From positions 1,235,171 to 1,299,170 of the forward strand of contig CAVTDJ010000002.1 of the NCBI GenBank assembly GCA_963733575.1: 64,000 bases of DNA, in the 5' to 3' direction. How positions within the stretch are numbered: position 1 is the first letter of the stretch; each line of letters opens with the position of its first letter. The translations under genes were made by a program, and so were the position numbers. This document shows, piece by piece, positions 1 to 64,000 of the stretch. Origin of the DNA: an uncultured Alphaproteobacteria bacterium (GTDB lineage: Bacteria > Pseudomonadota > Alphaproteobacteria > Rhizobiales > Xanthobacteraceae). Under the pieces are notes generated by a model, which saw only the letters and a list, made by a program, of their open reading frames with translations, made no database searches and was not told the DNA's origin.

Positions 1-1660
<1,660 letters not shown>

Positions 1661-1856
1661 TGCGGCATCAAAACTCGCGAACCGGCTCTTTGGCTTTGCG
1701 GTGTCGGCGCGAAAATGTCAATGACCGCAGTCCACTAGCGCGCCGGCTATCGCGCCCGTTGAAGCGGTCAGTGCGTGGAAGCGATCGTTTGCGTCCGTCA
1801 CGTCTTCGTCACAACTATGCTCAAAAGGCGCCCTTCTCCATTGCCGAGGTCTTTCA

Positions 1857-3695
1857 ATGCGCGGGCCGCTAGTCATTATCGCGAGCATCGTAACAACCCT
1901 CACGGCGTCTTTTGCGCTCGCCCAAGCGCCGCCGCGGCCGCACAACGTGGTTCTCTTTGTGGCCGACGGCTTGCGTTCCCGGATGGTCGATGACTCCACC
2001 GCCCCCACCATGGCGGCGATCGCGCGCGAGGGTGTAAACCTGCGCAACAGCCATGCGCTGTTTCCGACCTTCACCACCGCGAACGCGTCCGCCATGGCGA
2101 CCGGCCACATGCTCGGCGACACGGGAGACTTCTCCAATACGATCTACGCCGGCTTCGAGGTTCCAGGGGCCGGTAAGACCCTCACGCCGTTTCTGGAAAG
2201 CGACTCGGTTCTGGCCGATGTCGACGAGCATTCTTCCGGGAATTATCTCGACGAGGCTACGATCCTCAAGCTTGCCCGCGACAAGGGCTACAGCACGGCG
2301 GCGATCGGCAAGATCGGGCCTACCCTGATCTTCGATCACACGGAGCGAACCGGCGCGCAAACGATCATATTCGACGACGCAACCGGCAGCCCCAGAGGTA
2401 TTCCGCTATCGGCGGAAATTACTGAGCGGCTCAAAGCCGCGAACTTGCCGCTCGCTCCGCCGCCGCGCGGCGCGAACGGGTATTTCGGCAATCTGGCCAC
2501 GCCGGGCACGCTCACGCCGAACACCGTGCAGCAAGACTACTTTGCCGCCGTCACGACACGGGCGATCCTGCCGCTGTTCAAGGAGCGCAACAAACCATTC
2601 ATCCTCGTGTTCTGGTCGCGCGATCCCGATGGGACGCAGCATTATCAGGGCGACAGCTTGAATTCACTCGTTCCCGGCATCAATGGCCCGACCTCGCTCG
2701 CCGCGATCCGCAATGCCGACGACGATCTGGCGCGTATCCGCGCGGCGCTTCGCGAACTCGGACTGCTTGACACCACCGACATCATCACCGTCGCCGACCA
2801 CGGTTTCTCCACGATCTCGAAAGAGAGCAAAACGAGCTCAACGGTGAAAACCAAGTTCGTCGACACGCCGGAAGGCCGCTTGCCTCTCGGCTTCGTCGCG
2901 CTCGATCTCGCGCAGGCGCTGAACCTGCCGCTGATCGATCCGGACGACAACTACAAGCCGCTGGCAGAAGGCCAACACACCAAACACGGCAACGGTCTCG
3001 TCGGCGGCGACAAGAACAATCCGAAGATCGTGGTGGCGGCCAACGGCGGGTCGGACTTGATTTATCTGCCTGACGGCGACAAGGACATCGCCAAGCGGGT
3101 GATCGATGCGCTGTTGATGCAAGATTATGTCAGCGGCATTTTCGTCGATACGAAGCTCGGCAAATTTCCGGGCACGCTTACCCTCGACGACATCGCGCTC
3201 GAAGGCGCCGCGGTGACCCCGCACCCTGCGATTGTAATCAGCTTTCGTTCTTTCGACACGGTGTGCGGCGAGCCGGTGCGCTGCACCGTCGAAGTTGCCG
3301 ATACCGTTTTGCAGGAAGGCCAGGGCATGCACGGCTCTTTCAGCCGCGCCGACACCTGGAATTTCATGGCGATGCAGGGCCCGGACTTCAAATCGAATTT
3401 CGTCGATCCGGCGCCCGCCAGCAATGCCGACGTCGGACGCACGATCGCGGCATTGATGCAGCTTGACGTGCGCGACACGGGCAAGCTTGTCGGCCGGGTG
3501 CTTTCCGAGACGTTACCGAATGGCGCGGTGCCCGCGGCCACCGGACGGGTTGTGATGTCGGACCCCGCCCCCAACGGGCTCGCGACCGTCATCAACGTGC
3601 AGATGATAGGGGCCACGCCCTACTTCGACGCTGCGGGATTTCCCGGACGGACCGTCGGCTTGTCCGCTACAGCACTCGCAAACCCGCCGCCCTGA
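1857..3695 (+). CDS. Secreted alkaline-phosphatase-superfamily protein (nucleotide pyrophosphatase/phosphodiesterase-like)
   Basis: 612-aa ORF. It has a signal-peptide-like N-terminus (IIASIVTTLTASFALAQA). The blocks VVLFVADGLR and FPTFTTANASAMATGH resemble the metal/nucleophile blocks of this superfamily. Confidence 0.65.
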   Translation: MRGPLVIIASIVTTLTASFALAQAPPRPHNVVLFVADGLRSRMVDDSTAPTMAAIAREGVNLRNSHALFPTFTTANASAMATGHMLGDTGDFSNTIYAGFEVPGAGKTLTPFLESDSVLADVDEHSSGNYLDEATILKLARDKGYSTAAIGKIGPTLIFDHTERTGAQTIIFDDATGSPRGIPLSAEITERLKAANLPLAPPPRGANGYFGNLATPGTLTPNTVQQDYFAAVTTRAILPLFKERNKPFILVFWSRDPDGTQHYQGDSLNSLVPGINGPTSLAAIRNADDDLARIRAALRELGLLDTTDIITVADHGFSTISKESKTSSTVKTKFVDTPEGRLPLGFVALDLAQALNLPLIDPDDNYKPLAEGQHTKHGNGLVGGDKNNPKIVVAANGGSDLIYLPDGDKDIAKRVIDALLMQDYVSGIFVDTKLGKFPGTLTLDDIALEGAAVTPHPAIVISFRSFDTVCGEPVRCTVEVADTVLQEGQGMHGSFSRADTWNFMAMQGPDFKSNFVDPAPASNADVGRTIAALMQLDVRDTGKLVGRVLSETLPNGAVPAATGRVVMSDPAPNGLATVINVQMIGATPYFDAAGFPGRTVGLSATALANPPP

Positions 3696-3705
3696 GCGGC
3701 TGCGA

Positions 3706-3894
3706 TCACATCAAGGCGTAGCCGCGGCCGACGCGCCGTCCTTCGGCGGCGATCCAGTCCAGGATGGCGACGTCCACCGCCTCGAAGCCGGCCGGGAATC
3801 GCGCCGCCGGACGCGCCACCACGATCGGCGAATCTGCAATCGCCTCAACGAGCGCTTCGACAGTGAGACAATCCTGATCCATCGAGAACTTCAT
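3706..3894 (-). CDS. Hypothetical small protein (62 aa)
   Basis: ORF only; codon third positions are mostly G/C and no family was recognised. Confidence 0.3.
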   Translation of the reverse strand: MKFSMDQDCLTVEALVEAIADSPIVVARPAARFPAGFEAVDVAILDWIAAEGRRVGRGYALM

Positions 3895-4289
3895 CGTCGC
3901 CTCTGGCTCGCTGTGCTAACTTCCGCCGACCCGCGCAGTTCCATCACAGTGCGCTCCGTGGGGCCTTGAGATTCGAAGCCTGGCGCCAAGTGTGAAATGC
4001 GAGGCAGGCCGCCGAAAGGCAACCATGGGGCAAAGTCGGGGCACAGGCTGTGATATTGGTCACGCTTGGCCGGGAGCGTTGGACGGTAAGCCAACCGGCA
4101 AAGGCGCCGCTTAAAGTCTCAGAAAATTCTTCCACTTACGCGCGTGAGCGAACCTCAATCCTTCTCAGGCTCCCGCTAATTTCGGACGGATTATGCTCGG
4201 TGCAAGGCCTAGAATTGCCGTCGTTTGAAAGCTATGTAAAGAAACACATTCCCGGACAATTCAAATCAGCCCAAGCGACGGAGGTTTCC

Positions 4290-4952
4290 ATGGCGCTCCA
4301 AATTGGCGATACCGCCCCGGATTTCGAAGCCGAAACGACCGAAGGCAAAATCCGCTTTCACGAGTGGATCGGCAACAGTTGGGTCGTGCTGTTTTCCCAT
4401 CCCAAGGATTTCACGCCGATTTGCACGACCGAACTTGGCACCATGGCGCGTCTGAAGCCCGAGTTCGACAAGCGCGGCGTCAAAATCATAGGGCTCTCTG
4501 TCGATCCGGTCGACAACCACAAGAAGTGGTCGCAGGACATCAAGGACGTCGTCGGCTTTGCCCCTAACTATCCGATGATCGGCGATACCGATCTCAATGT
4601 CTCCAAGCTCTACGGCATGCTGCCGGCGAGCGTCAGTGGCACCTCGGACGGCCGCACGCCGGCCGACAATCAAACGGTGCGCAACGTGTTCGTCATCGGA
4701 CCTGACAAGAAGGTCAAGCTTGTCCTCGTCTACCCAATGACCACAGGTCGCAATTTCGACGAGGTGCTGCGCGTGGTCAACTCCTTGCAGCTCACCGCGA
4801 AGCACCGTGTGTCCACGCCGGCCAACTGGAAGCAGGGCGAGGATGTGATCCTCGGCGCCGCCATCAGCGACGAGGAAGCCAAGAAGCTCTACCCGCAGGG
4901 CTGGAAGACGCCGAAGCCATACATCCGCATTGTGCCGCAGCCGCGGTCGTAA
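4290..4952 (+). CDS. 1-Cys peroxiredoxin (Prx6-type)
   Basis: MALQIGDTAPDFEAETTEGKIRFHEWIGNSWVVLFSHPKDFTPICTTELG contains the peroxidatic Cys motif. A GGAGG lies 7 nt upstream of ATG 4290. The ORF-track start at 4050 adds an implausible 80-aa leader. Confidence 0.9.
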   Translation: MALQIGDTAPDFEAETTEGKIRFHEWIGNSWVVLFSHPKDFTPICTTELGTMARLKPEFDKRGVKIIGLSVDPVDNHKKWSQDIKDVVGFAPNYPMIGDTDLNVSKLYGMLPASVSGTSDGRTPADNQTVRNVFVIGPDKKVKLVLVYPMTTGRNFDEVLRVVNSLQLTAKHRVSTPANWKQGEDVILGAAISDEEAKKLYPQGWKTPKPYIRIVPQPRS

Positions 4953-4974
4953 GGTTCACCATCGTTCGACGATG

Positions 4975-5004
4975 AGAGCGCGGCTTCGGCCGCGCTCTGC
5001 TTTT
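4975..5004 (+). terminator. Rho-independent terminator after the peroxiredoxin gene
   Basis: Perfect 10-bp stem AGAGCGCGGC / GCCGCGCTCT with a TTCG loop, followed by GCTTTT, starting 23 nt after the stop codon. Confidence 0.65.
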
Positions 5005-5029
5005 GAGCCGCAGCCGAGGTGAAGCGACT

Positions 5030-6052
5030 TTATGGCACCAGAAGGACTTTACCGATATTCTGGCGATCCTGAATAAAGTGGTGGGCTTGCGCAGCTTCGT
5101 CGAAGCGGAAGCTGCGCGCGATCTGGGGCTTGACGACGCCTTGGATCCATAAATCCAGCAATCGATCACCCCATTCGCGCATTCGATCGACCTCGCCCCG
5201 CATATGGCCGAGGTTGACGCCAAAGACGCCCTTATTCGCATTCATGAGCGAGAGAGGATTGAATTGAAGCCACGGCGTGCGCGCGAGCATCGCCAGCATT
5301 CCAAGGATATTGCGTTCTTTACCGCTCGCTGCCGCCGAAATGCCGAACATGGCCAGCCTTCCTGTCGGAGCGAGCAGGCGATATCCCTTCTTGAAAAACT
5401 CGCCGCCGACTGCATCGAGAATGAGTTCGACTCCGCGACCGTTGGTAATCTCGCGAGTCCGCACCTCAAAATCCTCCTTTCGGTAGTCGATGAGATGGTC
5501 GACGCCGAGCGCGCGCAATTCGGCGTGCTTGGAAGCGGACGCGGTCCCGATGACGCGTGCGCCGACATGTTTTGCGATCTGCGTTGCCGCGATGCCGACG
5601 CCGCCTCCCGCCGAATGGACAAGAACGGTCTCATTCCGTTTCAAGCCGCCCATGACCACGATCAGTTGCCAAGCCGTAAAATAATTGACGAGAATAGCCG
5701 CCGCTTCCGGGGCGGACATGCCAGGGGGACGTTTGAAGACTTGCTCTGCCGGGACGCAGACCGTGTCCGAATAGCCGCCAAATCGCGTCAACGCGACGAC
5801 GTCTCGTCCGCTCCAACTCCCGTCGACGCCCGGGCCTATGGCGTCGATACGGCCGCTAACCTCGTAACCGGGCACGACCGGGATCGGAGGAAGGTCCGGA
5901 TACATACCCATGCGGCCGAGAATATCGGCGAAGCTAATCCCACTCGCCTCCACGCGAATGCGAACCTCGCCGCTCTTGGGTTCGGGATCGGGGGCCTCCT
6001 TGACTTGGAGAACTTCAGGCGCCCCGGCCCGCGTGATCCAGATCTGCCGCAT
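5030..6052 (-). CDS. Zinc-type alcohol dehydrogenase/quinone oxidoreductase family (MDR superfamily)
   Basis: 340 aa. [19 protein letters not shown] and the nucleotide-binding stretch [19 protein letters not shown] are typical of MDR quinone oxidoreductases. Confidence 0.8.
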
Positions 6053-6217
6053 GACCGCTCCCTCCGGTTTCGCGCCGAAACGCGCTCAATCTCCAGGTCC
6101 AGTCGTCGCAATCATACACGGGAGCGGCTTCGGCCGCGCTCTTGCTTTTGGTGTCGGCGCATGCAGACGATGGCGCGTCATCGCTGCTCGACAAGACAAT
6201 CCGACACGAGGAACACC

Positions 6218-7345
6218 ATGGAAGTGCGCGCGGCCGTGGCATTCGCCCCCGGCAAACCACTCGAAGTAACTAACGTGAAGCTCGACGGCCCGCGCGCGGG
6301 CGAGGTTCTCGTCGAGATCAAGGCGACGGGCATCTGCCATACCGACGCGTTCACTTTGTCGGGCGCGGACCCGGAAGGATTGTTTCCGGCGATCCTCGGC
6401 CACGAGGGCGCCGGCATCGTCGTCGATGTCGGCCCCGGAGTGACGTCGGTCAAAAAAGGTAATCACGTCATTCCGCTCTACACGCCGGAATGCCGCTCGT
6501 GCCCCTCCTGCTTGTCGCGCAAGACCAATCTCTGCACCGCCATCCGCGCCACCCAGGGCCAGGGTGTCATGCCCGACGGCTCCTCGCGCTTCTCGGTCGG
6601 AGGCGGAAAAATCCATCACTATATGGGCTGCTCGACGTTCAGCAATTTCACCGTGCTGCCGGAAATCGCGGTGGCGAAAATCCGCGAGGACGCGCCGTTC
6701 GACAAGGTCTGCTACATCGGCTGCGGCGTCACCACGGGCGTCGGCGCGGTGATCAACACTGCGAAAGTCGAGCCCGGCGCTAAGTGCATCGTCTTCGGCC
6801 TCGGCGGCATCGGGCTCAACGTCATCCAGGGCCTGCGTCTCGTCGGCGCCGACATGATCATCGGCGTCGATCTCAATCCGGACAAGAAGGCTTGGGGCGA
6901 ACGCTTCGGGATGACGCATTTCGTGAATCCGAAGGAAGTCGGCGGCGATCTCGTCGCCCATCTCGTCAATATGACCAAGAGTAGCGCCGACCAGATCGGC
7001 GGCGCCGACTATACTTTCGAATGCGTCGGCAACATCAATCTCATGCGCGCGGCGTTGGAGAGCTGCCATCGCGGCTGGGGCCAAAGCATCATCATCGGCG
7101 TCGCCGGCTCCGGCCAGGAGATTGCGACGCGGCCGTTTCAGCTTGTTACCGGCCGGGTGTGGCGCGGCAGCGCCTTTGGCGGCGCCCGCGGCCGCTCCGA
7201 CGTGCCGAAAATCGTCGACTGGTATATGCAGGGAAAGATCGAGATCGACCCGATGATCACCCACACGATGCCCCTTGCCGACATCAACAAAGCGTTCGAT
7301 CTGATGCACGCGGGCAAAAGCATCCGCAGTGTCGTGATCTACTAG
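6218..7345 (+). CDS. frmA: S-(hydroxymethyl)glutathione dehydrogenase / class III alcohol dehydrogenase
   Basis: Contains [17 protein letters not shown]...[33 protein letters not shown], the Cys cluster [15 protein letters not shown], and the Rossmann stretch [12 protein letters not shown]. The start is taken at ATG 6218; the 5204 start in the track overlaps the antisense of the previous gene. Confidence 0.9.
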
Positions 7346-7365
7346 ATTCTGAGCGAGAAGCCGTC

Positions 7366-7761
7366 ATGAGCATCGATCTGAAAACGCCTTTCGCCGAATT
7401 TCTAGGCGTCAAGCTCACCCATATTTCACTCGAACGCGTCGAAGCTGAACTCGCCGTTCGTCACGAACTCGCAACCGTCCCCGACATTCTTCACGGCGGT
7501 GCCATCATGGCGCTCGCCGACAATCTGGGCGGTGTCGCGACGGCGGTGAACATGCCGAAAGGCGCACGTACGGCGACGATTGAGAGCAAGACCAACTTTT
7601 TCGCCGCCATCCCCGTCGGCGAAACGGCGCGCGCCGAGTGTACGGCGCTGCACCGCGGCCGTACCACGATGGTCTGGCAGACCAAGATCACGCGCAATGA
7701 CGGTAGGCTTTGTGCGCTGGTGATCCAGACGCAGATCGTCATTCCGGCCGAGAAGAGCTAA
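7366..7761 (+). CDS. PaaI-family (hotdog) thioesterase
   Basis: 131 aa with LHGGAIMALADNLGG and TMVWQTKITRNDGRLCAL; start taken at ATG 7366. Confidence 0.75.
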   Translation: MSIDLKTPFAEFLGVKLTHISLERVEAELAVRHELATVPDILHGGAIMALADNLGGVATAVNMPKGARTATIESKTNFFAAIPVGETARAECTALHRGRTTMVWQTKITRNDGRLCALVIQTQIVIPAEKS

Positions 7762-7769
7762 AGCTGTCG

Positions 7770-8234
7770 CTACTTACTGACCAGCTCCTCCGAGGCCGCG
7801 CCGAGCCGAAGTGCCAGGCGCGGATCGAACCGCTCGGCCAATGCCGCGTGCGCCTCCCGCCAGACCGGGATCGCCGCTTGCAGAAGACGAGCGCCCTCCT
7901 CCGTGAGCCACACCGCACGGCGGCGCTGATCCTCGTCGGCGATCGCGATTTCGACGAGGCCCGCTGCCTCCAGGCCGCGCAGGTTTCGCGACAGGGTCGA
8001 TTGATCGAGACCGGTTCGCTCCGCCAGCGCGCCGAGCGTGTCATCGGGCGCGGCGGCGATCTGCGCCATCAAGCCGAATTGCGTGATGCTCAGGCCGCTG
8101 CCGTGCATGCGTTCCTCGAGAAAATTCGTGATCCGGCGCGCCGCCATCCGGCTGGCCCAGGCGGCGCACGAGCCGACGGCCGCCTGTGCGTCGCTGACTA
8201 GAGTCTTTGCCGGGGCTTGCGGTCGTTTGGCCAT
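7770..8234 (-). CDS. MarR-family transcriptional regulator
   Basis: 154 aa with a winged-HTH pattern (LSITQFGLMAQIA...LGALAERTGLDQSTLSRNLRGLEAAGLVE). It is divergent from the next thioesterase gene. Confidence 0.85.
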   Translation of the reverse strand: MAKRPQAPAKTLVSDAQAAVGSCAAWASRMAARRITNFLEERMHGSGLSITQFGLMAQIAAAPDDTLGALAERTGLDQSTLSRNLRGLEAAGLVEIAIADEDQRRRAVWLTEEGARLLQAAIPVWREAHAALAERFDPRLALRLGAASEELVSK

Positions 8235-8279
8235 GGTTGTATGTATTTACATCATTTGTATCTACAAGGAAATCGAAAC

Positions 8280-8786
8280 ATGCTGGCGGCGCCCTCTTTT
8301 ATTTACGGCATGACGAACCCCGACGAGGTGGCCGGAATGACCGGCAGGGAAATGCTGCAGGCCATGATAGACCGCAAAATTCCCGCCCCACCGATCGCCC
8401 AGACGTTGAATTTCTGGATCGTCGAGATTGGAGATGGTTTCGCGGCATTCGAAGGCGAGACCAAACCGGATTTTCTTAACCCGCTCGGAATGGTGCACGG
8501 CGGGTGGGCACTGACGCTGATCGACACCGCCACAGGCTGTGCGGCGCACACGCTCGTGCCGGCCGGTGTGGGCTACACGACCGTCGAGACCAAAGCCAAT
8601 TTCACGCGCCCTATCAAACATGATACCGGCCGCGTGCGCGCCGAAGGGCGCGTCATCGGTCGCGGCCGCCAGATCATGTCCGCCGAAGCGCGCATCCTCA
8701 ATTCCACCGGTCGCGTGCTCGCGCATGGCACGTCGACCCTGATGGTGCTCGGCAGCAGCAAGAATGAGGGCCGCACCCAGTCCTAG
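8280..8786 (+). CDS. PaaI-family (hotdog) thioesterase
   Basis: Contains MVHGGWALTLIDTATGCA and GRQIMSAEARILNSTGRVLAHGTSTLMV. The start is uncertain: ATG 8280 or 8310. The 8217 start would overlap the marR start. Confidence 0.75.
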   Translation: MLAAPSFIYGMTNPDEVAGMTGREMLQAMIDRKIPAPPIAQTLNFWIVEIGDGFAAFEGETKPDFLNPLGMVHGGWALTLIDTATGCAAHTLVPAGVGYTTVETKANFTRPIKHDTGRVRAEGRVIGRGRQIMSAEARILNSTGRVLAHGTSTLMVLGSSKNEGRTQS

Positions 8787-8809
8787 CGAACGCAATAGGA
8801 TCAACTGCG

Positions 8810-9175
8810 ATGGTGCGTAGCTTTCGCGTCAAGCGTGTTTACGAGGCGCCTGAACCGGACGACGGCTTTCGCGTGTTGGTCGACCGGCTGTGGCCGCGCG
8901 GCATCGCCAAGGAAAAAGCGCGTGTTGATCTGTGGCTGAAAGACATTGCGCCGAGCGACGAGCTGCGCCGGCGCTTTCACGGCGATTCAACAAAATGGGA
9001 CGAGTTCGTTGCGGCCTACGCCCGGGAACTTGCACAAGAGCCGGCAAAAAGCGCCGCCGCCAGCTTGCACGAATGGCTCCGCACCCAGCCGGTCACGCTG
9101 CTCTACGCCGCGCGCGATGAGACCCACAACAATGCGATCGCGCTGAAAGCCTGGTTGGAGCGGCTCGATCGGTGA
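8810..9175 (+). CDS. DUF488 (YeaO-like) family protein
   Basis: 121 aa. FRVLVDRLWPRGIAKEKARVDLWLKDIAPSDELRRRFHGD matches the DUF488 pattern as I remember it. Confidence 0.75.
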   Translation: MVRSFRVKRVYEAPEPDDGFRVLVDRLWPRGIAKEKARVDLWLKDIAPSDELRRRFHGDSTKWDEFVAAYARELAQEPAKSAAASLHEWLRTQPVTLLYAARDETHNNAIALKAWLERLDR

Positions 9176-9203
9176 TGCTCGACGCGGATCGCGTCGCTCT
9201 CCG

Positions 9204-9710
9204 TCATAGAAGTTTATAAAATTTGAGCTTCACGCCGGCCGGCTCGCGTTCCGCGGTGCAGACGATGATGTGCTTGGTGATCCAGGCATAGCGCGCCGCG
9301 CTGGTTTCGAAAAAAGTAGTTCCGCGGAAATAGTAGCTTGCCGGATCGACTGACCGGCCGGCGGCGAGCGCCGCGATCACCTCCGGCGGGCCGTGGCGGA
9401 ATGCGAGATTGCGCACATAAATCAACGCGCCATCGTCGGTGCGAAGCGTGTAGCGCGCCTCCAGCTCGGCGACGCCATCGTACCGCAAGACCTGCCAGTC
9501 GGCGCCGCCGGGCACAACCTTGCCCCGGATCTGCGGCCCCGAAAAATCTCCACCGGTGATCGGAATGATGCGCCGCCCACCCTTGCCCACATCGCCGAGA
9601 TCGAGCGGCGGCTCAACGGTCACGTGGGCTGCGAAAATAAAGTCGAGCTTCGGAGAAGCTTCCAGGTCCTCCATGGCACCTCCGACGCGATTGCGCATTG
9701 CGGCAGACAT
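9204..9710 (-). CDS. DUF3237-like protein
   Basis: 168 aa. GGRRIIPITGGDFSGPQIRGKVVPGGADWQ...YVRNLAFRHG resembles DUF3237 beta-barrel proteins. The start is uncertain (an alternative ATG lies at 9674). Confidence 0.6.
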   Translation of the reverse strand: MSAAMRNRVGGAMEDLEASPKLDFIFAAHVTVEPPLDLGDVGKGGRRIIPITGGDFSGPQIRGKVVPGGADWQVLRYDGVAELEARYTLRTDDGALIYVRNLAFRHGPPEVIAALAAGRSVDPASYYFRGTTFFETSAARYAWITKHIIVCTAEREPAGVKLKFYKLL

Positions 9711-9767
9711 TTCCGATAATGGGCGGCGCGCGACATCGTCAAGACAAATGCTCGCCGGAGTTCACCT

Positions 9768-10814
9768 ATGTCAGCAAATACCGCCACCATCCCTTTATTT
9801 CCAACGACCATCGCCGGCAGTCTGCCGAAACCGGCTTGGCTTGCCGCGCCGAACCGGCTGTGGGCGCCGTGGCGTCTCGAAGGCGACGAGCTTGCGGAAG
9901 CCAAGGACGACGCCACGCTGCTCGCGCTCAAGCTGCAGGAGGACGCGGGCGTCGACATCGTCGGCGACGGCGAGCAGGCGCGCCAGCATTTCGTGCACGG
10001 CTTTCTCGAAGCGGTCGAGGGCATCGATTTCGACCGGCGCGTCGAGATGGGCATTCGCAACAATCGTTACAAGGCGAGGTGTCCGACCGTCGTCGGTCCG
10101 TTGCGGCTGAAGTCCCGCGTTCACGCGCGCGAGGCGCGGCTCGCCCGCGCGCACACTACACACAAACTCAAATTCACCCTGCCCGGCCCGATGACCATCG
10201 TCGACACCATCGCCGACGCTCATTACGGCGACCGCGTGAAGATGGCGATGGCGTTTGCGGCGCTGCTCAACGAAGAGGCACGCGGGCTTGCTGCCGATGG
10301 CGTCAACGTCATCCAGTTCGACGAGCCGGCCTTCAACGTCTACATGGACGAGGCCGCCGGCTGGGGCATCGACGCGCTCCACCGCGCCATCGACGGCGTC
10401 GCCGCAACCAGCGCCGTGCATATCTGCTACGGCTACGGCATTCCCGCCAACATCGAATGGAAAGCGACGCTCGGCACCGAGTGGCGGCAGTACGAGAAAT
10501 TCTTCCCGGCTTTGGCGAAAAGCCGCATCGACCAGGTCTCGCTCGAATGCATCAACTCGCACGTGCCGATGAGCGTGCTCAAGCTACTCGACGGCAAGGA
10601 TGTGCTCATCGGCGTGATCGATGTCGCCACCGACACGATCGAGACGCCCGACGAAGTCGCCGCCGTGATCGCGAAGGCGCTTGACTACGTTCCTAGGGAA
10701 AACATCGTTGCTTGCACCAATTGCGGCATGGCACCGATGCGCCGCGAGATCGCTACGAAAAAACTCGAAGCGCTCGCCCAAGGCGCGGCGCTGGCGCGGC
10801 AAAAATTCGGCTGA
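9768..10814 (+). CDS. Cobalamin-independent methionine synthase family protein (MetE C-terminal-domain-like, short form)
   Basis: 348 aa with IAGSLPKPAWL, VIQFDEPAF, HICYGY and a C-terminal TNCGMAP, which are the Zn and substrate blocks of the MetE catalytic domain. Confidence 0.8.
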   Translation: MSANTATIPLFPTTIAGSLPKPAWLAAPNRLWAPWRLEGDELAEAKDDATLLALKLQEDAGVDIVGDGEQARQHFVHGFLEAVEGIDFDRRVEMGIRNNRYKARCPTVVGPLRLKSRVHAREARLARAHTTHKLKFTLPGPMTIVDTIADAHYGDRVKMAMAFAALLNEEARGLAADGVNVIQFDEPAFNVYMDEAAGWGIDALHRAIDGVAATSAVHICYGYGIPANIEWKATLGTEWRQYEKFFPALAKSRIDQVSLECINSHVPMSVLKLLDGKDVLIGVIDVATDTIETPDEVAAVIAKALDYVPRENIVACTNCGMAPMRREIATKKLEALAQGAALARQKFG

Positions 10815-10946
10815 GCTACCGCCAACGTCGGTGACCCCGTCGATCCAGGTCAATGTTTCTCCTTCGCCTGCCCCTGACATAAAACTTAGTCGAGCTTCAG
10901 TACCCGACGCAGTTAAACTGTGGCATCAGGCGGAAAGGGAAGTGTT

Positions 10947-11216
10947 ATGACAGAAAATGTCGGGCGGATTGACCGCGTGCTCCGTGTAATCATCGGGCTC
11001 GCTCTTATTGCCTTTGCGATGGGATGGGGGCTTGCGGCCACCGGTTTTAACTGGATCGGATGGATCGGCGTCGTTCCGCTTTTCACGGGACTGTTTGGCT
11101 ACTGCTCGGCCTATGGTGTGAAGGGTGTTTCGACCTGCATACGCCACGCGCACCAAGAGGAATTCGATCGCGGCGGAAATCCCGAGAGGTTGCGGACGCG
11201 ATTCTGCAAGCGGTGA
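10947..11216 (+). CDS. DUF2892 (YgaP-like) small membrane protein
   Basis: MTENVGRIDRVLRVIIGLALIAF...GWIGVVPLFTGLFGYCSAYGV matches the DUF2892 pattern; start taken at ATG 10947. Confidence 0.6.
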   Translation: MTENVGRIDRVLRVIIGLALIAFAMGWGLAATGFNWIGWIGVVPLFTGLFGYCSAYGVKGVSTCIRHAHQEEFDRGGNPERLRTRFCKR

Positions 11217-11296
11217 GAACTGTTTCGCGTGTGCGGCGAATAATTCTCACGCATGCGGCGCCCATGCAGTATCAACCGCTGCGCGACATAATATCG

Positions 11297-11740
11297 CTAG
11301 TCGATTGCGTAAAGCTTCGGCGGTCCGTCGCCAAGAGCATAGATTTTGAAGGGCGCGCTCTTACTTCCGCCCATGCCCGGTGATCCTTCCGGCATGCCAG
11401 GCAAAGTAATTCCCGTGACGGCCGGCTTTTCTGCCAGTAGCCGCTTGATAACATCGATAGGAACGTGGCCCTCGACGAAGTAGCGATCCACCGTCGCCAA
11501 ATGACAGCTTTGGAACGCGTCTGGCACGCCGTATTGCCGATTCATGAGCGGCAAATCGCGGGTTTCGTTGACTGTCACCGCGAAGCCATTTCGGCGCAGG
11601 TAATCCGCATAAGCACCGCAGCAGCCGCAGAGCGCGTCCTTATAAAGCGTGAGCTTTATCGGATCCTCGGCGGCCAAGGCTGGCGTAATCGCGGCCGCGA
11701 TCAGGCCCAGTCCTAATTTCAGCGCGGTTCGGCGTTGCAT
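11297..11740 (-). CDS. DUF411 (CopG-like) periplasmic metal-binding protein
   Basis: Has a Tat/Sec-like leader (MQRRTALKLGLGLIAAAITPALA), then LTLYKDALCGCCGAYADYLRRNGF and HVPIDVIKRLL, typical of DUF411 proteins from copper-resistance loci. Confidence 0.8.
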   Translation of the reverse strand: MQRRTALKLGLGLIAAAITPALAAEDPIKLTLYKDALCGCCGAYADYLRRNGFAVTVNETRDLPLMNRQYGVPDAFQSCHLATVDRYFVEGHVPIDVIKRLLAEKPAVTGITLPGMPEGSPGMGGSKSAPFKIYALGDGPPKLYAID

Positions 11741-11886
11741 GATGAATCTCTTAAAGTCACCTGTGATCTTCGTTGGAACCAATGCGGCCGTGAGGCCGGC
11801 CGCCTGTGCGCTTTCCGATTCAACTATCACCGGCATAGCCGCGCATTTCCGCGCACGGAACTACGCCTCGATCACATCATGCCCAA

Positions 11887-12429
11887 TCACATCGTGCCCA
11901 TGTGGCCGATCAATAACCCGTCGGCGATCTTCTTCTGTTCGTCGGTAAGCACGGCGTAGAGTGGCGTGAGAGCCGATTTCGTTTCCTTCACTGCATCAAG
12001 CGCAGCGGTCATCATCCGTTCCATCCGATCAAGTCGATCAGGTGCGCTCATGGATGCGCCGCCTTGGCCCATCATTCCACCCTGCATCATTGAGTTCCGC
12101 ATTTCCGTCATCCGCCGGCCATTGGCGCGCAGCACGTCGGCGAAGGCACTCCAGGCGCTCATCTGCGCGTCGGTTATTTTTAACTCGGCCTTGAGGAAGG
12201 CGATTCGACCCTCGACGTGATCTCCCATTCCCATCATGGACATCATGCCGTGGCCCATCATCCGCATCATGCCGCCCTGGCCCATCATGCCCATCATGCC
12301 GGACTGACCACCCTGGCTCGTCTCGCCCGGCGACGATGCAGTTTGGGCAAAGCCGGCGGGAGCGAGTGCAAACGCCAAGGCTAGCGCCAAGCCGATGGCC
12401 GGCAGGTAAATGTAGGGGCGCACGTTCAT
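11887..12429 (-). CDS. Methionine-rich periplasmic Spy/CpxP-like (LTXXQ) protein
   Basis: Has a signal peptide (LALALAFALAPAGFAQ) and the Met/His/Gly tract GMMGMMGQGGMMRMMGHGMMSMMGMGDH. Two LTXXQ-like helices follow (KITDAQMSAW, LTDEQKKIAD). A GGAGG lies 6 nt upstream of ATG 12429. Confidence 0.65.
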   Translation of the reverse strand: MNVRPYIYLPAIGLALALAFALAPAGFAQTASSPGETSQGGQSGMMGMMGQGGMMRMMGHGMMSMMGMGDHVEGRIAFLKAELKITDAQMSAWSAFADVLRANGRRMTEMRNSMMQGGMMGQGGASMSAPDRLDRMERMMTAALDAVKETKSALTPLYAVLTDEQKKIADGLLIGHMGTM

Positions 12430-12582
12430 AGCCATCCTCCACAGTGATGAGTGAAAATGCTTTTCATGGTCGTCTCTCCGTGCGACCGGCACATTGATCC
12501 ACGTCAATCAAACGGCAGACCCAAAGAGATATAAAAATTCTCGTGCGAGCGCAGGCGGAGAGCCGAAGCCGCCTGGAAAACG

Positions 12583-12858
12583 TCAACGTTCGGCACGGCT
12601 GAGCACATCCATCAGTTCCGCGACCTTGCGGCGCTGCTCGCCCTTGTTGCCGGACGTAATCGCGTGCTCGACGCAGTGCGCGACGTGGTCGGCGAGGATT
12701 TCCTCCTCCGCCTTGCGCAAGGCGGCGCGTACGGCCGAGAGCTGAGTGACGATGTCGATGCAATAGCGGTCGTCCTCGACCATGCGCGATAAGCCGCGCA
12801 CCTGGCCCTCGATACGCTTCAGCCGCTTGAGCACTAACGTCTTGGCATTCGATCGCAT
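12583..12858 (-). CDS. csoR: CsoR/RcnR/FrmR-family metal-sensing repressor (Cu-type C-H-C ligand pattern)
   Basis: 91 aa. The LKRIEGQVRGLSRMVEDDRYCIDIVTQL...DHVAHC pattern carries Cys, then His and Cys four residues apart, as in Cu(I)-sensing CsoR. It is divergent from copA. Confidence 0.8.
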   Translation of the reverse strand: MRSNAKTLVLKRLKRIEGQVRGLSRMVEDDRYCIDIVTQLSAVRAALRKAEEEILADHVAHCVEHAITSGNKGEQRRKVAELMDVLSRAER

Positions 12859-12868
12859 GACGGTTATA

Positions 12869-12883
12869 TACCCCTACCGGGTA
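12869..12883. promoter_or_regulatory. Candidate CsoR operator in the csoR-copA divergent intergenic region
   Basis: Inverted repeat TACCC-ctacc-GGGTA, embedded in TATATACCCCTACCGGGTACCC. It lies 10 nt from the csoR start and 23 nt from the copA ATG. It resembles the GC-rich TACCC..GGGTA pseudo-palindromes described for CsoR operators. Confidence 0.55.
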
Positions 12884-12905
12884 CCCGTTTCAAGCAGGTT
12901 TGGTC

Positions 12906-15245
12906 ATGGAACATTCGGCTTGCTGCTCACATGATGCCGGCGGTACCGCGATCGATCCGGTCTGCGGAATGACGGTCCAGCCCGCGACCTCGAAATATCG
13001 CGCGGAACATGACGGCGTCGCGTACCATTTCTGTAGCGCGAAATGTCAGTCCAGATTCATCGCCGATCCGCAGAAATACCTTAGCAAGGAGACCGCCAAA
13101 CCGGCGCCGGCGCCAGTAGCGCCGCAGGGCACCATCTACACCTGCCCGATGCATCCGCAGATCCGGCAGGTGGGACCGGGCTCCTGCCCGATCTGCGGCA
13201 TGGCGCTGGAGCCGGTCGGCGTCGGCGAGGAAAGCGGCCCAAGTCCCGAACTTGTCGACATGACTCGCCGCTTCTGGATCGGCACCGTGCTGGCCGTCCC
13301 GACGGTGCTGCTGGAAATGGGCGCGCACTTTCCGGGCCTCAACCTTCACCACTATATCTCGCCGCAAGTCTCGGTATGGCTGCAGTTTTTGCTCGCAACA
13401 CCAGTCGTTCTGTGGGCCGGCTGGCCGTTCTTCGTGCGTGGCTGGGCGTCGGTTCGCTATCGCTCGCTCAACATGTTCAGCCTGATCGCGCTGGGTGTCG
13501 GCGCCGCCTATGCCTACAGCCTTGCTGCGACCTTCGCTCCGGAACTCTTTCCGCAGGGCTTGCGCCAGGAAGGGGGCATTATTCCCGTCTACTATGAGGC
13601 GGCTGCCGTCATTACGGTGCTCGTCCTGCTTGGCCAAGTTCTGGAACTGCGGGCGCGCGAGCAGACCGGGAGCGCCATCCGCGCCCTGTTAAACCTCGCG
13701 CCGAAAACGGCGCGGCGGATCCGCGATGACGGCAACGATGAAGAGGTACCGCTGGAGCAAGTCCAGATCGGCGATCGCCTCAGAGTCCGTCCTGGCGACA
13801 GCGTGCCGGTTGACGGCGCCGTCGAGGAAGGCCGGAGCGCCATCGACGAATCGATGGTGACCGGCGAATCGATGCCGGTCGAGAAAGAGCCGGGCGCCAA
13901 GCTCATTGGCGGTACGATCAACGGCACCGGGAGCCTCATCATGCGCGCCGAGAAAATCGGCGCGGATACGATGCTCGCGCGCATCGTCCACATGGTGGCG
14001 GAAGCGCAGCGCAGCCGCGCGCCGATCCAACGGCTCGCCGATATCGTGTCCGCCTGGTTCGTTCCCGCCGTGATTCTCGTCGCGGTCGTGGCTTTCATTG
14101 TCTGGATGATCTGGGGACCGCCGCCTGCGTTCGCCTACGCATTGGTTGCAGCCGTGTCGGTCGTCATCATCGCCTGCCCTTGCGCGCTCGGTCTGGCGAC
14201 ACCGATGTCGATCATGGTCGGCGTCGGCAAAGGCGCGACCGCTGGCGTCCTGATCAAGAACGCCGAGGCGCTGGAGCGCTTCGAGAAGATCGACACGCTC
14301 GTCGCCGACAAAACCGGGACTTTGACCGAAGGGAAGCCGCGCGTGGTCGCGGTGGTTCCTGGCGAGGGCTTCGACGAAGCCACGGTGTTGTCGCTCGGAG
14401 CCAGTCTCGAACGGTCGAGCGAGCACCCGCTTGCCGCGGCGATCGTGGCTTCCGCCAAGCAGCGTAGCGTCGACCTGAAAGATGTGACCGACTTCGGTTC
14501 AGTCACCGGCAAGGGCGTTACCGGCACGATCGGCGGCCGAAAAGTGGCCGTCGGCAATGCCCAGCTTTTGAACGACATCGGAGTTGCCGGCGCCGGCCTG
14601 GAGGCACGAGCCGACGAGCTTCGGCGCGAAGGCGCGACGGCGATGTTTGTCGCCATTGACGGCCGGCCTGCCGGCATCATCGCGGTCGCCGATCCGATCA
14701 AGGCGACGACGCCCGCGGCACTCGCGAGCCTACGAGCCGATGGGGTTCGCATCGTCATGTTGACCGGCGACAATCGCACCACCGCGCAGGCGGTCGCCGC
14801 CAAGCTCGGCATTACCGACATTGAAGCTGAAGTGCTTCCGGAGCAGAAAAACGCCATCGTCCGGCGCTTGCGAAGCGAAGGCCGCATCGTCGCGATGGCC
14901 GGCGACGGCGTCAACGATGCTCCGGCGCTGGCTGAAGCCGACGTTGGCGTGGCAATGGGTACCGGAACGGATGTCGCGATGCAAAGCGCCGGCGTAACGT
15001 TGGTCAAGGGCGATCTTGCCGGCATCGCGCGTGCTCGCGCGCTGAGCCGGGCGACCATGCGCAACATCCGGCAGAATCTGGCGCTGGCCTTCGTTTACAA
15101 CATACTCGGCATTCCACTCGCGGCGGGCGTTCTCTATCCGGCCTTCGGGCTGTTGCTGAGCCCGATCATTGCGGCGGCAGCGATGAGTTTCAGCTCGGTA
15201 TCGGTCATCGCCAATTCGCTGCGTCTGCGCTTTGCACGACTATGA
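12906..15245 (+). CDS. copA: Copper-translocating P1B-type ATPase with N-terminal YHS/TRASH-type and CxxC metal-binding modules
   Basis: Contains [31 protein letters not shown] (YHS/TRASH-like) and [24 protein letters not shown]. It has the transmembrane CPC motif ([13 protein letters not shown]), DKTGTLT and GDGVNDAP. Confidence 0.9.
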
Positions 15246-15420
15246 CCACGCTGTGGCCGGGCTCTCTGATGCGACGCGCTCAACGATGCGAGGACATTGG
15301 TCATCCGAGACCTGCGGGTATTGGCGGTCTCGATGACGATATAGACCTCATCGCCGGCCCGTGTTCTCGGCGATGCTCGTTGATCTCGCCCTTTCGGCCT
15401 GCTGCGGAAATTTCCGTTTC

Positions 15421-16680
15421 TCAGGCGATCGCGACGCGGTTCCGACCGCTGCTCTTCGCTGAATAGAGGGCACGGTCAGCGGCCCCGACTACGTCCAATG
15501 TCAACTCGTTGACGCCATTTGAGATTGCCGCGCCGAAGCTCGCCGAAATGGTTCTGGTTTCGCCGCCAAGGTCAAAGGGCGAGTCGGCAATCGCTTGGCG
15601 CAGGCGCTCGGCCGTCTTGCTCAACGATTCAGGTGTTGTAGGACCGGCTACAACAATAAGGAATTCTTCGCCACCATACCGACCAATCTGATCGCTTTCG
15701 CGGACGTGTCCTGCAAGGCGACGCGTAAATTCCTTCAAGGCCCTGTCGCCGGCACCGTGACCGAGGCTATCATTGATCGCCTTAAAGTGATCAAGATCCG
15801 CCATAATAACTCCAATTGGTTTGAGCGTCTGGGCTGCCTCTGTCAACGCCCGTTCCGCCGCTCGCATAATAGCGCCACGGTTGAGCGCCCCGGTTAGAGC
15901 ATCCCGACTTGCTACTTCTTCGAGCCTCCTGCCCTCCTCAATCAGTTGCCGGTTACGCTCGATGATATGCAGGTAGGTACGGCTATTGTCGATCACGGCC
16001 GAAACCTGGTTTGCAATTTCGCGGAAAGTGCTCTGGTGCGATTCTTGATACGAGTTTTTGTTCCGACTTGTGAAAAACAAAGCGCCGATCGGCCGATGCT
16101 CGACGACCAACGGGCAGGTAAGGCTTGATCGCCCACCTTCCAGCACGATGCGACGCGTCGCGTCCGACTGCGGCTTGGCTTCCAGATAGCTTTCCAGATC
16201 GTTCAAGATGCGTGGCTGACCGGTTTGCAGGACCTGGTTAAGGCTGCTTCCCGTCAACGGTTGCGAATATCCTGACGAAATTTGGAGTGGGCCAAGTTCG
16301 GAACGCGTCCAATAGGCGGTCAGGTGAGTCCCGTTGCGGGAAAGAAATGCGCAGGTGATGCGCTCGAAGGGGATCAGCCCAGTAAAGCCATCGAATATCC
16401 GGTTCAGGACGTCTTCCACCAACACGCCCTGCTCGACCGTTCCCACCAAGTCGAACAGTCGTCGGAGTTCCTGCTCTCGCCGGCTCAGGCTATCGGCAAG
16501 GAACTGCAGTTCCTGGCCAAGCCGCGCCAATGGATCGGGAATGTCGGAGGGCAGATCTGGAACTGGCTGCCCGCGTCGCAATTGTGCAACCCAGGCTGCA
16601 TATGCGTTCACCCGCTCGGCTACCAGGTCGAAATCGACGGCCGCCGTTGCCACGGTAATCTTTTCGCTTAGTGTCGGCAT
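15421..16680 (-). CDS. GAF-domain diguanylate cyclase (GGDEF)
   Basis: 419 aa. The C-terminal part reads [13 protein letters not shown]...[21 protein letters not shown]...[11 protein letters not shown], and the central region is GAF-like. Confidence 0.85.
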
Positions 16681-16989
16681 TCAAAAACGATGAAACCGAA
16701 TAATTAATTTCTTGCTTAATCAATGCGAGCAAAAAGCATTGAATGCCGCTCCTATTCCGCTCACGCTGCTCGGCCGCACAGCGAGGTAATGGAGTAGCTG
16801 CTTGCCGCATGTCTCTTAAGGGCCATTCGTGTCGCAAGCGACCGAGGCGGCGTGTCCGTCGCTTCCGGTGGCCGCCAAAACTTACCGGCAATTCGAGACG
16901 CGGGTCTGCGCAACTAGGCGAAGGGTGTTCTGAAATTATAATCGCGGAGTTTGAAGCCAGCATTCCGCAAACAGATCGGTGCCGAAACA

Positions 16990-19053
16990 CTATCCCCACG
17001 TCCGGCGCACGCGCTCGCGGATATCGACCGGCGCGCGGGCAGGCTTCGTGGATGCCTGCGCCGCGGCGGCGACGCGCGGCCAGGCGCAACATTCGAAACG
17101 ATCGAGCAGCGCCGCCGGAATAAATCGCGTGCGTGACGCATAGAGATGCCGGTCGCCGTTGCTTCTTTGCCCATGCACGAAGAAGCGCTGCGGCACGATC
17201 ACGTGCAGGTGGTCCTTGGCGCGCGTCATGGCAACGTAGAAAAGCCTCCGCTCTTCCTCAATCTCGGCGCTCGTTCCGGTCGCGAAGTCGGAAGGAAGGC
17301 AGCCATCGACTGCGTTCAGGATGTAGACCGACTTCCATTCCTGCCCCTTCGCCGAGTGAATGGTGGAGAGAATGAGGTAATCCTCATCGAGAAGCGGATC
17401 GCTGGCGCGATCGCTCGTCGCGTCCGGCGGATCAAGCGTTAGCTCGGTCAGAAACCGCTCCCGGCTGGGATAGGTCGAAGCGATCTGCACGAGTTGCAGG
17501 AGATCGGGCTGGCGCAGCATGGCGTCTTCATGGATGCGCTCTAGATGCGGCTCGTACCAGCGGCGGACGAGGTCAAGTTCCGCCGGCCAGCCCGCCGCCC
17601 TGCCGCGAACAAGGCGAACCGCTTCGACGAAGGCCGGCCAATGCTCGGCCGCTGCCGCCGGTGGTTTGATTTCGCCTAGCGCCTCAACGGCGTCGAAACG
17701 GTCGGCAACGCGCTCGAGTACGCGCACCGCCGTCGCCGGACCGGCGCCCGGCAGCAGTTGGATAACGCGGAAGCCGGCGACGCGGTCGCGCGGATTCTCC
17801 GCCCAGCGCAGGAAGGACAGCATGTCCTTGACGTGCGCGGCCTCGAGGAATTTCAGCCCGCCGAATTTCACGAATGGAATGTTGCGGCGGGTCAGTTCCA
17901 CTTCCAGCGGCCCGCTGTGGTGCGAGGCGCGGAACAGGACAGATTGCGTTTTGAGCGCAAGCCCTTGCTCGCGGCTCTCCAGAACTTTCTCGACGATGTA
18001 GAGCGCCTGATCCGCCTCGTCGCGCACGCCGACGATCTGCGGGCGCTCGGCGGACTTTCGCTCCGACCACAAATTCTTGGTGAAGCGCTCGTCCGCCAGT
18101 TCGATGACGGCGTTGGCCGCGGCCAGGATCGGCTGCGTCGAGCGGTAATTTTGCTCCAGCGTGACGATGGCCGCCCGCGGGCTGAAATGACCGGGAAAGT
18201 CGAGGATGTTGCGCACCGTCGCGGCGCGAAACGAATAGATCGATTGCGCGTCATCGCCGACGACGGTGAGACCCTTGCCATTGGGTCGCAGCGCCAGCAG
18301 CACGGAGGCCTGGAGCTTGTTGGTGTCCTGATATTCGTCGACCAGCACGTGATCGAAGCGCTCGGCAACTTCGCCTGCGATCGAGGGTTCGTGCATCATG
18401 TGCGCCCAATAAAGCAGGAGATCGTCGTAATCGAGCACGTGTTGCCGCTGCTTGATGTCGACATACTGCGCGAACAGCGCCCGAAGCTCGTCCTGCCACA
18501 TCGTGCACCACGGAAAGGACGAGCCCAAAACCTCATCCAGCGGCAGCTCGCCGTTCACCGCGCGCGAATAGATCGCGAGGCAGGTGTTTTTCGCCGGAAA
18601 GCGCTTCTCGGTTTTGGAAAAGCCGAGATCATGACGGACGAGGTTCATCAGATCGGCCGAATCCTCGCGATCGTGGATGGTGAAGGCGGGCGCGAGACCG
18701 ATCGTTTCGGCATATTCGCGCAGGAGCCGCGCGCCGATCGCGTGGAATGTGCCGGCCCAGGAAATTGCGTTGGCTAGTGCGCTACCCCTGCCCCGCATGA
18801 ATTCGACGACGAGCAGATCGACCCGCCGCGTCATCTCCGCCGCCGCGCGCCGCGAGAAGGTCAGAAGCATGATGCGCCGCGGATCGGCGCCTTGCTCGAT
18901 TAGGTAAGCAACGCGATGCGCCAGCGTCGAGGTCTTGCCCGACCCGGCCCCGGCGATGATGAGCAGCGGCCCGGCCTCGGCAAGCGGCAGACCGCCATAC
19001 TCGACGGCGCGGCGTTGTTGCGGATTGAGCTTTTGCAGGCGCGCCGCGGACAT
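16990..19053 (-). CDS. UvrD/Rep/PcrA-family ATP-dependent DNA helicase
   Basis: 687 aa with LNPQQRRAVEY, Walker A (AGAGSGKTSTLAHRVAYLI), VDEYQDTN, and the C-terminal blocks TIHSAKGQEW and YVAMTRAK. Confidence 0.9.
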   Translation of the reverse strand: MSAARLQKLNPQQRRAVEYGGLPLAEAGPLLIIAGAGSGKTSTLAHRVAYLIEQGADPRRIMLLTFSRRAAAEMTRRVDLLVVEFMRGRGSALANAISWAGTFHAIGARLLREYAETIGLAPAFTIHDREDSADLMNLVRHDLGFSKTEKRFPAKNTCLAIYSRAVNGELPLDEVLGSSFPWCTMWQDELRALFAQYVDIKQRQHVLDYDDLLLYWAHMMHEPSIAGEVAERFDHVLVDEYQDTNKLQASVLLALRPNGKGLTVVGDDAQSIYSFRAATVRNILDFPGHFSPRAAIVTLEQNYRSTQPILAAANAVIELADERFTKNLWSERKSAERPQIVGVRDEADQALYIVEKVLESREQGLALKTQSVLFRASHHSGPLEVELTRRNIPFVKFGGLKFLEAAHVKDMLSFLRWAENPRDRVAGFRVIQLLPGAGPATAVRVLERVADRFDAVEALGEIKPPAAAAEHWPAFVEAVRLVRGRAAGWPAELDLVRRWYEPHLERIHEDAMLRQPDLLQLVQIASTYPSRERFLTELTLDPPDATSDRASDPLLDEDYLILSTIHSAKGQEWKSVYILNAVDGCLPSDFATGTSAEIEEERRLFYVAMTRAKDHLHVIVPQRFFVHGQRSNGDRHLYASRTRFIPAALLDRFECCAWPRVAAAAQASTKPARAPVDIRERVRRTWG

Positions 19054-19191
19054 TGGGCCCGAATCACCGAGGACCGAACCCGGACTGAATCACGATTCCC
19101 GTTCTGTCCGCAACGCCCCGCTAGTGCGCCAAGTGTTGGCGGCAAATGCAGCTATCGGAGAAGCTGCAGCCGCCCTGACTGGCGACCAGAT

Positions 19192-20112
19192 TCAGTTCTC
19201 CGGCAACGGAATGAACTCCGTCTCGCCCGGCACGGGCGCGAAGCGGCCGGTTTTCCATTCCTCCTTCGCCTCTTCGATGCGCTCCTTGCGCGAGGAGACG
19301 AAATTCCACCACAGATAACGCGGGCCTTCCAGCGCCGCACCGCCGAGAAGCATCAGCCGCGACGGCCGCGTCGCCGTCACGGTGATGCGGTCGCCAGGAC
19401 GAAACACCAGGAGCTGCGGCGCCGCGAATTTGTCGCCGGCAATATCGACTTCGCCCTCGGCAACGTAGATGGCGCGCTCCTCATGGTCGGCGTCGAGCGG
19501 AGTACTCGCGCCCGCGTCGAGCAGCACTTCGGCGTAAAACCATTCCGACACCATGCCGACCGGGGACTTTTGGCCGAAGGCTGCGCCGGCGATCACGCGT
19601 GCGCGCACGCCGTTATCCTCAATGGTTGGGAGACTCGCGGCGTCGAAATGCTCGAACAACGGCGCCATTTCCTCGTGCTCTTGCGGCAGAGCGATCCAGC
19701 TCTGGATGCCGAACATGCCACCGCCACCGGTGCGCATGCTCGCGGGCGTGCGTTCGGAATGGGAGATGCCGCGGCCCGCGGTCATGAGGTTCATCGCGCC
19801 GGGCGTAATCTCCAATTCGTTGCCTTCGCTGTCGCGATGCGTGACCCGGCCGTCGAACAGGTAGGTGACGGTCGCAAGCCCGATATGCGGATGCGGGCGC
19901 ACGTCCATGCCCTGCCCGGCCATGAGCTGCACCGGCCCCATCTGGTCGAAGAAGATGAAGGGCCCGACCATCTGGCGCTTGCTGTGGGGAAGCGCGCGCC
20001 GGACGGAAAAGCCGCCGCCGAGATCGCGCACGCGGGGAATGACGATCAGTTCAAGCGCGTCGCACGAATGCTTGTCGCCGAGCACCGGGTCTTTATCGGG
20101 TAACCAGCTCAT
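19192..20112 (-). CDS. Pirin-family protein
   Basis: PHPHIGLATVTYLFDGRVTHRDSEGN...MTAGRGISHSE is a bicupin pirin pattern. The start is taken at ATG 20112, preceded by a GGGGAGAAGG purine-rich stretch. Confidence 0.85.
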   Translation of the reverse strand: MSWLPDKDPVLGDKHSCDALELIVIPRVRDLGGGFSVRRALPHSKRQMVGPFIFFDQMGPVQLMAGQGMDVRPHPHIGLATVTYLFDGRVTHRDSEGNELEITPGAMNLMTAGRGISHSERTPASMRTGGGGMFGIQSWIALPQEHEEMAPLFEHFDAASLPTIEDNGVRARVIAGAAFGQKSPVGMVSEWFYAEVLLDAGASTPLDADHEERAIYVAEGEVDIAGDKFAAPQLLVFRPGDRITVTATRPSRLMLLGGAALEGPRYLWWNFVSSRKERIEEAKEEWKTGRFAPVPGETEFIPLPEN

Positions 20113-20289
20113 CGCCCTTCTCCCCAAAATCCGCGGCGTCCGGCCCGGTACGGCGCGTCAGGTAAACTGCCCAGCCGATCGGGCTGCTTCGTTCGCCCTA
20201 TCAGGCTATGTATGATAGGTCCAATCAAGCCGCCATGGTCCGCCTTAGCCAAGTCTTTAGCTACAACTCGAGCTACAACTCGGCCTCTC

Positions 20290-21579
20290 ATGATTGCAGC
20301 ACCCTCACTGACGAGCGTGGCGCTCCTTCTCGGCTTGAGCCTGTTTCTCGGCTTGGCATTCGAGGACTTTTTCGCGCGCACCGACACCAAACGTCCGGGC
20401 GGCATCCGCACCTTTCCGATGCTCGCGTTCGGGGGCGGCGTGCTTTACCTGTTCGACCCGACACATTTCATTCCCTTCACCGGCGGCCTCATCGTGCTCG
20501 GGGCCTGGCTCGCGATCTTCTATCGCCAGCATGTGCAAGAGCAGGACGAGGAAGGCGAGCCGAATGTCGGGTTGGTCGTGCCGGTGCTCAATGTCCACGC
20601 CTATCTTCTTGGCGCCATCGCTCTTTCCTTGCCGCCGTGGGTAGCGGTGGCGTTTACCGTCGCCGCCGTCCTGCTCCTCACCGGGCGCGAAACGCTTCAC
20701 GCGCTGGCGCGGCGCGTCGAGTTGAAGGAGATCATCACCGCCGGCGAGTTTTTGATCCTGACGGGGATCATCCTGCCGCTCCTGCCGAACACACCGGTGA
20801 CGACGCTTACGACCATCACGCCGCGCCAGGCCTGGCTCGCGCTGGTCGTCGTCTGCAGTCTGTCCTACGTGAGCTACTTGGCCCAACACTACTGGACCGC
20901 GGCAGCGCGCGGATTATGGATGGCGGCATTGGGCGGCCTTTATTCGTCGACGGCGACGACCGTCGTGTTGGCGCGGCAGGCGAAGTCCGATGGAGCGATG
21001 CGAGGGCATGCGCAAGCCGGCATCACGCTCGCCACCGCCATCATGTATCTGCGTATCCTGGCCGTCGTGGCGTTCTTCAATTTGACACTGGCGCGAGAAC
21101 TGGCGTTGCCGCTGTGCGGCCTTTCGCTAGTCGGCTTGGCGGTTGCCGCGCTGCAATACCGTTTTTCAGCGCGGGCACCGGAAGCGAAGCCGCAGATTTC
21201 GTCCCTTCAACCGTCCGGCGGAAATCCCCTGGAGCTTGGTCCCGCGGCTCTCTTTGCAATTCTCTTCGTCGCAGTGTCGTTCGTGTCGAACTGGGCTAAA
21301 ACGCAGTTCGGAACCTCCGGTATCTATTCTCTCGCCGCCATCGTCGGCGTGACTGATATCGATCCTTTCGTGCTCAATTTGGCGCAAGGCGGCACGTCAG
21401 GAATGGCGAACAGCGCGCTGGCGGCGTCAATCCTGATCGCCGCTTCGTCGAATAATGTGCTCAAGGCCGCATATGCCGCCTTCTTCGCCGGCGGTCGCGC
21501 AACCGCCACCAGCGCGGCCGTGCTGGTGCTGCTCGCCATCGCCGGGGTCATGATCGCCCTGGTGATGGGCGGTTTGTAG
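20290..21579 (+). CDS. MgtC/SapB-family membrane protein with DUF4010-like C-terminal region
   Basis: Polytopic membrane protein. The N-terminus LLLGLSLFLGLAFEDFFAR...GGIRTFPMLA is typical of this family as I remember it. The start is uncertain. Confidence 0.6.
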   Translation: MIAAPSLTSVALLLGLSLFLGLAFEDFFARTDTKRPGGIRTFPMLAFGGGVLYLFDPTHFIPFTGGLIVLGAWLAIFYRQHVQEQDEEGEPNVGLVVPVLNVHAYLLGAIALSLPPWVAVAFTVAAVLLLTGRETLHALARRVELKEIITAGEFLILTGIILPLLPNTPVTTLTTITPRQAWLALVVVCSLSYVSYLAQHYWTAAARGLWMAALGGLYSSTATTVVLARQAKSDGAMRGHAQAGITLATAIMYLRILAVVAFFNLTLARELALPLCGLSLVGLAVAALQYRFSARAPEAKPQISSLQPSGGNPLELGPAALFAILFVAVSFVSNWAKTQFGTSGIYSLAAIVGVTDIDPFVLNLAQGGTSGMANSALAASILIAASSNNVLKAAYAAFFAGGRATATSAAVLVLLAIAGVMIALVMGGL

Positions 21580-21795
21580 AAGCACGTTACTTTGCCCGTT
21601 TACTTGGCCGCGGCGTGGGCGTGGCGGAATTCCTCAATCACCTTTTTGTTGAACGCCGGCAGATCGCCCGGCTCCGCGACGGCTACGCACCCGGCGCACT
21701 CCGCGGAACGCCAAGACGTAGAATCCGCTAGCGCCGATGCCGCGCCTCCGATAGTAGCAAACGTAAGGCTTAGTCAGCTTGCCAACCGCATCGCC

Positions 21796-23997
21796 ATGAA
21801 ACCGCTGTTGTCCGCACGCAACGAGGTTTTCGGCGGCTTGGTGTCGGCCGCCGTCGCCATTCCGCTGGCGATGGGCTATGGCATGTTCGCCTTCGCTTCC
21901 CTCGGCGACAATTATTTCGCGTCCGGCGCGCTGGCGGGAATAGCGACCGCTTGCGTCGTCGCCATCGTTTGCGTGCTGCTCGGCGATAAGTCGACCACCA
22001 TCTATGCCCCGCGCGTCACCAGCACTTTTTTCCTCGGCGTCTTGATCTACGGCCTCGTTCATTCCGACACGCCGGTGATCGACGCCGGCGGGACACCGCT
22101 GATCCTGGCGATCGCGTTTAGCGTCGTGCTGCTTGGCGGCGCGTTCGAAGCGTTGTTCGGACTCGTCAAGCTCGGGACCCTGATCAAGTTCGCGCCGCAG
22201 CCGGTGATGGCGGGGTTCCAGAATGCCGCGGCGGCGCTTTTGTTTCTCGTGCAATTGGGCAATGTGTGCGGTTTCGACCGCAGCGTTTCGTTCACGCAGG
22301 TGCCGCAGTATCTGGCGTCGATGAAGCCGCTCAGCCTCGCGATTGCGGCAATCACCTTTGCCGCGATGTGGAACGCGCGAAGGCTGACGCCGAAAGTTCC
22401 ACCAATTCTCGTCGGCGTCGGCGCCGGCTGCATCCTCTATTATCTCGGCAAGCTTGCCGGTCTCGGCGCCTACCTCGGCCCGGTCGTCGCCAGCGGGCCC
22501 CGCGCGAACATAGGCTTGACGGCTTTTCCCTATTTTGCCGGTCTGGCGCGGGGCGGCGATCTTGTCGCGCTGGTGCCGACGATCCTCGGCGGCGCGATTG
22601 CGCTCGCGATAATCGCCTCGATCGACGCGCTCCTCTGCGCAAAGCTCGTGACCGCGGCCGGCGAGCCTCGCCCCGACGGCGATCGGCTGCTCGTTCGCCT
22701 CGGTCTCGGCAACCTTGCCGCGGCGTGCGTCGGCGGTATCACCAGCGGCATCAACATCGGCCCGAGCGTCGCCAACCGCGCCTTCGGGGCACGCGCGCCG
22801 CTGTCGGTTCTGGTCAACGCCGCGACGCTTTTGATCGCCGGCGCCGTCCTCTTCCGCTGGCTCGGCGAAATCCCGCGCACGGTGCTTTCGGCGGTGATCA
22901 TGGTGGTCGCCGTGCAGCACCTTGATCTCTGGAGCCTGCGGCTCGTCGGCGGATTGCGGCGCGGGCCCGCCGCTTACCGCTTCAACGCGGCGCTCGACCT
23001 TGCCGTCGTTGTCGTGGTCGCGGTGGTTTCGATCGCGCTCAACATCGTGCTGGCGGTATTTATCGGCGTAGCCATCGCGATCGCGCTGTTCGTGTTCCGC
23101 ATGAGCCGGTCGGTCATCCGGCGCAGCTATCGCTGCGACGCGGTTCATTCGCGCACCTCGCGTACCGCGCCGGAAAGAGAATTTCTCGAACGCGCCGGCG
23201 AAGCGATCCTGGTGATGGAGTTGCAGGGAGCGCTGTTCTTCGGTACCGGGGAAAAGATGCTAAGCGAAATCGAGAGCGCCCTACAGCGCGAAACATCGTG
23301 CGTGATCCTCGACCTGCGCCGCCTCACGGAAATCAACTCGACCGGCGCCAACATTTTGCTCGAACTCAAATCGAGCCTCGCCAAGCAAAAAAAGGAATTG
23401 TTGCTGGCCGCCGCGGAGAAAACAATGGCGACGGAGCGGCTGGAGAATTTCGGCGTTCTTTCGTCAATCGGGCATGCAAATATCCTGCCGGACGTCGATC
23501 GCGCCATCGAATGGGCGGAGAACGAGCTATTGCGCACGGAGCCGCGGCTTTGCCGTGAAGAGATCGCGCTGAAGGAGGTCGGCCTGTTCGCGGATTTCAG
23601 CCCGCCTGACCTGGCGATCATCGAGCGGCACCTGCGACGCGCGTCCTATCGGCCGGGCGTCGTAATCTTCCGCGAAGGCGATCCCGGCAACGAGCTTCTC
23701 GTGGTCACCAAAGGTACCGCCAGCGCCTATCTGCAACTGGCCAACGGCAACATCCGCCTGGCAACGTTTGCTCCCGGCACGATGTTTGGCGAGCTTGCGC
23801 TGCTCGACGCGGGCGTACGCTCGGCGACGGTCTTCGCCGATGAAGAGCTGGCGTGCTTCGCACTCGCCAGGTCGGACTTCGCCGCGATGGCGGCGAAGTT
23901 CCCGAGCCTCGCCATTCGGCTCCTGGCTGCCGTCGGCCGTGAGCTGAGCGGGCGGCTGCGGACCGCCAACCGAACCATTCACCAACTCGAAACGTGA
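21796..23997 (+). CDS. SulP-family anion transporter fused to STAS and cyclic-nucleotide-binding domains
   Basis: The SulP N-terminus reads FGGLVSAAVAIPLAMGYGMFA. A STAS-like region follows (ILVMELQGALFFGTGEKM...VILDLRRLTEINSTGANIL). The C-terminal cNMP-binding motif is FREGDPGNELLVV...MFGELALLDAGVRSATV. Confidence 0.8.
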   Translation: MKPLLSARNEVFGGLVSAAVAIPLAMGYGMFAFASLGDNYFASGALAGIATACVVAIVCVLLGDKSTTIYAPRVTSTFFLGVLIYGLVHSDTPVIDAGGTPLILAIAFSVVLLGGAFEALFGLVKLGTLIKFAPQPVMAGFQNAAAALLFLVQLGNVCGFDRSVSFTQVPQYLASMKPLSLAIAAITFAAMWNARRLTPKVPPILVGVGAGCILYYLGKLAGLGAYLGPVVASGPRANIGLTAFPYFAGLARGGDLVALVPTILGGAIALAIIASIDALLCAKLVTAAGEPRPDGDRLLVRLGLGNLAAACVGGITSGINIGPSVANRAFGARAPLSVLVNAATLLIAGAVLFRWLGEIPRTVLSAVIMVVAVQHLDLWSLRLVGGLRRGPAAYRFNAALDLAVVVVVAVVSIALNIVLAVFIGVAIAIALFVFRMSRSVIRRSYRCDAVHSRTSRTAPEREFLERAGEAILVMELQGALFFGTGEKMLSEIESALQRETSCVILDLRRLTEINSTGANILLELKSSLAKQKKELLLAAAEKTMATERLENFGVLSSIGHANILPDVDRAIEWAENELLRTEPRLCREEIALKEVGLFADFSPPDLAIIERHLRRASYRPGVVIFREGDPGNELLVVTKGTASAYLQLANGNIRLATFAPGTMFGELALLDAGVRSATVFADEELACFALARSDFAAMAAKFPSLAIRLLAAVGRELSGRLRTANRTIHQLET

Positions 23998-24010
23998 AGC
24001 TGGCTGGCGC

Positions 24011-24484
24011 TCAGCGGATGGTCTGATCGCTTTGATAGGGCGTTGGCGCAGTGGCCGACGTGGGTGGCGTAGAATAGGCAGCCGGAGTAGGCAACGCAGG
24101 CGATGCCTGCGGCGGCAGCTCGCAATTCTTCTCAGCGGCCGTGCGCCGCAAAAGCTTCTCCTCTGTCAGCGTGTTCTCGTAATCGGACCGATAGGACAGG
24201 TTGCCGATAATGACGCCGCCGCCACCGCCTTCGCTCGCCCTTTCCATGAGATTGGACAGTTCATTTTCCCGCGTCAGCAAACCCTGCAATCGTGTCGCCA
24301 TGTCCTTGCAGTGATAGACGGAATATCGGCCGGGATCGACCGTGAGGGCCCCTACTCCGTCGCTCATCGTACATCCAGCGAGAATGCCAGCGACGAAGAC
24401 GCAGAGCAGTCCGATCGCGCCCGCTCGGCGGCAATGGACGGACTTGTGAACGCCGTTACTAGAGTTCATAGAAGCCGACAACAA
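24011..24484 (-). CDS. Hypothetical lipoprotein
   Basis: Has a lipobox (ILAGC) after a hydrophobic leader and a Pro/Thr/Ala-rich C-terminus. No family was recognised. Confidence 0.5.
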   Translation of the reverse strand: MLSASMNSSNGVHKSVHCRRAGAIGLLCVFVAGILAGCTMSDGVGALTVDPGRYSVYHCKDMATRLQGLLTRENELSNLMERASEGGGGGVIIGNLSYRSDYENTLTEEKLLRRTAAEKNCELPPQASPALPTPAAYSTPPTSATAPTPYQSDQTIR

Positions 24485-24660
24485 AGGATGAGCTCAGCGC
24501 CGCCCCGCCGGCGACAGATTTTCCGCGCTTTTGTTTGCAGCTTCCCTGCGCCGCAAATAAGGCAGGCGCCGGCGCGCCGCCTGGCGACAAGAGATGCGGT
24601 TCAAGTTTTCCCGCGGCTGGCGCGCCGCCGCACAATACCGCGATTTTCGGTAGCGCCCAA

Positions 24661-24945
24661 TCAGCGGTTCGCGAACTGGACGCCAACGGTCACTCCGGCA
24701 CGCCAAATCACCCGACAGCGACGCCGCGCGCCGCCATTCGCGGAGAGCAGCAACAGAAAGCGATCCGGCAGCTCGGTGTCGGCGTCGAGCACCAGACGCG
24801 CCCCGCTATGCGAAACGTCTGACATCGTGCATGGCCGCGGCGGCTGCGTTTCGTCCGTGATGATCTTTGCTGCATAATGAAATTGGCGGCGCGGCTTCTT
24901 TCGCAATTCGGCGCGGTTGCGATAATTCCCAGACATCGCACGCAA
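24661..24945 (-). CDS. PilZ-domain protein (c-di-GMP receptor-like)
   Basis: 94 aa. It has an RxxxR-type motif (RKKPRRQF) followed by DVSHSGARLVL (D/NxSxxG), the two PilZ signature motifs. Confidence 0.7.
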   Translation of the reverse strand: MRAMSGNYRNRAELRKKPRRQFHYAAKIITDETQPPRPCTMSDVSHSGARLVLDADTELPDRFLLLLSANGGARRRCRVIWRAGVTVGVQFANR

Positions 24946-24985
24946 ATGCCTTTTTGGTGGGCGGTTAGCCTAGGAATTCCCCGTT

Positions 24986-25620
24986 AAAGGCGCGTTAAAT
25001 ATGTTCGCACAGCGCAGTGTCCAGCGGACGGGTGGGTGGGCCGGCGATCGCTTTAACCGCTTCGGCCTTCGCCGGTGGCGTGCGCCGCAAAAGCGCGGTC
25101 GCCTCAGCGGCCGGCATCGGCTTGCCGAACACGTAGCCTTGAGCGACCTCACAGCCGGCGGAAATCAGAAAGCCCGCTGTTCGGCGGTTTCCACACCTTC
25201 CGCCACGACCTCAACGCCCAATGCGCGCGCCAGCCCGATGACCGCCCGCACGATGGTCGCGTCGTCGGAATTGGTCGTCACACCGCCGACGAACCGGCGG
25301 TCTATTTTCAAGCGCGCGACGCGAAACGAGCGCAAATAATTGAGCGAGGATACCCGGTACCGAAGTCGTCGCTGGCGATGCGCACGCCGATGCGGCACAG
25401 CCGTTCGAACTCACCACTATGCCTCTGCGTCGCGTCCATCAGGACGGATTCGGTGAGTTCCAACTCCAACTGATCTGCAGCAATGCCGTATTTGGCAGAC
25501 AATCGGTGACGACGCGATCCAGATTGCTGACCAGCTGAACTGCCCGGCAGAGATGTTGGCGGCCACGACCTGCGGCCTAATGCGCTGTTCTTGCCACTCA
25601 GGGGGAAGGCCCCTAATCAA
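24986..25620 (-). pseudogene. EAL-domain (c-di-GMP phosphodiesterase) gene remnant, N-terminally truncated and multiply frameshifted
   Basis: Colinear EAL-domain blocks sit in different minus-strand frames. In order they are VVAANISAGQF / LVSNLDRVVTDCL / AKYGIAADQLELELTESVLMD...GVRIASDDFGTGY / SSLNYLRSFRVARLKIDRRFV...GVEVVAEGVETAEQRAF / LISAGCEVAQGYVFGKPMPAAEA, ending at the stop at 24986-24988. The EAL motif itself and everything upstream are missing, and the 5' boundary is unclear. Confidence 0.75.
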
Positions 25621-25889
25621 ATTTCTTCAAATGCTAAGGCGCGCAGACCTCGATATGCCGTTGCCCTGGTCGTTAAAATTGCGACCGAGTCCGTCATGGT
25701 TGCCCGAATATACAATCATCTTTCAAAACCGACGTTTACAGGGTTTGGCGGCCCTATAGCTGTACCCGTAAACCTATTCTTTACGATGTTTTGCAACCTT
25801 TGGATTGGGCATGCGCTTCGCCGTACGGGCGATCGCTCGCAGCGCTATCGGCTGCGGGCTACAGGAGCAACGGTTAGCAAGCGGACAAG

Positions 25890-27947
25890 ATGGCTGGCCT
25901 GCCCGACGCGAACGCGCTGCCGAGGCCGTCGATTTGGCGTCGTGCGCCATTCGGCGTTGGTGGCAAGCTTCAATCCGCTTTCAGCGTAGTCGCCGGCCTG
26001 ACTGTCGTTTCAACTGCAGTTTCCCTGCTGTCTTTTTCGACAGTCGAAACCCGGTTGGAGGATTTTGCTGCGCGGCAAATGCCGATCGTCGCCAATGTGA
26101 TCCAGCTCTCCGCCATGTCAGGCGAAATTTCGGCGGCGGCGGCCCGGCTGATCAATGCACGAACGGCGGATGATCAAAAGAAAATCGCCGCGCTGATCGC
26201 ACGCAAACGCGACGATCTCGGCGAATCCTTGCAACGCTTGGAGACGCTCGACCGTGCTAATCCGGCGGTCGGCAAGCTGTTGAACCTGTCGCAGCGGCTG
26301 AATGCAAACCTTTCCGCGCTTGAAGATATCATCGCCGAACGCACAGATTTGCGTACTCAGATTGTCATGCTGGTTGAGACGCTCCACCGGATGGACGCGC
26401 GGCTCGTCCAACGATTGTCGCAGTTTCCGGACTCCGGCCCGGCGCTTGAAGTCTCCGCCAGGGCGCATCTGCTGGTCAGCTTAATCAGCGAAGCCTCAAC
26501 GCTGCGGGAGCCGGCCGAGTTCAAGCGCATTCAGGATCTTCTTAGAGCTGCATCCGAGGGATTGCGCCAATCGGCAGTCAAGCTGTCCGATGACGACGTC
26601 AACAAAATCGCGGAACAGCTTTTGCCGCTGGCTACCGGCGCTAACAGCATTTTTGCGCGGCATGCGCGCGAAACTTTCGTAGCGACCCGGGCCGACGGCA
26701 CGATCGACGAGAACGTCGCTATTCAACGCGACCTTGATGCGACAGTTGCGAATCTGGTGAGAGACGCGCAGGACGGCGTCAAACGCAGTACAGCGAGACT
26801 CACCGGCACCCTCGACCACAGCCGGGTTCTGCTCCTGATCGTGGCCTTTGTCAGTATCATCGCCGCCGTCGGCGTCGGCACACTTTACGTTCAGCGCCGG
26901 CTCGTTCAACGGCTGATCTCGATCAGCAACGCCATGCGGCGCCTCGCGTCCGGCGACGTCGATACCATGCTGCCCTCGATATCGACGGGCGATGAAATGG
27001 GCGAGATGTCGCGCGCGCTGCAGGTCTTGCGCGCCGGCGAAATAGAGCGGCGCAAGCTCGTGCAGCGCGAACGAACCGAGCAGATAGCGCAGCGCGAGCG
27101 CGCGATGTCCATCGACGAGATCATCGACAATTTTCGCGCCACGGCGACCTCCGTCGTCACCACGCTTGCAGATCATGCTGCCGCGATGGAAACGACGGCG
27201 CGCGGCTTATCGACGATTGCCAGCGAGACTGACACCCAGGCGCGCGCGGTCTCGCTTTCTTCCGAGGCAACATCAAGCAATGTTCGGACCGTGGCGGATG
27301 CGACGGAAGAGCTCGGCGTATCGATCCATGAAATCAACGATCAAGCCGCTCAGACGAGAGGGGTCGTCAATCGCGCCGCCGACATCGCCCGCTCGGCGCA
27401 TGAGCTGGGCGACAAGCTGTCCGCGGGCGCAAGCCGTATCGGAGCCGTCGTCACGCTGATCCGCGACGTCGCCGAACAGACGAACTTGCTTGCGCTAAAT
27501 GCCACGATTGAAGCGGCGCGCGCCGGACACGCCGGACGCGGCTTCGCGGTGGTCGCCAACGAGATCAAGCAACTCGCCAGCCAAACCGCGAAGGCGACGG
27601 AAGATATAACCGCGCAAATCGCGGCGATTCAGACTTCTACAATTGAAGCGGTCGACGTCATACAATCGATCAATGCAGTAACGGACGATATCGGCCGGTT
27701 CACCACGGCGGTCGCCTCCTCCGTCGAGCAGCAGAACGAAGCGGCGCAAACGATCACGCGCAACGTGCAAGAAGCGGCCGCGGGCGTGAAAGAACTCGCC
27801 AGCAACATGACCCATGTCACCGACGCGATCGGCGAGACCAACCGCTTTGCCTCGGAGGTACTCGCGGTCGCCCATACGCTGTCGGCGCAAACGGGCACCC
27901 TCGACAAGGCCGTGGAGGGTTTCCTGAAAAGGGTTGCGGCGGCCTGA
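25890..27947 (+). CDS. Methyl-accepting chemotaxis protein (two-TM sensor, HAMP, MCP signalling domain)
   Basis: 685 aa. It contains the HAMP-like stretch MRRLASGDVDTMLP...GDEMGEMSRAL and the signalling hairpin EQTNLLALNATIEAARAGHAGRGFAVVANEIKQLA. Confidence 0.9.
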   Translation: MAGLPDANALPRPSIWRRAPFGVGGKLQSAFSVVAGLTVVSTAVSLLSFSTVETRLEDFAARQMPIVANVIQLSAMSGEISAAAARLINARTADDQKKIAALIARKRDDLGESLQRLETLDRANPAVGKLLNLSQRLNANLSALEDIIAERTDLRTQIVMLVETLHRMDARLVQRLSQFPDSGPALEVSARAHLLVSLISEASTLREPAEFKRIQDLLRAASEGLRQSAVKLSDDDVNKIAEQLLPLATGANSIFARHARETFVATRADGTIDENVAIQRDLDATVANLVRDAQDGVKRSTARLTGTLDHSRVLLLIVAFVSIIAAVGVGTLYVQRRLVQRLISISNAMRRLASGDVDTMLPSISTGDEMGEMSRALQVLRAGEIERRKLVQRERTEQIAQRERAMSIDEIIDNFRATATSVVTTLADHAAAMETTARGLSTIASETDTQARAVSLSSEATSSNVRTVADATEELGVSIHEINDQAAQTRGVVNRAADIARSAHELGDKLSAGASRIGAVVTLIRDVAEQTNLLALNATIEAARAGHAGRGFAVVANEIKQLASQTAKATEDITAQIAAIQTSTIEAVDVIQSINAVTDDIGRFTTAVASSVEQQNEAAQTITRNVQEAAAGVKELASNMTHVTDAIGETNRFASEVLAVAHTLSAQTGTLDKAVEGFLKRVAAA

Positions 27948-27979
27948 GCGCCGCGCGCAAGCAATCGAAGGGGTCAAAC

Positions 27980-28804
27980 GTGTCGGCACCTTACACTTTC
28001 TTGAATGCATTGCGCCTGCGCGGCAGTGTCCGCTCTCGGCGTGGCGCGTCCCCTATCGGCGCGATAGGCGCCGGCGTCTGCGCGGCGGTAGCGCTGGCGA
28101 TCGTCGCGAACATTCCGGCCTTCGGTTTGGCGGCGGAAGACGACGCACAAATCGCAAAGAGCCTGGCCACGATGCTGCGCGCCGGCCGTACCGTAATTTC
28201 CAAAAATCAGGATCGCATCAACGATCCGAACACCGCTAATAAGGGACTCGATGGAGAAATGGTGCTCGCGGAAGCCAGCGCCATTTATCAGAAGGCGACG
28301 GAGATCAATCCGGCTTCAATCGATCCGGGCTCACTCCACGGCCGGCTTATTCGCATGCAGATGGATTCCATCGTCGAGGTCATGGACGTTCACCAGGAGA
28401 CGCTCAACCGGCAAGGCGTCGGCTTCAAGGGTTTTATTCCCGCTGTGTTTGGACGCCTGGTGAATGAGGCCTTTGGCCGCCGCGCTATCGGCATAGCGGA
28501 GATAAAAGTCACCGCGCCGCCACAGTTGATTCGAAATCCCAAGGTTCAGCCGGACGAATGGGAGCTCGACGTCGTCCAGACCCGGCTTTTGTCTGCCTCA
28601 TGGCCGAGGGATCAATCCTACACCGCAATGGCCACGAAGAGCGGCGTGCAGGCGCAACGCACCCTCATTCCGGAATATTACGGCGCCAGTTGCCTCGCAT
28701 GTCATGGGTCCCCGCAGGGAGAGATCGACATCACCGGCTTCCCGAAAGAGGGCGCCCACGAAGGCGACCTCGGCGGGATTATCAGCATCACGCTGTACCG
28801 ATGA
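27980..28804 (+). CDS. DUF3365 (Tll0287-like) periplasmic protein with a c-type heme CxxCH site
   Basis: 274 aa with a signal/TM segment and FKGFIPAVFGR...IKVTAPPQLIRNP...ASCLACHGSPQGEID. It starts 33 nt after the MCP stop. Confidence 0.65.
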   Translation: MSAPYTFLNALRLRGSVRSRRGASPIGAIGAGVCAAVALAIVANIPAFGLAAEDDAQIAKSLATMLRAGRTVISKNQDRINDPNTANKGLDGEMVLAEASAIYQKATEINPASIDPGSLHGRLIRMQMDSIVEVMDVHQETLNRQGVGFKGFIPAVFGRLVNEAFGRRAIGIAEIKVTAPPQLIRNPKVQPDEWELDVVQTRLLSASWPRDQSYTAMATKSGVQAQRTLIPEYYGASCLACHGSPQGEIDITGFPKEGAHEGDLGGIISITLYR

Positions 28805-29033
28805 CGCATCGCGCACGCTTATAATCATCGTACTTTGTCGCCCCGCACCTGCTTTATGTCTAAGAATTCCGCATAGGCACCCCGCTTATTATTGCGTGAA
28901 AACCTGCTCGCAATTAGGGTCGTTCGCCGACAACGGGCGCCCGAGCCAAAAATCTTATCAATCGGCCCAGCACTCACAGCCATCCGACGCGCGACCATCG
29001 GGCACCGGTGACGAGTATACAAAGGAGACGCAC

Positions 29034-29825
29034 ATGGAGTTCGAGCGCGCGAGTCTGGAGCGCGATGGAGCTGTCGCCATCCTGCGGATGAATCATCCCG
29101 ACGTATTGAACGCATTGTCGGCGGAAATGCTCAAGGGGATGACGGATGCGCTCGACGCGCTTGGCGCGTCGGAGACGCAAACCCGATGCCTCGTACTCAC
29201 CGGCAGCGGCCGTGCTTTCTCCACCGGCGCCAACCTGCAAGGGCGCGGCGGAAATGGATCGATGCCGCGCGGCGCCGGCCACACGCTCGAGACCGTGTTT
29301 CATCCGTTCATTCGAAAGTTGCGCGATCTGCCCTATCCGATCGTGACTGCCGTCAACGGCCCTGCCGCAGGCGCCGGCATGAGCGTCGCGCTTATGGGCG
29401 ACCTGGTCCTCTGCGCGCGCTCCGCTTACTTCCTCCAGGCATTCCGCCGCATCGGACTGGTGCCCGATTGCGGCTCGACCTGGCTACTACCGCGGCTGAT
29501 CGGGCGGGCGCGCGCGATCGAACTGTCCCTCCTCTGCGAGCGGCTGCCTGCCGAAACCGCGCTTGCCTGGGGTCTCGTCAATCGCGTCTTCGATGACGAC
29601 GCGCTCATGCGCGAAGCGGTGCGGTTGGCGCACGATCTCGCCAACGGCCCCACCGTGGCGCTCGGGCTCATCCGCCGCCTATATTGGGAAAGCCCGGAGA
29701 ATTCTTACGAGCAACAGCTCGATCTCGAATGCCGAATGCAGCGCATCGCTGGCGCCTCGGGAGATTTCCGCGAGGGCGTATCAGCTTTTCTGGAGAAGCG
29801 GCCGGCCAAATTCGTTGGCGCTTGA
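29034..29825 (+). CDS. Enoyl-CoA hydratase/isomerase (crotonase) family protein
   Basis: Contains AILRMNHPDVLNALS...VLTGSGRAFSTGANL...VTAVNGPAAGAGMSVAL and FLEKRPAKF. An AAGGAG lies 7 nt upstream of ATG 29034. Confidence 0.85.
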   Translation: MEFERASLERDGAVAILRMNHPDVLNALSAEMLKGMTDALDALGASETQTRCLVLTGSGRAFSTGANLQGRGGNGSMPRGAGHTLETVFHPFIRKLRDLPYPIVTAVNGPAAGAGMSVALMGDLVLCARSAYFLQAFRRIGLVPDCGSTWLLPRLIGRARAIELSLLCERLPAETALAWGLVNRVFDDDALMREAVRLAHDLANGPTVALGLIRRLYWESPENSYEQQLDLECRMQRIAGASGDFREGVSAFLEKRPAKFVGA

Positions 29826-29931
29826 TCGAACGGCTCATCAACGATTAACCGGAACCGTAGCGCGGCGATTTGCGTTGTGTGACGGTATCGTTACACTTCT
29901 ACGATCTTTCGGTAACGCGTGCGGGTGGGCG

Positions 29932-30846
29932 ATGCGGCTCGACTGGCTGACCTGGTCAAATCCGGTTGCGATCTGGTGGAGCTTTTTGATCCTGGTCAGC
30001 GCCGGCAACGTCACCTTGCTGCTTGGCTTGTACTCTCGCTTCCGCAAAACAAGCGTCGTGCGGCGCGGCGGTGCATTTGTGCTGGAGCCGCTCCTGCTCC
30101 TGAGCGCCGCCTATGTATTCGGCTGCGCCTTCCGCTCCGTCCTGCCGCGCGCCGATGTGCAGAGAATCTGCCTGTTCGACACGTGGCTCTCGAGCGTCTT
30201 CGTCGGGCGGTCTGTCGCCACGATCGCCGAAGTTTGCTTCGTCATTCAATGGGCCATTGTTTTGCGCGCCCTCGCAAATGTTGCGAACGCGGACACGGCG
30301 CGAAATATCTCGAAGACCTTCGTTCCATTGATCGTACTGGCGGAAGGCTGCTCCTGGTATGCCGTGATCACGACGAATTATTTGGGCAATATGCTGGAAA
30401 ACTCGCTGTGGACGGCGACTTTCCTGCTCATCGCGATCGCGCTGTTGGATCTCGTGAACAGATTCCGCGGCGTCGTGCAGTTGGCAATCGCGGCGGCCGC
30501 CGCCGGCATTGCCGGCTATGTGGTGTTCATGTGCACCGCCGATGTGCCGATGTATTTTGTCCGCTGGCAGTCCGAAATCGCGAGTGGAAAGAATTTTTTC
30601 GGATTGTTTTCCGGCCTTCATGACGTCGCCACGCGCTGGGTCGTCACCCGCGACATTGAGCGCTGGGACGGCGAAATCGCCTGGATGTCGCTCTATTTCA
30701 GCATGGCGGTGTGGGCGAGCCTTTTGCTCGCGAGCTTCGGCCTGGTGAAACACCTGCTACCGCGGTACCGCGCCAGCCGGCCCGCACCAAAGCCCGCACG
30801 CGGACCGCTCGCGGTCGCAGTGCGCTCTTCTCGACGCATTCCATGA
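29932..30846 (+). CDS. Hypothetical polytopic membrane protein
   Basis: 304 aa with about 7-8 hydrophobic segments. No family was recognised. The start is taken at ATG 29932. Confidence 0.5.
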   Translation: MRLDWLTWSNPVAIWWSFLILVSAGNVTLLLGLYSRFRKTSVVRRGGAFVLEPLLLLSAAYVFGCAFRSVLPRADVQRICLFDTWLSSVFVGRSVATIAEVCFVIQWAIVLRALANVANADTARNISKTFVPLIVLAEGCSWYAVITTNYLGNMLENSLWTATFLLIAIALLDLVNRFRGVVQLAIAAAAAGIAGYVVFMCTADVPMYFVRWQSEIASGKNFFGLFSGLHDVATRWVVTRDIERWDGEIAWMSLYFSMAVWASLLLASFGLVKHLLPRYRASRPAPKPARGPLAVAVRSSRRIP

Positions 30847-31136
30847 GGAAGACGCGCCTCGCCGGCGCGGCGGCGATTGGCGTAGTAGGGCGGACGGCGA
30901 GACTCGAACGCAATCCGCGTCTGATACAAACGAGTAGGAAGCAGGCAATCGCTCGGTTCGATGGTTGAAACCAATCGCGCAACAACTCATAAATCATTGG
31001 TCGAAATCACGAGGTCCATCGTGAAGGAACTCATGGCGTCCCAAGCCCTCTGAGCGGACATTGCGGATTTACGCCTGCCCCGGGTCAACACGGACAACAG
31101 TGATGACCCGGAATTTTAATCGAGGATGATTCGCCC

Positions 31137-31835
31137 ATGCCTGCAACACCCCACGTAGAAAAGCATTTCACTGCAACTGAAACCGTACGGGATGTCGTAA
31201 TCGGAATGGCGGACGGCCTCACCGTACCGTTCGCGTTGGCGGCAGGCCTCGCTGCCGCCGTTTCCTCCACGAAAGTCATCGTGACCGCCGGTCTCGCGGA
31301 AATCGTCGCGGGCGCGATTGCAATGGGTCTTGGGGGTTATCTTGCAGCTCGGACGGACGCCGAGCATTATGGGGCAGAGCAAGCGCGGGAGAGCTGGGAA
31401 ATTGACAATCTTCGGGACAAAGAGATTCAAGAAGTTACAGAAATATTTGAACGCTACGGTTTGACAGGCGATGGGCTTAAAGCCGTGGTCACGGCCGTAA
31501 CCTCCGACCGTAAGCGTTGGTTGGATTTTATGATGCATTTCGAGCTTGGTTTGGAGGAACCAGATCCAAAGCGCGCGCCAATCAGCGCCGGCACCATCGC
31601 CGCGTCCTATGCCATTGGTGGCCTTATTCCACTTGCGCCCTATATTATGATGTCGAACATCTCAGAAGCTTTCGCATATTCGGTCGGATTCACCGCATTG
31701 GCTCTCATTCTGTTCGGCGGCATAAAAGGCCAGTTCACCGGTATCAACAAAGCCAAATCGGCTGGGCAGACCCTGCTGGTTGGTGGGCTCGCCGCAGCGG
31801 CCGCCTATGTCTTGGCGCATGCGTTTAGTGGATAG
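31137..31835 (+). CDS. VIT1/CCC1-family iron/manganese transporter
   Basis: 232 aa with RDVVIGMADGLTVPFALAAGL, an acidic cytoplasmic helical insert, and C-terminal transmembrane helices, typical of VIT1/CCC1 proteins. Confidence 0.8.
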   Translation: MPATPHVEKHFTATETVRDVVIGMADGLTVPFALAAGLAAAVSSTKVIVTAGLAEIVAGAIAMGLGGYLAARTDAEHYGAEQARESWEIDNLRDKEIQEVTEIFERYGLTGDGLKAVVTAVTSDRKRWLDFMMHFELGLEEPDPKRAPISAGTIAASYAIGGLIPLAPYIMMSNISEAFAYSVGFTALALILFGGIKGQFTGINKAKSAGQTLLVGGLAAAAAYVLAHAFSG

Positions 31836-32668
31836 GATTGCGCTTGGCGGTCGCTGCCGCATCGGCGAGCGCCTCGTCCCCCGTCTGACTCGGACTGGTC
31901 AAGCCAATGACCGCCATGGGGTCATCATTCGCGTCGTTTCGAACGAGTCATACGCGAGTCGGCTCTAGTCCGACGAGCAAACATTAGCCATATCGCTGGT
32001 AACCACGCTTCCCGCGACATCGATCTGAACTTGCAGCCCCGCTATGCCGGCTCTCGCTCCAGAGGCGGTCGTGCGGCCACGGAGAGCACTCGCATTCCCC
32101 ACCCTCATTTTCGACGTCTCGAGTGCGGTCTAATCACTTCCATGTCCGCCCAAAGCCGATATCAGCAGACGCTGGGAACCCGGTTATCTTTTGTCGGCAG
32201 GTTCGAACATCCCCGATAGGAAGCACGTTCTCGCGTCTTCAAACACCATTTGTTCAAATTCGGCTATTTTGTGCGGCGTTCGTTTAACTGTTCCCGCAGA
32301 TTAACGCCTTTGGCAATCGCTTGATCTGTGGCGCTGGGCTCGACGCATTCGTGTTAGCGGGCGCCGCGGGCGCGCGTGATTGCAACTCGAACAAGTGAAA
32401 CATCGAATCTCACGGGACCGCCGAATCCGCGAGCTCCTGACGAGCGCCGCTCGTGCCAGTGCTTGCTACGCTCTGCTACTCCCGTCAATTGACCCGAGCC
32501 GAACAAGCTCCGTATTTTTCGGATGCAGAACGTGGGATTTTCAACGTTATCTTCATCGCTCCGCAACGATTTAAGCACAGACTTTATTATGGGTTGTTCG
32601 CCCCGCGGGCCGCCCGCTTGTCCAGTAGCAAATCATGGCCACGTACACGCTGCCCCAAAGGGGCCGGG

Positions 32669-33385
32669 ATGAGACCCTTGTCATCCAGCCATCACCGGGA
32701 AGGCAACGGGAGCCCAGCGACGCCGGATGCGGTCGTCCATGTGGTTGATGATGATGAGAGCATACGGGATTTGTTGCAGCTCCTGCTCAAGACAGTTGGT
32801 TTGAAAGCCGTAACTTATTCATCGTCTTCCGTGTTCATTGAAAAGTTCGATCCCGCTCGACCGAGCTGCGTCATTCTTGACCTGCGGATGCCGGAATCGA
32901 ACGGTTTCGAGACGCTGACTTGGATGCGAACGCGTGCAAGATTGGTTCCCGTGATCTTTGTCTCTGGCTACGGCGATCTGGCGACCGTGGTCCGCGCCAT
33001 GAAACTGGGAGCGGTCGAATTCTTCGAAAAGCCGTTCAACAAGGAACTGCTGATCGAGGCAATTCAGCATTGGGTTCGCAGCGACATCGCGGCCCATCGA
33101 ATGTGGTGCCAGCACAAGGTCACGTTGGATCGGCTCGCAACGTTGTCGCGCCGGGAGAGACAGGTTCTCGATTGCGTACTCGACGGTATGTCGAACAAGG
33201 AGACGGCGCGCCATCTGAGCGTCAGCCCGAAGGCGATTGAAATCTACCGCGGGCACCTCATGCAGAAGATGGAGGCGGGCAACGTCGTCGGGTTGGTTAT
33301 GAGAATTGCCGGCTGCTTGAAGTGCGGTGGTCAGCCGGCGATTCGGCTCCCGTGCCTTGATCGGATGCGGCTGGACGACTTGTAG
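32669..33385 (+). CDS. FixJ/NarL-type response regulator (REC + LuxR-type HTH), orphan
   Basis: REC motifs are VHVVDDDESIRD, VILDLRMPESNG, VIFVSGYGD and FFEKPF. The HTH reads LSRRERQVLDCVLDGMSNKETARHLSVSPKAIEIYRGHLMQKM. No histidine kinase is adjacent. Confidence 0.85.
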   Translation: MRPLSSSHHREGNGSPATPDAVVHVVDDDESIRDLLQLLLKTVGLKAVTYSSSSVFIEKFDPARPSCVILDLRMPESNGFETLTWMRTRARLVPVIFVSGYGDLATVVRAMKLGAVEFFEKPFNKELLIEAIQHWVRSDIAAHRMWCQHKVTLDRLATLSRRERQVLDCVLDGMSNKETARHLSVSPKAIEIYRGHLMQKMEAGNVVGLVMRIAGCLKCGGQPAIRLPCLDRMRLDDL

Positions 33386-33664
33386 TTGGAACTGACGACA
33401 GCCGTTTTCAGCTATTGCGGCACGAAATTGCGGTGAACACTGGATCCAGGCAACGCGGCCTTGCTGACGCGTTCCGCCTTGTTGTCACCGAACCTTCGGC
33501 AATCACATTCGATCGTTCGCGCAAGGACGAGCGCAGATGACGCTTCTCGTGCTCTTACTTACCTAGCATGGCGCTGCCGTTGTTTAGGGTAAACCCCCCA
33601 CGGCGCAGGTATTCGACCCACTTATGTCGCGCATGCGCGTGTGCTCTGGTGCCGTCATTGAACG

Positions 33665-33688
33665 ACTGAACACAGATGACTGAACACA
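33665..33688 (+). promoter_or_regulatory. Direct repeat ACTGAACACA x2 in the gvpA leader/promoter-proximal region
   Basis: ACTGAACACA occurs at 33665-33674 and at 33679-33688 (14-bp phasing). The second copy ends 16 nt before the gvpA ATG, just upstream of the AAGGAG Shine-Dalgarno (SD) sequence. Confidence 0.3.
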
Positions 33689-33704
33689 ACAGAAGGAGAA
33701 AGCC

Positions 33705-33914
33705 ATGGCGGTAGAAAAAACCATTGCGTCGACGAGCCTCGCCGAGGTTGTCGACCGCATTCTCGATAAGGGCGTCGTCATCGACGCATGGGCTCGCGTC
33801 TCTCTGGTCGGGATCGAGCTGCTTGCGATCGAGGCCCGCATCGTGGTCGCCAGCGTCGATACTTATCTGAAGTACGCTGAGGCCATCGGTCTCACCGCGG
33901 CTGCCGAGGCCTAA
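33705..33914 (+). CDS. gvpA: Gas vesicle structural protein GvpA
   Basis: 69 aa: [63 protein letters not shown]. This is close to the canonical GvpA core. An AAGGAG SD precedes it. Confidence 0.97.
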
Positions 33915-34067
33915 CCTGTTTGGGCTGCGACAATGAAACGAAACGGGGCTGAAACGGCATTCGTGATCCGTCAAGGAACATCGCCGTTTCGGTCCCGAAA
34001 GTTTCCCACGTTACGTCGATGTTCGCTCGCACAGGCGACGCGAGCTCTGCAGCGAAAGGGCGCTACA

Positions 34068-34619
34068 ATGTCACAAACCCGAGAAATTAGCCGACTGACC
34101 AAAGATCTTGTTCAGGCATCAAAGCTGCGCAAGGCGGCTACCGATGCCATGCGTCTGGCCACGAAGTCGATGTTGACGACATGCGCAACGGTGCGGGGAG
34201 AACTCGGGCGCGAATATGCCGCGCACACACACAAGTTTCTTGCTTCCCTAAGCAAGGATGTAGCGGCTTATCGTCGTGCCATGGCCCACCAGATCGCAAA
34301 GACGAAGAAGAATGTCGCAGCCGATCGTCAGGCGACGATGAGCCAAATGACACGGTGGACGGGTGCGCGGTCGAAGGCGAGCAACCTGCTGCACCGCGAT
34401 CTCGAACGCCAAGCGGCCTCCATCATGACCAAAACCGCACAACTGCGTTCGGAATTTGCGAACGCACACCAAAACATGGCCAAGCAGCAGGAAGCAGCGC
34501 TCAAGGCAGGGCACCGTAAACTGCACGCCGGCATGGCCAGAGTCATCAATGCGACGCATGCGGACCGCATGAAGGCGCACGGAATCTGGGCGAACTTCAG
34601 GCTTAGCGGGGCTGCCTAG
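34068..34619 (+). CDS. Basic, predicted all-helical protein in the gvpC position (function unknown)
   Basis: 183 aa, rich in A/K/R/T/H (…KDLVQASKLRKAATDAMRLATKSMLTT…AYRRAMAHQIAKTKKNVAADRQ…). I could not see any 33-aa GvpC-type repeat. The call rests on position only. Confidence 0.45.
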   Translation: MSQTREISRLTKDLVQASKLRKAATDAMRLATKSMLTTCATVRGELGREYAAHTHKFLASLSKDVAAYRRAMAHQIAKTKKNVAADRQATMSQMTRWTGARSKASNLLHRDLERQAASIMTKTAQLRSEFANAHQNMAKQQEAALKAGHRKLHAGMARVINATHADRMKAHGIWANFRLSGAA

Positions 34620-34733
34620 CCGAGAGAAGTCTGAGCGGGCTCGAAGTCCGATCGCGCCAGACAGGAATCGAAACCGTCCGCGTTGCACGCCGCGCCTGAA
34701 GCACGCGGAAACAGAAATGCGCCCGGGTCGTCT

Positions 34734-34769
34734 GCTAGATGCGCCGCTAGATGACGCGCTAGACGAGGT
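34734..34769 (+). promoter_or_regulatory. Three phased 12-bp direct repeats (GCTAGA core) upstream of the next gene
   Basis: GCTAGATGCGCC, GCTAGATGACGC and GCTAGACGAGGT lie back-to-back and end 32 nt before ATG 34802. They sit in the 167-182 bp gap inside the gvp cluster. Confidence 0.35.
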
Positions 34770-34801
34770 GCGACGCCGGATCGAAAGTGGACGCAAGAAC
34801 G

Positions 34802-35548
34802 ATGTATATGAGCACGAGCAAGATCAGATCCGCAGGGAGGACGAGCGGCAGCATAGAGATCACATTGCCGCCCGCGTTGCAGGCCTTCGCCGGGCTGGGC
34901 TGCCGCGTGGTGGTGCGCGACGGACTGCAGCCGGAGATCGTCCTGCAGCCTGATTTTTCCGATGTTTGGTCATTGCTTGGGGCATTGTGGGGGAAGCTAT
35001 CGCTCGCGCTGGGCTCGGCCGAATCGATCGGAGAGTTTGCTCCGGGCGTTTTTATGCTGACCCTGCTGCCGCCGCGACATTCGCAGCGAGGGCTGCCGCT
35101 CGCTTACTCTGATCTCGTCACCTTGGGAAAAAGCGGCGAGAACCCTACCAAGGGTGGCTTGGAAGCGCTGGCTCGAGTTCTATCCGTATTAGCCGCGGCT
35201 ATCGCGCGTGAACTCGGACTTGAGCAGAAATTTGCCTTGGGTTTTGGCGATGCAGTGGCCTATGTGGTCACGGAAATATCAGTCGGCTTCGGCACCGATT
35301 TCGAACGAAGCATGGCGGCCAGCCTCTCCCGACAAGCGCATTTCAGACCGCGACTGCTGTTCTCGGTGTTCGACGACGAGTTTTGGCTGGAGTGCGAGCC
35401 CGCGTTGAGGCGGATCCACGGACAGTTTCGCTCGTGGCAGAGCAAACCGGAACGTTACGAAGCGGCGCAGCAACTCTGGTATCGCGCTCTTCAGTGCGAG
35501 AGTGTTCCCGGATGCGCTGACCAGCATGCCGCAGCCCAAGAGTATTGA
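34802..35548 (+). CDS. Hypothetical protein with an AbrB/MazE (SpoVT-AbrB)-like N-terminus
   Basis: The N-terminus KIRSAGRTSGSIEITLPPALQAFAGLGCRVVVRDGLQPEIVLQP follows the swapped-hairpin pattern (G-S-x-x-I/V-x-I/L-P-x-x-L...L-x-L...V...G-x-I-x-x-P). The remaining ~200 aa are unrecognised. Start candidates are GTG 34787, ATG 34802 and ATG 34808. Confidence 0.5.
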   Translation: MYMSTSKIRSAGRTSGSIEITLPPALQAFAGLGCRVVVRDGLQPEIVLQPDFSDVWSLLGALWGKLSLALGSAESIGEFAPGVFMLTLLPPRHSQRGLPLAYSDLVTLGKSGENPTKGGLEALARVLSVLAAAIARELGLEQKFALGFGDAVAYVVTEISVGFGTDFERSMAASLSRQAHFRPRLLFSVFDDEFWLECEPALRRIHGQFRSWQSKPERYEAAQQLWYRALQCESVPGCADQHAAAQEY

Positions 35549-36603
35549 TGCACGGAGATACAGACATGTCGACAGCGTCGCGTTCAGTCAGTCAGCTTGC
35601 TGGAAGCACAATTTCCCTTCGTCCAAGCACTAATTTCGTGGAGACAGCCGCGGTCCAGGATTTGAGAAATCGGGCGCTTGGCTACCTGAGCGCGGGATAT
35701 CCGGTTCATTTCCGCGGTCCCGCCGGTTCCGGCAAGACAACGCTGGCGTTTCATGTGGCTGCCCAGTTGGGACGGCCGGTGGTGTTTCTCACTGGTGACG
35801 ACGAGATGACGACCTCCAACCTGGTCGGCGGCCAGTTCGGGTATCAGTACCGCAAAGTCGTCGACCGTTTCATCCATACTGTTTTGAAATACGAGGAGGA
35901 CGCCACCCGCAAATGGTCCGACCATCGTCTGACGACGGCGTGCCGGGAAGGCCACACGCTCATTTACGACGAATTCACGCGCTCGCGGCCTGAGGCAAAT
36001 AACATTCTCCTCGGAGTGCTGGAGGAGCGGTTGCTGGTTCTGCCGGTTCCCAATCAAAACGAGAGCTACGTCAGGGTTCACCCCGACTTCCGCGCCATTT
36101 TCACCAGCAACCCGCAGGAATATTCCGGCGTTCACGATGCCCAGGATGCGTTGAGCGACCGAATGGTCATGATCGATGTCGATTACCTGGACCGCGAGAC
36201 GGAGTTGGCAATCACCGCCGCGCGTTCCGGCCTCGCGGAATCCAAGGTGGAGCGTATCGTCGACCTGGTGCGCGACTATCGGGCATCGGGCGAATACGAC
36301 CAAGCGCCGACATTGCGGGGCAGCATCATGATCGCGAGGGTCGTTGCCGATCAAGACCTGCAAGTTTCGTCCGCCGATTCCCGCTTCGTCCAGGCCTGCC
36401 TTGATCTGCTCGGCGCGAGGTCCCCATTCAAAAGTCGATCGAACGATGAACGGGTGCAGCAGCGCAAGATGTTGATAAGCCTGGTGCAGCATCACTGTCC
36501 GGCCGATCAGAGCCAAGATGAGATTGCTGATAAGCGACAGAAGAGAAAATCGGAGCCGGCCCGAGCGCGTCTCGGCCAAATGGCCGTGGAGACGCGTCGA
36601 TGA
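35548..36603 (+). CDS. gvpN: Gas vesicle protein GvpN (MoxR/CbbQ-like AAA+ ATPase)
   Basis: YPVHFRGPAGSGKTTLAFHVAAQLGRPVVFLTGDDEMTTSNLVG is Walker A and LIYDEFTRSRPEANNILL is Walker B. The start overlaps the upstream stop (TGATG). An alternative ATG lies at 35566. Confidence 0.9.
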   Translation: MHGDTDMSTASRSVSQLAGSTISLRPSTNFVETAAVQDLRNRALGYLSAGYPVHFRGPAGSGKTTLAFHVAAQLGRPVVFLTGDDEMTTSNLVGGQFGYQYRKVVDRFIHTVLKYEEDATRKWSDHRLTTACREGHTLIYDEFTRSRPEANNILLGVLEERLLVLPVPNQNESYVRVHPDFRAIFTSNPQEYSGVHDAQDALSDRMVMIDVDYLDRETELAITAARSGLAESKVERIVDLVRDYRASGEYDQAPTLRGSIMIARVVADQDLQVSSADSRFVQACLDLLGARSPFKSRSNDERVQQRKMLISLVQHHCPADQSQDEIADKRQKRKSEPARARLGQMAVETRR

Positions 36604-36947
36604 TGCATATCAGGGGGCTTCACGAAGCCTGCGGGCTTCGCAGTCTTCGCATCGCAGGCTCCACCGCCGACCGCAGCAAGCTCGCGGCCACGCTTTCGCG
36701 TCTTGAGCACCAGCGAGCGTTGCTCGCACGCCAACTTGCGGTGTGGACCAAGAAGCAGCAGGTGACCCAACTTCGCCTCGGCGTGCTCGACAAGGAGATC
36801 ACGCGGATCGGGCGGCTGATCCGCAAAATCGGTGGGCCGCACTATGCCGTCAATCAGCGCGACGGGACGCGTTCGATCAAGTTTGAGGAGCAGCCGGACA
36901 GCCGTGTAGCAGCAGTGCAGCGCGGCGACGTTAGTATCGATTACTGA
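36600..36947 (+). CDS. Small coiled-coil protein following gvpN (possibly GvpV-like; uncertain)
   Basis: 115 aa with an ATGA overlap with the gvpN stop. It has a heptad-like segment LSRLEHQRALLARQLAVWTKKQQVTQLRLGVLDKEITRIGRLIRK. The GvpV idea rests only on position after gvpN. Confidence 0.45.
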   Translation: MMHIRGLHEACGLRSLRIAGSTADRSKLAATLSRLEHQRALLARQLAVWTKKQQVTQLRLGVLDKEITRIGRLIRKIGGPHYAVNQRDGTRSIKFEEQPDSRVAAVQRGDVSIDY

Positions 36948-36991
36948 ATGCGGCGGTCTGCCGCAGCAACGGCCAACATTGGAGTTCTGTC

Positions 36992-37531
36992 ATGTCAAGT
37001 CACAAGGGTGCCACACGCAAGAAAGCCGGACACGCCGAAGCCGAACCGGTGGTCGATATCGGTTTCGGTTCCTTGTTCAAGGGGCTCGGAGACTTTGTCG
37101 GCGTCCTCGGCAAGCTTGTGGAGGCCGGCGAGCAGCATATCGAGCGGACTGGAGAGTTCAAAGTCAAAGGCCTCGGCGACAAGGGGCGCGGCGTCTATGG
37201 CGTGAGCGTGCGGGTCGGGCTCGGCGGCGAGCCGCACGTCGAACGCTTCGGCAACATCCGCACCACCAAAGAAGGCCCGGAGGTCGTCGATGTACGCGAA
37301 CCGCTGATCGACGTCTTCGACGAAGGCAGCGAAATCGTGATCGCCGCCGAGCTCCCTGGCGCCAAGGAAGATGCGATCGAGATCGAGGTCCGTGGCGACG
37401 TTCTTGCGCTCAGCTCGTCGGGCGAGCGGCGCTACGCCAAGGAGGTCTTGCTGCCGAGCCCGGTCGATGCCGCATCGCTGCGGCGGTCCTTCAAGAACGG
37501 TCTTTTGGAATTGCGACTGAAGAAGGCCTAG
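36992..37531 (+). CDS. Hsp20/alpha-crystallin-domain protein, GvpH-like
   Basis: The C-terminal alpha-crystallin domain reads IDVFDEGSEIVIAAELPGAKEDAIEIEVRGDVLAL...LLPSPVDAASLRRSFKNGLLELRLKK. The N-terminal part has a Gly-rich GVYGVSVRVGLGG segment. A GGAG SD precedes it. Confidence 0.75.
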   Translation: MSSHKGATRKKAGHAEAEPVVDIGFGSLFKGLGDFVGVLGKLVEAGEQHIERTGEFKVKGLGDKGRGVYGVSVRVGLGGEPHVERFGNIRTTKEGPEVVDVREPLIDVFDEGSEIVIAAELPGAKEDAIEIEVRGDVLALSSSGERRYAKEVLLPSPVDAASLRRSFKNGLLELRLKKA

Positions 37532-37533
37532 TC

Positions 37534-38625
37534 ATGTCGAATGCGATCGAGCACTTCTCGCGCACCCGCGTGGAGAACACGACGCTGCAAGTGATTGCGG
37601 ATACGCAGCGCAATCTCGATTGCCTGATCCGAGAAGAAGAGTCGGTGATCCGGCACTATAGCCGCCTGGGCACATGGCCGCACAGCTCGGTCAACATGTT
37701 CGTGGTTGAAAACCTGCAGCCGCTCGTTGCGCAAATCAAAAGTGCGGCATTGTTGTCCTCGGTCGTCGCCGACGACATCGACCGCCGGCCGATGGTCAAC
37801 ATCTACGATGCAGCCGATCTGGCGGAATGCACAGTCTTCGTGAACCGGCATGCCCTCGAGAAGGAAGGCATCTGGAATGATGCAATTTCCTTGCGCGCCT
37901 TGCTGGCGCATGAGCACGGCCATCCTTTGGCCGAGAACGAGACGGTGCGCGCCGCTCGCGAGCTCTCGGTCGAAGTCACGGCTGAGAGCCGGACGTCGAC
38001 TACGGAAATCGTCGGAGTTCTCCATCTCCTGGCCGATCGTCTGTGCGTTCATTCGCCGCAGGAAGTGTTCGCAAACGAGATCGTGGTTCGCGCTGGCTTC
38101 GATGACGCCTTGTTTCACCTCGACATGGGTGTCGTGGAGAAAGCCCGCTTGGGCGTCGCCAAGCGGACTTCCCTGGTGCAAGGCCTCGAAAAGCGGGCCA
38201 AGGACGGCAAGCTGACCGCTGTCCAGGTGGCCGGGCTTCTGCTGGTCGGGGATCTGCAGGCGTATTTGGGATTTGCGCTTGAGACCGCGCCATTCCTGCG
38301 CGCCGACCACCGACAGCAAGCGCAAGCGCTCGAGGCCGCCCTGATCGAAGGCGTGCTGTGCCATCTCGATCCGGCGGCGCCGCTACTCTACGAAAAATTC
38401 CGCGACCATTATCTGCGACTGAGAACCGATTTTACTCCCGCCGAGATGAAGGTCTGGAGTAGCGAGGCGCTGGGCCTTCTTGCCGACGCAATCCAGCAAA
38501 GACACTTGCCGCTTCGTTTCTCATTGGTTCGGACGCATTCCGCGGCCAAACCGCGGCGCCAGTCGCGAATGGCGCCTACTTCCATCGTCCACAGTGCCAT
38601 CGGGCATGATGGTGGCTCGCCATGA
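37534..38625 (+). CDS. Hypothetical protein with an HExxH zinc-metalloprotease-type motif
   Basis: 363 aa. LRALLAHEHGHPLAENE places HEHGH at nt 37909-37923. It starts 2 nt after the Hsp20 stop and its stop overlaps the gvpF start (ATGA). The first 185 codons of the 36979 ORF in the track are an out-of-frame shadow over hsp20. Confidence 0.6.
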   Translation: MSNAIEHFSRTRVENTTLQVIADTQRNLDCLIREEESVIRHYSRLGTWPHSSVNMFVVENLQPLVAQIKSAALLSSVVADDIDRRPMVNIYDAADLAECTVFVNRHALEKEGIWNDAISLRALLAHEHGHPLAENETVRAARELSVEVTAESRTSTTEIVGVLHLLADRLCVHSPQEVFANEIVVRAGFDDALFHLDMGVVEKARLGVAKRTSLVQGLEKRAKDGKLTAVQVAGLLLVGDLQAYLGFALETAPFLRADHRQQAQALEAALIEGVLCHLDPAAPLLYEKFRDHYLRLRTDFTPAEMKVWSSEALGLLADAIQQRHLPLRFSLVRTHSAAKPRRQSRMAPTSIVHSAIGHDGGSP

Positions 38626-39419
38626 AACTCGCGCCCGCACGCTCGCCGAAGGTTCACACGGAGCGTGAGCTCCCTCAGTACCTTTACTGCATCGTGCGGT
38701 GTCACGAGCCGCGGACCTTCGAGACACTCGGAATGGGCGAGCGGGGCGACGTGGTCCACACAATAAATTTCGACGATCTGGCGGTGGTCACGAGCGATTC
38801 TCCTGAGGCGCGATACGACAACACGCGGCGAAACATGATGGCCCATATGCGGGTCCTGGACGAAGTCATGGCGGACCATACCGTGCTGCCGATCCGTTTC
38901 GACAGCGTGGCGCCCGGGCCCGACGCAGTGCGCGACCAATTGCTGAAGGCGCGCTATCGGGAGCTGAACTCGTTGCTTGACGGAATGGAGGGCCGGATCG
39001 AACTCGGACTCAAGGCGTTCTGGTACGAGGACGTCGTCTTCAAGGAGATCGTTCAGCAAAACCCGACGATCCGCCGCATGCGCGAAAGCTTGGCGGGCCA
39101 TTCTCTCGAAGAGACCTACTATGACCGGATTCGCCTCGGCGAACTTGTCGAGGCTGAGCTGAAGGCCCGGCGCGTCCAGGACGCCGAAAGCGTCCTCGAA
39201 CGGTTGCGACCGCTCGCGGAGAAGACCCAGGTCAACGCTACGATTGCGGACCACATGGTGGCGAACGCCGCGTTCCTGATCTCGCGGACGCGCGAGGCGG
39301 AATTCGATTCCAACGTGCGCAAGCTTGATACGGAAATGGGGCGCCGCCTTCTCATTAAATGCGTTGGCCCCGTCGCCCCCTACAACTTCGTGAACGTCAC
39401 GATGCAGTGGGCGAGATGA
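38622..39419 (+). CDS. gvpF: Gas vesicle protein GvpF/GvpL family (paralogue 1)
   Basis: YLYCIVRCHEP...INFDDLAVVTSD...HMRVLDEVMADHTVLPIRFDSV...CVGPVAPYNF shows the N-terminal and C-terminal hallmarks of GvpF/L. Confidence 0.85.
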   Translation: MKLAPARSPKVHTERELPQYLYCIVRCHEPRTFETLGMGERGDVVHTINFDDLAVVTSDSPEARYDNTRRNMMAHMRVLDEVMADHTVLPIRFDSVAPGPDAVRDQLLKARYRELNSLLDGMEGRIELGLKAFWYEDVVFKEIVQQNPTIRRMRESLAGHSLEETYYDRIRLGELVEAELKARRVQDAESVLERLRPLAEKTQVNATIADHMVANAAFLISRTREAEFDSNVRKLDTEMGRRLLIKCVGPVAPYNFVNVTMQWAR

Positions 39420-39468
39420 CGGACACACCCCAGCCGGGTGGTAACAGAAATGAGTTGTGAGGTGGACA

Positions 39469-39717
39469 ATGGGATTACTTAGCTCAATCGTGACGGTGCC
39501 GGTGGCCGGTCCGATAAGGGGCATGTTGTGGATCGTCCAGACGATCGCGGAGCACGCCGAACGAGAACTCTACGACGAAGACAACATTCGCAAGGATCTT
39601 CTCAAGCTTGAGCACCAGTATGAGCTCGGCAAAATGACGCTCGAGGAATTCGAGAGCGCCGAAAGCGAACTGCTGCAGCGGCTGAATCAAGCCCGAAGGT
39701 TGAAGGAAGGACGTTAG
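39469..39717 (+). CDS. gvpG: Gas vesicle protein GvpG
   Basis: MGLLSSIVTVPVAGPIRGMLWIVQTIAEHAERELYDEDNIRKDLLKLEHQYELGKMTLEEFESAESELLQRL is the canonical GvpG pattern. A GAGG lies 6 nt upstream of ATG 39469. Confidence 0.85.
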   Translation: MGLLSSIVTVPVAGPIRGMLWIVQTIAEHAERELYDEDNIRKDLLKLEHQYELGKMTLEEFESAESELLQRLNQARRLKEGR

Positions 39718-39720
39718 ATC

Positions 39721-40125
39721 ATGGCACAGCGCCTCCCGCGATTTCCAGAATCGCACGAACGGCATCTGAAGGAAAGTGAATCGATCGTTCCCGAAGCGAC
39801 GGCTGATATCGCTCCCGATGGAGCTATCGCCGAAAATCCGCCGATCGGGCGCCGCAAAGGTGAGGCAACCGGGGCGGCGGCGGTCGCCAAGTATGCGAAG
39901 GCGGAATTGGAAAGCATCACCGGCCTCGATGCCGATCATGTTTCCGCGGTGTTGCGCGAACCGGATGGCTGGCACGTCACGGTCGATCTGGTCGAACTCA
40001 GGCGCATACCCGCGGCGACGGACATGATCGCGTCCTACGAGGCCGTGCTCGGACCCACGGGCGAGCTGTTGAGCTATCGTCGCCACCGGCGCTATTTCCG
40101 CGACCAGACGGTGGAAGAGTCATGA
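39721..40125 (+). CDS. gvpO: Gas vesicle protein GvpO
   Basis: AKYAKAELESITGLDADHVSAVLREPDGWHVTVDLVELRRIPAATDMIASYEAVLGPTGELLSYRRHRRYFR matches the GvpO C-terminal domain pattern. Confidence 0.8.
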   Translation: MAQRLPRFPESHERHLKESESIVPEATADIAPDGAIAENPPIGRRKGEATGAAAVAKYAKAELESITGLDADHVSAVLREPDGWHVTVDLVELRRIPAATDMIASYEAVLGPTGELLSYRRHRRYFRDQTVEES

Positions 40126-40406
40126 CCGGCGCCAGCTCGCGATCCGAAATCCAGTGTCCGATCGATCTGTTCAAGCCGCAAGAGGCCAAGATCGAGGCGC
40201 TGACTAAGGCCATTAACGCAGCGGGGACAGCGTCGGAGAAGGCGCCAAATGCAAGCAGGCTCATTGAAGAGGTGAACGTCTTGTTGGGTTGCGCGAGCTT
40301 CGATCGGGCGAATCCGAACTGCGGCCTCTGCAGGAGCTTCTCCGAGCTTCGCATGAAGACTGCGACTCTGATCGTCAGGATTGGCACGCTGGGCACTGTA
40401 GATTAA
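40122..40406 (+). CDS. Small hypothetical protein with four cysteines (C-x44-C-x9-C-x2-C)
   Basis: 94 aa. It has an ATGA overlap with the gvpO stop and ends 15 nt before gvpJ, so it fills the gap exactly. It contains ...EIQCPIDL...LLGCASFDRANPNCGLCRSF.... No family was recognised. Confidence 0.5.
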   Translation: MTGASSRSEIQCPIDLFKPQEAKIEALTKAINAAGTASEKAPNASRLIEEVNVLLGCASFDRANPNCGLCRSFSELRMKTATLIVRIGTLGTVD

Positions 40407-40421
40407 CCGGCCGATCGACAC

Positions 40422-44111
<3,690 letters not shown>

Positions 44112-44115
<4 letters not shown>

Positions 44116-44985
44116 CTACCGGCAAAACCGAAGATGCGGCCGCCGATCAGAGTGTCGTGTACGTCTACGGCGTGGCGCGCGCTGCGCGTGGGCGCCAAAC
44201 TGCTCCGCCTCGGCTCGAAGGCATCGTTCCGGCAGCGCCGGTTAACCAACTGGTGCATGCGAATTTGATAGCCTTCGTGAGCGTGGTCCCCGCCGCTCAG
44301 TTCGGTCCGAGCGAATTTCGTTTGGCGCTGAATGACGCGGCATGGCTGAAGGATCGGATTTTGGCACATGAGAAGGTTCTGGAAGAACTGCGGTCCAGCT
44401 ACGATGTCGTGCCTTTCAGATTCGGCACGATCTATCTGAATACCTCGCAGGCGTCGAACGCCCTTGCGCGCCACCGGCGTGAGCTTTGCCAAACGCTTGA
44501 TCGGGTTCGAGATGCCTCCGAGTGGGGCGTAAAGCTGCATTGCGATCAAGACACGCTGCGTCGCGCGATCGAAACCGAACTCGGATTCCATTCGCCAGCT
44601 ACGCGACATGCTCGGGCACGCCTCGCCGGGGGCTCGGTTCTTTCTGCAGAAGAAGTATGCCAAGGCGCTCGATGGCGAGGCTATTGCGGCGATCGCAAGC
44701 GCGATGGAGCGAATTCGGCGAAGCCTCGATAGCTGCGCCTGCGAGTCCACGGAGATCGAGGTCCAGCCGACGGCGGTGCATGGCAGGTCCAAGGACATGG
44801 TGATGAACGCAGCCTACCTCGTGGCTGCGGGATCTCTGGGGCCATTCCGGCAGATGTTCGCGGCGCTGCAGGAAGAATTTGCCGCTCGCGGGTTCGACCA
44901 TGAGCTGACTGGTCCGTGGCCGCCGTATCACTTTGTGTCGGTTCGGCAGGAAGGCATCGCGGATGCAGCCACGTCTAATCAATAG
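44112..44985 (+). pseudogene. GvpL/GvpF-family gene (paralogue 3) interrupted by a single frameshift (or sequence error)
   Basis: The N-terminal part is in the frame of 44112 (VVYVYGVARA...ILAHEKVLEELRSSYDVVPFRFGT...LRRAIETE). The continuation is in the +1 frame (SDSIRQLRDMLGHASPGARFFLQKKYAKAL...LTGPWPPYHF, stop at 44985). The junction is near 44575-44585. The 874-nt span is not a multiple of 3. Confidence 0.75.
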
Positions 44986-45187
44986 AGACCAGCTTGCCTT
45001 GTCCGAACTCCTGGATCGCGCCCTCAACAAAGGCGTCGTTCTGTGGGGTGATGCCACGATCTCGGTCGCCGGCGTGGATCTGATCTATGTCGGGCTCAAG
45101 GTTCTGCTCGCCTCGGTCGATACCGCGGAACGGCTGAAACACGACGCTCGCGCGACGGCGCAGGTGGGCACGGGAGCCGCTGAATGA
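44963..45187 (+). CDS. Small GvpA/J-family protein, GvpS-like
   Basis: 74 aa. LALSELLDRALNKGVVLWGDATISVAGVDLIYVGLKVLLASVDTAERL resembles the GvpS/M type of the GvpA family. It overlaps the upstream gene end by 23 nt and its stop overlaps the next start (ATGA). Confidence 0.8.
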   Translation: MQPRLINRDQLALSELLDRALNKGVVLWGDATISVAGVDLIYVGLKVLLASVDTAERLKHDARATAQVGTGAAE

Positions 45188-45972
45188 TCTGCGTATATGC
45201 GATTACCGATCGGCCGGAAGAGCCTTTGCCGATCCAGTTGGGCCAGCAGGACGAACCGCTGGCCAAGGTTGTGTGGCGCGATGTTGTCGCTGTTGTCAGC
45301 ACGTTCAACGGTTCACAGCTATCGAAGACCGGAGACGAGCTGTGGCGGCACGAAGAGGTGGTAGAGGCGTTTATGAGCGATCGGGCGGTGGTTCCGGTGC
45401 GATTCGGAACTCTGCTGCCGTCGCCGCAGCGCGTGAGCGACTTGTTGTGCCGGGCCTATGGTGCGCTCGTACAGGACATCGAGCGCGTGCGCGGTCAGGT
45501 CGAGATCGGCATGAGGTTCTTGACCGCAATTGAGCACGGCCCGGCGGAAGCAACGGCGGCCGTGCGTCCTCGTGAATCGGCGGCGTTGGACTGCCACGGC
45601 GGCGATCGTCCGGCCGCCTCGGCCAACAGTTTCACCCCGTCCCGAACCGGGCCGGGCTCCGCGTATCTGTGGGCGAGGCTTGTCAGGGAGCGGGAGCTTC
45701 GAGATCGGCAGCGCGCCAGGCTGACGCTGGTTCGGGAAGCTTATGAACTGCTCGCAAGTCACGCAAATGCAAGCAGGCTGGACGACGAACCGGATGATCG
45801 GCGTGGGATCTCGGCGGCGTTTCTTGTGCCACGCGACCACATTGCATGCTTTCGCCAAATCGTTGGCGAAGTGGCGAACGCCCATCCGGAACTTGCGCTG
45901 CTCTGCACTGGACCCTGGCCTCCCTACTCTTTTGTAAGTGCTGGCGAGCGAGCGCGCGACAAATCGGAGTGA
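45184..45972 (+). CDS. GvpL/GvpF-family protein (paralogue 4)
   Basis: MICVYAITDRP...WRHEEVVEAFMSDRAVVPVRFGTLL...GSAYLWARL...CTGPWPPYSF shows the GvpF/L hallmarks. Confidence 0.82.
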   Translation: MICVYAITDRPEEPLPIQLGQQDEPLAKVVWRDVVAVVSTFNGSQLSKTGDELWRHEEVVEAFMSDRAVVPVRFGTLLPSPQRVSDLLCRAYGALVQDIERVRGQVEIGMRFLTAIEHGPAEATAAVRPRESAALDCHGGDRPAASANSFTPSRTGPGSAYLWARLVRERELRDRQRARLTLVREAYELLASHANASRLDDEPDDRRGISAAFLVPRDHIACFRQIVGEVANAHPELALLCTGPWPPYSFVSAGERARDKSE

Positions 45973-45980
45973 AACGTGCC

Positions 45981-46367
45981 ATGCGGGATGACGCAGCATA
46001 TGTCCGTAGGCAAAAGGTCATTCATGCACCGGATGATCAGGCCCTGCTCGACAGGTTTGCCGGCCCGCTCGCTGATGATCGACGAGAGTCGCCGGCGCGC
46101 ATCGTCGCCGACCCTAAGAGCGTCGAGCGCGACCTGGCACGTCTTGTGCTCAGTGTTATCGAGCTGCTGCGCAAGCTGCTTGAGCGACAGGCTGTGCGAC
46201 GCGTGGAGAATGGCACTCTGAGCGAAGAGGAGATTGAGCGCTTAGGTGAAACCCTGCTCAAGCTCGAAGCCCGTATGGGCGAACTCAAGGCGGCGTTCGG
46301 TCTGGGAGACCAGGAATTGACTCTGGATTTGGGCCCGCTTCGCGATCTGGTTTCGGAGTGCGAGTAG
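45981..46367 (+). CDS. gvpK: Gas vesicle protein GvpK
   Basis: LARLVLSVIELLRKLLERQAVRRVENGTLSEEEIERLGETLLKLEARMGELKAAFGL is the canonical GvpK core. The start is taken at ATG 45981. Confidence 0.88.
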   Translation: MRDDAAYVRRQKVIHAPDDQALLDRFAGPLADDRRESPARIVADPKSVERDLARLVLSVIELLRKLLERQAVRRVENGTLSEEEIERLGETLLKLEARMGELKAAFGLGDQELTLDLGPLRDLVSECE

Positions 46368-46834
46368 ATTGATCAGTGCCGTGGTCGTGCCAAGCCCGGT
46401 GAGGCTCGTTACTTGGACAATATTTATCAGCCAGATCTGAGCGGCCCACTTCGTTAATAAAGCGTGGCCAGTTCGGCCGTCTGAATAGGCAGCTGAACGG
46501 CCTATAGGCCCGCCCTTAGCCGAGGCGATTCCATCGCCGCCTCCTCTGACGCGACGGGTCCACCTGAGAAGTCGCGGCGCCGCGCGGATCTATCTTTTTC
46601 GATCGTTCGTCTGCGCGGACTTGCAGCTATGCAATTGTAAACGCACGCTCAACGTCGCGAATAACGTGAAGCTGGCCTACCACTCTCAGTCAATCGCATA
46701 ATATTGATTACTTCCGCCCTATTCTCTGTCGTCTAATTGTCGCTGATCGTCCATTATTTCCTTGTGCGCGAGTGCAACAGGGCAAAGGTCGCCCGCCCGT
46801 TTCGGGGCTACCGCTAAGAGGGAGGAAATGGACC

Positions 46835-48553
46835 ATGCGTATGGCCAGAGCCAGAACGTCTCTTGCTCAGTCTGCTCACACTTTTCGCCACTGTGGCGAC
46901 GATAGTCACGTCGGCTTCGGCGCAGCAACAGAAACCCAACATCCTCTTCATCATGGGCGATGATATCGGCTGGATGCAGCCGGGCATCTACCATCGCGGC
47001 CTAATGGTCGGCGAAACACCCAACATCGACCGCATCGGGAACGAGGGCGCGATCTTCATGGACTATGTCGCCATGCAGAGCTGCACATCCGGGCGTAATG
47101 CTTTCTTCACCGGCATGTATCCGCTGCGCACCGGAATGATCCCGCCGCAACTACCCGGCAGCCCATCCTATTTGCAGCCCGGAACTCCGGCGCTGGCCAA
47201 GTTTCTGTTCGATCTCGGCTACACCACTGGCGAGTTCGGCAAGAACCACTTGGGTGACCACACTGCGGCGCTGCCGACGGCGCACGGTTTCCAGGAATAC
47301 TGGGGCTATCTCTATCACCTGGATGCGATGCAGCAAGTAAGCTTCCCCGACATCAACAGTTCGCCGATAGCGCAGGGGGTGCGCCACCGTGCAAGAACAC
47401 GCCAGTCCCCGGCCTTTCGGACCCTCCCGGCGCGGTGGACCAGAAAACCACGCTGTGCCTGATGCCGCCGCGCCCGGTCATCGCGTGCAAGTCCTCGGAC
47501 GGCACGGAGAAGAACCAGACTTGCAAGGACGAGGGCCCGCTGACGCTGGAGCGGTCGAAAACCGTAGACGAAGAGATATCGGCCAAGGTCGTCGACTTCC
47601 TCGACCGCAACGATCCTAAGAAGACCAACAAGCCCTTCTTCGTTTGGTACAACCCGGCGCGCATGCACGTCGTGACCGTGTTGTCGCCGAAGTACGAGGC
47701 CATGCTGGGCGAGCGGGGCGGCAAGGACTGGGGTGTCAACGAGGCCGGCATGAAGCAGATGGACGACAATATCGGCACCGTCCTCAAGAAACTGGAAGAC
47801 ATGGGGCAGCTTGAAAACACCATCGTCGTCTTCACCACCGACAACGGTGCCGAGGCGATCAGCTTCCCGGACGGCGGCGTCACGCCGTTCAAAGGCCAGA
47901 AGGGAGAGGCTTGGGAAGGCGGCTACCGCGCCCCGATGGTCGTTCGTTGGCCGGGCCATATCAAGCCGGGCACGGTCAAGAACCAGTTGTTCGCCGCCCT
48001 CGACTGGCTACCGACGTTCGTCGACATCGCTGGTGGACCGAAAGGCGAAGGGCTAAAGCAGCAGATCGAGAACGGCCAGTATCCCGGCATCGTCAAAACC
48101 ACGCTCGATGGCTTCGACCAGCGCGGTTATCTCGAAGGCACGTTGGAAAAGTCGGCGCGCGACTTTTTCTTCTATTATTCGGGATCGACGCCCTCGGCGG
48201 TGCGCTACAAAAACTGGAAGATGTATTACACGATGTCACAGCCTGGGCCGGCTGGCTGGATCATGCCACTTATCCCGTTCCACTTTACCTTGGTCCAGAA
48301 TATCAAACGCGATCCGTTCGAGCAGTCTGTCGGCATCGACCAGAAGTCGGCGATGAGCTTGGGCGGTGCGCTCGGCGCCCCGATGACCGCGTTTCAGTAC
48401 GACTGGAACATGCTGCCGATCGGTCAGCAGCTTTGGGAGGGGCACCTGCTGTCGTACGAAAAGTACCCGCCGCTGCAGGCTCCCGAAACTTACAACCTCA
48501 GTGGCATCTTAGAGCAAGTCAAGAAAGCTGCCGCTAATCACGCGAGCGACTAG
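46835..48553 (+). pseudogene. Arylsulfatase gene disrupted by frameshift(s)
   Basis: The N-terminal sulfatase part is in frame 0 (46863..47462: KPNILFIMGDDIGW...SCTSGRNAFFTG...GKNHLGD). The rest is in frame 2 (from ~47372 to the stop at 48553: ...VVFTTDNGAE...GGYRAPMVVRWPG...). A G5 run at 47375-47379 lies in the switch zone. The only ATG with a good SD (GGAGG, ATG 46835: MRMARARTS...) is again in frame 2, which suggests a second shift near 46860. Confidence 0.7.
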
Positions 48554-48632
48554 CCACGCGCGTCTAGTGGCATCTTAGAGCAAGTCAAGAAAGCTGCCGC
48601 TAATCACGCGAGCGACTAGCCACGCGCGTCTA
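48501..48632 (+). repeat. Perfect 66-bp tandem duplication spanning the sulfatase stop codon
   Basis: 48501-48566 and 48567-48632 are identical: GTGGCATCTTAGAGCAAGTCAAGAAAGCTGCCGCTAATCACGCGAGCGACTAGCCACGCGCGTCTA. Confidence 0.95.
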
Positions 48633-48795
48633 ACGCAAGGCACGGGCGCCCCACGGCTGGGCGCCCACACACCACGGCAAGCCCGACCAACCAAACATTC
48701 TACTCCTCCGCGCGTCGCTTTGCGCGTGTCGTTCGACGGATTTAGCTCGCGCCGCTAGTTGCTACCGCATTTCGGCGGCCAAGACATGGGAGTTT

Positions 48796-49015
48796 ATGAT
48801 GGGCATCGCAAAGAACATCCAGTTGGGGCTCTTGGCGCTGTTCCTCGCCGCGACAGCAGCGAGCGCGCCGGCAGCCGCGCAGCGGCAAAAACCAAACATC
48901 CCCGTGATCATGGGCGATGATATCGGCTACCGGAACATCAGTGCCTACAACCGCGGCATGATGGGCTACTGAACAGCAAACATCGACCACACCGCCAACG
49001 AGGGCGCGATTTGCC
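48796..49015 (+). pseudogene. Truncated second sulfatase remnant (N-terminal ~70 codons, in-frame stop)
   Basis: Manual translation gives MMGIAKNIQLGLLALFLAATAASAPAAAQRQKPNIPVIMGDDIGYRNISAYNRGMMGY*TANIDHTANEGAI. This is colinear with the N-terminus of the upstream sulfatase. There is a TGA at 48970-48972, and similarity is lost after ~49015. Confidence 0.6.
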
Positions 49016-49082
49016 CCCGATAACCGACATTCGTCTGATGGGATGGCACGTCCATTTGGTGCCAACACCAGCGACCAACCTC

Positions 49083-49574
49083 TCACGCGATGAGATTACG
49101 GTCCGCCTCGCGCATGATGGCTGTGATCCCGACGAGGCGCCCCGCCTCGTCGGAGATGGCAATGAGCGCGACATCGAGCATCACGCGCGTGCCATCCCGT
49201 CGCAGTCCCTCGACATCGAGCACGTGGTCGGGCCGGTAGTTCAGCAAGCCAGTCGCCATTACGCGCCGGAAGTTGTGCCAATGGTCGGCGCGCTCCTCCT
49301 CCGGAACCACAAGGTCGAGGGTCTGCCCGATCGCTTGGCCTACGCTGTGGCCGAAAATGTGCTCAGCGGTCTCGTTCCAGTCGCGAATGATTCCCTCGCG
49401 GTCCGCCGAAATGACCGCATGCGGGCCCGGCGCGAGCGCGGCCTGCGCGATGGCTTGTTCGCTTGCTGATAACACGGCGGCTTCTCCCCGTTGCGCGAGC
49501 GGTGCATACGCGGGCCAGATCGCGTATCCTATAGCACGCTGGCAACGCTCGAGTCTTCGTCGATACGCGGCCAC
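49083..49574 (-). CDS. PAS-domain protein
   Basis: 163 aa. HAVISADREGIIRDWNETAEHIFGHSVGQAIGQTLDLVVP...RRDGTRVMLDVALIAISDEAGRLVGITAIMRE is a PAS fold pattern. Confidence 0.7.
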   Translation of the reverse strand: MAAYRRRLERCQRAIGYAIWPAYAPLAQRGEAAVLSASEQAIAQAALAPGPHAVISADREGIIRDWNETAEHIFGHSVGQAIGQTLDLVVPEEERADHWHNFRRVMATGLLNYRPDHVLDVEGLRRDGTRVMLDVALIAISDEAGRLVGITAIMREADRNLIA

Positions 49575-49791
49575 TAATCATTGTTTGAAGCATTATGGGC
49601 ACTAAACTTCAGCAACCGACACCCATCGGCGTTGTTTCGTAATTTGTGCGTTCCGCTTGTCCGTCCGAATGTCCCAGTCGGGTCATTTGCGGCGCTTTGA
49701 GCACGTCGTACGCTAGTCTGCTCTAGCCCAATAAGCAGACATTGGCGGTCGGTTCGCCTTCTTGCGATCTCAATATGAACTTGCCACTTGG

Positions 49792-49877
49792 TGGTGCGGA
49801 CGGCGGGACTCGAACCCGCACAGGGTTTCCCCCAAGGGATTTTAAGTCCCTTGCGTCTACCATTTCGCCACGTCCGC
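49792..49877 (-). tRNA. tRNA-Leu (anticodon UAA)
   Basis: The reverse complement is GCGGACGTGGCGAAATGGTAGACGCAAGGGACTTAAAATCCCTTGGGGGAAACCCTGTGCGGGTTCGAGTCCCGCCGTCCGCACCA. It has a 7-bp acceptor stem, the anticodon loop CTTAAAA, a long variable arm, a GTTCGAGTC T-loop and an encoded CCA. Length is 86 nt. Confidence 0.92.
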
Positions 49878-49911
49878 GCCGCCGCTCTTGTAGCATCCGT
49901 CGCGGCGCGGC

Positions 49912-50370
49912 TCACTCTCTAAAGACGTGCCCCCAGAGGCTGTCCCAGTCGGCGCCGGAAATGTCGGTGACGCGGCCATCCTGTTCGAAGAACTTGTTGG
50001 GCACCTGGAACATAGCGAGCATCAATCCGCCCTCGGGCGTCCAGGCGACGTGACGGCTGCCGGCTTCACGCCAGACGAACTCGCCGGGACCGACCGTCAG
50101 GCCGGCCACCGGGCCTTCCTTGTCGACCAGCTTGCCTTCGAGCATATAGGTCTGCTCGATCTTCACATGCTCGTGGTCGGGAAGCACTGCGCCGGGCGCG
50201 AGCCGCATCAGCGCGGTGACGAGCCCGGTTTCCTTGTCGAGCAACAGTCCCTTCACCTCGCAGCCGGCAAAGCGCGTCCTCTTCCACTCCATCTCGACCG
50301 GGCGCACGACGTGCGAATGGGTCTCGGCGGTGTCGCACCTTGCGGTTTCCTTGGATGTGACAACGTCCAT
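49912..50370 (-). CDS. Cupin-domain protein (ChrR-like cupin)
   Basis: 152 aa. MRLAPGAVLPDHEHVKIEQTYMLEGKLVD...GEFVWREAGSRHVAWT is a cupin metal-site pattern. Confidence 0.65.
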   Translation of the reverse strand: MDVVTSKETARCDTAETHSHVVRPVEMEWKRTRFAGCEVKGLLLDKETGLVTALMRLAPGAVLPDHEHVKIEQTYMLEGKLVDKEGPVAGLTVGPGEFVWREAGSRHVAWTPEGGLMLAMFQVPNKFFEQDGRVTDISGADWDSLWGHVFRE

Positions 50371-50382
50371 AGGCGGTCCCCT

Positions 50383-50919
50383 CTACAATCCGGCTTCGTT
50401 GATCGGCGGTTGGAAGGCGAGCCCGGTGTCCCAGGGAAAATAAATCCAGGTGTCCTGCGACACTTCGGTGATGAAGGTGTCGACCAGCGGCCGGCCCATC
50501 GGCTTGGCATAGACCGTGGCGAGATGCGCGCGGGGCACAATTTCCCGCACCACTTTCGCGGTCTTACCGGTATCGACCAGGTCGTCGACTAGGAGCACGC
50601 GCGCTCCCTGCCCGCCGCCGAGCGCAACGATATTGGGCGCGACGTTCTTGAGCACAGTCAGGTCGCCCTGGCTGGTGCCGCTATAGCTCGACACGCACAC
50701 CGTCTCGATCAGCTTGATGCCGAGCTCGCGGGCGACAATCGCGGCCGGGACGAGGCCGCCGCGGGTGATGCAGACGATGGCCTCGAACGGGCCGGCGCCG
50801 CTTAATCGCCAGGCCAGCGCGCGCGAGTCGCGATGAAATTGGTCCCAGGACACCGGAAAGATCTTCGCAGGATCGCGTGGGGCCGGTTCGGCGGGCTTCT
50901 CTACTTCGACCTGGGTCAT
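50383..50919 (-). CDS. gpt: Xanthine-guanine phosphoribosyltransferase
   Basis: [19 protein letters not shown]...[19 protein letters not shown]...[14 protein letters not shown]...YFPWD contains the PRPP-binding motif and the Gpt-type termini. Confidence 0.85.
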
Positions 50920-50986
50920 CGAAGGTCCTTGCGGCGAGGGAGAATGATGCCTTCAGCCGATACCAGACCCAAACCGGCGAAGGCAA

Positions 50987-52393
50987 TCAAGGAATCTCGT
51001 ACACCGTCGTCTCGTCGGCGATGCCGCGCAAAGCAGCGCGCTGCACTGTCGGCGTCAGCCCCGTCGTTTCGAGGATTTTCGCCGACTTTGGATCTTCGAC
51101 CACCGACTGCGTGACGAAGATAGCGCGGGACGAAGCAAGGCCCTGCACGCGCGCGGCCATGTTCACGGTCTGGCCGAAATAATCCTGGCTGTTGTTGAGC
51201 GTGACGGCGAGGCACGGGCCTTCGTGTATGCCGATTTTTAGCAGCAAATCATCGTTGTGGCGCTCGGCGTTGATGCGGGTCATTTCCTCGCGCATGCGCA
51301 GCGCCGCCGCCAGCGCCCGGTCGGGCGTCGAGAACGTGGCCATGACCGCGTCGCCAATCGTCTTTACGACCGCTCCCGCCTCCGCCGCTACGACCTCGTA
51401 AAGGATGTGGAAATGCTGGCGCACGAGATCGTAGGCCACGAGATCGCCGACCCGCTCATAGAGCGCGGTCGAGCCCTTGAGATCGGTGAACAGAAAGGTG
51501 AGGCTCGTGATCTTGAGCCGCTGATCGACGTCGAGCGTGTCGGTGCGATAGATGTCGCGAAAAGTCTGGTTGGTGAGGAGGCGCTTGGCGGTCAGGAACG
51601 GCCGCCGCTTCCCGAGCAGATTGTGGAGCGGATCGCCGGCGATCCACAGCCCCGGCAGGACCCGGCGATCGGTGCGATTTTCGAGCGACAACCGCAAAGG
51701 CCCCGGCCGCATTTCGATCGTCCCAACCGGCGCCTTCACATTGTTGAACACCATCGTCAGCGATTGCCGTTCGCGCGTCGGCTCACCCTTGACGTCGATG
51801 AACTGCGTTCCGTGCGTCACTGGATCGAACGCGATGACGAACTCACTGGGGAGCTGCACCGATAGCACCGCTTTCTCGCCCGGCGGCAGTTCGATCGAAT
51901 CGACCGTGAACTCGGCGAGCTTTTCGTCCAGCGTCTCCGGCAGATCGACGCCCGAACTCCAGAAAATCTGGCGGTAATATTCGGCTTCGGGGAGCGTGTC
52001 CGGGTTGTGGGCCGCGATATGGCGCACGCGCGGGCTCACGGTGAAGGTGACCTCCACCATTTCATCAAGGGTCGGCTTGTAACCGCAGGCGCAGAGGCCG
52101 CAATCGTATTCGTCGCGGTTCACGTTCTTGAGCGTTGCGCCCGCCTCGAGCACGCCGCCGCAGCCGGGGCACAAAACATTCCACGACAATTCGAATAGAC
52201 CAAGCCGGGCGGCGTGCAGAAACGCGGCAATAGTCCGCTCTTCATCGAGCCCTTTTTTGGCGGCGAAAGCGAGCGCATTGATGCGGCAGAGGTCCCGATC
52301 GGGCGCGTCGCGAACCAAACGCTCTATGGCGGAGGCACAATCGGGATCGGACGACTGCCGCAGAACACTAAAAAGGGCTTCGGTTTCGCTCAT
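50987..52393 (-). CDS. Class III adenylate/guanylate cyclase with an N-terminal uncharacterised (Cys-containing) sensor region
   Basis: The C-terminal catalytic domain reads LTFLFTDLKGSTALYERVGD...VKTIGDAVMATF...IGIHEGPCLAV...DYFGQTVNMAARV. The start is taken at ATG 52393. Confidence 0.82.
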   Translation of the reverse strand: MSETEALFSVLRQSSDPDCASAIERLVRDAPDRDLCRINALAFAAKKGLDEERTIAAFLHAARLGLFELSWNVLCPGCGGVLEAGATLKNVNRDEYDCGLCACGYKPTLDEMVEVTFTVSPRVRHIAAHNPDTLPEAEYYRQIFWSSGVDLPETLDEKLAEFTVDSIELPPGEKAVLSVQLPSEFVIAFDPVTHGTQFIDVKGEPTRERQSLTMVFNNVKAPVGTIEMRPGPLRLSLENRTDRRVLPGLWIAGDPLHNLLGKRRPFLTAKRLLTNQTFRDIYRTDTLDVDQRLKITSLTFLFTDLKGSTALYERVGDLVAYDLVRQHFHILYEVVAAEAGAVVKTIGDAVMATFSTPDRALAAALRMREEMTRINAERHNDDLLLKIGIHEGPCLAVTLNNSQDYFGQTVNMAARVQGLASSRAIFVTQSVVEDPKSAKILETTGLTPTVQRAALRGIADETTVYEIP

Positions 52394-52519
52394 TGGAGGC
52401 TTCCCTGACACCCAAATGTGCGCGCCGAACGTAATTATCAGGTCGCGCCGCTGCAAGGCGCATCGCTGTGAAGCTCAGGGCGCCTCCTATCACGGCGATT
52501 TGAGCCGCGTTGCAGCGAC

Positions 52520-53305
52520 CTACCCGCCCGTAAGCTGAGAGTGCACCCGCTTAAGCATCGCCTCGACCGCTGCCTTGACGGTAGCGAGCTTTTCCGGGTC
52601 GCGCGAGCGCATCACGACATGGGCGTTGGCACCGCGATTCTCATCCATGAACGGATAGGAGCCAATGATGACGTCGGAATGGGCCTTCGCGATCGCGCCA
52701 AGCTCGGTGCCGATGTCACCCTCACGGCAGTCGGCGCGCACGGTTTCCGAAAGCATCTTGGCGCCGGTCTTGAGCTGCGGCGTCACATATTCGAGCATGG
52801 CTTGCATGACTGCCGGGATGCCGGCCATGACGATGACGTTGCCGATGCGGAAACCGGGCACCGCCGAGATTTTGTTGAGTACGAGTTCGCCGCCGGCGGG
52901 CACGCGCGTCATGCGCATGCGCGCCTCGTTCATCACGCCCCCGGTTTCCGCAAGCCGCGCACGCAAAATCTCAACCGCACGCGGATGATAGTCGATCGAC
53001 ACGCCAAACGCCTTGGCGACGGCATCGGCAGTGATATCGTCGTGGGTGGGGCCGATGCCGCCGGTGGTGAACACGTAAGTATAGCGCGCCCGTAGCGCGT
53101 TGAGCGCAGCGACGATTTCCGGCTCTTCGTCGGGCACGACGCGGACTTCCTTGAGGTCGATGCCGATGGCGGTGAGATATTCGGCGGTAAAGCCGATGTT
53201 CTTGTCCTTGGTGCGCCCAGACAGGATCTCATCGCCGATGACCAGGAGGCCGGCGGTGATGATCTCGCTTTCGCCCTTAGCGTTACTCTCGGCCATGCTG
53301 GCCAT
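52520..53305 (-). CDS. CinA-like / molybdopterin-binding (MoCF_BD) domain protein
   Basis: AGLLVIGDEILSGRTKDKNIGFTAEYL...YVFTTGGIGPTHDDITADAVAKAF matches the family. The start is taken at ATG 53305; the 75-codon extension in the track looks non-coding. Confidence 0.75.
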   Translation of the reverse strand: MASMAESNAKGESEIITAGLLVIGDEILSGRTKDKNIGFTAEYLTAIGIDLKEVRVVPDEEPEIVAALNALRARYTYVFTTGGIGPTHDDITADAVAKAFGVSIDYHPRAVEILRARLAETGGVMNEARMRMTRVPAGGELVLNKISAVPGFRIGNVIVMAGIPAVMQAMLEYVTPQLKTGAKMLSETVRADCREGDIGTELGAIAKAHSDVIIGSYPFMDENRGANAHVVMRSRDPEKLATVKAAVEAMLKRVHSQLTGG

Positions 53306-53471
53306 GGTAGATCTCCGCGCCTTCAGGCCTCCTCTAGCGCGACAGCCCGGACGGCTCAAGCATGGCGCCGACGGCGGGCCGAAACTGCCGCAAACCGGAT
53401 TTTGAATTAGGATTTTTCGAATTGCGATGTCCCGGTGTATACGTGACGCAAAGCCAGCGAGAGGAAACGTC

Positions 53472-54707
53472 ATGAATTTTTCAATGTCCGAGCGGCAAAA
53501 GCATTGGCGCGATCGGGTCGCGGCCTTCATGGACGCGCAGGTCTACCCGGCGGTCGAGACCTACGAGCGCCAGGACGCCGAAGGCGAGCGCTGGAAAGTC
53601 ATTCCGGTCCTCGAACAGCTGAAAGCCAAAGCCAAAGCCGAGGGCCTTTGGAATCTCTTCCTGCCGCCCTCCTCCGATCACGACGAAGGCGAATATCGCG
53701 GCGCCGGACTGACGAACCTCGACTATGCGCTTTGCTCCGAGCAGATGGGCCGCGTTTCCTGGGCTTCGGAAGTCTTCAATTGCTCGGCGCCGGACACCGG
53801 CAACATGGAGGTGCTGCATCGGTACGGGTCGCCGGAGCAAAAAGCGAAATGGCTGCGGCCGCTCCTTGCCGGAGAAATCCGCTCGGCGTTCCTCATGACC
53901 GAACCGGCGGTGGCTTCTTCGGACGCAACCAATATCGAGACTTCGATCACCCGCGACGGCAACGACTATGTAGTCAAAGGCCGCAAATGGTGGTCGTCAG
54001 GCGTCGGCGATCCGCGCTGCAAGATCGCCATCGTCATGGGAAAGACCGACCCGAGCCGCGTCAGGCACGAACAGCAGTCGCAAATTCTCGTTCCGCTCAA
54101 TACGCCCGGCATCAAGGTTTTGCGCATGCTGCCGGTTTTCGGTTACGACGACGCTCCGCATGGGCACGCCGAAGTCCTTCTCGACAATGTTCGCGTACCG
54201 GCGAGCAACCTTCTTCTCGGCGAAGGCCGCGGCTTTGAAATCGCGCAGGGCCGCCTCGGTCCGGGGCGCATTCACCATTGCATGCGCACGCTGGGAGCGG
54301 CAGAGGTCGCGCTGGAAAAGATGACCAAGCGGCTTTTGTCGCGCACGGCCTTCGGCAAAAAGCTCGCCGAGCACTCCGTCTGGGAGCAGCGTATTGCGGA
54401 AGCGCGCATCGACATCGAGATGACGCGCTTGCTCTGTCTCAAGGCAGCCGACATGATGGACAAGGTCGGCAACAAGGCGGCGCAACTCGAAATCGCCATG
54501 ATCAAGGTAGCGGCGCCGCGCATCGCGCTGCGCGTGATTGACGATGCGATTCAGGCGCATGGCGGCATGGGCGTCAGCAGCGACGCAGGATTGGCGAAGG
54601 CGTACGCGCATATCCGCACGCTTCGGCTCGCCGACGGTCCGGACGAAGTCCATTGCCGCGCGATCTCACGCCTCGAAATGCGCAAATATACTAACACGCG
54701 GGTGTGA
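53472..54707 (+). CDS. Acyl-CoA dehydrogenase family protein
   Basis: 411 aa with [22 protein letters not shown]...GRKWWSSG...[16 protein letters not shown], an ACAD10/11-like pattern. The start is ATG 53472. Confidence 0.82.
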
Positions 54708-54723
54708 GACGCGGCAGCTCCGC

Positions 54724-56463
54724 TCAATGCGCGTGTTCGACGAACAAGCGCTTGAGCTCGTTCTTCAGGATCTTGCCGTTCGGATTGCGCGGCAGCATGC
54801 CGGCAGAAAAGAGTATCTTCACCGGCACCTTGAACGCCGCGAGCCGCTCGGCAACGAAAGCGCGTAGATCTTCATCGTCGGCCGTCATGCCCGGTTTGAG
54901 GGTGACGACCGCGCCCGGCTCTTCGCCAAGCGAGTGATGCGGAATGGCGACGATGGCGGCATCGATGACGGCGGGATGCTCGTAAAGGGCGTTTTCCACT
55001 TCGATGCAGTAGATGTTCTCGCCGCCGCGGATCAGCATGTCCTTCGCCCGGTCGAGGATGTAGCAGAAGCCTTCCTCATCGAGCCGGGCGATGTCGCCGG
55101 TCCGCAACCAGCCGTCGATGAAAGTGGCCGCAGTGGCCTCCGGATTGCGCCAATAGCCTTTCACGACATTCGGACCCTTGACCCAAAGCTCGCCGATGGC
55201 GCCGGCGGGCAATTCCAGGCCGGCGTCGTCCATGATCTTCATGTCGCCGACCGGCAGCGCCGGACCGCTGCTGGCCGGCCGCAGTTCGTAGTCTTCGGCC
55301 GCGTGACCCGTAAACCCGCCGGAGGTTTCGGTCATCCCCCACCCAGTGGCCGGCGCCGACGCCGGAAATTTTTCTTTCAATTTTGGCACCAGCTCGGCCG
55401 CCGCCGGTGCGCCGCCATAAGCGATGCTCTCCAGCGACGACAGGTCATAATTTTCCAGCGCGGGATGCTCGAGCAACTGCCAAGCGATGGTCGGAACGCC
55501 GCCGGCGCTGGTGACGCGCTCGCGTTCGATAAGCTGCATGGCCAGTTCGGGGTCCCACTTGTGCATGAAGACCAGTTTGCCGCCTACGGCCAGCAGCGGG
55601 ATCATCGTGGCGTGGCAGCCGGTCGTGTGAAACAACGGAATCACGAGCAGCGTGCATTTCTGCGGCGCATTCGGATCCGGCGCCGGTATCGGTTCGCCGC
55701 GGCGCAGGAAGGCTCGCGCCAGCCCGAAGGACCGGCCCAACACTGACGTGGTGGCATTGCAATGCGTTCCGAGAGCGCCTTTCGGCTTCCCGGTCGTGCC
55801 TGACGTGTAAAGGATGGTGGCGTCGTCCTCCGGATCAAGCGGCACGTTCGGCAGCGGCCGATCAGGCAGTAGATGCCAGGAATTCACCTCGCCGGTCACG
55901 GATTCGAGCTTGGTGACTTTGGGGTGCGCCACCTCCTCGCTCTCGCGGCTGACGAAGATACGCTCCAGCGCTGGACAATTGTGCAGATGCTCGAACAGCC
56001 GTTCCAGCCGATCACGATCGACGATGGCAACCTTGGCGCCGGAATCGTTGAGGCCGTACTGGAGCTCCGGCCCGGTCCACCAGGCGTTTAGCAACGTCGC
56101 GACGCCGCCCACGAGCAGACAGCCAAAGAAAGCGGCTGGCCATTCCGGCAGGTTGCGCATGGCGATGGCAACGCGGTCGCCTTTTTTGACACCGGCCTGT
56201 TGAAGCGCCTCGGCGATGACGAGCGCGGCGCGCGCGAAATCCTCATAGCTCGCGCGCTCGTCACGGTAGACAACGAATGTCTTGCTGCCGTGGGATCGGC
56301 CTAAAAGAAAGACTTCACGCATGGTCGGCGGTGCGTTCTTCCACACGCGCGTACGCACGCCGCGGATGTCGCGCTCATCCATCTCAAAGGGCGAACCCGG
56401 ACGGGTCAGCAGCGCAGTGGCTCGCGCCAGCGAAATGACCGGAAAGTTTTTCGGTACAGCCAC
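54724..56463 (-). CDS. Acyl-CoA synthetase / AMP-dependent ligase
   Basis: 579 aa with the AMP-binding motif ILYTSGTTGKPKGA, GWGMTETSG, TGDIARLDEEGFCYILDRAKD and a C-terminal PRNPNGKILK. Confidence 0.9.
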   Translation of the reverse strand: MAVPKNFPVISLARATALLTRPGSPFEMDERDIRGVRTRVWKNAPPTMREVFLLGRSHGSKTFVVYRDERASYEDFARAALVIAEALQQAGVKKGDRVAIAMRNLPEWPAAFFGCLLVGGVATLLNAWWTGPELQYGLNDSGAKVAIVDRDRLERLFEHLHNCPALERIFVSRESEEVAHPKVTKLESVTGEVNSWHLLPDRPLPNVPLDPEDDATILYTSGTTGKPKGALGTHCNATTSVLGRSFGLARAFLRRGEPIPAPDPNAPQKCTLLVIPLFHTTGCHATMIPLLAVGGKLVFMHKWDPELAMQLIERERVTSAGGVPTIAWQLLEHPALENYDLSSLESIAYGGAPAAAELVPKLKEKFPASAPATGWGMTETSGGFTGHAAEDYELRPASSGPALPVGDMKIMDDAGLELPAGAIGELWVKGPNVVKGYWRNPEATAATFIDGWLRTGDIARLDEEGFCYILDRAKDMLIRGGENIYCIEVENALYEHPAVIDAAIVAIPHHSLGEEPGAVVTLKPGMTADDEDLRAFVAERLAAFKVPVKILFSAGMLPRNPNGKILKNELKRLFVEHAH

Positions 56464-56488
56464 GTCTCCTCCGTTGCGCGACCGAAAC

Positions 56489-57631
56489 TCAATAGCTCTG
56501 CAAGCGGGCGAGACGGTCGGCGTGGAAGCCCGCGTCGCCGAAAAGCTCCTGGCCGACGCGCGCGCGCTTCATGAACAGGCCGATATCAAATTCATCGGTC
56601 ATGCCCATGCCGCCATGCATTTGCACGGCTTCCTGAACCGCAAGCGTCGCGCTCGCGCCGGCGCGCGCTTTGGCGACCGCGACATACATCGCCGCACGCT
56701 CGAAATCGGCGACGAGCATTTGCAGCGCCTTCAAGACCGCGGCCTGCGTGATCTCGAGCTCCGTGAACATGTGAGCGGCCCGGTGTTGCAAAGCCTGGAA
56801 CGAGCCGATCGGCTGACCAAATTGTTTACGCTCCTTGAGGTAGGAAAGCGTGCGTCCGAACGCCTCCTCGCCTACGCCGGTCAGTTCGGCGGCAACAGCG
56901 GCACGGCCGACATTAAGCGTGGCTTCAAGCAGCGGCCAGCCGTGGTCGATCTCACCGATCACGGCGTCGGCATCAATCTGTACGCGATCGAAACGGATAC
57001 GTGCGGCGTTATGGGCATCGACCAGGATCGTGCGCTCGATCTCAATGCCTTTTGCCTTGGCGTCAACGAGGAACAGCGTAAGGCCGTCGGTTTCGCTGGG
57101 CGCGCCGGCGCTGCGCGCGGCGACGATGAACAGGTCGGCAACGTGTCCGTCGACGACAAAGCATTTGTCGCCGGTCAGCGCGAAACCGTTGCCGCTGCGT
57201 TCGGCCTTGAGCGCGGTTGCGCTTGGTGCGTGTTTCGTTCGCTCATCGACCGCCAATGCCAGAAGAAGGTCGCCGCTCGCGAGCTTGGGCAACAGCTCGC
57301 CGTTGCGCGCGCTATTGCCGTCTCGCAACAGCGTGGTCGCGCCAACAAGCGCCGTCGATAAAAACGGTGATGGCGTGAGATTGCGGCCGATCTCTTCCAT
57401 GATCACACCGGCCTCGACATAGCCGAGCCCGGAACCGCCCAAAGCCTCGGGCACGAGGATGCCGCAAAAGCCCATCTCGGCGAATGCCTTCCACAGCTCG
57501 CGCGAAAAGCCGGCTTGATCCCGCGCGTCGCGCAGTTTGCGCAAATGCGCCACCGGACCTTTGTCGGCGAGAAAGGCGCGCGCGTTGTCGCGCACCATCA
57601 TCTGTTCTTCGTTGAGGATAAGCGCCATCAT
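56489..57631 (-). CDS. Acyl-CoA dehydrogenase family protein (no EGT-type catalytic motif near the C-terminus)
   Basis: 380 aa with an ACAD fold pattern (...VQMHGGMGMTDEFDIGLFMKRARVGQELFGDAGFH...). It lies 12 nt downstream of the next ACAD gene. Confidence 0.8.
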   Translation of the reverse strand: MMALILNEEQMMVRDNARAFLADKGPVAHLRKLRDARDQAGFSRELWKAFAEMGFCGILVPEALGGSGLGYVEAGVIMEEIGRNLTPSPFLSTALVGATTLLRDGNSARNGELLPKLASGDLLLALAVDERTKHAPSATALKAERSGNGFALTGDKCFVVDGHVADLFIVAARSAGAPSETDGLTLFLVDAKAKGIEIERTILVDAHNAARIRFDRVQIDADAVIGEIDHGWPLLEATLNVGRAAVAAELTGVGEEAFGRTLSYLKERKQFGQPIGSFQALQHRAAHMFTELEITQAAVLKALQMLVADFERAAMYVAVAKARAGASATLAVQEAVQMHGGMGMTDEFDIGLFMKRARVGQELFGDAGFHADRLARLQSY

Positions 57632-57643
57632 CCCTCTCCGCCT

Positions 57644-58822
57644 TTACGCGCCGGGCAGTTCCAGGATGCGCTTGGCAATCACGTTGAGCTGCACTTCGCT
57701 CGTTCCGCCTTCGATCGAATTGGCCTTGGTGCGCAGCCAGCTCCGGGCGGCGTCGCCGCTGCGGGAGCGCGCGCTTTCCCACTCGAGCGCCTCCGAGCCT
57801 CCCGCCGACATCAGGAGCTCATGCCGGCGTTTATTTAATTCTGCGCCGTAATATTTGAGCATCGAGGAAATCGCCGGGTTCACCTGTTTGGTTTTCAAGA
57901 GATCGCCGGTGCGCTCCAGAGCAAGCTGGAACGCGAACGCGTCGATTTCGAAGCGCGCAATGTCCGCGCGCAGGCATGTATCCGCGAGGACGCCGGCCTC
58001 CGTTCCCACGGAATCGGCCGCGACCTGCCCGAGCGGGCGTCCCGCGGTCATCCCTATTGAGCTGATCATTTCACGTTCGTGCGTCAGCAGATATTTGGCG
58101 ACTTCCCAGCCTTTGTTGAGCTCCCCGACCACATTCCCTTTGGGAACGCGCACGTTCTCGAAGAAAGTCTCGCAAAAAGGCGACTTTCCCGAAATCAGCA
58201 GGATCGGCTTCGTGGACACACCAGGCGATTTCATATCGAAGAGAATGAAGCTGATGCCGAGATGCTTCGGCGCGGCCGGATCGGTTCGCACCAGGCAAAA
58301 AATCCAATCGGCCTTATCGGCGTAACTCGTCCAGATTTTCTGGCCGTTGACGAGGAAATGATCGCCCTTGTCCTCGGCACGGGTTGCCAGGGAGGCCAGA
58401 TCGGACCCGGAATTGGGTTCCGAGTAGCCCTGGCACCAGCGAATTTCGCCGCGCGCGATCTGAGGGAGATAGTGGTGCTTCTGCTCTTCCGTTCCGTATT
58501 TGAGCAAGGCCGGACCAAGCATCCAGATGCCGAATGAGTTGAGCGGCGAGCGGCAGCCAAGCCTGCGCATTTCACCGCGCAGGATTTTGCCCTCCTCGCG
58601 CGAGAGCCTTCCGCCGCCATATTCCGTGGGCCATTCAGGTACCGTCCAGCCGCGCGCGAGCATGCGTTTGAACCAGAGACGCTGGCCTTCGGATTTGAAC
58701 GTCGCGTTGCGCCCGCCCCAAAAGCGATCGTCGTCGTCATCGAACGGGAGCCGCATGTCGGGCGGGCAGCTGGCTTCGAGCCAGGCACGCGTCTCGCTGC
58801 GGAATGTTTCCAGATCGGCCAT
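57644..58822 (-). CDS. Acyl-CoA dehydrogenase family protein
   Basis: MADLETFRSETRAWLE...CQGYSEPNSGSDLASL...IEGGTSEVQLNVIAKRILELPG matches the family. An AAGGAG SD precedes ATG 58822. Confidence 0.85.
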   Translation of the reverse strand: MADLETFRSETRAWLEASCPPDMRLPFDDDDDRFWGGRNATFKSEGQRLWFKRMLARGWTVPEWPTEYGGGRLSREEGKILRGEMRRLGCRSPLNSFGIWMLGPALLKYGTEEQKHHYLPQIARGEIRWCQGYSEPNSGSDLASLATRAEDKGDHFLVNGQKIWTSYADKADWIFCLVRTDPAAPKHLGISFILFDMKSPGVSTKPILLISGKSPFCETFFENVRVPKGNVVGELNKGWEVAKYLLTHEREMISSIGMTAGRPLGQVAADSVGTEAGVLADTCLRADIARFEIDAFAFQLALERTGDLLKTKQVNPAISSMLKYYGAELNKRRHELLMSAGGSEALEWESARSRSGDAARSWLRTKANSIEGGTSEVQLNVIAKRILELPGA

Positions 58823-58866
58823 CGGCGAATTCTCCTTATGCGGCTTTCGCTGTCGCGCAGTTCCGA

Positions 58867-59655
58867 TCAAGCAATCGTAACGCCGCCATCCACGACGATG
58901 GTTTGTCCGGTCATGAAGCTTCCGGCCTGCGAGGCCAAAAGAATTGCAGCCCCGGCGATCTCATCCGGTTCGCCAATGCGGCCGAGCGGCGTCTGTTCGT
59001 TTCTCTTTTTCAGATTGTCCGGATTTTCCCAGAGAGCGCGCGCGAAGTCGGTGCGAATAAGACCCGGGGCGATGCAATTGATCCGAACATTGTGCGGTCC
59101 AAGCTCTACGGCAAGATTGCGCGCGAGCTGCATATCCGCTGCTTTGGAAATGCAATAGCTGCCGATGACTGGGCTGCCTTTGAGACCACCGATGGACGAG
59201 ACGATGATGATCGCGCCATCCTTGCGGGCAATCATTTGCGGCGCCACGAGCGTGATCAGCCAATGGTTGGAGACAATGTTATTGTCGAGGATCTTGCGCA
59301 ATTGCTCGTCGGTGATGGTGTGCATCGGCCCGTAATGGGGATTTGAAGCGGCATTGCAGACGAGCACGTGGATTTGGCCGAAGGCGCGCAGCGTCTCGTC
59401 GACGAGGCGCTGAATGTGCTCCTTCGAAGAGATATTTGCCGAAACGGCGATGGCGCGGCCCTCGCCGTACTTCGCGTTGATCGCGGCCGCCACCTCGCGG
59501 CAGGGTTCGATGTTGCGTGCGGAGACGACGACCTTTGCCCCCTGCTCGGCCATTCGCTCGACGATTGCGCGTCCGATGCCGCGCGACGAGCCGGTGACCA
59601 CGGCCACTTTTCCACTGAGGTCGAATAGCGACACGGCCGTTCCTTCCCCTTGCAT
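58867..59655 (-). CDS. SDR-family oxidoreductase
   Basis: 262 aa with VVTGSSRGIGRAI (TGxxxGxG), NAAS, and the YCISKAA (YxxxK) catalytic motif. Confidence 0.9.
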   Translation of the reverse strand: MQGEGTAVSLFDLSGKVAVVTGSSRGIGRAIVERMAEQGAKVVVSARNIEPCREVAAAINAKYGEGRAIAVSANISSKEHIQRLVDETLRAFGQIHVLVCNAASNPHYGPMHTITDEQLRKILDNNIVSNHWLITLVAPQMIARKDGAIIIVSSIGGLKGSPVIGSYCISKAADMQLARNLAVELGPHNVRINCIAPGLIRTDFARALWENPDNLKKRNEQTPLGRIGEPDEIAGAAILLASQAGSFMTGQTIVVDGGVTIA

Positions 59656-59719
59656 ATGATGTATTTTGCGCCAGCTTATTCAGACCAAAGCAAACCGGCA
59701 AGCTGAAGAGGAAACGTCG

Positions 59720-61801
59720 ATGAGCGCCATCAATTCCGTAACAGACCTGAGCCGCGAAGGCGACATCGCCGTCGTCACGATCAACTCGCCGCCCGTCAAT
59801 GCGCTTTCGGCCGATGTGCGCAACGGCATTCGCGACGGCGTTCAGCAGGCGGCGGCTGATCCGGCCGTCAAAGCCATCGTTCTGATTTGCGGCGGCCGCA
59901 CCTTTATCGCCGGCGCGGATATTTCCGAATTCGGCAAGCCCGCGAAAGGCGCGACACTTCCCGAGCTCCAGGGTGCGCTGGAAGGCAGTCCCAAGCCGGT
60001 CGTCGCCGCCGTTCACGGCACGGCCTTGGGCGGCGGATTCGAAGTGGCGCTCATGTGCCACTACCGCGTCGCGGTATCGTCAGCGAAGCTCGGGCTGCCC
60101 GAGATCAAGCTTGGTCTCATTCCCGGCGCCGGAGGTACGCAACGCCTGCCGCGATTGAGCGGCGTCGAGAATGCGCTCAATGCCATCCTTTCGGGTACGC
60201 CGTTTGGCGCCAAGCAAGCGCTCGATTGGGGCGTCGTCGACACGCTGGTCGAGGAAGGGAAATTGCGCGAAGGGGCGCTAACATTCGCCCGCAAAGTCAT
60301 CGACACGCACATGCCGCTGCGCAAGATCCGCGACCGCAACGACAAGATCGAAGCGGCGCGCGGGAAGCCTGAGGTTTTCGAAAAGATCCGTCGCGAGAAT
60401 GCGCGCAAATTCCGCGGCTTCGAAGCTTGGGAGGCCGCGATGCGGGCGGTGAAGGCCGCAGTCGAGCTGCCCTTCGACGAAGGCTTGAAGCTCGAGCGGC
60501 AAGCCTTCCTCGACCTCGTTCCGACCGCGCAGTCGCGCGCGCAGCGCTATGTATTCTTTGCCGAGCGCAAGGTGTGGAAGATCGCCGACGTGCCAGACGA
60601 CACGCCGGTCCTGCCCATCAAGAAAGTGGGCGTCATCGGCGCCGGCACCATGGGTGGCGGCATATCGATGAATTTCCTCAACGCCGGCATTCCGGTGACG
60701 ATCGTCGAAACGGCACAGGCAGCGCTCGACCGTGGCCTCGGCAGGATCCGCCGCAACTATGAGAACACTGCGAAGAAAGGCCGGCTCACGCAGGCCGATG
60801 TCGAAACGCGCATGGGGCTGCTCAGTCCCGGCTTGAATCTCGATACGTTGGCCGACTGCGATCTCATCATCGAGGCAGTCTTCGAGAATATGGAGATCAA
60901 GAAAGAGGTCTTCGGCAAGCTCGACAAGATCGCTAAAAAAGGCGCGATCCTCGCCTCCAACACGTCCTACCTCGACATTGACGAGATTGCCTCGGCGACG
61001 AGCCGGCCGGCCGACGTGATCGGCATGCACTTCTTCTCACCGGCGAACGTGATGCGACTCCTCGAAGTCGTGCGTGGCGCGAAGACCGCGAAGCCGGTGA
61101 TCGCAACCGTCATGCAGCTGGCCAGGAAGATCGGCAAGACCGCCGTTCTCGTTGGCGTGTGCCACGGTTTCGTCGGCAATCGCATGCTGGCGCAGCGCCA
61201 GCGCGAGGCGCAAAAGCTCATCCTCGAAGGCGCCATGCCATGGGATGTCGATCGCGTCATTTACGATTTCGGTCTGCCGATGGGACCCTTCGCCATGAGC
61301 GACCTCGCCGGCCTCGACATCGGCTGGTCGAAGGAGGCGAGCAAATCTTCGACGATCCGGGAAATCCTCTGCGAGATGGACCGGCGCGGCCAAAAGACCG
61401 GCGCGGGCTTCTACGACTACGATGAAGCCCGCAACGCGAAACCATCGCCTGTGGTGGAGAAGATCATCCTCGATTTCGCCGCCAAAAAGGGCATCAACCG
61501 GCGCACAATCTCGGATGAGGAGATACTCGAGCGCTGCATCTACCCGATGATCAATGAAGGCGCAAAAATCCTCGATGAAGGCAAGGCGCAGCGCGCCTCC
61601 GACATCGATATCGTCTGGATCAACGGCTACGGTTGGCCGGTCTATCGTGGCGGTCCGATGTTCTATGGCGATTTGATCGGTCCCGAAAAAGTCCTCGCCA
61701 AGCTGAAGGAGTTCGAGGCAACCATGGGCGACGACTTCAAACCAGCGCCGCTTCTCGAACGGATCGTTGCAGAAGGCAAACGGCTCTCTGACGTCGGCTG
61801 A
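59720..61801 (+). CDS. Bifunctional enoyl-CoA hydratase / 3-hydroxyacyl-CoA dehydrogenase (FadB/FadJ-like)
   Basis: The N-terminal crotonase part reads [13 protein letters not shown]...[13 protein letters not shown]...[16 protein letters not shown]. The NAD-binding stretch [14 protein letters not shown] and the [15 protein letters not shown] block follow. The start is ATG 59720. Confidence 0.9.
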
Positions 61802-61809
61802 GCCTCGCC

Positions 61810-62229
61810 ATGAGCGATGACGGCGTACCCGAGGGGTTCGAGCGCCATACGCGCCGCAGCGGCCTCACCGATCCTTGGGAGCCGATCTATGCACGGCGCT
61901 CGGCGCGCGAAATTCGTCTTGGATTTAGAGCCGCAGCATCGCATGCGAATAGTCGTGGCTTCGTTCATGGAGGTCTGATTTCCGCCCTTGCCGACAATGC
62001 AATGGGACTGAGCTGCGGCCAGCAGCTGACGGATATTTCCACCTTCGTGACAGTCAGTCTGAGCCTCGATTTCGTTGCGTCTGCAAAGATCGGCCAATGG
62101 GTGGAAATACGGCCCGAAGTCATAAAGACCGGCAAATCGCTGTGCTTTGCACGTGCGCTCGTCATGGCGGACGATTTTGTGTGTGCCCGCGCAAGCGGCG
62201 TCTTCATGACGGCCGCCCGCCGGCCGTGA
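61810..62229 (+). CDS. PaaI-family (hotdog) thioesterase
   Basis: 139 aa with NSRGFVHGGLISALADNAMG and a C-terminal KTGKSLCFARALV. Confidence 0.75.
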   Translation: MSDDGVPEGFERHTRRSGLTDPWEPIYARRSAREIRLGFRAAASHANSRGFVHGGLISALADNAMGLSCGQQLTDISTFVTVSLSLDFVASAKIGQWVEIRPEVIKTGKSLCFARALVMADDFVCARASGVFMTAARRP

Positions 62230-62484
62230 GGATGCGTTCCTCGATGTTGAACAAGGCGGCTTATGCCTTCGCTGGCCAAGTGAAACAGGCCATTTGGCCC
62301 TCGAGAAAGGTCGCCGCCGCCGTGGTGGTCAAATCGCCTAAAACATAAGCAGTGGGGGGCGTCGGCATGCGCGTGATGCCCTCCCGTCGCCCGTCCGAGT
62401 TGGCGCAAAGATTGCTACACTTACGCTACCGCCATTGATGCGGCAGGCGTTTCGCGTGCGAGCTCGAGTGGGCCGAGGGCCGAC

Positions 62485-63894
62485 ATGTTCGACGAGATGA
62501 AGGGCAGCGAGGGCGCCGTCCGGCCGGCCTATGCCGAGCTGTCGGATTGGCTGGGCGAGGTGCCCCCCGACGTACTCGATTTCCGCCGGCGCGAGGCCGA
62601 ACACTTCTTCCGCCGCATTGGCATCACCTTTGCGGTCTATGGCGACCCCGAAGCGCAAGAACGACTCATTCCCTTCGACGTCATTCCCCGGATCCTCACG
62701 GCGTCCGAGTGGCAAATCCTGCAACGCGGTCTGGAGCAACGCGTCAAAGCGATCAATGCCTACATCAAGGACGTGTACGGCCGCCGCGAGATTCTCAGGG
62801 CCGGCATCGTTCCAGAGGATCTGGTTTTTCAAAATCCGGTTTTCCGCCCGGAGATGAACGGGCAAAAGGTGCCGCACGACATTTACGTTCATGTCGCCGG
62901 CATCGACATCGTGCGCGTGGACGCCGAAAACTTTTATGTGCTCGAGGACAACGCGCGCACGCCCTCCGGCGTCTCCTACATGCTGGAGAACCGCGAGATC
63001 ATGCTGCGGCTCTTCCCCGAGCTGTTCTCGCGCTACCGGGTGGCGCCGGTCGAGAACTACCCGGACGAACTCCTGGCGACGTTGACATCGATCGCGCCAC
63101 CAACCGCCTCGGCCGAGCCGACAGTCGTGCTGCTCACGCCCGGCGTCTACAACTCCGCCTATTACGAGCACTCGTTCCTGGCGGACAAGCTTGGCGTCGA
63201 ATTGGTCGAGGGCCGCGATCTCGTGGCCAAGGGCGACGTCATCTACATGCGCACGACCGAGGGCCTCAAGCGGGTCGATGTGATCTACCGGCGCATCGAC
63301 GACGATTTCCTCGATCCTCTGGTGTTCCGGCCCGACAGCGCGCTCGGCGTGCCGGGTCTGATGTCGGCCTACCAGGCGGGTAACGTCACGCTGGCTAATG
63401 CGGTCGGCACCGGCATTGCCGACGACAAGGCGGTCTACAGCTACATGCCGGACATCGTGAAATTCTATCTCGGCGAGGAACCGCTCCTGAAGAACGTGCC
63501 GACGTGGCGCTGCCGGGAGAGCGAACACCTTTCTTATGTGCTCGACAACATCGAGGACCTTGTGGTGAAGGAGGTGCACGGCTCCGGCGGCTATGGCATG
63601 CTGATCGGACCGAAGGCGGATAAGGCATCGGTCGCTGCGTTCCGCGCCAAGCTCAAATCCGATCCGAAAAATTTCATCGCTCAGCCGACGCTCGCGCTCT
63701 CGACCTGTCCCACTTGCGTCGAGGAGGGGATCGCGCCGCGCCACGTCGATTTGCGCCCCTTCGTGTTATCGGGCCGCGATCGCATCCGCATCGTACCGGG
63801 CGGACTGACGCGCGTCGCGCTGAAAAAGGGCTCGCTCGTGGTCAATTCGAGCCAGGGCGGCGGCACCAAGGACACGTGGGTGCTGGCCGGATGA
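62485..63894 (+). CDS. Circularly permuted type-2 ATP-grasp family protein
   Basis: 469 aa with [14 protein letters not shown]...[10 protein letters not shown]...[20 protein letters not shown]...[13 protein letters not shown]...[16 protein letters not shown], the pattern of the DUF404/DUF407-type ATP-grasp proteins. The 62338..63744 minus ORF is its antisense shadow. Confidence 0.78.
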
Positions 63895-63907
63895 GGGCGA
63901 GCTAGCG

Positions 63908-64000
63908 ATGCTGTCGCGCACGGCGGATAATCTCTACTGGCTCGCCCGTTACGTCGAGCGCGCGGAATATCTGGCTCGCATCCTCGACACGACGTACCGG
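63908..64000 (+). CDS. Alpha-E domain (DUF403) protein, first 31 codons only
   Basis: [31 protein letters not shown] is the characteristic alpha-E N-terminus. It runs off the window. Confidence 0.7.

Follow-up and report, generated by a model that had tools for sequence, protein, structure and literature searches.

A predicted gas vesicle operon of an uncultured alphaproteobacterium with a conserved chaperone/unfoldase module

Introduction

The p-vac and c-vac clusters of Halobacterium salinarum are organized in two divergent operons, gvpACNO and gvpDEFGHIJKLM, and the gvp cluster of this organism is not known to carry a Cdc48, J-domain, or HExxH protein. The cluster of Serratia sp. ATCC 39006 (gvpA1-gvrC) has 19 genes and that of Bacillus megaterium (gvpA-U) has 14, both with multiple GvpA-like and GvpF/L paralogues and with lineage-specific accessory genes. 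Castillo and Saier 2010 (PMC2963123) described gvp clusters that contain ArsA-type ATPases and an Hsp20, a precedent for extra ATPases and chaperones in such clusters; Cdc48-type ATPases, J-domain fusions, and HExxH proteins go unmentioned there. The marine bacterium Octadecabacter arcticus, which carries a single-strand cluster, is visibly gas-vacuolate (Vollmers et al. 2013, PMC3646047).

Here we describe a gvp cluster in a 64,000-nucleotide stretch of DNA (the window) from an uncultured soil or peat alphaproteobacterium of the Xanthobacteraceae/Hyphomicrobiaceae group (Hyphomicrobiales). The exact window proteins are absent from databases, and the cluster is known here from sequence.

Results

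On its gene content, the region from 33705 to 46367 on the plus strand is a genuine single-strand gas vesicle operon of 18 genes (Table 1). It encodes GvpA, GvpN, GvpF, GvpG, GvpO, GvpK, two small GvpA-like proteins (J and S/M type), and four GvpF/L proteins in total. In Pfam and NCBIfam profile searches, all core Gvp families scored above the curated cut-offs, and these matches bear out the gene content read from translations in the original prediction (gvpA, gvpN, gvpF, gvpG, gvpO, gvpJ, a gvpS-like gene, gvpK, and three more GvpF/L genes, all on the plus strand). All eight families essential in Halobacterium (A, F, G, J, K, L, M-like, and O) are represented on one strand, as is GvpN.

Table 1. 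Features of the gvp cluster and its upstream region
Feature	Position	Strand	Evidence or remark
FixJ/LuxR-type response regulator (receiver and GerE HTH)	32453-33385	+	PF00072 91.9 bits; PF00196 60.4 bits
Conserved non-coding block upstream of gvpA	33587-33650	+	invariant element GGGnAnACCC
gvpA, major shell protein, 69 aa	33705-33914	+	PF00741 59.8 bits; NF006874 130.9 bits (cut-off 100)
Stem-loop about 30 nt past gvpA stop	33944-33997	+	15-bp stem; no T tract
orf183	34068-34619	+	longest ORF 33933-34619 (228 aa), start trimmed to 34068
orf248, conserved accessory protein upstream of gvpN	34802-35548	+	
gvpN, AAA+ (MoxR-like) ATPase	35548-36603	+	TIGR02640 373.2 bits (cut-off 266.8)
orf115	36600-36947	+	ATGA overlap with upstream gene; no family match
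Hsp20/alpha-crystallin small heat-shock protein	36992-37531	+	PF00011 23.2 bits (cut-off 20.8)
orf363, HExxH protein	37534-38625	+	starts 2 nt past hsp20 stop; overlaps gvpF by ATGA
gvpF, 265 aa	38622-39419	+	PF06386 236.2 bits
gvpG	39457-39717	+	PF05120 83.3 bits
gvpO	39721-40125	+	PF05800 81 bits
orf94, small four-cysteine protein	40122-40406	+	overlaps gvpO by ATGA; no family match
GvpJ-like minor shell-family protein, 116 aa	40422-40772	+	PF00741 62.5 bits
Cdc48/VAT-family double-ring AAA+ ATPase, 727 aa	40850-43033	+	TIGR01243 905.4 bits (cut-off 802.65)
GvpF/L paralogue 2 with C-terminal J-domain	43030-44115	+	PF06386 181.6 bits; PF00226 33.5 bits (cut-off 27.8)
GvpF/L paralogue 3, split	44112-44985	+	frames 44112-44732 and 44608-44985
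Small GvpA-like protein (GvpS/M type), 74 aa	44963-45187	+	PF00741 55.2 bits
GvpF/L paralogue 4, 262 aa	45184-45972	+	PF06386 146.6 bits
gvpK	45981-46367	+	PF05121 109.3 bits

The gvpA gene is preceded by a strong Shine-Dalgarno sequence (GAAGGAG), and its product is identical to GvpA of two relatives (L001 and L011). The Walker A motif of GvpN is GPAGSGKT, and the gvpN start overlaps the preceding stop (TGATG). The best NCBIfam match of the GvpJ-like protein is halo GvpJ. The 94-aa ORF at 40122-40406 matches none of the Gvp families, and it is the ORF at 40422-40772 that encodes the GvpJ-like protein. The start of gvpG is either GTG 39457 or ATG 39469, and that of gvpK is ATG 45981, 8 nt past the upstream stop, with GTG 45969 as an alternative that would give a GTGA overlap.

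Two further genes lie between gvpA and gvpN. The orf183 product is basic and Ala-rich and sits where GvpC sits elsewhere. It gave no Pfam or NCBIfam match and has no internal repeats (best off-diagonal score 32, shuffle mean 32.7), and it is conserved at 35-85% identity in alphaproteobacterial relatives only. No GvpC was detectable among the window ORFs with Pfam and NCBIfam profiles or by the repeat scan of orf183. For orf248, neither a family match nor a PDB fold or sequence match was found (AF2 pLDDT 75); every one of its 336 homologues is annotated "hypothetical," and its counterparts in Octadecabacter and the distant cluster L016 share 33% and 42% identity, respectively.

The gene order is common to 14 genome loci, in which GvpF is 77-94% identical. 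In the gas vesicle cluster of Octadecabacter arcticus 238 / O. antarcticus 307 (plasmid pOA238_160; PMC3646047), counterparts of 13 of the 18 window genes, 25-81% identical, follow one another in the same order on a single strand: gvpA, orf248, gvpN, hsp20, gvpF, gvpG, gvpO, gvpJ-like, GvpF/L with J-domain, GvpF/L, small GvpA-like, GvpF/L, and gvpK. Identity was 81% for GvpA, 76% for the small GvpA-like protein at 44963-45187, 68% for the GvpJ-like protein, and 49% for GvpF. In contrast to the window, the cluster of these marine Rhodobacterales is plasmid-borne and IS-flanked, has no adjacent FixJ-type regulator, and lacks the Cdc48 ATPase, the HExxH protein, orf94, orf115, and orf183.

Halobacterium shares families A, N, O, F, G, J, K, L, and M-like with the window, but its cluster has GvpC, the GvpD/E regulators, and GvpI. 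The Serratia and B. megaterium clusters have another gene order and are not known to carry Cdc48 or a J-domain fusion. The family matches of the window ORFs included none of the Serratia proteins GvpC, GvpV, GvpW, GvpX, GvpY, GvpZ, and GvrA-C and none of the B. megaterium proteins GvpP, GvpQ, GvpR, GvpT, and GvpU. The expectation that gene order and accessory content differ from four textbook clusters held for the accessory genes, but the order is not novel, since it matches Octadecabacter.

The junctions listed in the original prediction were exact (TGATG at 35546; ATGA at 36600, 38622, 40122, 43030, 44112, and 45184), as was the 23-nt overlap, which runs from ATG 44963 to the last base of the preceding stop codon (TAG 44983-44985). 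By a crude whole-window gene call, 8 to 9 of the 17 junctions inside the cluster overlap, compared with one genuine overlap in 23 same-strand junctions outside it (Fisher p about 0.002); the raw outside count was 4 negative junctions in 26, of which 3 were set aside as long-ORF or frameshift artefacts. Ten relatives, with proteins mostly 40-95% identical, share the overlaps, and most of them keep the 23-nt one; RefSeq annotates overlaps at 5 of the 11 same-strand junctions in Octadecabacter. The coupling is enriched relative to the rest of the window, but, because it is shared by all examined relatives and is similar in Octadecabacter, it is typical of the cluster family and not, as had been proposed, unusual.

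The cluster had also been called complete, which is too strong because one of the four GvpF/L genes is split by a single inserted C. The PF06386 profile of paralogue 3 is divided between the two frames (positions 2-144 and 149-244), and the lesion is a +1 frameshift caused by one extra C at 44580 (GAA-C-TCG), missing from all six relatives in a DNA-level alignment of seven sequences including the window. Paralogue 3 is a single ORF of 279-292 aa in 8 of 9 translated relatives; in the remaining one, L002, it stops at 139 aa. Either the assembly is in error at this base or the lesion arose very recently. As the operon is tightly coupled, a real frameshift could be polar on gvpS, the last GvpF/L gene, and gvpK.

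It is rather unlikely that the cluster is a decaying, nonfunctional remnant in which a real frameshift lowers the coupled downstream genes and no vesicles are made. The insertion is unique to the window and lies outside a long homopolymer, the setting most typical of long-read errors, and a second split gene, an arylsulfatase, is found 2 kb downstream. GvpF and GvpL are both essential in Halobacterium, according to Offner et al. 2000 as cited in PMC3646047. However, none of the 17 other genes is truncated, all of them align with L001 over their whole length, and gvpS has its own Shine-Dalgarno-like sequence. The split gene itself shows no sign of decay, with 76-77% identity to L011 compared with 78-80% for the flanking GvpF/L genes. 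Related MAGs carry single frameshifts in different genes (gvpN in L002, cdc48 in L005 and L014, and gvpF in L014), a pattern expected from assembly errors.

The backbone of this operon holds an inserted, conserved module of Hsp20, the 363-aa HExxH protein, the Cdc48 ATPase, the J-domain GvpF/L, and the 94- and 115-aa proteins. By family assignment this is a chaperone/unfoldase module, and it is the new part of the cluster, the core being ordinary; no paper describing it was found in a literature search. The original prediction had counted about seven noncanonical genes inside the cluster; Cdc48, the HExxH protein, orf94, orf115, and orf183 match no Gvp family. Beyond the window, the module is found in MAGs from several families of Hyphomicrobiales, in MAGs of Chloroflexi, and on dozens of metagenome contigs, and it is at equivalent positions in the distant clusters L016/L017, L018 (Beijerinckiaceae), and L019/L020. 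ArsA occurs together with Cdc48 in two distant relatives, L016 and L036, whereas the window has no ArsA.

The Hsp20 had been described as GvpH-like. Its assignment to Hsp20 stands, but its similarity to GvpH, a family of the Halobacterium cluster, is marginal (Pfam GvpH 18.3 bits, cut-off 22), and NF041800 was also below the cut-off (134.9 bits; 140). The hsp20 frame is 80-97% identical in relatives, and the overlapping alternative frame is 47-60% identical in the more distant L002, L004, L006, and L010. A 548-aa ORF at 36979 was rejected as a gene, as it joins this alternative frame to the real 363-aa gene starting at 37534.

The orf363 product keeps AHEHxHPLxE and E177 down to 29% identity. 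Its family is tiny (133 proteins among 5.8e9, or 118 among 1.84e9 representatives), and sequence searches of the same two sets found no link to any other family. In every locus examined, its only context was between Hsp20 and gvpF in a gvp cluster. The AF2 model (pLDDT 87.7) gave only weak fold matches, mostly to zinc peptidases (E>=0.05, TM about 0.3), and with the motif these suggest a putative zincin-type metallopeptidase.

The Cdc48 protein has CDC48_N, CDC48_2, and two AAA domains with lids, with both Walker A and B motifs, arginine fingers, and the aromatic pore loops KLYG and MWIG intact. Its architecture of an N domain followed by D1 and D2 AAA rings is that of archaeal Cdc48/VAT (TIGR01243), from which it differs in being bacterial and operon-embedded and, on inspection of the C terminus, in lacking the HbYX motif for 20S proteasome docking. 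In 28 of 34 assessable metagenome loci, the gene immediately preceding the J-domain GvpF/L gene is cdc48, and the HExxH protein is present in 14 of the 16 Cdc48-positive loci with enough upstream sequence. The HPD motif of the J-domain, at residue 287, is invariant in eight counterparts, Octadecabacter included. The cysteines of orf94 (CP...C...NCxLC) are invariant in 12 sequences; the protein is 57% identical in L016 and is found in many Cdc48-bearing metagenome loci. The orf115 product, probably a helical protein judging from its sequence, is kept in 14 of 14 relatives with the core motif LxRLxHQRxLLxRQLAVWT and a conserved C-terminal DVSxEY.

Cdc48, the HExxH protein, orf94, orf115, and orf183 could be unrelated passengers without a gas vesicle role, given that none matches a Gvp family, that all five are absent from the Octadecabacter cluster, and that Cdc48-family ATPases serve general roles elsewhere. 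This is highly improbable. The genes hold fixed positions across clusters that span at least two phyla and have only 30-65% identity between shared proteins, three of the genes overlap bona fide gvp genes by conserved 4-nt start/stop junctions, and the HExxH family was found in gvp clusters only, in every locus examined.

Of the genes flanking the cluster, only that of the FixJ/LuxR-type regulator is co-conserved with it (14 of 14 relatives and L018), and this regulator is a candidate for governing the operon. Its start lies within 32453-32669, and its best NCBIfam match is FixJ (193.6 bits), below the cut-off of 255. In nine upstream regions, invariant columns cluster in 33587-33650, the remaining intergenic region being unalignable, which makes this block a candidate operator or promoter. 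A sigma-70 consensus scan upstream of gvpA found nothing, and no promoter or terminator consensus was above chance. The stem-loop past gvpA has an MFE z-score of -3.35 (0 of 200 shuffles fold as well) and is kept in relatives, with compensatory changes in 8 of 15 predicted pairs (11 pairs in this stem). It is a candidate mRNA-stabilising or attenuating element.

Discussion

A functional cluster might serve a role other than flotation in a soil or peat organism, for example in stress response or gas storage. By record titles (SPRUCE, MFD isolate names), the relatives were obtained in MAG projects on peat and soil, and the chaperone-rich content (Hsp20, J-domain, and Cdc48) looks like a stress module. 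In Streptomyces and other soil bacteria, vesicles from gvp clusters are hard to observe, and actinomycete gvp clusters reportedly lack a clear buoyancy phenotype (van Keulen et al. 2005, cited in PMC2963123). We nevertheless regard a nonflotation role as distinctly improbable, as the closest cultured backbone counterpart, Octadecabacter, is visibly gas-vacuolate (PMC3646047) with a highly similar GvpA, and waterlogged peat or sediment is a plausible habitat for buoyancy in water films or columns.

Taken jointly, the observations are very probably explained by a gas vesicle operon with an Octadecabacter-like backbone, an inserted proteostasis module, coupled translation, and a recent or artefactual frameshift. 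Transcription would start from the conserved block upstream of gvpA, probably under the FixJ/LuxR-type regulator. The hairpin after gvpA may help to hold GvpA in excess over the accessory proteins, whose translation would be coupled by the 1-, 4-, and 23-nt stop/start overlaps, fixing their ratios.

Since Octadecabacter forms its vesicles with neither Cdc48 nor the HExxH protein, the module is not a universal requirement. Where it is present, family knowledge and gene linkage suggest that it may be a proteostasis set devoted to the shell proteins, which are very hydrophobic and prone to aggregation. In this scheme the shell proteins would be held by Hsp20, and the J-domain would draw DnaK from the cell to the GvpF/L assembly platform. 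Shell protein that has misassembled or collapsed would be unfolded or extracted by Cdc48, and the HExxH protein may then degrade it.

Gene content and backbone of the cluster

The core of the cluster is a new member of an already-known kind, and a conserved module inserted in it, consisting of a Cdc48-family ATPase, the HExxH protein orf363, Hsp20, orf94 and a J-domain-fused GvpF/L, appears to be undescribed. Open reading frames in window positions 31 to 49 kb were listed and translated and then scanned against Pfam and NCBIfam, which gave a co-directional run of 18 genes from position 33705 to 46367. The number in an orf name is the protein length in amino acids.

Genes of the gas vesicle cluster in the window
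No.	Gene	Position	Strand	Remark
1	gvpA	33705-33914	+	
2	orf183	34068-34619	+	183 aa, no family assignment
3	orf248	34802-35548	+	248 aa, no family assignment
4	gvpN	35548-36603	+	
5	orf115	36600-36947	+	115 aa, no family assignment
6	hsp20	36992-37531	+	Hsp20
7	orf363	37534-38625	+	363 aa, HExxH protein
8	gvpF	38622-39419	+	
9	gvpG	39457-39717	+	
10	gvpO	39721-40125	+	
11	orf94	40122-40406	+	94 aa, four-cysteine protein
12	gvpJ-like	40422-40772	+	
13	cdc48	40850-43033	+	Cdc48-family ATPase
14	gvpF/L-J	43030-44115	+	GvpF/L with J-domain
15	gvpF/L-3	44112-44985	+	GvpF/L, split
16	gvpS	44963-45187	+	small GvpA-like
17	gvpF/L-4	45184-45972	+	GvpF/L
18	gvpK	45981-46367	+	

All core Gvp families scored above their curated cut-offs, which bears out the gvp gene content on one strand that the original prediction had read from the translations. 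GvpA, the builder of the ribbed shell, scored 59.8 bits with PF00741 (cut-off, 25) and 130.9 bits with NF006874 (cut-off, 100). The AAA+ protein GvpN, which is required for vesicle enlargement, scored 373.2 bits with TIGR02640 (cut-off, 266.8). Also above the Pfam cut-offs were four PF06386 proteins, two PF00741 proteins besides GvpA, and PF05120, PF05800 and PF05121. GvpJ/M/S-type proteins are minor shell-related proteins, and GvpF/L proteins are interaction hubs and nucleators. The accessory families that are essential in Halobacterium (GvpF, GvpL, GvpG, GvpJ, GvpM-like, GvpK and GvpO) were present, one PF06386 gene being frameshifted. As judged from the sequence, the family set suffices for gas vesicle formation when Halobacterium is taken as the standard (A, F, G, J, K, L, M-like and O), with GvpN in addition. 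The 94-aa ORF, which had implicitly been read as a Gvp protein, does not belong to a Gvp family.

No cluster ORF matched GvpC in Pfam or NCBIfam; this outer strengthening repeat protein is not part of every gvp cluster. orf183 occupies the GvpC position, but it has no HMM match and no internal repeats, and its reading as GvpC is unsupported. A start at 33933, giving 228 aa, is disfavoured for this ORF, as it overlaps a conserved hairpin and distant relatives align from M46 onward only. The AF2 model of orf248 was of moderate quality (pLDDT 75), with neither a fold match nor a PDB sequence match.

A tblastn search of plasmids located a gvp cluster on pOA238_160 of Octadecabacter arcticus 238, a visibly gas-vacuolate sea-ice bacterium; Vollmers et al. 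(PMC3646047) described this cluster. It matches 13 of the 18 genes in identical order (25 to 81% identity). orf248, the gene upstream of gvpN, has a counterpart at 33% identity, and a 360-aa GvpF/L also bears a J-domain. In contrast, orf183, orf115, orf363, orf94 and the Cdc48 ATPase are missing from the Octadecabacter cluster. The gene order, which the original prediction took to differ from textbook clusters, is thus that of an Octadecabacter-type backbone.

Gene junctions and packing

The stop/start overlaps named in the original prediction were each confirmed to the base. Two further junctions are tight: hsp20 to orf363, with a 2-nt gap, and the last GvpF/L gene to gvpK, with an 8-nt gap that becomes a GTGA overlap should GTG 45969 be the start. 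When genes were called crudely from composition across the full window, 8 to 9 of the 17 cluster junctions overlapped. Outside the cluster 4 of 26 same-strand junctions were negative, and after three long-ORF or frameshift artefacts were set aside, 1 of 23 was a genuine overlap. The enrichment of overlaps in the cluster over the rest of the window gave a Fisher P of about 0.002.

Overlaps of 1 and 4 nt are the commonest classes in bacterial operons generally. Here, identical overlaps were found again in ten related loci, with protein identities of mostly 40 to 95%: -1 at orf248/gvpN; -4 at orf363/gvpF, gvpO/orf94, cdc48/gvpF/L-J and gvpF/L-J/gvpF/L-3; -23 at gvpF/L-3/gvpS; and -4 or -1 at gvpS/gvpF/L-4. 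This recurrence across sequences indicates genuine coupling that is maintained by selection. The Octadecabacter cluster, as annotated in RefSeq, has overlaps at 5 of its 11 same-strand junctions, indicating that coupling is a property of the cluster family and not of this genome. The packing is therefore tight relative to the rest of the window, but it is not as unusual as had been proposed, being shared by the ten related loci and Octadecabacter.

Related loci, flanks and noncoding elements

A scan of species-representative genomes yielded 14 syntenic loci, all in MAGs labelled Xanthobacteraceae, Hyphomicrobiaceae, Hyphomicrobium or Alphaproteobacteria, with GvpF identities of 77 to 94%. The isolate names of many of them belong to the SPRUCE (peat experiment) or MFD series. 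Most of the 14 loci have all 18 genes in unchanged order; orf94 is absent in three and the last GvpF/L gene in one. No relative, not even the closest, shares the outer flanks, and the sole co-conserved flanking gene is an upstream FixJ/LuxR-type response regulator. There was no compositional island signal (GC of 0.616 both within and outside the cluster), and neither an integrase nor a composition shift was seen near it. The Rfam scan of the window returned one tRNA and nothing else. A tRNA-Leu gene (anticodon TAA) lies at 49792-49877 on the minus strand, 3.4 kb downstream of gvpK.

No histidine kinase was identified next to the response regulator of the window. At L018, a locus in a Beijerinckiaceae MAG, a LuxR-type response regulator adjoins the cluster (1327-2872, minus strand), paired with a histidine kinase and divergently oriented. 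At 27980-30846 (plus strand) the window has three long ORFs with mutual overlaps of 100 to 260 nt, encoding a Tll0287-like protein, an enoyl-CoA hydratase with its domain beginning at residue 120, and a 427-aa product without a Pfam match; these are probably over-long starts rather than frameshifts.

Upstream of gvpA, a block at about 33587-33650 is conserved in nine loci, the rest of the intergenic region being unalignable. The element GGGnAnACCC is invariant in this block, and a strong Shine-Dalgarno sequence comes after it; the block is a candidate operator or promoter for the co-conserved response regulator. About 30 nt past the gvpA stop, a 15-bp stem-loop (33944-33997; z-score, -3.35) lacks a T tract. 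It is kept in relatives (of 15 predicted pairs, 11 of them in this stem, 8 show compensatory changes) and may favour the gvpA message over those of the accessory genes. No sigma-70 promoter or intrinsic terminator stood out from chance in consensus scans.

Cdc48-family ATPase and J-domain GvpF/L

The Cdc48-family ATPase scored 905.4 bits with TIGR01243 (cut-off, 802.65) and contains CDC48_N, CDC48_2 and two AAA domains with lids in Pfam. Its Walker A and B motifs (both copies), arginine fingers and aromatic pore loops (KLYG in D1 and MWIG in D2) are intact; a C-terminal HbYX motif is absent. Its best 120 database matches all come from MAGs or metagenomes, the named ones being from Xanthobacteraceae, Hyphomicrobium, Hyphomicrobiaceae, Devosia, Beijerinckiaceae and Chloroflexi. 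The J-domain on the neighbouring GvpF/L scored 33.5 bits with PF00226 (cut-off, 27.8), and its HPD tripeptide, at residue 287, is invariant in eight counterparts.

When metagenomes were scanned with a J-domain GvpF/L profile, at least 562 relatives came up, and 80 loci were kept. In 28 of the 34 loci having at least 2.3 kb of upstream sequence, a Cdc48 gene lies directly upstream of the J-domain GvpF/L gene. It lies elsewhere in the cluster at L093 and L096, and also at L083 and L100, which are both outside the 34. L082 resembles L083, with downstream sequence too short to judge Cdc48. The metagenome loci L043, L077 and L079 show no Cdc48 gene. L036, a distant version of the cluster, has a second Cdc48 copy on the opposite strand, at 945-3134. 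Another distant cluster, L016/L017, is probably of Chloroflexi; L016 additionally encodes a two-domain ArsA ATPase, a TPR protein and a zinc-finger protein of the DnaJ CXXCXGXG type (12589-13900 and 17255-19252), which reinforces the chaperone theme.

orf363 and Hsp20

Only 133 homologues of orf363 were found among 5.8 billion proteins, every one annotated as hypothetical. An exhaustive search with a profile against 1.84 billion representatives gave 118 matches and no bridge to a larger family, and no link to a peptidase family was found in this search, Pfam, NCBIfam or PDB sequences. The motif AHEHxHPLxE and E177 are kept down to 29% identity: H126 is invariant, E127 and H130 occur in at least 90% of the sequences, and E177 is invariant at 29 to 67% identity. 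The family thus conserves the zincin motif, HExxH with a downstream third zinc ligand. The AF2 model was confident (pLDDT 87.7). Foldseek returned nothing significant; the matches of non-negligible probability were nearly all zinc peptidases (E of at least 0.05, TM of about 0.3), among them M1 aminopeptidases, M9 collagenases and anthrax lethal factor. Since the motif is present and the fold matches are weak, orf363 is called a putative zincin (HExxH metallopeptidase).

The contexts of orf363 comprised the 14 genome loci, L016/L017 (39% identity), L018, and L019/L020, one of the most divergent members. In all of them orf363 sits between the gene in the Hsp20 position and gvpF, and every orf363-bearing cluster examined has a Cdc48-type ATPase directly upstream of the J-domain GvpF/L. 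Among the metagenome loci, orf363 was present in 14 of the 16 Cdc48-positive ones with enough upstream sequence and was never found without Cdc48.

Hsp20 scored 23.2 bits with the alpha-crystallin domain PF00011 (cut-off, 20.8) and 134.9 bits with NF041800, just under the cut-off of 140. With PF05455, the halobacterial GvpH family, it reached 18.3 bits, below the cut-off of 22, indicating that its description as GvpH-like reflects resemblance and not GvpH membership. The original prediction had also implied a single long ORF from 36979. This 548-aa ORF (36979-38625) was rejected as one gene because, in the more distant relatives, conservation of its first 185 residues falls far below that of the hsp20 frame, and these residues are separate from the 363-aa part; the region is hsp20, in another frame, followed by orf363, whose ATG at 37534 has a Shine-Dalgarno-like sequence. 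The alternative frame (36979-37533, plus strand) is open for 185 codons and runs into the orf363 frame. It is also open in the close relatives L001, L005 and L011 to L013. Being arginine-rich, the frame resembles an artefact of GC-rich sequence more than a gene overlapping hsp20.

Split GvpF/L gene

The third GvpF/L gene is read in two frames, which match Pfam profile positions 2-144 and 149-244. Translation from the equivalent start gave a single protein of 279 to 292 aa in eight of nine relatives; the ninth, L002, ends at 139 aa. In a DNA alignment with six relatives, the only frame-breaking difference is an extra C at window position 44580 (GAA-C-TCG). A programmed frameshift is excluded because the additional C occurs in none of the six aligned relatives and because, of the nine that were translated, eight stay in one frame. 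The split gene has diverged no more than its neighbours, indicating that the extra C is either an assembly error or a very recent change. Single frameshifts were also seen in related MFD MAGs, in gvpN at L002, cdc48 at L005 and L014, gvpF at L014, and orf363 at L009 and L014. Such scattered frameshifts are typical of assembly indel errors, and their presence in gvp genes of related long-read MAGs makes sequence error plausible here. All core families were found, but with one of the four GvpF/L genes frameshifted, the original description of the cluster as complete goes too far.

If the lesion is real, ribosomes would stop at 44732, 231 nt ahead of the gvpS start, and given the tight coupling, expression of gvpS, the last GvpF/L gene and gvpK could fall. 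Just 3' of the cluster, 2 kb downstream of the split GvpF/L gene, an arylsulfatase gene (46863-48553, plus strand) is also split into two overlapping frames, 46863-47462 and 47435-48553, matching positions 1-139 and 128-300 of the Pfam Sulfatase profile. This second apparent frameshift, less than 3 kb from the first, bears on the choice between indel errors and real pseudogenes.

Possible role of the module

Cdc48/VAT proteins thread and unfold proteins, Hsp20s hold unfolding clients, and HPD-bearing J-domains stimulate the Hsp70 ATPase. The module could combine a holdase, Hsp70 recruitment, an unfoldase and possibly a peptidase for aggregation-prone shell proteins, acting while vesicles assemble or once they have collapsed. 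Judged from its family and its operon linkage, Cdc48 may unfold Gvp proteins in an ATP-driven manner. Because Octadecabacter forms vesicles without Cdc48 or orf363, the module is auxiliary and not universally essential. We tentatively consider, while regarding it as rather doubtful, that the Cdc48-type unfoldase, the HExxH protein, Hsp20, orf94 and the J-domain GvpF/L form a dedicated shell-protein machine, which would pull out and unfold GvpA-family protein that is misassembled or collapsed, possibly degrading it as well, and would bring DnaK to the nucleation platform. If true, a protein-shelled organelle of this kind would for the first time be known to have a system for quality control or disassembly, and a bacterial Cdc48 would have a defined client to which it is linked genetically, perhaps together with a non-proteasomal peptidase of its own as partner.

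The nucleation and growth of gas vesicles, and the fate of misassembled or collapsed shell protein, are poorly understood, and heterologous gvp clusters used as acoustic reporter genes frequently fail or are toxic. No description of the module was found in the full-text literature, mostly of freely accessible papers, on gas vesicles with Cdc48, DnaJ or ArsA or in comparative surveys. The sole related mention found, from 2010, noted ArsA and Hsp20 in gvp clusters (PMC2963123).

At the gene level, gas vesicle capacity is widespread in uncultured Hyphomicrobiales from peat and soil MAG projects. Clusters of this type bring along an unfoldase, a J-domain as a tether to Hsp70, a small heat shock protein and possibly a peptidase. 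Conserved in at least two phyla and in dozens of environmental loci, this set offers concrete, testable assembly helpers and provides an obvious candidate client for a bacterial Cdc48 homologue.
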